In this document: piece by piece, positions 1-64,000 of the stretch | How positions within the stretch are numbered: position 1 is the stretch's first letter | How the letters are laid out: the number at the start of each line of letters is the position of its first letter | Source: Antedon mediterranea | Lineage: Eukaryota; Animalia; Echinodermata | Length of the DNA: 64,000 nucleotides | Direction of reading: 5' to 3' | Assembly (NCBI RefSeq): GCF_964355755.1 | Contig: NC_092680.1 | Coordinates: 20,035,045-20,099,044, forward strand | The notes under the pieces: generated by a model | The model's database searches: none | What the model was told of the DNA's origin: nothing | What the model saw: only the letters and a program-made list of their open reading frames with translations | Program-made: the position numbers and the translations under genes

Positions 1-3000
1 GATGTGTATGCCCAGCGTTTACAATGCCTACACGTTGTTTTAAGTTCAGGCCTCGCGTGAACATACTGGGTATTGATTCGCCAAGGCAATCATTTGGAAT
101 CCATCCTTCTTTGTTGTCTTTAAGATTTACAGCTCGTACCCAACCTTTTGAAATGATATAAGATAAAAATGTAGAATTAAGTAAAAAACTTATAATGTTA
201 CTTTATTTTATGTCAATTATATTACAATCGATTGAATATATTTATGCTTTCAATTATATGCCACCGTTGACTACGCTGTCGTACTTACTCTACCTATTTT
301 TAAAAAAAAAACCGACATACTCAATAACAATGCCTGTAAGCTAATACGCTATGCTGATGACACTGTCATCACAGGACTTTATTGTTCAGAGGATAAGAAT
401 AACTACTGAAACTCTCTAGTTAATTTTATATCTTGGTGTGACGATAATTATTTAATATTAAATGCCTCAAATGGAGATGGTGTTTAATTTTAGGAAGAAA
501 TATTCACCCATTGAGGCAGTTATAATTAAGAATAATGAAATAGATGTTGTCAATGAATTTAAGTATCTTGGTACCCTTATAGATAAGGACCTTTGTTGGA
601 CGCCTAATACAATATACCTTACACAGAAACTCCTTCCTAGTACCATGAGTTCAACTGTAGATTTTTAAGATAATGTTTCAGTTTAGTATTTATTTTATGT
701 TGTAGTGTGGTGAGTTCTTGCAGCAAGCAAGAAGAATTTCAACTGCCACATGTTTGGCCTTTGACAATAAAGTTTTCTTGTATCTTGTATCTTGTACTGA
801 GAATTCAACGTTAACAGCAAGTAATACATTCTAGGCCAATATCCAATTCGTGTGATTATGAGAAATAATTAGGTTACCCTACTGTAGGCTATATTATAGC
901 TGTTATGATATGATGATAAATGAAGCATCATTATATACGTACCAGATGTTTTATCAGTCAATTCTACCTCGTCACCAGCATCCACTTTCAATTCACCTCT
1001 GTCACTTCCAAGAAAATGTTTAGCAATCTTGTACTTGGGTCTACCTGCAACATAAGTTTAGGAGGCTTTAGTACGCTGAACTATGGGCGTCAACATAACC
1101 ATTACCATCCTTTACCTTACTATCCTCAATATACTGCAAACTTAAACGAGATTATTATGTTGAGAATGGTTCTTTAAGAAGAATGCTTACTCCATGAGGC
1201 ATATTGTTCCCCGACGTCACCAGAGAGTCCGGATAAGGTTTTCCACCAGAATTCGAAACTTCTGCAATATTAAAATAGTTGAAAAGTCTATCAGTGACAA
1301 ATACTTTAATGACATCTAAAGCAGATTGGCATGACGTTATCATAAATTCATCAGCATATTCTCCCGGTACTTTTAGAGACGGTGACCTTCGGGGAAGCTT
1401 GGTGTCAAGCGACAGCTGGCTTGCCATGAAGTTGAAAGCTAGAGGCTAAGAAACTATAGGCTATGTTTACTGTCTATAGACATGGAAATCGGGCCCGTTC
1501 CATCATGTAGCATTTACACATTTATCTATTCACTTTTAATAACATGTTTTAACAGCAAACACGTTTACAGATGACTTCAATGTTGCTAGTATTAGTATTT
1601 AAACGTACATGAACAAAAACAACAAACCTGTCTTGCGAAGATTCCCAACAAATATAATACTTCATTCTCTCACATGTATCCTTGTGCATAACAATCAAGA
1701 ACACATTCATTGGCAAACCTTTCTTCTTTGGTACTTTAAACGGATATGTTTCGCTGGATGGCTTCTCAACTTCAACAAAATTCTTGTTGGCACAGTCGAT
1801 GAGCTTATACTTAACACTAAATATAGGAAATGGTTTCTATGTAGAATTTTTTATTCTTTTTATTCATAAAATGTAAAACAGTGTTGGTTATATAGTCGTT
1901 CGTAAATCAAATAAAAACATAAATTTATTTCGTTCCAATGGCAAAATTAAAACACGAATAACTAAATGTAGTCAACCCCTTCAACCCAACAGTGGAAGAC
2001 CCAGCTGATAAAATGGCTCTTCTTATAATAATTTTGCCACTTTAGCTATATTTGAATTGCATTTAACCACCGCACATAACCGTACAGCAGACCTGACCTA
2101 CCTTAAAACTGTTAAACGATTGTGTACAATTTAATTCTGTGTGCTTACCAAATTTTTCTGTCTTTCTTGTATTGTTTTTCGTTGATAAGCATCACCACTC
2201 GTTCGAATGTTACCAACTTTACATTCGATTCTAACTTCTTCCAGTCTTTGCCACCTTTTTTCTTGCATGAATGCACTATGACGTCATTCCAACTTTCAAC
2301 CCAGCTCTCATTACTAATAAGTTTCTCTGCCTATAGATAACATCATTTATAATTTTAATAATGAATTTGGAAGCACAATAACTTCATAAAGTATATTGCT
2401 CAAATAAAACGACAAGATGTTTCTACAACTTTACCTCAGATAAAGTTACACCTTCAGTTGCTTCAAACTCCATTTGATGAAGAATATTTGAGACGTGTTT
2501 ATGTTCTTTCTCTTGCAATTTACTATCTTGTTCTTCACATTCATTGATAATGACTGTCATATGTTGAACAAGATCACGAGCCCATCTTACCACTTTTTCA
2601 TCTGGGTTGCAATATTTCTCAATTGCTTCTTGAAGACTCTTAACACAAACGTTACAATAAAAGCAATACAATGAAGTGAGCATAAGGTGGATTGTGCTGA
2701 AACACTCCTCGTTAAATAGAAATCAGTGGGCAAAAAGTGAAAAACATGTTTATACCATATAAATAGTAGGCCTATTTAATTTTAGGTTTAGTTTTTATGT
2801 GATAAATTTAGTCAACGAGTATAATTCTCATTTTAAAATAACTAGAGCACTGTTCAAACTTCCTAATCTTATCTTATGGATAATTCGTTCTAAGATTTAA
2901 AATATTCGTTCACATTTAATGACGTAATGTAACGTACGGAATAGATATATTATAGTGTTAATTATCTTCGCTAAAAATGAAGTTTACCTTACTTTAATAT

Positions 3001-6000
3001 GTAGGTTGAACTCTTCGAGGAAGTAACACGGTTTCATCAGCAATCGTTGTAAGTTATCTTTCGGTGTTTCTTGGCTTTTTACAATTTCAAAAAATGATCT
3101 CCTTCTTTGTCTAAAATAGATTTATGTAATAAATTAAAGAATCTATGGCGATAAAATAACTAATATACATTATACATATCATTATTGATTAAATGGTGTT
3201 CAGAAATCATCAATATATCCTTTTTAGCTTATTTCACTATTGTTTTACTGTGAACATTATTTTGACAATGTAATTATATAGTTAATAACAATAATATGTT
3301 ATTTTTGTATTTTATTCAGGAAAAAACGTGTAAACAACGCTAAATTCTAACCTCAGATATGACAATGTAGATTCTTGAAATCTCGAATTAACCGTATAAT
3401 CTTTAAAATCCTTAAGATAATTATTGGCTACAACGTCAAGTAGGAGCTGGCAAATATCATAACAATTGTGCCGGTTGCATTTGTTTAAATCGTTTAAAAG
3501 ACTGCAAACATAACGGTAATAATTAGCACAAAAAGTAATCACAAATATGCCCATTTTATAGCAAAGATTCCTGCGATTAAATTTGCTAACTGCACTTACT
3601 AATAACATAGAAACGAGGAGATTTAACAACTAATTATTGAACGAAATGAATTTAAATTAAACTGAATTACGAAACGGAATGTTCAGTAACTTTAAAATTA
3701 TAAAAATGTTAAAATTTCAGCCAGAAAAGATTGATGTCAGACTAAATTCTTACTCTTCAATAACACGTACTGTAGTTTATCGGTTTCCTTAACTTTTTGA
3801 CCAATGAGGCTTCGTATTTTAAGCATACGTTTGAATAATAGTTAAAGCCAAAAATGCATTTATAGGTGGCTTACTCATTGAAAAACTTGATGAGTTTTGG
3901 AATTCTCGTAAACAGTCTTCTATATTCCCCTTCTTGTAAAATACCATTCTGTGGGTCCAGTGCTGCGTTCGTGACGTAACGACTATTGAGTTCGTTCAAG
4001 TCTTCTAAACATGTTCTCACATAAATGACAATTTCATTGAAAACCTTTGTAAAAAATAACACGTTCAATTTTGTTTTTTAGTACTCAAGATTATTTATTA
4101 TGGTACTCAAGATTATTTAATTATATAAGATATGTGTGTCTTCTCAATTGTTTTACTAAAACTAAGATACATACTTACTCTGGCTATCTTCTGAATGCCC
4201 CTGAATCATAAAATAAAACAATTATATTAGTTACTTAAAAGAGGCCTACGAAAAAAAAAAGTTGTACATGGTTATGTAAATAAAAATGCAAAAACGTTCG
4301 ATTTTATTTATTTATTTATTTATTTATTTATAAGGTTTCGTTTAGCGTGATTAAGCCTTTAGACTCACTGTCACCCAGATGAGCATTTTAGACTCTTCTT
4401 TTTTAAACGAGAGGTATTATTATGGGTGTCTGGCAGTCATGGAACGCATTCTACAGTATGCCTACAATGTCAAACAATTTTCAAAAGTTTCATCAGTATT
4501 TTCTAGCTGATTTCGATCAGTTTTGTGACTTGTAAGACCTTCTATAAATCCCACCCGCTGAGTTTGTGAAGCATAGTTTGTATAAGTTTGCCTGTACTCA
4601 CCCATAACGTGTATCAACATAAGTCTCATCTAAGAAAAATATTAACATACAGTCAGGATAATAAAAATGTAAGAAAAATTATCGAAATTCCCTTTTAAAA
4701 GATAAAGACAAAATAATGATTTTACCTGACAATAGGATAACAAAGGAATAATATTTTAATTTAATTTTTAATTTTGTTGGTACTCATTCCAACATTGAGA
4801 CATTTTGGTTTTTCACGGTACACCACTGCATAACAAAAAAATTGCATTTACCTGCTTCGGTTTCCAAATTGTTTCGTGAAGGTAGGTCAGGTTTTTTTTC
4901 TTTCTCGAATGACGATGGTCTTATTTTGGCCTCAGCATCCAATGGTGGAGCAATATCAACATAAGCATATGGAGCATCATAATATATACCTTCTTCTACA
5001 CTGTATATACACATTAATAATCATAATAGACTTAATGTACTTCAGGGAACAGATACGAACAATATGTATTATCTGCCTCATACAGAATAACTTTATACAT
5101 CCCTTACCTAATGTGAACGTCTCAAGATTTTTAAAATTTACATTATAAATTGTGAAAACAATTTTCCCCTGGTTTTAGTAGGCTTATTAATAAGAGGCGT
5201 AAGTTTAAATTGGTGTATATTTTGTATCATTTTTCAAATTACCAGTTTTGTCTACTTACTTGTTGGCTTGATACTGACTGTCTGATATTTGTTGCACCTC
5301 TTCCGTCTGCCTATTACCATCATAACTGTCCCTTTGATCAAACGTAGCGCCAATACTTTGGCGCTTGTTTTTATGTGTCGCTAATTCAGAAGATTCTTTT
5401 TCCTTCAATAATTTAAGAAAGCTTATTATATTCAATCAATACTTGCAATAACAATGTATCTCTACAATTGGCAACACTATTACAAAATTCATGATTAACA
5501 CAAATTATAGGACAAACTGACAATGCTTATGAGATAAAGCTGCAACGGATAATAGATAAAAGAAAAGGTATAAGTACTAGAACACCAGTTTAGTCTATCT
5601 TACTTTATTCAGGTTAACTTCTGTATCTTCTCTGTTAAGCAAACGTCGTTTGAAAGCAATCACACCTCCAAACCTTTGACCAAGAATTGTCTTTCGCTTT
5701 GAAAATTCCTCAACACCGATTCCAACCGAAACCCTGAACAACAGAAATAATAAATATATTATAGAATGAAAGATGCAGGTTGATAATTATATCCGTTTTT
5801 ATTTAATTCGTAGATTAAAATGATTTACACTTTAATTACTTTCATTTACATTCGCTGAGAAGATACATTTTTACTGGACTTAAATCTAGATTTTGTGGGC
5901 ATCTAAAATGCATAGATTTTACCTTTTCTTTTTATTCGAGGTTCGCTCTCTTACGTTGATTCGTTCGAGTCTTTCTTTAGACCTGATATTGACCATTATC

Positions 6001-9000
6001 TGGTATTCGTTTTCTAACTGTTGTCCTATTTCTCTTGGTATCCAACCAACTTTGTTGTCGTGTAATCTTTGTACGCGAAACATTACTGAAACATAAAACT
6101 AATTTTCAATCGAGAATATCAACATTTACTCAATATGGTTTACTCTCTATATTGTTTATAGGAACATTACTTGAACTCATGACTAGGTGCTGCTTTGTAG
6201 GCCTACGCATTGCATAGTATTCCATATCAATTACTAATACTAGTAACTCAGAAGTTCATAAAACGTGAGTTGCAATGAATAAATCAAGAAACGGATGTAG
6301 AATGAGGATCGCAATCAAACGCATTATTTTGTAGGTTCGCGATCAAGAAACAGTGACCCACGCGTAGGCTACAAAGGGTTAAGCAATAATTAATAGCTGT
6401 AATACTGAGTAATCGTTACCTTCATCTTCAGTTTCTTCAATCACCTCAACTTCATCTTCAAAAGTAAACGTAACATTAGTTAATCGGTCAGTATACTGTT
6501 GACGTATTGAGTACATCGGTCTACCTGTATAATATAATATATTTGTTTATTTGTTTAATTACAATTTGTTTATGTAGTGTATTATCATGCAAAAGGTTGT
6601 TTAATTTAAGTTTTTTCACTTTATTTTTACTTTTTAATTTTACATAAATGTGCTTAGGCCTATACATTAAAAAGTCAAATGATATATTCTCTCTAAAGAC
6701 TCAATTGAAAGTTAATTCCAATGGTTAATGCAGGTTACAAATTTTCTTGAGCTAATCGGTATCAAAATATTATTACAAAATTGTTATTTGATATACGAAC
6801 TTACTCCATGTTGCATAGATACCATTTTCTGGAATTACTATGGCTCTTTCCCATTCTTTCACCTCTGAACTATTAAGAAAAATCATGATGGAGTTAAACA
6901 TTGGTTTGGTGGACATAATTTAGTTTTTCTCTCCTCAAATAATAAAATACAGTGTAGCAAACGTTCATTTCACATGGGCTAGTTTCCTTTTGCTAGAATA
7001 TTTATTACTGCATTTAAACTAAAAAATACTATAAAAACATAACTAAGAGAAATTATTAATTTAAAGGAGTCATCAGTTCATCAGTCGCCAAATGTAGACA
7101 AAATAATATAGTTTATATGCTTATACTGGTAGCCGCTTCAATGCATATATGGCTGATAATTGATATTCACAAAACAATTTAAAACATTAACAAAACCAGT
7201 GTTACTTACTCAGTTGCGACTTTGTCACCCGTAAAAGCTAATACGTATTTGGTAGTTAAACAGAGAGTCTTAGTTTGTCCAACGAGCTTGTAAAAATACA
7301 GTACAAACGTATGTGGATGTGGAGACGCTTTCTTTGGTAGTTGTTCGAAATCAACGTAGTTTCTGTTACAGCATTCCAGTAACTGGTATGATGTGCTTTT
7401 ACTTTAGGTTTAGAATGAGTAAAATATTGGTTACATATAATAATGTTATAATTTTCAACTTGTTAGGCCTAAATCAACTACATGATTATCCATTAATCAG
7501 AAGTAAAATAGCAATATTGATATTTGATTTTTACCGTTTGTCTTGTCTTGCTACTTTCCTCAACTCAACAAGAATCAAAATGAGAAGAGATATCTTATAG
7601 AAATATTATCCTAGAGACAGGAGATGTAATTATATGATAATCATAGGCAATTAAAAGGAATAATTCAGCTGGATTAAAATAATACGTTTAGTCACCTTCT
7701 TTTAGTTTCTTCTGCTGTGGTCAAAAGAACAAACTTTTCGAATACCACCAAGTAAACTTTGTTACCAGGATAAGCACTTTTGCCGTATTTAGATTTCTTT
7801 GGCATGTTTACGTTTAAAAAAATCCCATGCACCTTTGCGTAATCCTCGGCCAGTATTAAGGAAGCCTACAATTAAGAATATAATCTAGTCATAATTATTT
7901 TGATGATAATGAGATTATAACTTGTAGTACAATAATAATGATTTACTATTACTAGCTCACAGTATACTTAAAATAATGAATACTTATAAACATATTTCAC
8001 AAGTTATCGAAAGAAGTGAATATCCATTAATATTTAGAAGTAGAAAAGCCAATGCAATTTCTAATAAAACTAGTTTGGCCAAGAAAGTACAATACGGTAA
8101 ATGCACAATTAAAAACATAATCTATTAAATTTAGTTAATATTGATTTATAAAGCTATTAATTTTAATAATAATATGAATAAATAAGATTCAACTTTACTT
8201 CTTCACCAATGAGTCCAAACTCGTTTTTTGGAAATTGTATCTGTTCAACGATTTTAGATGAATGGTTTACATCTCTCTCAGCTCTATCTTTACATTCCTC
8301 TTGTAATCTGTGTTGCGTATTCACCAAAAGCTGTTGCGTTTCGTGTGCTAATTGGCTCACAGCATTGCCATGGCAATTTATTTTGGCCTCCTTCAAATCC
8401 TTTATAAACAGTTAGACAATTCATTAAATGTGGGGTATAGTAGTAACACTAATAAGCCTTGGTTAATTTTTTTTTTCTGTTTATACGTTTATTAATATGG
8501 ATGATATTTCCGAAATAAAAAGAAATTGAAATTGAAATTAATTGAATTGAATTGAATATTAATTGCTTAGTTAATGGGTACTTTTTGTTGAAATACACCA
8601 CAATAATGTATAATTTCCAGGCATACAAAAACAAATATTAGCATTAGGCATAATATTCTTATTGGTATTCTCTAACTAATATGAATATATTTTGATTGAT
8701 GTGATTGAAGATTAAACCACAGAATCGATGAACTGTAAAAGAAACAGGATGATTATTCTTTGTATGAGTTGAAATATTTATATAATTTGTTCCAACATTT
8801 TATACATATATATTTGTAAATAATGTACCAAATACTGTATAATTTATGAGTTTTAAAGCATGTATTTTATGACCGTCTTAAATATGATTGAGTTAGAAAT
8901 AGAATATTGGGTACCACGTCACACAGAAACGCCAGGCAATTCAAAGGGCCTTGGACTATGGTACGGGATAAATGTACATAGGCCTACAATAATACAATAA

Positions 9001-12000
9001 GTATGCCTAAAAAATGGCTCAACGAAAAGTGGACCTTTTAGAAATGCTTTTGCATAAAACCGAGACATTTTAATTCTAAACCACAATACGAACCTGTAAA
9101 TGATATGCTAGTGTATCAAACCAGTTATTTGGTTCTTTAAAACGTTCTTCCAGATCTGTAAATGAATACTCTTGTCGAGTTGATTGTGACAACCTTTGAA
9201 ATAGCATGTGGCAGTCAGGCCGGGATTTCCTAAACAAAGGTAATATAAAAAAGATTATAACTCAAACGGCTAATTATCGATACCTAGATTTACAGATTCT
9301 TAAATGTCCGATGAAAAAAAAAAGATTCTTACTTGACGAATGAAAGTAGATTCTGTCTGATGTCCTGATTCAGGTAGTACCATTCAAAGCATTCAAAGTA
9401 ACGCTCAGCTAGCCAAGTTTTCAACAACTTATATAGTTCGACAATGTCTTTGCGTGTATATTCCAAATGCGTTTTTAGCCTACAAACAAAGAAGTATTAC
9501 AAATTAACACCAATTCTAACATTTCCAATAATGGTTGAAATAATATTAAAACTATTGTAATAATGATTTGAATATTGATAACGATAAGAGCAACAACAAA
9601 ATTCATAACATTTGAATTATGTTTTGTAATTTCTGTTCTAAGGTTGGATAAGATTCGTGTGATGTTTGTGTTATACACAGGGCAGTTTGGAAATCATAAA
9701 ACGTAGTCTTTAAAAGAACATTTGAATATTAAATATTTGAAAATGATCGTACGTATGTAAAACTTCCACAATTTCATCCAAATGATTGAACATCTTGTGT
9801 TCTCCAACTGAGAAAAATGCATGGTTTAGTTTGTTTTGTTCGTACATCTCCCGTGTTTCTTTCACATAATCATGTAACCATTTCACTCGAATGAATAAAT
9901 CCTCACATTCCTAAAAACAAATTGTATAGAGTTTAAACTTATTAATAAAGAAGTTGATATTTGTTCAGAACTTACATGTGTAACTGAAATATCAAATTTA
10001 TATTTTTAAAACGTAATTTTCAAAATGTTTTAATGCAAATCTGTATTGCTGTTGTAAGGACAATATTGAAACGTAACTATTGGGTCATTTTTTCACTACC
10101 CCGATTAACATTAACATTTGGCCCCTGACCTACTAATTAGACCTAATGAATAAATGTCAAGGAAAATAACAAATTAATAGGCAAGCTAACTTACTTTTAT
10201 GCAGGTAGGATCTCTTTCTTCTGTAGGTACCTGATCGTATCTATTGGATATGTTACAGGTAATTGTGAAAGGGTAGTGCTCGGGAGTTTCTTCACACGGT
10301 GATATGTCCTGCTGGTTCGTCCCTATTGTCTTTTGCAGGCTATCCCCGATGTTTGCTACCTGATATGTCTCTTGTTGCATGATTGTTTGTCTGGTGCTTC
10401 CATGTTCAGTTGGTTCAGGACTTGGAGATTGATCCGGATTAAGTAACCGCTCCAGTTCTTGCCGTTTCCGCCAGTTCGTTGGTTTGCGGATTAGTGACGG
10501 AGTCGAAAGGAGTAACTGTTCCGGCTCTCTCTGGTGCAAGTGTATGGGTGTTGTGACGTTTGCTGATTGAGTCGGACTATATAACTGCTCCTGTTCTTGT
10601 TGCTGCTGCCAGTTTGTTGTTGTTCCAGGGTTTGGTGATTGAGTCGGACTATGTAACTGGCCAATATTTAGCTGCCGCAAGTTCGTTGGTTCATGGCTTG
10701 CTTGTTGATTTAAACGAAGTAACTGCTCCGGGTCTTGCTGCTTCCGCCAGTACGTTGGTTTGCGGATTGGTGACGGAGTCAGAGGCAGTAACTGTTCCGA
10801 CTCTCTCTGGTGCAAGTTTTTGGGTGCTATGGCGTCTGCTGATTGAGTCGGACTATATAACTGCTCCTGTTCTTGTTGCTGCTGCCAGTTTGTTGTTGTT
10901 CCAGGGTTTGGTGATTCGGTCGGACTATGTAACTGCCGCAAGTTCGTTGATTCATGGCTTGGTTGTTGATTTAAACTAAATAACCGCTCCGGTTCTTGCT
11001 GCTTCGGCCAGTTCGTCGTTGGTGTGCGGATTGGTGACGGAGTCAGAGGCAGTAACTGTTCCGATTCTCTCTGGTGCAAGTTTTTGGGTGCTCTGGCGTT
11101 TGCTGATTGAGTCGGACTATGTAACTGCTCTAGCTTTTGCTGGTGCAGGTTCGGCCTCGGCGGCAGAATCGGATAACTTAACTGCCTCTGATCTTGTTGC
11201 TGCTGCCAATTTGTTGTTGCTCTGGGATTTGGTGATTTAGTCTGACTATGTAACTGACTAACATCTAGGTGCCGCAAGTCCGTTGGTTGATGGTTTAGTG
11301 ATGTAGTCGAACTAAGTAAACGTTCCGGTTCTTGCTGTTTCAAGTTCGTCGGTTCAGGGCTTAGTGACGGAGTCGGACTGAGTAATTGATCAGGTTCCTT
11401 CTGTTGTAAGTTTGTTGATCCATGGCTTGGTAACGTAGTCGATCTAAGTAACTGCTCCGGCTCGTTCAGTTGCAAGTTCGTTGACCAAAAACTTGCTGAT
11501 GGAGTCGAACCAAGAAACTGTTCCGGCTCTTGCTGTTGCAAGTTCGTTGGTCCAGGACTTACTGATGGAGTCGAACTAAGTACATTATCCGGCTCTTGCT
11601 GTTTCAAGTTCGTTGACATAGGACTTAGTGACGAAGTCGAACTAAGTAAATATTCCGGGTCTTGCTGTTTCAAGTTCGTTGGTCCATGACTTGGTGGTTT
11701 AGTCGGACCACGTAACTGTTCCGACTGTTTCGTTGGTACATTGGGGAATGGTGATTTAGTCGCACTATTGAACTGATCTTGCTCTTGTTGCTGTGTGTAT
11801 GTTGGTCCCGAGGTTGTTAATTGACTTTCACCGAATATCCATCCTGCCTTCTTTTCTAGCTTATATTGAATCTGCATAATTAAATGTATCTATTAATATG
11901 TATTGGTACCAACGGTTTATACAATTATACACTGAACATTTATTACAAGTAATATAAAAACTATTGTGTTCTTACTCATTATTAAGAGAACACTTTGTAT

Positions 12001-13839
12001 TTCTCTCATATTCACTTGTCATCATAACTGTTAACGGAAGCATTGCCTTATTTGTTGTAAGAATTTGTAATAAGAACAAAATGTATAGGATTCACAGTGA
12101 ATTCAATATTTTTGAAATACACGCTTATCGTAGCCTAGAAAATGTTTAAAGATGCTTTTAAATTACCTGTTTAATCTTATTCGGCTGCTTCGGTACATCG
12201 GGTGGTCTAGTGTAATACATATATAACATTGTAGTTGGTTTGAAGTAGTATCAGTATATGTCATCGTTATTGTAGTAAAAACACAACATAAAAAATTGTT
12301 TACATTTATAATTGTGTCAATAAATGTAGACAACTTTACCTACCATGCTAATCAATATCACTATACAGCCTAAGTGTACATTATCAAACTTTAGTTTGCA
12401 AACATGAGTCTGTACAACAGTTTTTCCAAGTTTGCTGGTGTAGTAGACCAGGTTTAAATTTCCAAGCCTCTTATTATCAATCTAGAGTTTGCTAGACTTT
12501 ATTTAGATATATGATTTCCATTTGAAATACAGCTACATTTAAAGTAATAAAATAACATTTAAATTGTATATTCAATATACTATACAATCTAATGCAAAAT
12601 AAAATGGTTTTCCTATTGACTACCCCATCATTATAATCTCATGAGCCTTTATCCCTTACAAACACAGCATGGTATATTTCTGTGTCTTTAATATGCACAG
12701 ATGCTGTGGCCTTCTTTTTGCATATAGGTTTACTTACCATTACATCACATTGTTTTTCACAGCTTTAAAATTGTAACAAAAAAACATACCTTTTTGTATA
12801 TGGTCTTGGAGAAATGTCTGGGGAGTAAAAAATTGTCAAAAGATAGTTTTAAATTACATCAGGATCAGGATACACGTCTTTTTCATATTGCGTTTAGTAT
12901 ACAAAAAGCACATTTCTGATATTTTATACTGGACAAATAAACGCAGTGGAAGCACATTCAAGTTCAAGTTCTTTACTTTGGCTTACGAGTTTTATTTATT
13001 ATTGAATACTGTGTTCAAATAGAAGAGGAAATTGAGAAATATAAAAATAAAATCCAGCTTGATAGAATAGAAAATAATCGAACAAAAGTAGCTGTGACGT
13101 TTGAGGAAGTGTCTTTTCACAGGCGACTGTTATTGCGAAATGAGCTCTTTGTATTCAATCCTCTATATTTAATAGCAAATCATCCACTTAAATGATCAAA
13201 ATGTTGATATAATTTTCACTCTCAATGACTACCCTTTTACCATGGTTATCTACAGGTACATGCACATAATGCTACATAGAGGATACGTCATGTATAGGCA
13301 TATTATAGCTATACCAATTATCCTAATTTAGAGGCTTGGTTACAAACAGTTATTTTCAGACTGTCATGTGTTTGGTGTTGTGGCTTCACCGGCTTCAACA
13401 TAGTACATGAGTACGCTTAGCAGATGATATGCAAATGAGCAAGCTCACAGTAGTCTGAGATTATTGTTTAAAGACTTGTTATCTAAAACACTGATATTGC
13501 AAATGTGTTATCATGTGTAACTGCGATGCACATATTATAAGACAGTGTTGCAAATGGTGATCTTGTACATTCCTATGGCATGATCGTATACGGTACTAAA
13601 CAAATATACAATACTACAAACAAAAAGTGAATCTTACCTATTAGTGGCTGATTCTCATAATTGTATTCAAACGTTGCGATTTTTCCATATTTATCATCCA
13701 CGTTCAGATTACTTTCAGACTGTCTTCTTAGTTGTTCAAATTTAGCCTTTGCCGGAGCATTTTGGCTTACGTTAAAACTTTCGGATTTTGGGCGACGAGG
13801 TTTTGGTTTAACGGTGGGTGGCACTTTACTTGCCTTCAT
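1..13839 (-). CDS. Gene A: ephexin/SGEF-like protein with tandem (DH-PH-SH3)x2; at least 27 coding exons, about 1,700 aa, 3' end runs off the window
   Basis: Exons (GT-AG, phases consistent, no stop seen): 13638-13839, 12790-12817, 12167-12206, 10195-11871, cassette 1 = 9753-9910, 9333-9479, 9094-9229, 8199-8399, 7696-7865, 7210-7401, 6805-6869, 6420-6524, 5923-6085; linker = 5604-5733, 5260-5402, 4852-5000, 4602-4629, 4179-4200; cassette 2 = 3875-4044, 3352-3501, 2993-3110, 2435-2638, 2149-2330, 1628-1816, 1191-1261, 943-1044, <1-144. Ephexin-like hallmarks: EYRRLFTRIPKL (cf. EHHHLFSNI), IINECEE (cf. CNEG), PH C-terminal Trp helix then GEQYASW/GIYATW, and SH3 RPKYKI...GELKVDAGDEVE...GWVRAVNLKDNKEGWIP. 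Confidence 0.85.
320..797 (+). mobile_element. Non-LTR retrotransposon fragment (Rex1/Babar-L2-like RT and 3' tail) in the last visible intron of gene A
   Basis: LIRYADDTVI at 341-370, then MVFNFRK...VVNEFKYLGTLIDKDLCWTPNT. Ends AATAAAGTTTTCTTGTATCTTGTATCTTGTA. Contains a stop and internal deletions. Confidence 0.8.
10400..11800 (-). repeat. Coding minisatellite, 66-nt (22-aa) unit, about 20 copies, with a higher-order 264-276 nt repeat, in gene A exon 4
   Basis: CAAGTTCGTT recurs at 11473, 11539, 11605 and 11671 (period 66). CTGATTGAGTCGGACTAT recurs at 10563, 10839 and 11103. Protein unit is approximately QQEPEQLLSSTPSLSPEPTNLK. Confidence 0.92.
13092..13165. promoter_or_regulatory. Conserved intron-1 block with an ETS/PU.1-type GAGGAAGT site; paralogous blocks at about 30320-30390 and 46227-46297
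   Basis: TGTGACGTTTGAGGAAGTGT in A and B, TTGAGGAAGTAT in C, each followed by GAGCTCT about 40 nt later. Confidence 0.45.
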
Positions 13840-13991
13840 GATGTTTATCCAACGACTGAGTTATTTTGTAAATATACTAGGTATAGTATCTACACCGTGT
13901 AATCTATTTCTGAATCTTTAGAAATTTTTATGACAAAGGGTTTCTATAATTGACTGGTACATACTGTAAGTTTACTCGAAATGCTTCATTA

Positions 13992-14003
13992 AGTTTCCAT
14001 TTC
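13992..14003. promoter_or_regulatory. ISRE/IRF-site consensus match about 150 bp upstream of the gene A start codon
   Basis: AGTTTCCATTTC matches AGTTTCNNTTTC. It lies in a block that is partly conserved upstream of B and C. Confidence 0.3.
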
Positions 14004-14119
14004 GTAAACACAAAATAAACAATTTCGTACATATTTATTTCCTCCATGGTAAAATAGTTACGTCCATATGTAGTATCGTTCCGCCACCGCGTAGAATTAA
14101 GCTGAACATCATTATTTAA

Positions 14120-14412
14120 AGATGTATTGTCCCCAAAAACATGAAAAATAAAAATTAATAAAATCAGACTTTGAATAGATTATTTTGTTGCTTTAATAAA
14201 TTTAATCATTTCTGTAGAAAAAAAATTACAAAATAAATGGTTAAATTCAACCAAAAATCCATTGGCTGGCAGCCAATTTGACTATTTTTTGCTTTAAATT
14301 ACATTTTTTTAGGTAAATACTTTTCAAAGTGGATAACTATTTGTTGACATTAAAATGGCACATTCAACAGAGAAATGTTTAAGAATTAATTTTTCAGGGG
14401 GACAATACATCT
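14120..14412. mobile_element. Non-autonomous DNA transposon with TTAA target duplication and AG..CT ends (Kolobok-like MITE)
   Basis: ttaa|AGATGTATTGTCCCC ... GGGGACAATACATCT|ttaa. A second copy lies in opposite orientation at 27061-27526. Confidence 0.85.
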
Positions 14413-14508
14413 TTAACTGTATATAATTATATTAACTTGACTTTTACATTCGGAAACAAAACAATACAATAATCAAATATAAAAATACATGTATATATAT
14501 ATATATAT

Positions 14509-14683
14509 TCCTTCACTTGCACTGATGAAGGGCTAGTTGCCCGAAAGCTCTGCTAACTTTTCTGGCTGTTTACTTTATCGTTTTGATTTAGCTTTTCGCT
14601 TTTTATTTTTGTATCTCCATTGAGATCCAGCAACTGATACCCACAGCATTGTCATTTTTTTTCAGTAATTTGCCTTTGGATTT
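14509..14683 (+). mobile_element. Penelope-like terminal-repeat fragment within (TA)n; related degenerate copies at about 33122-33232 and 34487-34552
   Basis: Hammerhead core followed by TGTATCTCCATT...CTGATACCCACAGCATTGTCATT...TTTGCCTTTGGATT, which is shared by all three copies. (TA)n tracts on both sides. Confidence 0.6.
14519..14553 (+). ncRNA. Minimal type I hammerhead ribozyme motif (Penelope-like element type)
   Basis: GCA-CTGATGA-A-GGGC-TAGTT-GCCC-GAAA-GC-TC-TGC: complete core, 4-bp stem II, palindromic AGCT at stem III, CUC cleavage triplet, 3-bp stem I GCA/TGC. Confidence 0.7.
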
Positions 14684-14729
14684 ATATATATATATATATA
14701 AATATACATGGGGCTTACATGGTATTGTT

Positions 14730-14773
<44 letters not shown>

Positions 14774-17700
14774 TCACAGATTTCCTCATCTTTATCGTTT
14801 CAAATTAATTAATTAAATTTCAGTATATCACCGGGCGGTTTAGAATTAATGTTCTTTGCCTGATTTATTTATATATATATATGTTTGCAACATTTAAACT
14901 ATTAATTTAAATACACTTTGCACACATTCATAACGTATAGTAGGCCTATGGTCCTTTGGGTTATATATTAGCTTATTTAGTTGCATCGTATAAATGTGTT
15001 TTAATACTCCATTGGTGTATAAAATAAATTTATGGGACTAAATAGATCAAACATGTTGAGGTTTCTTAATTTACGACCTGCTTGTTTAGTTTGTAAGTTT
15101 GAGAAAACTTTATTTGTCAATAAGATGTTTATAAAGTATCTCATTCATTATTAAAATTCACTCTTCCTTAAGTTTACATTATACAGTGCATTGTATATAG
15201 AGCGCATTTAATTTTGCTACGTTTTTTTAAACAAACAATAAATGGAAGTCAGTATAATTTCAACTAGTACCCTATCTATTTAACTTCATAAAAGCATTTA
15301 CAGAAAGCCCACCTTGTCATTTAAGTACAAATGTAATCCACACCATATTTACATTAAAAACAAAATAAAGGTCGTGGATACCCAGTCACGTACAGTGGAA
15401 TAGCCAGCATTGTACCCATCAGTTTTATTATTTTTTTTTTATTTTGCGTTTGTTTTATTTTAATTAAGACGATAGTGGCGAATTGGATATATAGAGTGGT
15501 GGTAAGTATCAATTATTCAACTTTTGAATATTAACGTATTGATATTTAGGTTCTTCATTGTAATGTCTACATGATTATTTCTTCAAACGTTTAGTGGAAC
15601 AGTATTGATTCGCCAAGACATTTATCAGGAATCCATCCTTTTCTGTTGTCTGTAAGGTTTATGGCTTTCACCCAACCTATTGAAATATTAATAATAATGA
15701 GATGAAATAACACTTACGTGAATATTATGTTAACAGTATTAAAAATTTATTCAAAAAATGATTAACGACATTGTGTTCCGTCGTTTTACTTTCAAAATAA
15801 CAATGTAATATTTATGTAAAAATAATGTTGGTACGGGAATACGTTCAGTACATAATGTAGAAAGTGTGTTTTCCCTAAAAAACACCATTTACTGACTTGA
15901 AAATTTCAACTTGAGGTATTGTTTTAAAAAACCGTTAACTAGGTTCACATTGATCAGTACCTCAACATGTTTGAAAATGTTATACTAGCATACATACCGT
16001 TTAATCTATCAGTTATTTCTACCTTGTCACCAACATTGGCTTCTAGATTACCACTGTTACTCTCATGAAATTCTGTAGCAATCTTGTATTTTGGTCTACC
16101 TGGTTTGATAAGCCATAACATAATTATGTAGAGGAATAAGAATGTCTCAAAACATTAACATTTGTGTATTTTACAATACAATTAAATAAAACAATACATT
16201 TTCCAGGTTTAAAGTGTGTGAAACTATATAAATATCATATTAAACATTTGATCATAAAAATGCAAAACACAGCAAAAGAAAAGTAAATTGGTTCAAACAA
16301 AATCATCATTCTTATTATCATCTATGAACTATAAGCCACATAATTTCTATCAATCACATGGTTTTTCAAAAAATACCGTATAAATCACTTACTCCAGGAA
16401 GCATACAGTTCCCCATCATCATCATCATCATCATCATCCATTAAAAAGGATTTCCTCCAAAACTCGAAACTTCTATAAAATAATTAAAGTTAGCAATAAA
16501 CATGTCTTTCAGTCTTTTAGTTTACATGAACTGGTTCGTTTAGATATATTTTTGAATATTGAATTGTTATTTGCATTTAAGGTTAATAGTTAACTTCATA
16601 ACAATGTTTACCGATTTATGAAATGGAATTGTGTTTAACAATGTCCATGTATCGCTAGAGAACACGAAAGCTCAACTAACCTGTCATGCGAAGGTTCCCA
16701 ACAGACATAATAATCCATTGATTTCCTTGATTGATTTCCTTCCTTATCCGTGTGCATAACAATAAAAAACACATCCATTGACACACCTTTTTTCTTTGGT
16801 ACTTTAAACGGATAGGTGTCACTTGATGGGTTCTGAAGCTTAACACAATTCTTGTTGGCACAGTCGATCAGATTATAGCAAACCCTAAAATAATCGAAAC
16901 TCAAAATTAGTACTATAATTAATCAAGCATCGATACAGTGTATATTTGAGATATAAATGATTTGTTTGTAAACATAATTTTAATGCATTATTAGTCTTTG
17001 TATTACTTGCTGTGCCATGTTTAAACATAATAATGTTATGATCTGAACATAATAATAGGCGCCATCTCATGCAATAATAATAATATAATATTTTTCTAGA
17101 TTGTTTTCAGTAATATGTTTGGATAAAATGTAAAGTAATATATTTGTGCTGTTGTTTATCAAAGAAGTAATTCTTTTAATTTGTTCAATAATTTAATGAT
17201 AAAGACGTTGACGTACTATGCAATGGATGTACTGTATAATATTATGGTAAAGATACAATTAGTACCATACAATGCATTTATTGAATTTATTAATTTTATT
17301 ATCAGTGAACGGTTTAATTTAGTGAAATGCTTACTCATTTTGTATTTTGTGGTGCTTTTCGTCGATAAGCATCACCACTCGTTCAAATGTGACCAACTTT
17401 ACATTGGATCCTATTTTTTCCCAGTCTTTGCTACCCCTTTTCTTTCTGGAATACACTATGACGTCATTCCAAGTTTTAGCCCAACTCTCATTACTAATTT
17501 GTTTCTCCTTCTACGCATGAAAATATATGAATTGAATAATTACAATGCCGAGTGTTATTTGCATGTATACATTAAACAACTGGTTTGCTTGATGCCTAAC
17601 TAAAAGAAAAACAACTAAAAAGACGTAAGAATTCAACGCACCATCCGGTAAATTACCCAGACACGACACATGATTATTTCAATCTATTATTAACAACAAA

Positions 17701-20700
17701 CCAATTAGCAGCAAAACTGCTGAATTACATGGAATTTGTAGGAAATATATATAAAACAAATATACAAATATTCACCGAAAAATACAAAAAAGCATTCATA
17801 ACATAACACCTTTTGGTGTTTGGTGGAATGTACACCGCACTGACAACAATTGCGGCCACAGCAGTAGGTCACAGTGGTAGACGATGAAGACGTACACTCG
17901 TAGCTAGCAATACACATTACAATTTGTTGGGAACATTATTGTTAGGAAGGTATCTACAAGTAGATTGTCTTTAACTTAAATGGCCACTCCTCTGTGTAAA
18001 ACACTAAACTCGTTTACTGCAATACAATCATTATTTACTTTCCATGTTTTTCACCAATATGTTAACATGTTTATATATTCAGCTACATACCACCTGTTAA
18101 TTGCGAGTGCTACCACAGCAATTTCCAGTTATTTGGCCTGGGCAATTTTATTAAAATTATCGTCAAATATTGTCCTAAATGTGTGCAAATCCTTATTCAC
18201 AGTGCAACAATAATGATTTAATTTCGTAATACACAGTCACAAGAGAACAGTAATAGGAATTAAGCAAAAATTAATCCACGAGAGAAACAAATTATTGTTT
18301 TAGGTTTGTGCTTTTTATCATCTAATTGGTCGACCTTACAAACAAACCCAAAACTAATAATTCCATAAAACTTCCTTAACAAATTTATATAGAATTGCTG
18401 CATAATTATTTGCTTTACCTCGGATAAAAGTACACCTTCACTTTCTTCAAATTTAAGCAGAATCTTTGATACATGTTTTTCTTCTCTCTCTTGTAATGTA
18501 TTGTCTTGTTCTTTACACTCTCTTAAGATGTGTTTCATATATTGAGTGAGGTCATGAGCCAGTCTCACTACGTTTGCTTCCGGGTTGGAAGATACTGCTT
18601 CTTGAAATCTCTTAAAACAAAAATTACAATTATCAACAATTATATTAATTATCAAATCTCACAACCGCAGCCTATGTCATACTTAAAAACACATTGCACA
18701 CCACAACATACATCAATATTATATTATTATTTAATAATCCGTGGTAGGCCTACAAAAAACAACTTTCATATTTTAATACTAATAAAAAATAAAAAACAAT
18801 CATAAACCTTGTTCATAATGTATACCGGACAAACGATATGAAAAAAATAATAGTGTAATCGATTGCATGTAGGCCTACATTTCTTTCTAATTAAGATCGG
18901 TAAACATAATGGTATGAAGATCATTTAATTGTAGACAAAGAGAGTAGCATTCGACCCATTACAGCATACCGGCATTATCTTAATACATTAATGATTTCAG
19001 ATTTATTTCAACTGCCATTCGGGCACTGAATGCTTGTCAGTACGAAAGTGATGAATGAATGATTCAATTTATCTTAAATATTTTGTCCTGGTGGTATTAG
19101 GCCTATATTTATACCTTACGAATGAAAATGTATGTATCTTACTTTGATGTGGTAGTTGAATTTGTCGATGAAAAAACACGGTGCAACCAACAGAAGATCC
19201 AAGGTGTCTTTCTTTGTGTCTTGCTTTTTTACTAATTTAACAAATAAATCATTTTTTCTCCTAAAAATATAAAATAAGTAGATGAGAGCATAACGCAAAT
19301 AAGTATATTATCACGACGACTGGATGACATGGTATGATAATCATAAAATATTAATAACTAATGATAACTTAAAAAGAAAAAAAAACAACACCGACAACAA
19401 CAGTAATGTTATAAACATAAAGCACTGTTTACTGCGCTAAAAGACCAACAATCATTATTGAAACAGGTGAGATTTTAATCACTTGAATTACTTTAGAAGA
19501 TTATTTTACTATTTATCATATTTATTTTGTTTTGTTGTTACTGTTATTGATATTAATACTTCTTATTACCTGATTGTTTTTAAGGGTCTCGGCTTAAAAA
19601 GCTTTGCTTATTTTGGGTTCCCTTTTCCATGACATTTTTTTATGACATAAATTATTTGTACATATACTTAGCTTTATAGAATAAATACATTTTGATAGAT
19701 TATCATTAATGTATTTACTTGTGCAAAAAAAAAGCCTTGGGATAGGTATTATGGTTTGTTCTTTTAATAGATAAGACTTAAATCATTCTAACCTTAGATA
19801 TGACAGTGTAAATTTTTGAAATCTAAAATTAACCGTATAATCCTTGAAACTTTCCAGATAATCAGTGGTTACAGCGTCAAGTAGAAGCTGACAAATCTGA
19901 TCACCATCTGGCGAGTTGCATTTTTTCAAATTGCTCATTAGGCTGCAAATAAATGAAACCAAAGAATAAAAATGTTATAACCAAAATGTTTTTTTTTTTA
20001 AATGTGAAATTGTTCAAAATACATATTTTAAAAACAATTTATTCATTTATTTTTATATTTTATCGGAAGCCATGATATTTTTTATTCATAATATATTTAC
20101 ACACACGGAAAAAAAACTTGTTGTGCGTCATCCTGTGACGTCATGTCTTTTTTTGGATACGAAGTTTGAGTGAAATCTTACTATAGTTACTGATTACACA
20201 TACTTTTACCTCTGATATTTGACAATTTATAATTTGAATGCGAAAACTAAACTAAACTATGCATATAATATAACATACTTATTAAGAAACTGAATAAGCT
20301 TTGGAATTCTCGCAAACAGTCTTCTATATTCTCCATCTTGTAAAATACCATTCTGCGGATTCAGTGCTGCGTTCGTGACGTAACGACTATTGAGGGTATT
20401 CAGGTCTTCTAAAGTTTTGCTCACAAAATTCACAAATTCACTAAAAATCTTTGTAAAAACATCTTAGACAATTACACGATTAATATTTTATTTTCATGAT
20501 CGTTTTATAATATTCATTCACTTTGTGTATTTTTTTTCTTTCTAATTTTATTTATTTTGTTCAAATTATATTCGTAACTAACATACTGTAAAAACTTACT
20601 TGGTCTATCTTCTGCACGCTCCTGAATCATAAGATATAAAAAAATATATATAATTTTGATCCGTAAACAAAGAAAAAAAGATGTATGTGGTGTGTATCGG

Positions 20701-22959
20701 GCCTAGTTTATGAGTTACAACCTCTGTATACATTGGTACAAACGTTTAACCCGAGTTTGTTATTGGTTCTGATATTGTTTGATTACATTCAGTGGTGTAA
20801 ATAAATTAAAATATTCACGCGTGGTTGAAGTCTGAAGTTGAACATTTTATTTGATTTAGTATCACTAATGGACTTCGATGTAATATATTACGGTTTTGAC
20901 TTTGACATTATTTGTTTACTTTTAGTTACTCTACACATTGTCGCTAGAAGTCAGTATAAAATTCAGCTACCCATTAGAATAATTAAACACTGCACAGATA
21001 CAAACACATATTTATAATGTGGAGCACAATATATATATAATTTATAATGTAAATCTATACTCACGGTTTACTTGAAGGAAACTTTTTGACTAATAAAAAT
21101 ATAATATGATACATTTAGTTTAATTGAAATACAATTATACTGTACGTCCATTGCTTCAAATTTAAATCAAATACAAAGAAAAAGAGAAGAGAAAATGCAA
21201 GTTACCTTCTTCGGTTTCCAAGCTGGGTGTAGGTGCGTCAACAGGCACATAAAATATAGTGCCAGGTACACTGTACATAAAAAGGAGGTAGTTTAGCCTT
21301 ATTGATTGGACGGATAGAACATCATTCAGACACAAAAGTAATAGAGATTATCATGTATTTCATATGATTTTGTATAAATAAGGCATCAAAATTTTTGCAA
21401 AAAATATACCCTTTCTCTCTTTTTTCAAGTCTTTCTTTTCTTCGTTCCGACTTGAAGTTTACCATTATCTGGTATTCATTTTCTAACTGTTGTCCTATTT
21501 TCTTTGGTATCCAACCAACTTTCTTGTCGTGTATCCTCTCTACACGAAACATTGCTACAAGATAAAAACATCCACAAGAGTTTAAAAAAACATAAAAGCA
21601 GACGTAACTTCACATTGCACAGGTACCGTATACTACCAAGATCAGCTAGAATATCAGCCTCCGAAATTATTCACAGATCACATTATTATTCACATTTATT
21701 TACAAAATTAGAATTACGAAAAATATTGGCCACAGAATCAACACGGAAAGACAGAAAAATCAAAGAATCCATAACATTAATAAAACACGATAATGAAGAC
21801 AATACATTTGTCGTATTGCACGTCAATCTAATCTTAATCTTAAAATTTAGAATCAATAATATATCAATATATATATAACCAAAAATGAATTACATTTACT
21901 ACTAGCTAGCACTACGATTATGTTATATAACTATGATGAAAATTAAAAGAATACACAAGTAAATTGAATTTTTTTTATCGATTAACCTAACAATTATTTG
22001 ATAAATCTTGTTGAATTGTTTTTTACCTTTACCATCAATTTCTTCAACCACTTCTACTTCATGTCCACCCTCAAATGTGATACCAGTTAATTGGTCAGTA
22101 TAGCGTTTACGTATCTTATACTTTGGTCTACCTGAATATGTAATGTTTTTTATACTGATAAAAGCTGTAAGATGGTACATCACAGTAACACACATTTATT
22201 TAATTATAAATTCGAACGGTAACATTATGTTTTTGTAATAATTAGTAAAAACCCCCAAGCTCTAATTTCAATATCATATTATGCTTATAAAAAGCAGTAG
22301 GACTATCAAAACACAATGTGAAAGGAGTAGCCGAAAATAATACCACAATTTTTGACAAATGCCTTAATTATTTTTTTTCTACAGAATGAAACATTAATAA
22401 TTAATTAAATTCTAGTTTTAAATATTGTAAGATATTGCTACTTACTCCAATTTGTATAGATACCACGTTCCGGAATTTTAATGGCATTTTCTCATGCATC
22501 CATTACACTATAAAAACAAAATTAATTTGCAGTTGAACATTTAATTTTCTAAAGCAATTTTTAGTTTAAATGTAAAACAATATGTTTGCCAAATAAAAAG
22601 CATTGCGCAATTTTAAAAATAAGTTATAGGCTTACTATCACTGTATTATAGATAAATAGAGGTAAATGCTAAAGTTACTTACTCATGTGTGACTTCATTT
22701 CCAGTAGGAGCTAATACGTATTTGTGTGTTGAATAGCTTGTCTTTGATTGTCTCTCGAGTTTGTAGAAGTACAAGATAAAGGCATGTGGATGTGGAGACG
22801 CTTTCTTTGGGAGTCTTTCAAAATCAACGTAGTTTCTGTTACAGCATTCCAGTAACTTGTAGGGTTTACTTTTACTTTAAGATTAGATTAATAAAATAAA
22901 GTTTAAACACTGGTATACTTTTATTTAGTATAAAACGGGTCATCGACAGGGACCCTACC

Positions 22960-23178
22960 TAAGAAACTTGAAAACACTCTAAACGGAACATATACTAGGA
23001 TGCTAAGAGCCGTTCTTAACGTTTCATGGCAAGAGCACCTCCCGAACGCTCAGCTATATGGGAATATACGCAAGATCACCGATGTCATCAAAGAAAGAAG
23101 AGTCCGCTTTGTTGGACACTCTTTCCGCAACAAAAGTGAACTGATAAGCGACCTTATGCTCTGGATGCCATCACATGG
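22960..23178 (+). mobile_element. RTE-clade LINE fragment (C-terminal ORF region)
   Basis: LNGTYTRMLRAVLNVSWQEHLPNAQLYG...IKERRVRFVGHSFR...LMLWMPSHG, the typical post-RT region of RTE elements. Confidence 0.8.
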
Positions 23179-23179
23179 G

Positions 23180-23232
<53 letters not shown>

Positions 23233-23292
23233 TGAAAGAGAAGGAGAAAGAGAAGGAGAAGGAGAAGAAGAGGAAGTGGTAGTGGTAGTAGT
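23179..23292 (+). repeat. (GTA)n microsatellite followed by a GA-rich simple repeat
   Basis: About 17 GTA units at 23179-23230, then GAAGGA/GAAAGA units. Confidence 0.95.
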
Positions 23293-23439
23293 ATTCCGGT
23301 AGTCTGGTGGAGGAACTGATCATTAAACAAGGGCTATTAGTAAGACATACGTTACATACAAACATTAATATTAAATAATCAAAAGAATTTCAAGAATGTG
23401 TCCTAGACTACTCAAGTGCTACATCTTTTAAACAGCTTT

Positions 23440-23840
23440 TTATAGATGCGAGACCCAGACTTTCTTGCAATCTGTCTCAGACAGAATTAAAGCATTTGAG
23501 ATGCGTGCTATGGAAGATTGTTTAAACATACCATGGTGAAAGATGGTATCGAATAGAAATGTATTGTTACAAGTTAAATAAGAAAGAGAGTTGTTAGTTG
23601 TTATTATAAAAAGAAAATGTATATTCATAATAATAAACGACAAGTAGTGTTGCAACGATCCTTATTGAGGGACGAATAGAAGGTAAAAGAGAAAGAGGCA
23701 GACCTCGTAGGAAATAGATTGATGACATCAAAGAATGGATCAACACCAACAGTTGTGTAAGACAAGCATTTGATAGAGACGGTTGTCAAAGCATGACCTC
23801 CAACCTTCAACGTGAAAATGGAAGAAATTGGACCTGCCAT
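23440..23840 (+). mobile_element. Second, older RTE-clade LINE 3' fragment
   Basis: Degenerate RIKAFEMR...LNIPW..VSNRNVL..ERELL..IKRK...GRIEGKRERGRPRRK*IDDIKEW...AFDRDG, with stops. Confidence 0.7.
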
Positions 23841-26382
23841 AACCAGTGTTAGCTTTTCTGTAATTTCTGTAATTGTAAGTAAAATCGCAGGCGTCTGTGT
23901 TTTACTTGTACATTACCCCATAGATAAATAAGTGTAGTTACCTTTTCTTCTTTTCCTCCATTGTTGTCAGAAGAACGTTTTTTTCGAATACCACCAAGTA
24001 AACTCTGCTGTCAGAATAATCACTTCTACCGTATTTGGATTTCTTTGGCATACGTACGTTCAATACAATCCCTTGTATTTCTGGGTAATCTTCAGCCAGT
24101 ACTGAATAAACCTTGGACGATAGACGATTTAGGGTGATAATACAGGGACTTTACGAAACAGGACTGGAATAATATATACATGAGCTTTAATAAAGAGGGC
24201 GGAGCTAACCGTTAAATTCTGTCCTCTTAACTGTTTAAGGACGATAAAGAAGGTGGTCGTTATGTTGTATATCGTCAAAAGCTTATTTATACCGATATCA
24301 TAGTAACAACTGTTAATGTACAATACTACAACGCTTGTGTAGTAAAACTTCCAGTTAATGTAGAAACAGCTTATGTAGTAAAAAAAACAGCACTAGTTAA
24401 AAAAGGTAGCATGTCAACAGCTAATGTAGTTACTGTTACTAAAATTGTACAAAACCTATCTATAAATTTGATTAGACGCATCTCTTTACTTATTATTGGC
24501 CCTATCCCTTCTCAAAATCGACCACCTCCTAAAAGCGACCATTTCGTAAAATACTACATTCGTCAGCGATTACATAACGCAGCTAGGGACTCGATCATAT
24601 ACCGTATAGCCGACCAACAATACAAATGCTATAATAATAATCCATTACTCCCTAGACAGAACATTATACCCAACAACTACAATATGAACTTTACTTCCTG
24701 AGAAATGATTCCACGTTCGTTCTTTGGTAACTCTATCTGTCCGATGATTCCTGACGAATGATTGGCATTCTTCTTTTTCTCATTCAATCTTGCTTTTGTG
24801 TTCTTCAACAGCTGTTGCGTTTCATGTGCCAAACGGCTCACAGTGTTAGTCTGGGAATTAACGTCTGCTTCTTGTAATTTCTTTTACAAAATAGAAAGAT
24901 TTATAAATATAGTGTGTAGCTATAAACAACATTAATCGTATTGCTTTTTGTTAAGAGCATTAAAACGGCCCTAGATGTTTTTATATATAAGCCTAAATAT
25001 ATTGTACCACATGTGTCTCAAATGAGCGAGTCACACGACGAATCTATACTACCACACCTACAAAACATAGTTAAGCTAGTTTACACACCTGTAGATGATC
25101 TGCTAGTACATCAAACCAGTTATTAAGTTCTTTAAATCGTTCTTCCAGATCCGTAAATGAATACTCTTTATTTGATTCAAACGTCAATTTTTGAAACAAC
25201 ATGTGACAGTCTGTCCGGTATTCCCTGAACAACAAAAAATTGTCAACAGTACTCTATAACTTATTGTTATTAAATTACGTATTCCCATTATAAAAGTAGT
25301 ATTCTATTAAAAACCTTAATGATGAAGATAGATAATCTGGTGATTATAGTACAGGGCGGAATTTAACTCTCACAAACAACAATGCCACAAGTAATAAATA
25401 AACAAAGATAGTTTTATCATTAAAAAAAACATGAACTGATTTGAAAGAATATAACCATTGCATGTTACAAAGCCTATTGTTTTTATTTTTACCTTTAAAA
25501 AAAATATGTATGTAGGCTTTAGAATACAAATACAATGTTTTATATCTAAAAATCAATGAAATGAAAAAAAAAGCAAATCTTACTTTACAAATGAAAGCAG
25601 ATTCTGTCGAATATCCTGATTCAGATAGTAAAACTCAAAACATTTGAAGAAACGCTCCTGAAGCCAGTATTTCAACAACTTATACACTTCAACAACATCT
25701 TGAAATGCATACTTTAAATTCTCTATGAAGCTACAGAAGTAGGTTAGTTTTATTAATAATGATAACAATTAAGTTACAAATTAACACTTATGTTAGTAAA
25801 AAGAAATTTAAATATAAATAAAAATATCCTGATTCAGGGAAACGACTCAAAATCAGAAAGATTTTTAAATACTGCAACTACATCTTTAAATGCGCTGTCA
25901 TCCTAATCGCATATGAAGTTCAAACTGAATATCATGTCTACATCCAGAAACACTATTATTAATTATTGTAATAATAGCACTAACAATTGTATGAATGATA
26001 TAATTCTTACTATAATTAAAATATTTTAACATCATGCTTTAGCCTTTTCAATTAAATACGTGTTTGAAAGTAGAATCATAGATATGAGACATCAAACACA
26101 TTTTAACAAAACGAACAGAAGATGCAAGGTTTCGTACCTGGTAAGATCAGAATCAATGTCATACAAATGAGAAAACATTTTTTGTTCACCGTCAGAGAAA
26201 AGTGTTTGGAATTCGTACATTTCCCGTGTTTCTCTCAAACGTACGTGTATCGACTTCATTTTATTAAATAAAGGTTCACATTCCTAAAACAAATAATATA
26301 ATTATTGTAGTGAAAAGCTTGTTTGTGATTTTTGAAACACTTTGATGGAAAATGATCCTTCTATATAAAGTGGGCCAACGTT

Positions 26383-26528
26383 AAGCCTTGTATACACTAT
26401 AAAATTGTATGTGTCAAAAAACTGTGATGTTCCCATGTTAGTGCTATGTTTAAATATGGAAGTGATATGACATCATCGTGTCCATATATGGGCATATCAC
26501 ATAACGTTTGATAGTGTAGACAAGGCTT
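26383..26528. mobile_element. Short MITE
   Basis: Terminal inverted repeats AAGCCTTGT(A)TACACTA ... TAGTGTAGACAAGGCTT in T/A flanks. Confidence 0.7.
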
Positions 26529-27060
26529 TAGATGCGGTAGAAAATATGTTTTTTAAATTTCTCCTTGGGGTGATTTCATGATGAAATGTGAAAAGATTAT
26601 CAGGCATTAAATAATTGAATTGATTATAGTACTATTAAGCAGAGTTGTAACCTACTTTTATACACGTAGGTTCTTTTAACTCATCATATATCGCATTATG
26701 GTACGTTTCTGTAGTATTTTGCTCGTCATCCCATGTGTCTTGTTCCGATTCTGTCGGAGTCGGACTATCCGGCTCTTGCTGCTGTCGGTCTGTTGGTCCT
26801 GAGCATGGTAATTGAGTCGTTCCAGGAAATATAGCTGATTGTCGTAACTTGTCCTGAAGCTGCATAATAAGGTTTAACCATTTTAAAATTGTGTTGATAT
26901 AATTAGGTTGCTCCGTTGCTAAAATAATATTGTATGCATAATAATATTATAGCAATGTATTGGCAGTATCAAGATTCGTTTTTACAATTAGGGTATCATC
27001 GTTGAACTGTGCATTAAAATTAGGACCTTAGCAAATATTATGGTAATACATATTCTTTAA

Positions 27061-27526
27061 AGATGTATTGTCCCCCTGAAAAAAATAATTATTAAAAAAA
27101 TTGTTTTTGAATATTCCATTTTAATATAACATGATAGTTATCCACTTTGACAAAAAATTGGATCGAAAAAAATGTATTTACTGAAAAGAAAATGTAGTTT
27201 AAAGCAAAAAATGGTCAAATTGGCTGCCAGCCCATTGATTTTTGGTTGAATTTTATCATTTATTTTGTCATTTTATAAGTAAAAACATGATTTTTTTTCG
27301 TTTTTTTCCAATTCAATCAATCAATCAATCAATCAAAGTAACATTTATTTCTCTTCTTCTCTTTCATAGAATATAAAAATTAACAGTAAATATGATTTAA
27401 ATAAGAGGGGCAACATCCCTAAAAAAGCGAAGCTTGTGATTAACTTGATTAAAACTACAAAATAACATATTCAATGTCTGATTTAATTAATTTTCATTTT
27501 TCATGTTTTTGGGGGACAATACATCT
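27061..27526. mobile_element. Second copy of the Kolobok-like MITE (inverted), with a nested insertion of about 130 bp carrying (CAAT)n
   Basis: Same TIRs and TTAA flanks. The internal AATTGGCTGCCAGCC segment is the reverse complement of the first copy. Confidence 0.85.
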
Positions 27527-27722
27527 TTAAAAACACTGCTTTATTCTTACACGTAGAGCAAAAATTAAATTTTAAGCGAAAAAGTTACAATAAACTCAAT
27601 ATTTTTTACAAACACGCTACAACTTATTGTATAAAAATGTTTAAAACATTACCTCTTTTTGCAATGGTTGCTTTGGGACATCGGTGGTTAGTCTGTATGT
27701 ATAATGAATAAATGGATAGATG

Positions 27723-30168
27723 ATCATTACATCATAAAACTAAAATTAATTGTTATTTTTTAAGTGTATCAATAAATAAATAACCAAGATTGTCATTATT
27801 ATAGAAATCCAAATCCACCAAGAATAATATATTCCATCGACCAGCATTCATACAAAATTCGTCTATTCATATTTCATGCAGTCCTATAAAAACTGACACA
27901 TTATACCAAATACAATGTACCACCATCTACCAATATATGCCAAATCACAATCAATCTGGAACACAAACCATCTAATGAATACTAACACAGACAGTGAATT
28001 CATCTAACGTTATACTAATAATATAACCAACTTATTCGTCGACATTTTAGGTAGTTCTAAAATATTTCAAACCAATTTAAATCCGAGTTCATCAAATTCA
28101 ATTATGACACAGTATAACTGTTTGCCTCTGGTCGGGGTCCATAGGCAAATGATAATAAATAATTTGTTATTGAAACGGTTTGATAATTAATACATAAAAC
28201 AACGTCGTAAACTAAAGGAGAAGGCTTCTCTAAATGGTAAATTATAATTTCAAATTTCAACTCGGCATTACTAGGCAAACATGCTGAAATTTCACCGAAG
28301 TTGATTCGTCCCAAGATGGCTTTAGGGCTAGAATACATTTTCTTTATTTTCTGTAGGTCCTTTTGCAGTTTTGAACGTTGTTAGTAGTTTGGTGGTTGGA
28401 TCTGATAATATTAGGGCTTTAATGTTATTACACAATGGTCTCCCTCTGAATTTTATAGTGTGATTTAATACTATTTATTGTACAGATGACAAGCAGTAGT
28501 AAACATTTTATATTTAAATTATATAAACTCCAGATTGGTCTCTTATGTATGACACTAATTTACTACACTCATTTAAGGATTATTGTTCTTTCTTACAATA
28601 TGATTTTAGTATAAGGCAAAAAAACTTAGTTTTACATAACATTTGAACAAACAGGTAACTTCTATTTTGTATGCAGGGCATTTTTTAAAAATTAGTTACC
28701 CTATCAATTAAGAATAACTAGATCTTTGTTTATGACTACTGCTTTGTTTAATTTTCCAAGCACCATAATTTCTATAATAGATTTGACATTAACAAAAAAC
28801 AAACAAAAAACATACCTTTTTGGAAAGTGTTCTGAAGAAGTTTCAGCTGATTGAAAATGAGAGAAGAAAGAAAATGCGATGTCATTACTTCAAAATGCAT
28901 GCAATGGGCTTATTGTGGACTATTATGGGACTATTGCACAATAAAATCATTACATCATAAAACTAAAATTAATTGTTATTTTTTAAGTGTATCAATAAAT
29001 AAATAACCAAGATTGTCATTATTATAGAAATCCAAATCCACCAAGAATAATATATTCCATCGACCAGCATTCATACAAAATTCGTCTATTCATATTTCAT
29101 GCAGTCCTATAAAAACTGACACATTATACCAAATACAATGTACCACCATCTACCAATATATGCCAAATCACAATCAATCTGGAACACAAACCATCTAATG
29201 AATACTAACACAGACAGTGAATTCATCTAACGTTATACTAATAATATAACCAACTTATTCGTCGACATTTTAGGTAGTTCTAAAATATTTCAAACCAATT
29301 TAAATCCGAGTTCATCAAATTCAATTATGACACAGTATAACTGTTTGCCTCTGGTCGGGGTCCATAGGCAAATGATAATAAATAATTTGTTATTGAAACG
29401 GTTTGATAATTAATACATAAAACAACGTCGTAAACTAAAGGAGAAGGCTTCTCTAAATGGTAAATTATAATTTCAAATTTCAACTCGGCATTACTAGGCA
29501 AACATGCTGAAATTTCACCGAAGTTGATTCGTCCCAAGATGGCTTTAGGGCTAGAATACATTTTCTTTATTTTCTGTAGGTCCTTTTGCAGTTTTGAACG
29601 TTGTTAGTAGTTTGGTGGTTGGATCTGATAATATTAGGGCTTTAATGTTATTACACAATGGTCTCCCTCTGAATTTTATAGTGTGATTTAATACTATTTA
29701 TTGTACAGATGACAAGCAGTAGTAAACATTTTATATTTAAATTATATAAACTCCAGATTGGTCTCTTATGTATGACACTAATTTACTACACTCATTTAAG
29801 GATTATTGTTCTTTCTTACAATATGATTTTAGTATAAGGCAAAAAAACTTAGTTTTACATAACATTTGAACAAACAGGTAACTTCTATTTTGTATGCAGG
29901 GCATTTTTTAAAAATTAGTTACCCTATCAATTAAGAATAACTAGATCTTTGTTTATGACTACTGCTTTGTTTAATTTTCCAAGCACCATAATTTCTATAA
30001 TAGATTTGACATTAACAAAAAACAAACAAAAAACATACCTTTTTGGAAAGTGTTCTGAAGAAGTTTCAGCTGATTGAAAATGAGAGAAGAAAGAAAATGC
30101 GATGTCATTACTTCAAAATGCATGCAATGGGCTTATTGTGGACTATTATGGGACTATTGCACAATAAA
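27723..30168. repeat. 1,223-bp tandem direct duplication, copies apparently identical, containing gene B micro-exon 2
   Basis: Unit 27723-28945 is repeated at 28946-30168. Identical 78-aa ORFs at 28102 and 29325 are offset by 1223. Confidence 0.95.
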
Positions 30169-33100
30169 AATCTGCCTAAATTTCCATCAGAATGGAATGT
30201 GTAATAGTCATATGTTTTGTTAATTACTGGTAACATATGTATTCATAGAAATAATAAAAAATAAAAATATAAAATGGGTTTTACACTTTACAAAACTGTT
30301 AACACAAAGAGTTAGCATATGTGACGTTTGAGGAAGTGTGTTTTCAGTATAAATGAGAAATACGTTCTATTGTATGGAGCGAGCTCTCATAATTATATTC
30401 ATCCGCTTAACTTGTCACTCTCAATTACGCTTTCAGTACAGTGTACTACGTAACGTTTTATTGCAATTGAGATTTTAGAATAATAGTATACTGATCAATC
30501 AGTCAGTTAATATTAACTAACAACCAAAACAGAACATATTGTAAATTGAACCATATCTTTTACCATTCAAAATAAATTAAGAATTAGTGCCCACACACTT
30601 GAAAAGGACAGATATGCCTCTCCACGGATCCCACCGGAATTACGACTCGCTTCGCTCGCGTACCATCTTGGTCGTGCCCACAGATGGTTCTCGAATACAC
30701 AGTAATTTCAGCGTAACAAAACTGGCGATTTCAAATGTGTACGTACCGCAGGACTACGATACATTGTCGTTTACAGAAACGAATAAATAGACACGATGAT
30801 TTATGTAGTCAAATAAAATTAGCACCCTGGGAATTACTTCCGAAGGAGAAACTTATCACAAAATGAGGCCAAATTACTCATTTAAAGAAAATTTGTGTTT
30901 TGTATGTAACATTAGGGTTGAGGGATGGGAAAGCGGATAGGTACAAAGAGGAACAATTTTTAAATATATTCTTTATCCACTCAGTAACGAAATATTTTGT
31001 TCATGTTTTTCATAAATAATATACCTCTAAATACAGTAAAACATTTGCGATTTAATACTTTGTTAAAACTGTCACTGTCATAATCGATTGACATATTAAA
31101 GTACATGTCACGATATACCACTACGACGTTTATATTATTGGTAATTAATGTGTTTATATATCTAACAGTAGAGCCTAACCACAATCTCAGTAATAAAGTT
31201 TATTTGTATATATTTTTATATTACATCTAACAGTACGAACATTCACAGTAAGAAATGTTCGATTTAAATGAGGACCAAAAATAGTTAATAGGTATTTACA
31301 GTATTGTCAAAGTATTGCAAGTTTATTCTCAAAGGGCCCATATATTTACCTACCGTATGTGTTAAACCAAGGGCTCATAAATTTACCTACTTGTGTTAAA
31401 CCAAACTCTGGCAGACTGAGAGATTGGGATGTTCCATTCATCGCAAATCAATACATTTGTATAATCGTATATTAAATCTATCAAAATAGTATTTTTTAAA
31501 GAAAATCGGCCTGTCTTCAACATTATGATGCTGTACTCTAGCTGTTCAACCGGTTTTCAGCTATTAAAAACAATTATCGTAGGAGGAGATAGGAAAATGC
31601 GAAGCCTCCTCGCATTTTTGTGGCGGGTATTTTTCAAGACGGACATCCATTAGACAGTGTATACCACGATCGGAAAACACCCCTATTTGGGGCAAATCGT
31701 TGAACCTAAATTCGTTTTAATCGTCAATAACTAATTATCTAACTCAATTTAATTAGTAAACAGGGTTACATCAGGCGGTTAAAATCAGTACCGAAAGTAC
31801 GAACCAACTTTACATACCATCGAGTAAAAATGCTAGAAGTAAGGCGCGATTTACCGAATTTTGCCCTTACGTAAATTTATATATAGATGACGAAATACGT
31901 TCTAAAATGTGTAATCCTTTGCCATAACTCTAACGGCTGATGATAATCTGAACTTTTTAAACATTGAAAATAGATATATACATGGACCTATGGTTTATAG
32001 TTATTAAAATAAATAAGCAAAATCTTTTTTTGTAAATCCATAGCTAGAAAGTAAGAAGAATTATTCAACGGTTGTGAAAGAGAGGTAAAGTAAAGTTAAT
32101 AATTAAACTGATCATAATATAAAATGTGACGGTAAAAGTTTAGTAACATTTTTACCCGAATTTTAACATGTTTCTTTTTTATAATTATAACAGAAACATT
32201 ACAATACAATATAAAGTTACATCAATATTTTTTTTTCTAATTCAATGTGTGGTATTTTGCATTGAATGCCCGATTATAGTCCGTTTTGAGTTTATCAAAT
32301 TTTCTGGGGTGTATTTTCGTGTACTGCTACTGTTTTAATTTCCAAAAACAAAAAAACAAAAACTTACGGATTGGTTGGTTCTCATATCTAGGCTCATTAA
32401 TTTGAGTATATTGATCTTCATCTTCATCTACGGTCGAAAAATCTACGTAAGATTTAGATTCGTTACCATCCCCCGACGCCGAATTTGGGCGAGATTTTGG
32501 CGCATCTATGTGCGGCACTCTGCTTGCCATGGCGTTTCCCAAATGACTGATGAATCATTTACGGTACTAACAATTATATCTATATCTAAATTATCTCTTA
32601 ATTTGGTACATATACGTTTCCTCAATATGCTCCATTGATTTTTCATTTAGAAAAACCAATAACTAAGTATTTCTAATAGATGTTTATTGTTCATCTAACA
32701 CAAATAAAACTACAATATGTAAGGGGCGCGCTTGTTTCGATTGGTTTTTACACGCCAATTGGGGAGTCAGAAAGGATTTAACTGCTTCCTTATATCTATA
32801 ATATTATAAATAAATGTTTAGTCAGCCGTATACAAAAATCTAGCATAAAGAGTACATAATAAGTTCAAATAACTTAAGGTTTATCAACCAGAAAACGATA
32901 CATAATCATAAAAATGGTTTTTTTTTCTACACTTTATTGAATCATGTAAATGTACTTTTTATATATTTATATATATATATATATATATTAGAACATTCAA
33001 CAGAAATATTTAAAGACATGATGAGAAAAGTGTGGTTAAAGAAGTACAATAATGTCAATAAGAGTTTTAAATAATGATAAAAAATAAGAATTATCATTAT

Positions 33101-33279
33101 ACATAAATATATATAATTATATCACTCGCACTGGTGAAGGGCTTTTTTCTGACTGGAATTACATTGTATCTCCATTAGATTCAGCCTCTGATACCCACAG
33201 CATTGTCATTTGTAGTAATTTGCCTTTGGATTGATATTTATTATACATTCAAGGCTTAGATGGAAGCTCTATACCGCCC

Positions 33280-34179
33280 GCGATTTTTTTTTTCGTACAT
33301 AAGTTGGGGACCCCCCTCATGAAACGTCACAAAATAAACATGAATAATTCATCAGTTACATTTTCTTGTTCCGTGTGCACCCAAGCGTATAGCAACAAGA
33401 AGTGATTACACAACTGCGATACGATACTTTTACAGTAGGCCTAGGATTCTAAGTCAATTCACGTGATTGCCTTCGCGCACTCTTCTTCACACACACACAC
33501 ACCACTATGCAAAATGTGTCGAGTCGAGGCTAATCGTACTAGGCAAAACATTACACTAAATAGTAATTCATTGGACATAGCCCAAAGAAAGCTTAGACCC
33601 ACAAGAATAAAGAATGTGTATAATTTGTGTACTGTATTTTTTTAATTCTGCTATTTTATTATCAAACAATATGCATGTAATCAAAGGAACTTTAAAAATG
33701 CGCGTATATGAACACATGAGATGGGAAGATTAGACCCACGAGAATAAAAAATGTATTTTTGTGTAATGTTTATTTAATTTTGCTGACTCTAACACACACG
33801 TCACACACACCAACACAGCTACTACTAGAATAGACATGGGTTTAGAGAATAGTAATTAGGCCTAATAGTATCAATAGAAACTATAATTTTAACACGTAAT
33901 TCTTTAGTAATAAATTATATTAAACACACCATAAACTAAAGGCTGATTATTTCGACAATCCACACAAAACGCCGCTATTCTATTATGAAATCGCACGCGG
34001 CAACCACAGCGGAGATAGGCCTAGAATCGTACCGCACTTGTGTAAACTACTGTAATCACTTCTTGTTGCTATACGCTTGGGTGCACACGGAACAAGAAAA
34101 TTTAACTGATGAATTATTCATGTTTATTTTGTGACGTTTCATGAGGGGTCCCCAACTTATGTACGAAAAAAAAAATCGC
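33280..34179. mobile_element. Mutator-like non-autonomous element with about 130-bp TIRs and a 9-bp TSD
   Basis: TIRs 33280-33410 and 34051-34179 are near-perfect inverted copies. Direct repeat ATACCGCCC at 33271-33279 and 34180-34188. Confidence 0.85.
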
Positions 34180-34197
34180 ATACCGCCCGGTGAGCAT

Positions 34198-34470
34198 GGG
34201 TATATGATAACTTTAACAAAACGTCGTGAATAGCCTACATTAGCCATTTACAGTATATTGATATTGATTCGCCAAGACATTCATTTGGAATCCATCCTTG
34301 TTTGTTGTCTGTAAGATTTATAGCTCGTACCCACCTATTATTATAATTGATAATAAACAATAAATTGTACAATGAGATAGAATTACACGATACATTATAT
34401 ATTAGTATTATTTATCATATCATAAACTACTTTGTTACGTTGTTTCACTTCACAAATTTATACTTTATTA
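34198..34470 (-). pseudogene. Degenerate duplicate of gene C terminal SH3 exon and flanks
   Basis: Copy of 34583-34855 with a 1-nt deletion just after the acceptor (cccacct vs cccaacct) and a small deletion in the tail. Confidence 0.85.
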
Positions 34471-34624
34471 TACAATGAATTTTACGTTGTATCTCCATTA
34501 GATTCAGCCACTGATACCCACAGCATTGTCATTAGTCATTTGCCTTTGGATTGATATTATATACATTCAAGGCTTCGATGGAAGGGTATATGATAATTGT
34601 TATTGACGTCGTGAATAGCCTACA

Positions 34625-37600
34625 TTAGCCATTTACAGTATAATCGGTACTTGGTATTGATTCGCCAAGACATTCATTTGGAATCCATCCTTGTTTGCTG
34701 TCTGTAAGATTTATAGCTCGTACCCAACCTATTATTATATAATTGATAATAAACAATGAATTGTACAATGAGATAGAATTACACGATACATATATAAATA
34801 TTATTTATCATTATCAAAAACTACTTTGTTACGTCGTTTCACTTCACAAATTCAACAATGTAATATCTGTTTATTGTATATAGGTTTGATTCTAGAGACG
34901 TTATTTCCAAATACAAACGGGAATACAATATTAAGTTCGGTACATTTATAGAAGGTATGAAAAATAATTTTACACCTTTCAATTTTAGATATTGTTTTAA
35001 AAATCATTGATCTGCATGTTTGTGTTATTAGATATGAACATGTTATACTAGCATACTTACCATTTAATCTATCAGTTATTTCTACCTCATCACCAACATT
35101 GACTTCCAGATTACCACTGTTACTCTTATGAAATTCTTTAGCAATCTTGTATTTTGGTCTACCTGGTTCGATAAGCCATATAAATCAATCAATCAATCAA
35201 GTAAATATTAATAAAACTTAAACATAATGTTATACAGCACGCTATCAAATGTTAGGGAAATGAGATGTGTAGAGATTAATATACATTCTCAACACAATAA
35301 CCAATGATATTGGCAGATCAAAAACCAAAATATATAAAACAAAATTTATCTAAGCTTGTAGGTATTTTTTTTACAAATAAATGTTAATTTATGCATTTAT
35401 CCATTATTATTCTTATCAAACAATACACAAAATACTTGGTTTCATATAAAATATATTTCGAAAGAAACACCTATCTATAATCCCCTCTTTCAGACTAAAA
35501 GTGAATATTAAAAATTCAACTAAAACACCAAAAAGTGAAAGTAAATTGGCTCAAACTTAAAAATATTGTAAATATCACTTACTCCAGGGGGCATATTGTT
35601 CCCCGTCGTCGCTTGATGAAACGGACAACGTTTTTTGCCAGAATTCGAAACTTCTGTAATTTTAAAGTTAACATAGTAAATAGTGTATTTTACAAAAGTT
35701 CGTTTATATTATACATATTCGTTCTGTTGATCTAAATTTTGGAGTTTGGATTTGAAGGTAAATTCATATAAAGGAAGCAGTATGGAATGTTGTTAATTTT
35801 ATATTTCTATTTATGAATTCATACCGTAACATAATTTTAGTCAAAAACAACAATTGAATTTGTCGGGAATCAATAACGTTTGCTTTTAAACATTTTCACA
35901 CTATAACGTTTCCTAATGTTAAGAACAAACTCAACCCACCTGTCTTGCGAAGGCTCCCAACACACATAGTACAGCCTTCTCTCAGGACACGTGTCATTGT
36001 GCATAACAATCAAGAATACATTAATTGACACACCTTTTTTCTTTGGTACTTTAAACGGATAGGTGTCACTTGATGGGTTCTCAACTTTAACAAAGTTCTT
36101 GTTGGCACAGTCGATGAGATTATAGCAAACCCTGAATATTGGAACATATTAAAACATTCAAAATTAGATATTCATCTGATCATCAAAAAAGCAAACAATT
36201 TCGTATTAAAAAATAGTACTGGTAAATTAAAATATTAAAAATTAAAAAAAAATAAAGTATTATTGTTGGTGTTTGGCTAGTTTATTAATGTTATTGTGAT
36301 CTGAGCAGGTACTTGCCAGTGGTACAACTGTATATTTTTTTTCTAGATTGTTATTTGTTTACATAAAATATTGTATTTGTTTTGTGGTGGATTAAAATTG
36401 TCATTATTTTTCATTATTTCATAATTAAACTTTAATGCATGTGCTAAAGAAAACATCAGTAGGCCTCCGTATGTAACATTGACTAAATTATATTTAAAGA
36501 TAAAAATGCCTCACTTCTTTTTAAACAATGTTTTTAAACTGCTAATGATAGTGGATGTTTTAATTTACTGTTATATGCTTACTCATTGTGTTTTTTGTTA
36601 TGCTTTTCGTTGATAAGCATTACCACTCGTTCGAATGTGACCAACTTTACATTTGATCCTGATTTCTTCCAGTCTTTGCTACCCTTTTTCTTGCTGGAAT
36701 ACACTATGACGTCATTCCAACTTTCAACCCAACTCTCATTACTAATTTGTTTCTCCTTCTACACATGAAAATATACACACATTTAAAATAAACAAATTAA
36801 AATACTTTGTACTAGGTTTGCAACTCTTCTTTAAACTGTAGAAATATCGGGACCTCTAAATATGTCATCCATGTCAACCACAAAACAAATACAAAGGCAA
36901 AAATATACGTATCGGAATTTATCGTATTGTCTATCAGTACTCATCCAGGCACGCCACACGATTGTTGGATTTTTATTGTTGAGATTTTTATAATTTTGCT
37001 TTTATAATACAGTTATATTAATACATTCAAAGTATCACTCTAATAAAGTGCAATTGTCCTTCAAATTGCTACAGAGTGTTTTTTACAATTTTACCTCTGA
37101 TAACAGCACACCCTCAACGGTTTCAAACTCCATACTGTGTAGAATCTTTGATACATGTCGTTCTTCTTTCATTTGCAATTCATGATTATGTTTTTGACAC
37201 TCGTTTATGATGCGATTCATGTTTTGAGTAAGGTCATAAGCAAGTCTCACTACATTTGCTTCCGGGTTGTAAGATATCTGAATCGCTTCTTGAAATCTCT
37301 TAAAAAACAAAATTACAATCAATTATTAATCTAACGGTGTAGGTAGAACTAATTCATTCATTTATTCAATCTTTTATTTCAGAATCTCTGGTCTGGTAAA
37401 ATTAATTACATATAAATTAATTAAGAGTAAACAAGACTGTACTAATTACTACTAATGGATGGCATTCCACCTGATTTTAATTAAATATAATTGTAGTTCA
37501 TTAAAGTTTGGTACAACAGTTTATACCGTACTCATTTAATGTAACTTTGACTTTTAGACCAGGTATATATGTATTTTTTTCTTTACTAAAAAGACAATCA

Positions 37601-40600
37601 ATGTATCTTACTTTAATGTAAAAGTGACATTTTTCGAGGAAATAACACGGCTGAACCAGCATATGATCTAAGGTATCTTTCGTTGTTTCTTGGCTTCTTA
37701 CGACTTCAACAAATGAACTTCTTTTTCTTCTAAAAATAAAGAACAAACGTATGGTAGCATGGTGGAAACGTTAAGAAAAATAATGATGACAATTCCTATG
37801 ATATGGTATGACAATTATAAAAAGATATTTTGATTTTTGTTAGTCCAAAAATGTTGTCTTTTCATCTTTTCAAATGATTACTTTTGCTAGAGTTTCTAGA
37901 ATTCTTCCCATTTCATTAAATTTTATCATTCTAACCTTAGATATGACAGGGTAAATTCTTGAAATCTTGAATAAACCGTATAATCTTTGAAACGTTTTAG
38001 ACAATCAGGGGTTACAACGTCAAGTAGGAGCTGACAAATCTGATCACCATCTAGCGGGTTGCATTTTTGCAAATCCTCCAGTAGGCTGCACAAATAGATA
38101 ACAGAAATTGTTTTTGTGAAATTTGTTCTTACTGATTGCACACCGCTCTATGCTTTTGGCCATCTACAAGAGTTATAATAGACAATAGACATCTTATAAA
38201 CACATAAAAACTATTGCAGATAATAAATATTATCATACTCATTGAGAAACTGTATGAGCTTTGGAATTCTCGCAAACAGTCTTCTATATTCTCCTTCTTG
38301 TAAAATACCATTCTGTGGGTCCAGCGCTGCATTCGTGACGTAACGACTATTGAGTGTGTTCAAGTCTTCTAAAGTTTTGCTCACGAAATCCACAAATTCA
38401 CTAAAAACCTAAAAATGTTGATGATGTTATTATACTGAATAGTAGAGACTTGTAAATATCACGCAAGAACAGCAAACGTTGTCATACTCTCATTGTCATC
38501 AGCTTTATAAAGTATAGCATTAACTGTGCAGAAAATAAATTAATAGAGTTTATCGATTACTTGAGAATACAAACTTACTTGATCTGTCTTCTGTATGCTT
38601 CTGGATCTTAAATTGTAAAAAGTTAATACTATTAGTTTCAAGAAAAATTTATAAAAACAATGCTGAATACGTATAGACTTTATAAACCTTCGAATATGCT
38701 TCAAACACACAAATTATTTAATCTGGGCGCTTTTATATTTATCGATCAAAGTAGAACTGAGTTTAGGCCTGGATACACTAAATATGAAGTATGCATTTAT
38801 TACCGAAACAAACATCACTGTAAGCATGCCAAAACGAGGTAAGACGACACAAATATTATATTTTTAAAACTGTGCATAATATAAATATCTTAGTTTCTTA
38901 CGTAAGTAAGTAAATTTATTGTCATTTTGTAAATATATAAAACACATTTACATTAAAATGAATTAACAGTACATTCTATAACTATAAAGAACAAAACAAA
39001 TGTACCATTTATTTTGCTTTTTAAATGACTACTTACCTATCAGGTGGACTACAATCTGTCTTATTTCCAGAATCTAATAAAATAACATAAATAGAGTAAT
39101 TTTAAAATTAAATTTCTTTGGATGTTAAAAACGGATTAAGAATGTCAAGTAGTTTAAAAATACAGAAGAGAAGTCCAAAGCAAATGCATTGTTAAGCACT
39201 TTCTAATTAATCAACTAACTTCCAGTTACCTGCTTTGGTTGCACAGTCGACTCTTGAAGTTACATTAGGTTTCTTTTTATCTTTTCGAAATGGTACTTTA
39301 GTACGTTTTTCAGGATTTTTTAATGTCTTCTGTTCTGGTAGAGTTTTGACATCAAAGGTAGCAGATTTCATAAAAACATAGGGATCCTCATATAAACCCT
39401 CATCTGCGGTAACACTATAATAAAAGAAATATGTTTTTAAACTTGGCTTTTAAACTTTTAACTCTTTGATTGGGACAACATTTTGTAATAAATAAATATG
39501 TATGCCTACCAAAGTACAATTAAACTAGACATCAACTTGATCAATTTAAGATTAGCAGCTCAAACGTGGTTCTGGCAATTTTAATTTCTAATTAATTTAC
39601 CATTTCAGTTTTTGCTGTTATAAAACCGGTACTGCAATATACATGCAAGTGTTAAAAGCAGATCTTTGTTCTTAAATGACAAATAAATTTTAAAAAACGT
39701 GACGTGGTGACACTGATGAATTTAAGACACACACACACACACACATCTTCCAATGATGTTGTATCTAGCATTTGTAAAATAGTGCTAAATTTGCGTACAA
39801 ATCTTTGGGAAAACTTGTTGACATAATATCAGTTTCTTGTTTCATGAAATAGTTTTCACATACCATTTTGCCTGATCCTGGATCTCTGAATTTGATTTTT
39901 CAATCATAGTCATTCCATACAGAATTTTCTCTGAATAATTGGAACGTTGTAGGTCTGTCTTATTATGTGTTGGTAATTCAAAATTTACTCCCTGAAACAA
40001 ATATGAAAAATCTTATAATATTTTTTTTTGGTTGCTGAAATCATGCACACATGCATAGTAGCAATATAGTTTATATTTACTTACCTTACTCTGATTGACT
40101 TCTGTACTTCGGCTTCTAAGTAAACGCCGTCTGTAAGAAATTACACCTCCAAACCTTTGACCTAGAACAGTCTTTCGTTTTGAAAATTCTTCATCTCCGA
40201 TTCCACCCGAAGTCCTGCAAAACCGGAAAATTAGTTTTAAGAAGATTATAATAAGTTACGCATGCGTATTTTTATTTGCTATAATAATATTGTGAATACG
40301 ATTTTTGTTTGTGTTTGATATGGTAAGTTATTCTTCCTCGGTCACCTTTGCCTCATTTGAATACACGGTCACACTAGACTGCACAACCATGCCATCATAG
40401 TCAATTGACGTGACTATCCCAACCAAAATGTTTGGTCGAGTGGTAAAGGGTTTACTCTATGACACTGGAACCCTGGGTTCGAGGTCTATCAATAGCGTGT
40501 TTTTTTTTTATAGTTGAGAGAGATTATTTAGAGGGTTAGGTTAAGTACATTTAGGAAGGTAAACTCTTCTTCTGTCTAGGCAAATGTGATCGAGGAAGAA

Positions 40601-43600
40601 GAGATTACCGTTTGATATGACCAAGTGGCTTTGTATATATCTTCTTTGGTATCACGTCCTTTGCCTCTTTAAAATCTTTCAATATTTTTTGGTTTAGCAT
40701 TTAAATTACAGTTAAATAATTCAAGATTGTTCAAACTATGTTCTAGTTAAAGCCATACATTTACAATAACAATATAATAATTGATCGAGCCAATGTACAT
40801 ATATATTATTTTATATATTATTTTATATTTTTTACAATTTTCAACATGCAAATAATGGCACGGCGGAATCGCTGTCTAATTCAAAGACTTGAATAAATAA
40901 TACCTCAACCTTTTTTTCTTTTGTGAGTTAAGTTCTCGTTCCTTCTTTATTTCTTCTCTTCTATCTCGCTTCAAACGTACTGATTTTGTGTAATCATTTT
41001 CCAATTGTTCCCCCTTTTCTCTTGGAAACCAACCGAATTTATTGTCGTGTAATCTGACCACATGACACATAGCTGTATAAGAAAGAATACCAAAATGTAC
41101 TATATATTCTTTTCATTTTGCATAAAAAAGAATAGATTAAATTAAAAATCATCATCTATCTTTTTATTTATTATAGTATTTAATTTAACCATGCTTTCAT
41201 CAATTAAATAATAACGACGGTTGAATTAGACTAAATATTAAGTAATTTTTGTCACCTCTGTCATCAGTTTCTTCAATCACATCAACTTCATCTTCAGGAG
41301 TAAACGTGACGCCAGTTAATTTGTCAGTATACTGCTGACGTATCACATATTTGGGTCTACCTGTATAATTATAATGTATGCATGTATTTATGTTTCTGAA
41401 TAAAAAGGTAAAGATGATACATACACATGTACATACACATAACAATCACCTTGACATTGATTAATTAACACACTCTTTTCTTATACCTATGTCGATATTA
41501 TAGAAACGATGAATTGCGAAATTGAAATTAATTTTTGTTAAAAAAAAAAATAAAATAAATATTTGCTACTTACTCCATGTTTCATAGATACCATGTTCTG
41601 GAATTAGTATAGCCTTTTTCCATTCTGCCAACAATGAACTAGACAAATTAAATTGTATTGCGATTAATAAAGCTACTGTAGTTTAATTGGGCAGTTAACC
41701 AAGCACAGTCAATTTCAAGGCTCTCCGATCCGAGACAAGTTAGTTTTGTTCTATTTAAGGCCCTATACAACTTTTAAAGATGCTTCTTTGCACGTATGAC
41801 AGAAGTGGAATGTACGATAGAGTAGGCACCTCTTAACAGGCGCTTACTGAGATCGTTTATTCAGAAAATGCATCTTGTAAAACTGTTTTTGCTTACGTGT
41901 GTGTTACTTCATTTCCAATAAGAGCTAATATGTATCTGTTAGTTGAATAGTGATTCTTAGATTGTCCAGCAAGTTGGTAGAAGTACAGTACAAACGTATG
42001 AGGATGTGGAGACGCTTTCTTTGGTAGTTGTTCGAAATCAACGTAGTTTCTGTTACAGCATTCCAGTAACTGGTATGATGTGCTTTTACTTTAATTTTGA
42101 ATAAACAAGATATTAATTAAACATTGGATGGATTAGATATTACAAGTAGTTTCATGTTGTACAATTAATTTTTTCAAAAATAATAATGCATCATAAAAAT
42201 CATTCTGTTTTCTGGATATTGAACTATAACATACATAATTGAATCTACATATTTTGTTTTAATAAATTTTTCAATAATTTAAAATAATAGATTTCAATAG
42301 TTACTCTTTCTTGTTTTCTTCCATTGTTGTCAAAAGAACGAGTTTTTCGAATACCACCAAGTAAACTTTGCTGCCAGAATAATCACTTCTTCCATATTCG
42401 GATTTTTTCGGCATATTTACGTTCAAAAGAATCCCTTGCATCTTTGCATATTCTTCAGTCAGTATGTGGAAAGCCTACACACGACAATACAATAACACTT
42501 ATAATCTAGTAAATATTCTATTACTCTAAAGAGGTGTTTGAGGAATGTGAATATGGCTTCAAAATACCACATTTGTATAAATGAAGATGTGGGTCTACAA
42601 AGACTTTGTAGATATGTAATTCAGAGAGCAACTTAATATTAATAGTAAATATATGTAAAATTAAAATAACAACTTTACGTTATTTCCATTTGAATACACA
42701 TACAGAAACCTAACTATACTAGATGTAATACTTATGACATATGGTAATAGTAAAATAATTAAGTATAATTATCAATTCTTATCTAGTTCAAGTATATTAG
42801 CTAAGGCTGCCTATTAAATAATAATATGATTTAACATTACTTCTTGACAAATGAGTCCATGTTCGTTCTTTGGAAATTCTATCCGTCTAACGATTGTTGA
42901 TGAATGATTGGCAATACTCTTAGCTTTCTTCTTGTAATCGGCAATCAATCTTGCTTGTGTGTTCTCCAACAGCTTGTGCGTTTCGTGTGCTATCTGGCTC
43001 ACAGTGTTACCCCGGTAATTGACTGTTGCGTCTTTTAATTTCTTTTATAAAATAGAAATGTTTTATATTTTTTGGATGGAAAGAAACAATAATAAATGTC
43101 TCAAATAGTTACAAAAGTCTACTGATAGATTGGTGTTCGTATCAAAGACTAGTATTCCAAAGTTTTTATTTGTTATTATGTATAGGCTATGTATATGTCT
43201 AGTAATTAAATCAATTCAATTAAAACTTTATTATCCACATGGGGAAACTCTGTTGGCCTTTTATTGATATACAGTACATACAACTGATACATTTGTTTAT
43301 GGATACCGCTTTGATCTTAAAGAACAACGCTTAAATCCATATTGAACTACATAATTATTACCAACCTGAAGATGACGCGCTAGTATGGCGCACCAATTAT
43401 TTGGTTCTTTACATCGTTCTTCCAGATCCCTAAATGAATATTCCTGAGTTGACTGTGACAACCTTTGAAATAGCATATGGCAGTCAGGATGGTGTTGCCT
43501 TTAAGAAAAGTAAAAGGCAATGACTTATAAGTACGCAAGAAAATACTAAGCAATTAGTTTGCCCTCTAACAATATCAATATTTTTGCATCACACTAAACA

Positions 43601-46600
43601 AATGTTCAAAGAATTACTGTACTGGACTGTGGATATCGATTATTAGAATTACTGTACTGGACTGTGGATATCGATTATTAGAATTACGTACTGGACTGTG
43701 GATATCGATTATTAGAATTACATATTACTCTATTTAAAAAGTCGTTCATTTTAAAACCATTTCCAATTATAGAAAACTATACTGAATTTTGTTCTGTTCT
43801 GTCTTGTTCATCATAATTATAAAAGGCAACATGATTTTACTTCAAAATAGATTATTACTCCATCATGGGTATTTAGTTTCGAAGTTATTGAGGATAACAA
43901 TTTAATGTAAAAATATGTATGAAATAACATAAACTGGTATGCGAGATATAATTGTGAAAACCAAAATAGTCTTACTTTACGAATGTAAGCAGATTCTTTC
44001 GAATATCTTGATGCAGATAGTAAGACTCAAAACATTCAAAAAAACGCTCCTGAAGCCAGTATTTCAACAACTTATATACTTCAACAACATCTTGAACCGC
44101 ATACTTTAAATTCTCTATGAAGCTACAAACGAAATATATCATTAACAATAGAAAAAAAAGTTACAAATTGATATTATTAATAACACTATTGCTAGCAAAT
44201 GTACATTTAACAAATCAGTATTTAGTACTCAACCATAAAAATGGTTGAAATGCAATAGTCTTTCATGAATAATGGACTTTTAAAAATCTTATTTATAGAG
44301 AGAAATCAAGTAAAGAAAATCAAGCTCAATCTGTTTTGTATAGCAATACAAATATAATATTCTGTTAAAGATAATAATTATAGTTGATGTATTATTAAAA
44401 ATAATAATAATAATAATACCATTATCGTACCTATGTAGAGTTTCTTCAATTTCATCCAAGTGATAAAACAATTTTAACTCCCCGGCTGAGAATATGCTAT
44501 GCTTCAATATATTCTTTTCGTACATATCTCGTGTTTCTTTAACATGTTTGTGAATCCACGTCACTTGACTAAATAAATCTGCACATTCCTTTAAAAAAAA
44601 TGCAAATGTCAAATTTGGTTTAACGAGTTGTTGAAAACATAATATAGATTAATTGAACTGCCTTTAAGGGGTTTTTTTCAGAACATTGTAACCAATATTT
44701 AAATGATTTGTGCAGGATTTGTGTAAGATTTGTGTGTAAAATCATTAAAACAATATTCAACAAACTTTATAAATCGAATCAAGTATTATATAATGATACA
44801 ATGAGTCATGCGAAGATTTGAATATTCAATAGGCCAGTTTGGGCTACTAAGGTCAGCAGTGCCATTTGATATTCTATTCTACAGATGCTGAAAAAAATGA
44901 AAGAAACGACTACAAATACATTTCTACCTAATCACAATAGGTTATAGCTTACTTGTATGCAGCTAGGGTCTCTATCTATAGGTCTACATGTTACTGAAAA
45001 ATCCTCTTCTGTGTTTGTTTCAATTGTATAATGCACGGAAGTGGTGCCCGTTTCTTCAGACGCCGATATGTCATCACTATCTAACTCTTCCTCCTCCTCC
45101 ACTTCTGTATTATATTGCACCATATCCGACGCTTCTTTATATGTATTCTGCAATGACCAATCCGGCTCCTGTTTCCGCCAGTTTGTTGGTTCGGGATTTG
45201 ACATTTCAGTCAGTCTAAGGAGGCCTGCATCTTCTAACTTATTTTGAAGTTGCAAGTTTAAAGATGTACTCTAGACAGAAATTCATATTATTTTGTATTA
45301 TTGTTAAATATCTCTCAACTATTAAAAATCACCATCCATTAGTCTTTGTGAAAATATGTTCGCTATAATGAAATATCTTGGAATGCAGTGAAAAGGTAGA
45401 CTAAACAATAATTGCAATTTTTGAAATTTTACTTAAAAAAAAATTATTATTTCTATCTTTCTACTTAACGTTATTCAATATTGAGCGAATATTAAATTGA
45501 AATTGATGGAATTGATTAGCCAAACAAAATCGTAAGATCACCGTACTAAATGTTAACGGAATGATCAAATAATTTTAGGTTAACTTTTAGGTTAACTTTT
45601 ACGAGCACGCTACACGGGGATTCACTGCAGCTTTTAGAATAGTATTTTAACATTGAAGAAACAAATTATTTACCTTTCTTAACAAATGCAGCGGTTTCGT
45701 TTGGATGTCGATTGGTCTGAAATCATATTATAAGGTAAAATTAAAATAATATAATAAATTGTTGAACTTTGTAATATTATTTATGAAGTAAACTTTGTTA
45801 AAAACATATTCATACCTTTTTATAGAGGGCCTTGTGGGAGCTGCTGGGGATTATGAAAAATGAAATTAAAATATTATTAAAGATTATGTACCATAGATAT
45901 TTACAAATATTACAAATAAATATCTTATTTTGCAATCAGAAATTTTAGTTAATTGAGGATATATATAATATATTCAAATAAAAGAATAAATAGAGGAAGT
46001 TAGAGTTAGAACCAAAGTAGCCCATTGTGCCGAAATTCTGAACAAATAGAGCTGAGTATTTTGACAATTGAGAATATACAGTACGTGCTATAAGCTCTAG
46101 CCCTCTGGCGCTATTAGCAAACAATGTACTGAATTACCCACAGCATTGAATAGGTATAGAAACTTAGAACTAGGCTAAATTCTATTTTGCCATTTAAAAA
46201 CTCTGGACAATAACATACTGTTTAAATTGAGGAAGTATCTTTCAAAAATTGAGAGAAACGTGTTCTTGTCTATTGAGCTCTTTGTACTCTAGCCTCGTAC
46301 ATCCGGGTAACAAACCATCCCTTTGATCACCCCCAACCATCTACAGGTTTGACGTTCTGGCTTCTATATAAATTAACTTAAATTAGCAACAGAGCCCACC
46401 TATTTATTGGAACAATATTATGTCAATGTCACCCGTCCATACTGTTTAAATATAAGGCATTATAGAGTTAAGCATAAAGCTTCTATGATTTTATTTAATC
46501 ACCTTGATACAAAATTAGAAATAAACTGAAATCAAACATTTCTTTTGTTTACTGCGATGTACTGTACATACGACTTATTTCATAAGACATCATTTTAGTT

Positions 46601-47312
46601 CAATTAAGGCACTAACGCAACGTAACGCAGCGACGTATTGACGAAAAGTGTTTTAGGCCTATTGCGTAATCACAAGTGGGAACCTACGATCGACGCAACA
46701 TTGCTGCTGCAAAAACACATCAACGCAAAAGAACACTGGAAAACATAGTACAGCGCGTACTCAAAGTACGCGGGGTGAACTAGGTCATCAAAGTCTACGG
46801 CATGCTAACGTTGATGCGCAACAATCATGTTTGATTTCACGCAGGCGGGGGAAAACACAATTATTGAAAGGGCATTTTGCTTATGTTGCGCGTAGGTTGC
46901 GTTGCGTCGCTAGTGGAAACCACGCTTCAACGGTAAGTTGTTCTAGTGTACTACAATATTTACTTTAAAAAGAGTAAAACTTACTTATTGTTTGGTTTTC
47001 ATAATCCGGCCTTTTTGATTTTATCTGAGTATATTGCTGACATTCATCTATCGGCGAAAAACCTAGGCCTGTATCAAAATTACTATCAGAACTTCTTCTA
47101 TAAAGTGGCGTGATTTTACCATATTGTTTGTTTATTTTCAAAATGTCTCGGCCTACGTTTATGTTACTTCCAGAATTTCGTCTAGGCTGTTCACCATAAT
47201 GACCACCTTCGAACGGCAAAACATTTGGTAGACCTGCAACTTGGAAATGACTTTCAGATCTTGCACGAGCCCGTGGTTTTGGTGGAACAGCGGGTGGTAG
47301 CCCGCTTGCCAT
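34625..47312 (-). CDS. Gene C: paralog with (DH-PH-SH3)x2
   Basis: Exon 1 MASGLPPAVPPKPR...YTQIKSKRPDYENQT (about 46988-47312), micro-exons about 45816-45843 and 45674-45716, exon 4 44953-45249 (acceptor AG changed to AA), cassette 1 about 40909-44589, linker about 38579-40214, cassette 2 about 34625-38408, ending GWVRAINLTDSKQGWIPNECLGESIPSTDYTVNG*. The exons I translated were open and in phase. Confidence 0.8.
40322..40609. mobile_element. MITE with about 32-bp TIRs and a 9-bp TSD, containing a tRNA-like Pol III promoter
   Basis: GTTTGATAT at 40313-40321 and 40610-40618. TIRs GGTAAGTTATTCTTCCTCGGTCACCTTTGCCT / AGGCAAATGTGATCGAGGAAGAAGAGATTACC. Internal A box TGGTCGAGTGG and B box GGTTCGAG. 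Confidence 0.8.
43611..43721. repeat. 35-nt minisatellite, about 3 copies, intronic
   Basis: GAATTACTGTACTGGACTGTGGATATCGATTATTA three times; the third copy lacks 1 nt. Confidence 0.95.
46609..46928. mobile_element. MITE-like element with (ACGCA)n sub-terminal inverted repeats, in gene C intron 1
   Basis: CACTAACGCAACGTAACGCA ... TTGCGTTGCGTCGCTAGTG; GC-rich relative to the flanks. Confidence 0.55.
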
Positions 47313-48632
47313 GGCGTGTACTCAGAGAACTACTGATTTTTGTATAGAAAAATACATATTTAAATCGTTTAAACTATTTCCCTTCCTTTTGGAAATTTCA
47401 ATGACAACATTTTCTATATTTGACTATGGTATGAGAGTTTAAGTGTGATTTTTTCTGCAACGCTTCATTGAGTTTCTATGCAGTACTAACAAACGAAAGA
47501 TCAAATGGTCTTTTATATTATAGGTAACACTACTCGTTTCAATTGTAATTTTATATAACAAACTTCTGTTATATTGAAACCCACATGTACAAATAGTCAA
47601 ACGTTTATTATCTTTATTGATCTCTCAATCCACAACCCCACTTATTGTTAACAATTACAATAACAGTGTTTAAATTATGATAATGAACAATGAATGAACA
47701 AGCTTGCTAAGGAAACGAATGAATCAAAATAAAAATTTAACATTTGTTGTACAATTTTACCATTTTTATATTCTTTAAATTAAAGTGAAGTGACTAAATC
47801 GAGGCTGGACTAAATGATATCAGAGGTCTATCTGTAAATATTGGATACATTCTATCATTTCTAAATAAAAAAATTAAGTAAATCATTTTTACATGATCTT
47901 GTTATTCTCACACAATTTCAAAATTATTTTGTAAAATTCGCCTAGCCTGTCTTATATAAAATTCTATTCAACTTTTTTAATTGATCTTATTTGTGTCTAA
48001 ATACTTTAGACTACTTTTAGTTTTACTTCCTCAAATATACAATAAACATGTTAGTTCGTTTGATGGATACACATCCTGCATTAAAAACACAAAGAAGAAA
48101 TATGTGTGTGGGATAGCTAAACAGCTCTTTTATTTGTAGGTTAGTACTAATAGGAGAAACGAAAAATTCCCAAATAAACGATCAAACCCCAACATATAAC
48201 TACACACAATAATGTGTCTGAATGGAAATAATTGTCAATACTATACCAGAAATCAAAAACACTTATTGTTGAGTACACAACCTTAATGAATCAAGAAGTG
48301 ATACTTATACTCTGAAATATTTCAGACTATGAGAAGACAATACGTCGACACAGTAACAGACCAAGTTAATTATACAACTAATAAATATTCCATATCAAAA
48401 ATAATTATTCATAAAGTAAAATTAGTATAATTTATATGTAAACTCAAGATCATGATAGTTAACAATTAACGATTATCAATCCAATCTCGATTGAAGAAAT
48501 GTTGAGCATAAGTATTTGGGATCAGACAATAAAAGTGTAGTTGAATTCTCTGCAATTACATGAGTTTTGTTGTGACTTGCCGCCTCACAGCTCGTTAGTT
48601 TATGATAATTTATTTTTATTTTGTTGGTAGTT

Positions 48633-51600
48633 TTACTTCTTTCGATCATGTTTGTTTCCTTTTTTATCTTTTCGAATAATAACCGAATGGTGTGTATGCC
48701 CATCGTTCCTGATGCGTCGCTGCTGTCTGATGTTCATGCCTCGAGTGAACATACTCGGTATCAAATCACCGAGGCAAGATTTTGGAATCCACCCTTGATT
48801 ATTGTTACCAAGATGTACAGCTCTTACCCAACCTATCAACATAATGTTATGAATATGTAAATGTGTGTTGTATGAATACGGACACCGATATTATCAAATG
48901 TTGTTCCTCTCTTCAGTAAATCTCGAAAAAAAACTTTCATAATAACGTTTAAATTACTACTACTTCGTAGTAATGACATTTTTAACGAGACAATTCTACA
49001 TACCATCTGCCTTTTCAGTTATTTCTACCTCATCGCCAAGATTCACTCTCAATTCACCTCTCTCGGTTCCAAGGAAATGTTCCACAATCTTATACTTTGG
49101 TCGGCCTATTGGGGATTATAATGAAATGAGCTGTTATTGGCATAAACTATTGCTGTGTAGATATGCCTTTGTCGTGTTGCAATTAAATATCTCTGGACGA
49201 GTCGTTTCTGGTATTGAATTGGATCTTATTTATCTACTAAAATTATTTGCGGTAAGGCATAGAGAAACTAACGTATTTCTCAATAGGTGAAGCTACATCA
49301 ATTAAAAGCTAATTATATCGTTATCAGCTATTATACAATATGAAGCATTTAAAATCATAGGATTTGACAAGTCTTAATTAGGTATTACTTACTCCAAGAG
49401 GCATACTGTTCTCCACTGTCGCCCGATGGTACCGTTAAATGTTTTCGCCAGATTTCGAAACTTCTAAATTAAAATAATAAGTTGTAAACATCAACTTCAT
49501 AGGCCTACTATTTGCCTGTACTTTAAACTAGCTCAGCACACACGGTAAGTCATCAACAGGACAAAGAATATCGGCACAACTTCACATCTTAGAGAAAAAA
49601 AACGATAACATCTCCGACAACTACTAACATTTCTCTGTCGAAACAACGCTGGGACGTTCCATCGAGCAGGCTGGGACATCGAAAGCGATTGAGTTCGCTG
49701 TAGGAGTCCCCGGGCCTAGCATGTATGTGGTATGTGTTATTGTTTGTATTGACGTAGCCTATTCAATATAATGCTTCACCTGATATGTTAATTCGCACGA
49801 ATACCAGTGAACAATAGTGCAATTCAATGCAGCGTCACGGATTTTATAAACTCACGTGGTACATTACATAATGCGCCACCAATAATGCTTTGATAAAAGT
49901 TACTTCGGTAAACTTTGCGTGCTTTTGTTTAAGAAAACTTTCAAGAAAATGAGCCTCTAATCACCGCGTTTTACGAAAGACGCTTTGATCATGATTATTC
50001 AACTTTACCATTAAACCTTTTGAAAATTCAGATTTGTTTTACTAATGATTCTGACCTCTGAATTTAACTAGAGGATTTGGGTAATTAAAACAAATGCAAC
50101 TGAATAAAGTTAGAAAAAAAATAAAATAATGATCTAAATTAAACGGAATTGTAGAAATATATTTACATAAGTTATATCACAACTCAAACAAACCTTTTTT
50201 GCGAAGGCTCCCAACACACATAGTACAACCTTCTCTCAGGACACGTGTCATTGTGCATAACAATCAAAAACACATTCATTGTCAAACCTTTTCTCGTTGG
50301 TATTTTAAACGGATAGGTATCGCTGGATGGCTTCTCAACTTCAACAAAATTCTTGTTGGCACAGTCGATCAGCTTATAATAAACACTGAAAAATAATATA
50401 ATGTTACATTATTGAACGTGTTTTACTACCATGGTTATATAATCTTTAAAATAATATAATTATATGATTTACTAACATAACCATAGATTGCCAAACGACC
50501 AACAAATTTTATTAACTGATTTAGTGCAATGTGCTCACCCATTTTGCCCGTCTGATTTGTGTTGCTTTTCGTTTATCACCATCACCACTCGTTCGAATAT
50601 TACCAACTTCACATTTGATCCTGCTTTCTTCCAGTCCTTACCATCTGATTTTTTGCATGAAAAGACTATGACGTCATTCCAACTTTCAACCCAACTCTCA
50701 TTGCTAATTTGTATCTCCTTTGGATTAAATTATTATTGAATTGAATTTAAACACAGTGCATATTAGGAACGTGTTTATAACTGATTTGATTCATTTCAGC
50801 AGCAGCACTACAACAGAGAGACGATGTTTATTTGTATAACGCTAGTATGGTAGTATGACTAAACTATGAAGCTGTGACAAGGATATTAGTAAAAAATCTA
50901 CATGGGGATGCAAGAAAGAGACTAGAGTTTTACATTTTTTTTAAAAGCTGGAAAACAATTAAATAGCCTTTAGATTTTGATAAAATATATGTTATTTTAA
51001 CACCTAACCCCCACTGTATACTTCCATATTTATCTACTCTACCTCTGATGAGATCACACTGTCACTGTGTCGAAAATGCATTCGAAGCAGAATCTTTGAA
51101 ACATGTCTTTCTTCTCTCTCTTGTAATTTATTATCTTGTTCTTCGCATTCATTTACAATGGCATTCATGTTTTGAGTGAGGTCATGAGCAAGTCGTACTA
51201 CATTTGCTTCCGGGTTATTTGTTTTCTTAATTATTCCTTGTAGTCTCTGAAACATAATCATTATTTTAAAACTATGAATGCACAAGTATTGTGAATTAAC
51301 ATCAGTCTCTGCTTGTTAGGAAAGTTCACGTGGTTAGAAATAAATTTGAATCGGAAACCCGTCTTACTTTAATGTACAGGTTTAATTGCTGAAGAAAATA
51401 ACAGGGTTGCTTCAATAGACCATCTAAAGTATGATGACGACATGCAGACGAACAAATATCAACCGTCTTTTCTTGACTTTTTACAATTTGGTTAAAAGCA
51501 ATTCTTCGTTTCCTAAAAGACATAAAAGTCAGCAAAAGTTTTCAGTACAATAATCATTTAGAAGTAGAAACGGCCATAAGTTACAACAATCATGGAATTT

Positions 51601-54600
51601 TGGATTGAAAGAAAAGGATGTTAACCACTAACCTACAACTACATTTTTAAATGAATCTAACCTTAAATATGACAGGGTAAATTCTTGAAACCTTGAGTTC
51701 ACTGTATAATCTTGAAAAGCATTTAGGAAGTCAGTAGTCACAACATCGAGTAGGAGTTGGCAAATCAATGAATCATTGAGAGGCTTACATTTTTTTAAAT
51801 CGTCCAGTAGGCTGCAAGAGTAAAAACCATATATTATAATATAATGTCATGAATTATAAAGATATTATATCATAAGATATAACATTAATGTGTGAATAAA
51901 GTGGTTGTTAGGAAAAAAATTCTTACTCATCGAGAAACTGTATGAGTTTTGGAATTCTCGCAAACAGTCTTCTATATTCGCCATCTTGTAAAATGCCATT
52001 CTGCGGATTAAGTGCGGCGTTCGTGACGTAACGACTATTGAGTGCATTCAAGTCTTCTAAACATTTGCTCACAAAATCCACAAATTCTTTGAAAAGCTAT
52101 AAAAAGGGTAAAGTAGTTTTGTAGTACTCAGTATGTGTTATAATTATTATCTAAACAATGTTTAAATATGAATGATTGAATTCTGAATTATTTTCTGTAT
52201 AATATATTCATAATTGCATTAAAAGTGATTGCTATCGAACTGTATGAATAGGTTATCATAAACGATAAATAACATGATTTACTGAGGTCTAAAAGATAAT
52301 TGTTTACTTACTGTTTCTGTGGTTTGAACGTCTCTGTTTACGTTGGCATATCTTCGCATCATAATATGTAAAAGTAAGAAGTGTAGAACAAAACAAATAT
52401 ACAAACATTATACATCAGTAGTAAAAATAAATGTCAGATTAAATTTAATTTATTTCTGCATTTGGCAAAAACAGCTTACTTTATCTCAATGTAGTTTCCG
52501 CAACCTATGCGTCGCGACCAAAATGTTTGGGTCGCGAAAAATAAATTGATGTATTTACCGGCGGAAAAAGTAGCTGACTAAGATCATTATGCCAATAAAA
52601 TTACGAGCGCGCTATTTTTTAGAGTGTCATTTTCGGCCAACTAGAGGTGCCATTTATTATATTTTTTACGTGTGAGAGTACCATCTCCAGCCAGGGGTTC
52701 ATTTAACAAAATGCGCTTTGCCACAGGGTAATATGTGCATTTTTGATATAGGCTGCCGGTGGCTAAATGCCTGTGGCCCCATTACTAGAGAGTACTATAA
52801 TGATAGTGCTTATGTATAAATCACGACTATGTATTCAATTCAATTTTATTTCGGAAATATCATCCATATTAATAAACTTCGTAAAAAAAATCGTAAACTC
52901 TAAACTTAAGTATATAGAATGCTTCTCCATCTACAATACATTTTGGAATTATGGAGCATATGTTTGCAAACACAAGCAACAAGGATGTTACCAATATTCA
53001 ACATACGTTGCAATGCATTATATTAATATGACGATAGAAATCGCAAAGATAGCTTATCTATTTCATAAATTAACTTAACTGTCTCAATATCTTTCAAAAA
53101 GAAAAGAAAAATAATATTCATTTTCCATAAAAAAAAGTTCGTAGAGCTAGGTTCGAACCGTACCCAATCTAGATCTGAGGGTACTCAAAACCGAGCATTA
53201 CCCGTTACGCCAGAAAGTACATGACTGAACAGCTGATAATAGTCTATTTATACGTACTTCATATTACATAATACATCCTTACGTCATAAATATATTCATG
53301 ACCTGCTTATATGCCAGATGACCGATTAGCTCAGACGGACTGAGCGTCGTGTTAACAACACGGATGTCATAGGTTCGAACTGGTCGTGGTGGAATTGAGT
53401 TAAAGCTTGCGAGCTAAGTGCTTCGGGTTCACAGAATAATACGTCCCCCCTTTCCGCCACAAAAGCAAGTCAATGCATCTGGTGATGCCGTGGAAAAAAA
53501 ATTATATGTCTCTGCCACAGCATTAAATCCAATTCAATTCAATTCAAGAAACGTTTATTGACCAAAAATATTATATAATAACATTAACAATGGTTGGCAT
53601 ATAATATTACCAGATGCAGGGATTCGATTTCGTAAATGTTATGCTTAGCACCCTCAATTTTAAGAACATAAAAACATGTCAACAAATTAGGAACAATGTA
53701 GAACATTGTAAAGATGATACCGATGTTGTTTTCGTAAGATCAAATACGCAATGTTGGGTTGCGAAAATGTCCAAAATAGGATCATGGGGTCGCGGTCAAA
53801 AAAGGTTGCGGAACGCTGATTTAAATTTAGCTAAGTACTAGAAAGAAAAGACCATTTATTTATTTTAAAATTTTTAAAAGTTGTATTTATTCAGAGTAGA
53901 CAGAGCTGCTTAGGATAGACAGCTATTTCAATGCCATATATAATACGGTATCGTATATATAATACAATCGGTACTCACATTTCTCGTGAATCACAACAAG
54001 CCTCGATGTCAAACTCTAAAAAAACATAATATTTTAGCATTTAACATTTTAGGAAAAGAATGACTGTTCAGGATTAGTCTGCTATTGTCATATCGACTCC
54101 TACACTTGTTATCACAATGCGTACAATTTATTGTATACTATCGTCCATCCCCTACGTTGTTTTGGCGTTTTATAATACATTGATAGAACAGGAGGAGGTT
54201 AGTATTCTATAATAATAATAAGTAGCTCGAAGAATCCTAATATTTAAGGGCTTACTTGAAAATAACGAAAACAATTAAGAATCAAAAGTAAAGCATTATT
54301 CATCAACCAACAAATATCGGTCACTTACCTGTTTTGCCACCTGTCTGCTCTGAAGGTATTTGAGAGGATTTTCTTCTTCTTGCAAACGACAATGCTCCAA
54401 ATCGCTTTTTGAATGATTTTTGTCCTTTTCTTTCTTTGGTGGTTGTTGGTACAAGCGTATTGTCATTGAAAGCGGAAAAAACCACATATGGTTCTTCGTA
54501 TACGTTATCATCATACATTGGATCCACGTGAACACTGTCAACAACAAGGATGTATGGATGTAATTATGAAAAACTTGAGTGCTACTTTTATAGTATTCAT

Positions 54601-57600
54601 TTTGAAAATTAATTAAAGACAATAAATCTTTAACCGGAGAAAAGTTTACCCAGATGTTGCAAATAGAACATAAACAAAGGAGAAAATTAATTTAAGAAGC
54701 GACTGTGGCAAAAGATGTTATACTTATTACGAATTAATTTTTAAAAAAATGTAAACATATATGTTTAGGACCACCGTAGCCCACCACCAATCAATACAAA
54801 TAGTCACCTACTTAAATCTATCAGGCGGGTGGACAGTTTGTGAGGTTGTTTCTTTATCTTCTGGCTCAGTGTCATAATCTAAAAAGCTATCATCGCTAAG
54901 TTCATCTTGGTTATAATGTATGATCTGATTTTCTTGTTGGTCAACATCTTGGCTTTGTTCCTCAATCTGTTCCTGAAATACAGAATGTCGCCCCCTATCG
55001 ATTGCTTCTTCGGGGAGGCTTACTTTTTGCGGTTGCGCATGTGCATCGTGTGTTATTACAGGATATTCCATTTTGTGTACACAAGGCTTCTCTTTCTCAT
55101 GCACTATCCTGTTATCTGCTAATTTAGAACGATTTACTTCCTGCACAAATACCTTAACATAATAGTATATTTATAGTTTTTTGTTTGTTATTTTGACGCT
55201 ACATCGATTTAATTCATGTAAGAGTTGAAGAGAAAAGAAAGTATATATAGTTAATAAAAGACATGCCAACGATCCATGGGCATAATCGGAGACAACAATT
55301 GAACTTGGCTCTACTACTGCGTCACATGCCAAATTCATTCTTTTAAACGAGGAAAGAAATTATACTATGTAAACAATTGTACTGTATCTTGTGTTAATTT
55401 TAAATCGCTTGTTGGATCAAAAAAGTATATAAACAGAAACAAACTGAACGTGACCTGGGATTTTTCCGATTTTTTTTCCATTAATTTTCGAACAATAAAT
55501 ATGTTTTAACATTTATAAGGAGATGTAACTTTAAATTCAAACAAATACTTTGACTTTACTTTTAAATACATATGAATAAATTAGATAGTAGTAATAGAGC
55601 TTCATACAATCGTATTTTATCAATGTAATATATTTGATCAGATTTACATACATTAAATTAATGTTAATGACAAACGTACCGATGGTGTCTGCTTTCTATT
55701 ATTGTCACGCGCGCGTCCATTATTAGTTATGGAACGCCGATGAGCAATCACACCTCCAAATTTTTCCCTTAACATTCTCTGAAGCGTTGAAAATTTCTCA
55801 GAACCAATTCCTTCTGGAACTTTCCTACAAAGTGAAAACCAATTTTCATTTTATAAAAAAATCATAACGAGTTTTGTATTCAATCGTCTATAGATACGAT
55901 TGACCAAGTTTGCTTAAAATTGGATAGGTACAAAGCGTCTTTGAGAAGAAACCAATTTTAAATATAAAAAGTTAAAAATAAACCTTATACTTCTGAAAAA
56001 AATAATCGGATAAATTCGACATGCATTTGTATATTGTATTATATTAATTATATACTATATTTTAAATACTACCAATCGAATTGGTAATAATTTGCCGTCA
56101 CGTGTTTGGGATATTTGCAATACAAATATTACGCTGTATTTCATAAAGATAGTTACTCATTGATTTGAACAAGTAAAATATTTGTCTGTTCATGCTCCAT
56201 TTAAATCCAACCATGAAGAAATAATCTCCATGATCCAACGAACGGACTGACAATGATTATTATAAGTTTGCATGACATCTCTTGTAGGATTGAAAGTTGA
56301 TGCTAAACTATTGGATACTGTAAAGCAACTGTTATTCTTGTTTGGCGTTGTAAATGTATTTTTTCCAAAAAATTGCCAATTTTCGACCCTTATAATTTTA
56401 ATTCACATAACAGGTTAATATATGATAATAAATAACGTGCACACGGTAGACCAACTAATAATTACTCTTCTTTCATAACTTTTACACCTCCCTTCTCATC
56501 GCCTTAATTACATCCCTCCCGGCCCCTCATCATTTATCAGAAATTTATCAAATACAATAAAAATATTAATCCGATTGTTAACTTCACTTAGCATCCCACT
56601 CTATTCATAATAGTAACCAAATGACGTCATCCGGTTTGATTCACTTTGAAATAAATCACTGAAACGAAAATGACCTATCCAACCATGATTGTTCATCCAC
56701 ACATGTCCCATACATGTTAATAGACAGATCGAGAATATTTTTACTGAATCTACAATATATTACATTACATTAGACAGTATAAAGTGTAATGTTTGACCTA
56801 ATTAAAATTCTTTCCAGTTCCATAGTTTAACTTTTAATCGTTAATGGTATTTATAAAAATACATACATTATCGGAAAAATAATTATGATACACGCAATCA
56901 CAGGTTATTATTATCACCTCTGAGCATTTCAATTTTCCTTCTTTTAAGCATTATTAAAATATAATATCTTACCTTGAATTGAATATATCTTGAAAACTAA
57001 CATGCTTAGCTGCAGAAGATATCGGCCTAGTTGGCGTCGTTTGATGATCCCGTTGAGGAACTTCTGTCAATGCTTTTCTATTGCTCAGACGTTTGTTTGA
57101 ATGTTTTGGTATCTGTTGCATGTCTTGTTCGGTACAATGATTACTAACTCTCCTTTTCTTTTTCCTATCATTTTGTCTTTTTTCAATTTCATTTACAACT
57201 ATACACTCTTCTTCTTGATTAATTGATTTGCATTTAGATCGTGTTGGTATGTCTGTATTTTTGTTGGGTTTTCTTACGTTTGTATTAAGTTTCTTATATT
57301 CTCGTGGTTCGCGCATCTGTAATGTGTGTTCAGATGACACTTCGTCACGCGTGATGTCATAATCAGAATGTGTCTCACCATTATAATCACTGCATTCTGA
57401 TTCACTGTCTAAATCAGGGGCTAAAGACGTACCAGATTTTATAAAATATAAATCTTCTGAACAATCACTGTCGCCATGGTTACCATTCTCTAGAATATCA
57501 AGACCGTGTGAACGTGGGTCTACGTAGGTTATGGTGTTAAAGTCAGATTTATTTAAATCTTCCGACTCACTTTCTACATGCCCTATTATTATCAAAGGAC

Positions 57601-58441
57601 ATGATAGAGCTGTATCAACATATTCTGTATGATTATCAATCTTTGAATTAACCGAAGCCTGAATCAAATTGTTATCTTGTTTCATTTCGTTTGATCTTCT
57701 TGGCCTGCACGTTCTTACTTGTTCTCTTGAGTTAGGCTCATTTGTTCGAGATCGCGAACATGAACTACTGCGTCCTCTGTTTCCAGGCGTAGTGTTCGGT
57801 TTTCTTCGTGTTTCGCGATGTTCATGCATGCTATCACAATTCTGTGTGTTCTTATCGTATAATTGATCGGTTTGATCATTTTCACTATTACTAGTTTCGT
57901 CATCCTGGTCAATATAATTCCGGTTCTTGTGATTTGTTTTTGTGTGGTAAACGTCCTTTTCTGTTCTTTTATTTTGTTTCTGATTCTTATCAATCGATTC
58001 AAATCTCAATTCCTCTGTCTGCCATAATGTCCTTTCATCTGCCGTAGAAAAACATCTAGGCACAGATTTCGAACGTGTGTTTTTATTGTTTACTTTACTT
58101 TCAGAAGATAGCTTTCTAGTCCTAGCAGGAGCTGGGCCTTCATATAAAGTTTGCCTTCTTTGATATCCTGCATGCGTGTCAGACGTAAATAACTGTTTAT
58201 GACTTTTTCCTCCCTTAGTATTCCTTATCGATGGATTGACTGTGCAGGTAATCTTTCGCGTCTGAGCAGTAGACTGCTTTTCAACAGACCACGCTGGATT
58301 CTCACTCACGCTATTTATCTTCAGTTTAGAGCCCCTGCTGAGATCAGGTGTTGATTTTGCCATATCTGTAGTCATGCTCGCTTCAAACAGCTTTCTCAAA
58401 TCTTTTATACTGCGACGTTGGTCCGTTGGTAGTTGCGACAT
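48633..58441 (-). CDS. Gene D: single-cassette ephexin-like DH-PH-SH3 protein with a long low-complexity N-terminus (about 15 coding exons)
   Basis: Exon 1 56973-58441 (490-aa ORF), 55680-55824 (GIG..FGG exon), 54812-55140, 54329-54534, 53979-54015, 52312-52333, then cassette-2-type exons about 51927-52096, 51662-51811, 51368-51512, 51043-51246, 50539-50717, 50195-50386, 49393-49463, 49004-49105, 48633-48832 (GWVRAVHLGNNNQGWIPKSCLG...KHDRKK*). Confidence 0.82.
52492..53818. mobile_element. hAT-like non-autonomous element with nested insertions, in a gene D intron
   Basis: Ends AGTTTCCGCAACCT ... AGGTTGCGGAACGCTG and sub-terminal GGGTCGCG motifs at both ends. No TSD recognised. Confidence 0.55.
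53320..53388 (+). mobile_element. tRNA-Ile(AAT)-like SINE head or tRNA pseudogene
   Basis: GACCGATTAGCTCAGACGGACTGAGCGTCGTGTTAACAACACGGATGTCATAGGTTCGAAC: A box, anticodon arm and B box present; 3' side of the T-arm missing. Confidence 0.65.
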
Positions 58442-58904
58442 TGTCGTATCGCATGGAAACGGTCAAGACGTAGTTTATCAAACACTTGTGCGTGTTGAAA
58501 TGACAGAATCTACAGAATTCCCAAAACCATCTTACCGTCTTATTATTTTCGCCTCGTTAACCGCCAACGAGCAAACTAACTAGCTGTTTTCACGATCTCC
58601 GATCATCCGAGTAGAACGTATTCACATGGATGTACACTGCCTGTGTCAGCAGCACAAATTAAGCACAAAACCGTGTACTAATAATCTAATACAATCACTT
58701 TGGTATCAAAATAAACCATTAGCGACGTGATATCACTAACTATCTCTTTATGTTATTCTTAAGGTTGACAGATATAGCGTAGTTAGTTTTAATTAGTTTA
58801 GTTCTAATTTAATTTGAAATATAATTGTAGCATGAACGTATACCTACCACACTATTTTAGTAGGTCTACCGTTAATGATAAATACCTGGATAAAAATAAT
58901 ATCC

Positions 58905-59080
58905 TGGATTTATATAGCGCCTAATGTTGTGAAACCTCTAAGTGCTGAAAATTATTACTCCAGTCATTTTTGATCAAACACCTATTTAAACATACTCCCA
59001 TAATGCAGCTTGTAGTAGCGCAAAGTTGTGTCTTGATCTAACCGGGTACCTATTTATACACCTGGGTGGAGAGAGGCAAA
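58905..59080 (-). mobile_element. SINE fragment (conserved central domain and L2-type tail) between genes D and E
   Basis: Minus strand reads TGCCTCTCTCCACCCAGGTGTATAAATAGGTACCCGG ... GGCGCTATATAAATCC, recognised from memory as a widespread invertebrate SINE core and tail. Confidence 0.55.
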
Positions 59081-59637
59081 CCAAAAAAAAAATCAATTCA
59101 ATAATATAAATGCACGGAAACAGATTTGGCTAATAGTAAAAATGTAACAATGTTTTGATATTGTATAGAATATTATAGCTATGTATCAAATCCCTCTGTT
59201 CACAATTCTTATGTTGTCCTAAATTCCATATTTTTTACGCGACTGAACGATTTGGAGCACAACAAACAATGGCCCTGACAAAGAAAAACAGGCGTCAACT
59301 GTTTTTAAAAGAAAAAAAAACATAAATAAAAATTGATCTTGAAATAAGAATGTTCCATTTCTATTTTGTTGATTTCCAAAAATATGTGTATCGTTGTAAA
59401 TAGTTCATTTAGCGTATGAGCCATGCGCAGTGTGCGTAATACAATACCGTTGGAGTATGTTCCTTGTTTATTTGAACTATACTGATAATCGTTGATGCGT
59501 GAGTGGGTATTGTGCATTGATCTATTATAGTTATAATACAAACTTTATTAAAGTCCCCTAAAAGTTCAATGCATACAATAAGCAAACGTTTTTGTTATAC
59601 TTGTTAGTTAGCTTCTATTATTCTACGGGTACATATC

Positions 59638-62600
59638 ATGGCGGAAAAGGTAAAACCCGCCGTTAAACCAAAACCACGGGTTCGTCCGAAATCTACAGGT
59701 TATGTGGTTGTACCTGTAAAACCGAAACAACCGCAAACTGGAAGTAAATTCGACGTATACAATTCACCAACATCTAAAGGAGGTAAACCATATGCTAAAA
59801 TTTCATGTACACGACCTTATGAAAACGGTGACGGTGTACCAGTAATCTCGAATTACCAGAAAGAAGGGAAAAGTGAGTATTTCTATTTGTATTTGTACTT
59901 TTGGCAGGTTCGTACGTAGGCCTACATTGGTTCAGATTAGCAACCCTCTCGCCAGCCGCCCTCCCCCCACCCTCCTCCTTCTCGGTTAAGAAGGTGCAGC
60001 TATGCTAAGACAAGTTTAAAGAAGAATAATTGATGTTTTGTTTCATTTCCATTCCTGCACGCTATATTGAAGCAGTTTTGTAGTAATTTGAACATAATGC
60101 ATGCGATTTTCTTCGTATGCTGATGAAAATTATATAAATAGATAGTCTTACTAACCTGGGGTTAGTAAGGCTATAATCTCCGATACTAGCTATATAAATA
60201 TGCCTGCAAACTATCATATATCTAGCCGTAATGACAATGTATTGCTATGGTATTGATTTATGAAATATTCTATTCTAGATCATAGTACAGTCTTGACTTA
60301 TTATACTCAAAACTATAAATAGTTACGCAGTAAATTTAATTTATAGATCATTGTTCTTTAGTTTTGGATTTGATATCTTTTTGCTGCTTTTTAAACTACA
60401 TATAAACTACTTATAATAAACCTTTTTCGTAAGCGAATTATATAGTGTCGTCACGTGATAATGGTATGTAGACCCAAGTATAAGTACTTCAAGCATACAG
60501 TGTTGGTCACACGCTTTTACATAAAGCCCACAATGCTTCAATTACCTATTTTAACCAGGGATAATAACAACTCCCTGTTTTAACTTTTTCAAAAGTACAG
60601 AAATGTTTCCTCGAATGCAATATCCGGGTAGACTTAATTAGATGTTAGGTGCAGTATACAACCGAATAAACGAATGCAACCGAATACAACCGAATAATGT
60701 AATGTTATATACCGTACAAAATTAGTTAACGAGAATTATATTAACGAGTTATTACCAAACCACACTGTACTATATAATAGGCCTAGTATACAAACAAAAA
60801 AAATATAGGCCTACAAATAATGTTTATGAGATATCACAAAAAATTTTAAGTGAAAATGTATATCCTACAGTTCATCTTTCACCAAATGAAATTATTTGTA
60901 TTAGGCCTATTAGGCCTACGCGAATATAAAACATTCATTTTTACTACTTTACTACTTTATTACTCATTCTGAAAGCATTTGTTTCATGTTATTGTCTTAA
61001 TGATACATATTTATAATAAAAAATGCATATTTTATTGAATTTAATTATAAACAATTTTTAAATAATTTTCAGAGCCGATAGACATTCCAAAAAGGTAAAT
61101 TTCTGTTGTTTTCTATAGAATTGCTATTGTAAGTGATCTGATCATAAAACAGACCTTACCATGATTACAAAATTGATAATGACGATGTATGGTATGGACC
61201 GTGCATCAGAAGATTGTTGTTGATGATGGTGAAGATGTCATTATATGATTTTAGAGGTGTTTACCACATGTTGGTCCTCAACATTCACTAATGTACATAC
61301 ATCTGTGTGAGAAGTTGAATAAATAAAATAAATTATAACAAAATAATAGTGGAATAAGTTGATGATTCTTTTGAACATGATCGTAATATAACATCTAATT
61401 TTTTAAATTCAGCCCTGTATCGCCAAAAGGGAATGTGAATTCTATACAACAAAAGGTAAGACCAACTGATTTATAAGTTGAACATTAATATACAAATAAT
61501 GTATTGGGTTATGTATGTGGGCATACTCAGGAACTAGCAGAATGTGTATACATAATAATAAACACGGTTGTCATATAAACTATTATGTCAAGAGGTATTC
61601 ATACTATTTTTAACTTTATAAACAAAATTTATCAATATAGTCCTCCAGGGAAGAGTGAAAATAATAACAATCACGCATTTTTGTTGATTTATAACATTTC
61701 TACTATTGGACAAAAAAAAATAAGTATAGATGATAGTGAAATAAAAATGTAATTAGCTATAGCCACGGTAAACATAGAACTGAACCAAAGAGTACATAGT
61801 GCGTAACGTAACCCACACTAATAACTAAATTCATGTTCCTATGCTTCACGGCTGTACGAAATGTGGCATACATGTATTACACATGAAATAGAAATCATAA
61901 ACCTGGAGTAAGCTTGCCGTTGTTTTACTATAATTTTATTCATTGTTTTGTAGCTTGTGATGGCTATGAGAAATGTCAACCCGGTTCCTCAAGCAAGTTT
62001 CACTTACGACTCTAGACAAGGAACAAATCAAGCAAAATGGCGAAAAGAAGACATTTATTATGAACAGGAGACAATAGATAATGAGTTTCGTTTGACTTTT
62101 TATTGTTGTGTTTTTAAAAATGCAATGTAGACTAACTGTAACTTGTAAAGAACAATACACATGTCAACTAAACCCAGATCAACAGAAACTTGTTTGGATT
62201 TATTTTCAGACATTTTAGTTTAATAGTCTATCCGTCAAATTTACATATTTGCTAATAGTCTTCTTTTTCTTTAAAAGTTCAATTAATTGAAGTTCATAAT
62301 CAGTATGCAACATATTTCCTATTTCTAATGAGTCAAGCTGTTTGTTTCATTGACAAAATAATGTTGTTATTTTGTCCATGCTTTATTCTAAACGTAGTCA
62401 ATTATAATGTTATGGTGGTGAATGTAAATTTGACGAGAAGAGAAGATTATGTACTTTTCCATGTAATGTATACTTTTCAACAATACACATACATAATCTA
62501 GGCCTTGTGCGAATGTACAGAGTAACCCAGCGAAGTGAGTTTCACTATCGTTCGTCGTTTATTCACATAAACAGTTTCAATTTATATACAAATTTATATA

Positions 62601-63492
62601 TACTTATTTCTATATAGAATTTATGACGATGTTCCTTCTGAAGAAATCGAGGAAAATTACGAAAATTTTGAGACAAATTCTGGTAAGAATGAGATTTTAA
62701 AAAGCAATTCACCACCACATCAATATTATAATAATATTGATAACCAGACTATCGGTAAATAGGATTAATTAGTTTTATCTTAATGTTCATAAAATATAAT
62801 CACTCAGTCAACACTGATCCATTATATATTTTGTTTATTCTACTAAAGGTGTCTCTCGGCGACAATCTCCGGGAAGGTATATAAAGGTAAGTAAGGATCA
62901 TTTATTCATGTCTTAGTAACATATATAAGTAATTATAAATAATGTGCTTAAATAGATCAAAAGGTTTCCATCAGAGACACGACCGTAATTATCTTTTATC
63001 GGTACTGTAGGCCTATCTATACATTTCTCGAGTATTATAGGAATACTCAAGGAAGCAGCCTTAGATGTGTTTTACATGTATCATCTTATCATAGACTATG
63101 CAGTAACCTAACCTTACATGATACAGGGTCCCAAATGATCACCAATTGCTGGATAGATCACCTTATTAAATATGGTTCAAATTAAAAGTAAAATAAATAA
63201 ATACAGAGACAACAAAAGAGATGCATATATTACCAATATAATAGGTAATCATTGAGTATAGTGAATAGACAAATAAGCAAATCATATACAACAATTAAAA
63301 AAAAAGAGTAAACGTTTCTTTTTAATGTTTTCAGGAATGTAGAGATTTTTATGAACGAGTGAAATGGACATATGAGTATATAAAGGAAACAAGAGAAAAG
63401 TACGAAAAAGATCAAGTACTGAGAGACGTACTTTTTCCCGGAGAACTAAAAATGTTCAATCATTTGGATGAAATTGAAGTTGCTCTATTCAG
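59638..63492 (+). CDS. Gene E (5' part): divergently oriented paralog with the A/B/C-type N-terminus and the first exon of DH cassette 1; continues beyond the window
   Basis: Exon 1 59638-59872 (MAEKVKPAVKPKPR...YAKISCTRPYENG), micro-exons 61073-61094 and 61413-61455 with the same phases (1/2/0) as A-C, tentative exon from about 61954, 62618-62682 (IYDDV..NYENF), 62849-62886, 63335-63492 (ECRDFYERVKW...KMFNHLDEIE, homologous to A 9753-9910). Confidence 0.78.
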
Positions 63493-63859
63493 GTATAGTA
63501 AATACACATGTAGGAAAGACATTAACTTCATTTATTTTGACACGCGCCGCCACGCAACGCAATACATTGTACAACCAGCCGATTTTCAATACTGTACGAC
63601 ACACGACTAGAAGCGTAATAACCAAACCCTAAATAATATTCAACCTCACTCCTAAATATTACTTGGATTTCATTCACTTTTATCGCAAAAAACAAGCAAA
63701 ACATTAATAAAATCAAAGTCAACATAATAAAATGGAATAGGAAGTTAAAGAAAAGATTCGCTTTACATCTAAAACAAATATAAAAGGCAAGAAAAGACCA
63801 AACAAGTGCTAAATACCTATGCTAGTTAGTCAACCCAGAACAGAGCACAGAAATAAAAA

Positions 63860-63976
63860 ACAAGACCAACAGCCATAAGACGCGTGCTAAAACGCATAGT
63901 GATACCGGACCGACAGACAGACCGACAGACCGACCGACATAGTGAACTATAGAGTCGCGCCAACGCGACTAAAAAA
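63860..63976 (+). mobile_element. Helentron/DINE-1-like non-autonomous element 3' end
   Basis: (GACA/GACC)n microsatellite followed by hairpin AGTCGCG-CCAA-CGCGACT and an A-run. Confidence 0.65.
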
Positions 63977-64000
63977 TGCATTCTACAATTAAAGCATCTA

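What the first reader, a model, noticed from the sequence alone, without database searches (positions are those of the whole stretch)
48633..63492. Possible parents of the fusion sit head-to-head beside the array: A/B/C = E-type 5' half + D-type 3' half
Seen: D has only cassette 2. Its exons 2-6 (GIG..FGG exon, variable exon, YEEPY exon, two micro-exons) correspond one-to-one to the linker exons of A and C. D exon 1 ends in phase 2, exactly as the SH3-1 exon of A, B and C does. E has the A/B/C-type exon 1, the two micro-exons and the cassette-1 DH exon. Inference: a rearrangement placed an E-like gene upstream of a D-like gene, splicing skipped D exon 1, and the chimera then amplified. The alternative is that D is a truncated double gene that acquired a new exon 1.
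Basis: partly seen in the sequence, partly recalled or inferred. Interest (0 to 1): 0.8.

Follow-up and report, generated by a model that had tools for sequence, protein, structure and literature searches.

The report
Crinoid fusion genes beside both parents
In a feather star, three neighbouring genes each join two distantly related ephexin-like signalling modules end to end, with the join spliced in transcript data for one of them; they likely arose when a copy of the adjacent head-to-head pair of single-module genes was rearranged into one gene and then duplicated, and the modules are predicted to have lost exchange-factor activity.

Summary
Observation confirmed; main inference supported, with corrections. 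The window is from the crinoid Antedon mediterranea. D (15 exons, minus strand) and E (plus strand) lie head-to-head. A, B and C each carry an E-type DH-PH-SH3 cassette joined in phase 2 to D-type exons. E's annotated protein (633 aa) stops after one SH3. The crinoid Anneissia has a full D orthologue including exon 1, so D is not a truncated double gene with a recent first exon. It also has E-type pieces with E's C-terminal tail. A spliced contig shows C's fusion junction. Corrections: D exon 1 is physically absent rather than skipped; opposite-strand parents require an inversion; E has three exons where A/B/C have one; B lost two linker exons and has a premature stop. Unrooted trees keep D and E outside A/B/C. 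The cassette-2 root is unresolved: the free tree nests D inside A/B/C with weak support, while synonymous distances and indels favour D outside. Both cassettes best match Ephexin4 in sequence and fold but lack the CR1 glutamate, so they are predicted pseudo-GEFs. This is a clean case of known exon-shuffling chimera formation in an undescribed, fast-evolving ephexin family.

The parts
48633..58441 (-). Gene D: single-cassette divergent ephexin-like gene, 15 exons, 1210 aa model. RefSeq P0001 (651 aa) starts inside exon 3.
   Evidence: 41% identity over its whole length to Anneissia P0005
56973..58441 (-). D exon 1, 1469 nt, ends in phase 2; homologous to the N-terminus of the Anneissia D orthologue
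   Evidence: 0 of 300 shuffles; first 40 aa 0 of 1000
52312..55824 (-). D exons 2-6: GIG..FGG 55824-55680, variable 55152-54812, YEEPY 54534-54329, micro-exons 54015-53979 and 52333-52312. These are the linker exons of A and C.
48633..52096 (-). D cassette (type 2): nine exons coding DH-PH-SH3 and the C-terminal tail
58442..59637 (.). 1196 nt between the D and E start codons (head-to-head); a shared promoter region is inferred, not tested
   Evidence: sequence
59638..63492 (+). Gene E, first 7 exons: exon 1, two micro-exons, three extra exons, first DH exon. The annotated product (633 aa) has one DH-PH-SH3 cassette and continues beyond the window.
   Evidence: (100% identical over 230 aa)
34625..47312 (-). 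Fused gene C, 27 exons, 1281 aa; model identical to RefSeq P0008; C-terminal tail after SH3-2 truncated
40215..40909 (-). C fusion intron (695 nt, GT..AG, phase 2) joining the E-type SH3 exon to the D-type exon 2; spliced out in a transcript-type contig
15591..32530 (-). Fused gene B: SH3-1 exon modelled as joined directly to a shortened YEEPY exon (intron 21409-21271); in-frame TGA at 22494-22492; RefSeq splits it into P0007 and P0002
1..13839 (-). Fused gene A, 27 exons, open reading frame, identical to P0004 (1705 aa); fusion intron 5922-5734 (189 nt); last codons lie left of the window

Best explanation
A, B and C are double-cassette genes made of an E-type DH-PH-SH3 cassette joined in phase 2 to D-type linker exons and a D-type cassette (splice shown for C); they likely descend from one chimera, formed when a duplicate of the ancient head-to-head D/E pair was rearranged, likely by an inversion breaking in D intron 1 and near E's 3' end, and then copied in tandem. 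Shown: exon structure, phases, C's spliced junction, D exon 1 shared with Anneissia, and purifying selection on both cassettes. From annotation only: E ends after one SH3. Inferred: the inversion (opposite-strand parents cannot fuse by a simple tandem duplication); one fusion followed by duplication (A first, then B and C); and a date after the Antedon-Anneissia split. The products are predicted to be Rho-GEF-dead (pseudo-GEF) ephexin-derived scaffolds that would present two PH-SH3 modules on one chain. B is likely decaying.
For: Phases and exon correspondence. E = P0006, 633 aa, single cassette. Anneissia P0005 is a single-cassette D with exon 1. Junction 40213>40909 lies in one 934-nt contig of run X1 running from the exon before SH3-1 to the last linker micro-exon, and is absent from control run X2, whose pieces run unspliced through the introns. 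Cassette 2 unrooted: (A,(B,C)) versus (D,AjD) at 100/98. Cassette 1: A/B/C clade excludes E at 99/100, 100/100 for the DH part and 90/88 for PH-SH3. dS D-A/B/C 0.65-0.84 exceeds within-A/B/C 0.38-0.55. Third-position changes unique to D: 60, versus A 33, B 31, C 12. A/B/C share a 118-nt DH exon where D has 145 nt. Upstream DNA of A is homologous to that of B and of C (0 of 200 shuffles each). dN/dS 0.25-0.45. Ephexin4 is the best hit by profile (E 3e-16) and fold (E 1e-16 and 2e-7). The CR1 glutamate aligns to Val in 8 of the 9 A-E and AjD cassettes and to Met in B1.
Against: With distant outgroups the best tree roots cassette 2 on A and nests D+AjD beside B+C (88/87, unstarred, with a long-branch warning). 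Neither the A/B/C clade (p=0.18) nor an all-Antedon clade (p=0.20) is rejected, but neither is shown. Within A/B/C, dS is higher in cassette 1 (A-B 0.75, A-C 0.71) than in cassette 2 (0.55, 0.47), which suggests conversion or rate variation and weakens the dating. No trace of the predicted reciprocal inversion product (D exon 1 on the plus strand upstream of a fused gene) was found. Upstream DNA of A/B/C is not clearly like E's (best 1 of 40 shuffles), and B versus C upstream is not significant (131 of 200). E's 3' exons were not read. The junctions of A and B and the D exon 1-2 splice were not seen in transcript data. Run X1 is RNA only by inference from its GT-AG joints. Loss of GEF activity is by alignment only, and the CR3 basic residue is kept in AjD, B2 and C2 (register set by eye).
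Confidence: 0.78

Rival explanations
1. The double gene is older than the Antedon-Anneissia split. D (with its own exon 1) and perhaps E arose by fission or partial duplication from an ancestral double gene, and Anneissia lost the double genes or has them mis-annotated.
For: The free tree nests D+AjD inside A/B/C for cassette 2. The Anneissia E-type annotation is fragmented, so a double gene could be broken up there. A second crinoid family with two DH-PH units exists in both species (P0013, P0014, P0015), so doubles are old in this superfamily.
Against: Support is 88/87 over very long branches and the alternatives are not rejected. dS, third-position patterns and the shared 118-nt exon place D outside A/B/C. 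The cassette-2 search found 1 Anneissia protein among 5 hits from 316 candidates, and it is single-cassette. E and Anneissia P0010 share a terminal tail absent from the fused genes.
Confidence: 0.12
2. The two halves are separate tandem genes (an E-like gene followed by a 5'-less D-like gene) and the fusion is an annotation artefact or minor read-through.
For: The SH3-1 exons reach a stop soon after the donor if read through. The donors are weak (gtaaaa, gtatat, gttgag). RefSeq splits B.
Against: In run X1 the contig carrying C's SH3-1 exons continues through the junction into four linker exons. None of the junction introns holds a first exon for the 3' half. RefSeq lists three fused C isoforms and a fused A-identical protein. 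B's split follows from an upstream nonsense codon.
Confidence: 0.04
3. Independent fusions, or the 5' donor was an E paralogue since consumed rather than a copy of E's own lineage (Anneissia appears to have two E-type genes).
For: Anneissia has two E-type DH sequences only 57% identical (P0011, P0012). P0011's N-terminus shares a YTQ..NQ motif with B and C exon 1 (by eye). A/B/C have one variable exon where E has three. E+A/B/C as an Antedon clade has only 77/77 support.
Against: In the DH part A/B/C are no closer to P0011 (40-41%) than to E (47-50%). A and C share a 163-nt SH3-1 exon with the donor at the same codon, which points to one fusion event.
Confidence: 0.15

Closest known systems
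Ephexin (NGEF/ARHGEF16/ARHGEF26) subfamily of Dbl RhoGEFs; Ephexin4 structures 7CSO/7CSP/7CSR
   Same: DH-PH-SH3 order with a helix after the SH3; best PDB match by sequence, profile and predicted fold for both cassette types.
   Different: Only 14-20% identity; Pfam RhoGEF and PH models are not hit; CR1 Glu and the CR3 QR pair are replaced; A/B/C carry the whole cassette twice.
Trio and Kalirin (two DH domains in tandem; PMC5499878, passages read)
   Same: Two DH-PH units in one chain.
   Different: Unrelated origin; here two complete DH-PH-SH3 cassettes about 21-23% identical to each other, with single-cassette relatives of each still adjacent.
Bcr DH domain and other 'pseudo-GEFs' (PMC5727386, passages read)
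   Same: DH fold lacking residues described there as important for catalysis (CR1 Glu).
   Different: Inactivity was measured for Bcr; here it is only predicted.
Chimeric genes formed by duplication and exon shuffling (e.g. Drosophila yakuba, PMC5460883, passages read)
   Same: 5' part of one gene joined in frame to the 3' part of a neighbour through a duplication.
   Different: The parents are on opposite strands (an inversion is needed), are ancient paralogues of each other, and the chimera amplified to three copies.

Membership tests
Ephexin subfamily | Tandem DH-PH followed by SH3 | tested here: met
   AF2 model of E (mean pLDDT 69.6, cassette mostly 80-95) matches Ephexin4 DH-PH-SH3 first, E 1e-16; profile hit covers chain residues 41-442; SH3 passes the Pfam cut-off in D, A, C, P0002 and P0005 but not in E.
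Ephexin subfamily | DH domain recognisable as RhoGEF with catalytic CR1 Glu and CR3 basic residue | tested here: not met
   No PF00621 hit in 7 of 7 proteins. CR1 Glu aligns to Val or Met in all nine cassettes. CR3 basic position kept in AjD, B2 and C2 only, register set by eye.
Ephexin subfamily | Phylogenetic placement within ephexins versus other Dbl subfamilies | not tested
   Only best-hit ranking; no canonical ephexin sequences were placed in a tree.
Ephexin subfamily | Eph-receptor binding and Rho GTPase activation | not testable with these tools
   Needs biochemistry.
Chimeric gene by exon shuffling | Halves homologous to two different single genes, joined at phase-compatible introns | tested here: met
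Chimeric gene by exon shuffling | Junction present in spliced transcript | tested here: met
Chimeric gene by exon shuffling | Parent architectures older than the chimera (polarity) | tested here: inconclusive
   D and E architectures are shared with Anneissia and no Anneissia double was found, but the cassette-2 root is unresolved.

The most novel reading that the evidence does not exclude
Crinoids have a fast-evolving family of catalytically dead ephexins that work as pairs: D and E are co-regulated head-to-head partners, and doubling of the DH-PH module has been fixed independently twice (A/B/C here; the DH-PH + DH-PH-SH3 family on another chromosome, kinase-fused in Anneissia). The fusion would then hard-wire a heterodimeric pseudo-GEF scaffold into a single chain.
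Probability: 0.15. Interest if true: 0.7.

Novelty: new variant of a known kind. Interest (0 to 1): 0.45.

Why it matters
The locus keeps both parental gene types, three chimeric descendants and an outgroup orthologue, so the steps of domain-architecture evolution (inversion, phase-2 splice capture, amplification, decay of one copy) can be traced exon by exon. It also exposes an undescribed crinoid family of ephexin-derived predicted pseudo-GEFs that Pfam does not see as RhoGEFs, so such proteins would be missed in RhoGEF counts. The process itself is known.

Tried and rejected
No whole genome was held, so E's 3' exons could not be read. Pfam on 25 single exons gave no hit at cut-off. Laying runs on 44001-64000: the joint table was filled by repeat-derived joints, so the D exon 1-2 and E splices were not seen. 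X1 pieces ending at the C exon-1 donor and near D's last acceptor are only hints, and X1 also holds intronic pieces. No run is on record as RNA. The third protein search (1137-3245 aa, 2500 candidates) found nothing, not even the known A and C proteins, so it is uninformative about Anneissia doubles; the cassette-1 search likewise missed Anneissia E-type proteins later found. Junction introns show no similarity to each other or to D intron 1 (8-94 of 100 shuffles). No remnant of D exon 1 or of E's tail was found. The AF2 model of D was poor (pLDDT 38). D+E complex prediction gave no verdict (score 0.00, alignments not used). The VIA-align search was not run. ARAGORN found no tRNA. Earlier findings: three look-ups, nothing. 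Literature: searches listed no paper on these genes or on crinoid ephexins (listings only; subscription papers and supplements not seen). Searches were background searches. Ephexin4 E295A was checked as a possible catalytic marker and dropped: PMC6262623 (passages) shows it is an activating mutation. PMC13079724 (passages) gave no divergence date.

Full report
Setting. The window is AT-rich eukaryotic DNA. Protein searches with exon alignments returned NCBI proteins of the crinoid Antedon mediterranea that are identical to the window's exons. Self-comparison shows three long minus-strand paralogues (A, B, C), a shorter minus-strand gene D and a plus-strand gene E.

Anatomy. Exon models from AG/GT sites give open frames for A (27 exons; identical to P0004 over the 1695 residues in the window), C (27 exons; identical to P0008 after moving one acceptor to the position seen in the spliced contig), D (15 exons, 1210 aa) and the first 7 exons of E. 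Every cassette has nine exons with the same phase series (0-2, 2-2, 2-0, 0-0, 0-2, 2-2, 2-1, 1-1, 1-), so cassettes 1 and 2 are ancient paralogues, about 20-24% identical. D's exons 2-6 match the linker of A and C in order and phase, 5 of 5. By sequence only the GIG..FGG exon (A, C) and C's YEEPY exon beat shuffles. D exon 1 and the SH3-1 exons of A, B and C all end in phase 2. E's exon 1 matches A and C but not B; its micro-exons match weakly (5-33 of 1000 shuffles). E has three exons where A/B/C have one variable exon, with weak similarity to A and B (26 and 35 of 1000). B is modelled as splicing SH3-1 straight to a shortened YEEPY exon and has a TGA at 22494-22492.

Is E single? The annotated product P0006 is identical to the E model over 230 residues, is 633 aa long, holds one cassette by a local HMM and ends 10 residues after the point where A and C splice on. 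Anneissia P0010 ends in a matching tail (0 of 1000 shuffles). This rests on annotation; the DNA was not read.

Is D a truncated double gene? Anneissia P0005 (1290 aa) aligns with the full D model from residue 5 to 1210 at 41% identity, including exon-1 motifs (exon 1 alone 0 of 300 shuffles). D's architecture therefore predates the split of the two species. RefSeq's Antedon D (651 aa) simply starts inside exon 3. An exhaustive HMMER search with E gave 15 hits at E<=0.001 among 1.84 billion representatives, all Antedon or Anneissia proteins where named (P0004, identical to gene A, is unnamed). Four are Anneissia E-type pieces listing the same longest-contig length (2,580,914) as the D orthologue, two with near-consecutive accessions. 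A conserved D/E neighbourhood is thus likely, but its orientation was not seen. The cassette-2 search found no Anneissia double gene (5 hits of 316 candidates); this is weak evidence because the Anneissia annotation is fragmented.

Is the fusion transcribed? On 38200-43100, run X1 shows 10 joints, all GT-AG on the minus strand at or within 6 nt of modelled sites; control run X2 shows none of them. The joint 40213>40909 (695 nt) lies in one 934-nt contig that runs from the exon before SH3-1 through the GIG, variable, YEEPY and micro-exons. X1 is not on record as RNA; the joints are what identify it as spliced. A and B were not tested. X2's pieces break at a repeat inside this intron, so they do not bridge it as DNA.

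Trees. Cassette 2 unrooted: (A,(B,C)) against (D, Anneissia D), 100/98. Cassette 1: A/B/C form a clade without E. With all 19 cassettes, the best tree roots cassette 2 on A, nesting D beside B+C at 88/87, unstarred, and the tool warns of long branches. Independent lines favour D outside: dS to D 0.65-0.84 versus 0.38-0.55 within A/B/C; four-fold site differences 0.37-0.46 versus 0.23-0.32, and 60 third-position changes unique to D versus 33 unique to A; a shared 118-nt exon against 145 nt in D. Against a tidy clock, A differs more from B/C in cassette 1 (dS 0.71-0.75) than in cassette 2. DNA upstream of A's ATG aligns with that of B and of C, as expected for whole-gene duplication after fusion; B versus C was not significant. 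dN/dS of 0.25-0.45 in all nine cassette pairs shows purifying selection.

Mechanism (inferred). D and E point away from each other, so a simple tandem duplication cannot place E upstream of D on one strand; this follows from geometry. On the plus strand each fused gene reads D-type left and E-type right, the same left-right order as the D/E pair with E flipped. The simplest path is duplication of the pair plus an inversion with one break in D intron 1 and the other near E's 3' end. This removes D exon 1 from the path and lets E's SH3 exon splice to D exon 2, both phase 2. D exon 1 is not 'skipped': the junction introns are 189, 139 and 695 nt and no remnant exists in the window. The reciprocal product was not found, so the inversion is the least-step reading and is not shown.

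What the proteins are. Pfam finds only SH3. Sequence, profile and fold searches all rank Ephexin4 first. PMC6406967 (passages) gives DH-PH-SH3 as the ephexin layout. PMC5727386 (passages) names a CR1 glutamate and a CR3 lysine as important for catalysis and calls DH domains lacking such residues pseudo-GEFs. Here the CR1 glutamate aligns to Val or Met in all nine A-E and Anneissia D cassettes. The CR3 QR pair is replaced by other residues, mostly aromatic; the following basic position survives in AjD, B2 and C2 (register by eye). I predict non-catalytic scaffolds, about 70% likely. They look like ephexin derivatives, but I do not file them as functional ephexins.

Comparison and verdict. Chimera formation by duplication and exon shuffling is established (PMC5460883, passages), and tandem DH domains exist in Trio and Kalirin (PMC5499878, passages). 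My searches (listings) showed no paper on these genes. The finding is real and well supported. It is a new variant of a known process in an undescribed protein family, so interest is moderate.

Noticed in passing
P0013 (Anneissia), P0014/P0015/P0016/P0019 (Antedon, a 26-Mb sequence), P0018: A second crinoid family of divergent ephexin-like proteins; P0013, P0014, P0015 and P0019 have DH-PH + DH-PH-SH3. P0013 has an N-terminal protein kinase domain (Pfam E 1e-49) and P0014 a kinase remnant. Its two units form separate clades from cassettes 1 and 2, suggesting an independent doubling.
   Followed up: partly
window 27723-30168: Perfect 1223-nt direct tandem duplication inside B, containing B's first micro-exon twice (28816, 30039); 100% identity suggests an assembly artefact or a very recent duplication.
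   Followed up: partly
window 34198-34852 and 15591-15676: C's last exon is duplicated (about 89% identical). Both B and C have lost the C-terminal helix after SH3-2 that A and D keep.
   Followed up: partly
window 10195-11871: A's variable exon is 1677 nt and made of degenerate Gln/Pro/Ser/Thr-rich internal repeats; Anneissia P0011 has a different repeat tract in its N-terminal region.
   Followed up: no
window 236-665 and 22934-23150 (+ strand): Short ORF fragments resembling non-LTR reverse transcriptase (YADD-like motif; C-terminal region) in introns of A and B; labels are from recall, not from a search.
   Followed up: no
window 46600-46900, 52800-53500, 58900-59100, 63840-63990, 40330-40550: High-copy repeats by contig depth; the one at 58900-59100 sits between the D and E start codons and one lies in C's fusion intron.
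   Followed up: no
window 56973-58441: RefSeq's D model (XP_071964875.1) omits exons 1-2 and part of exon 3; the Anneissia orthologue supports the longer 1210-aa form.
   Followed up: yes
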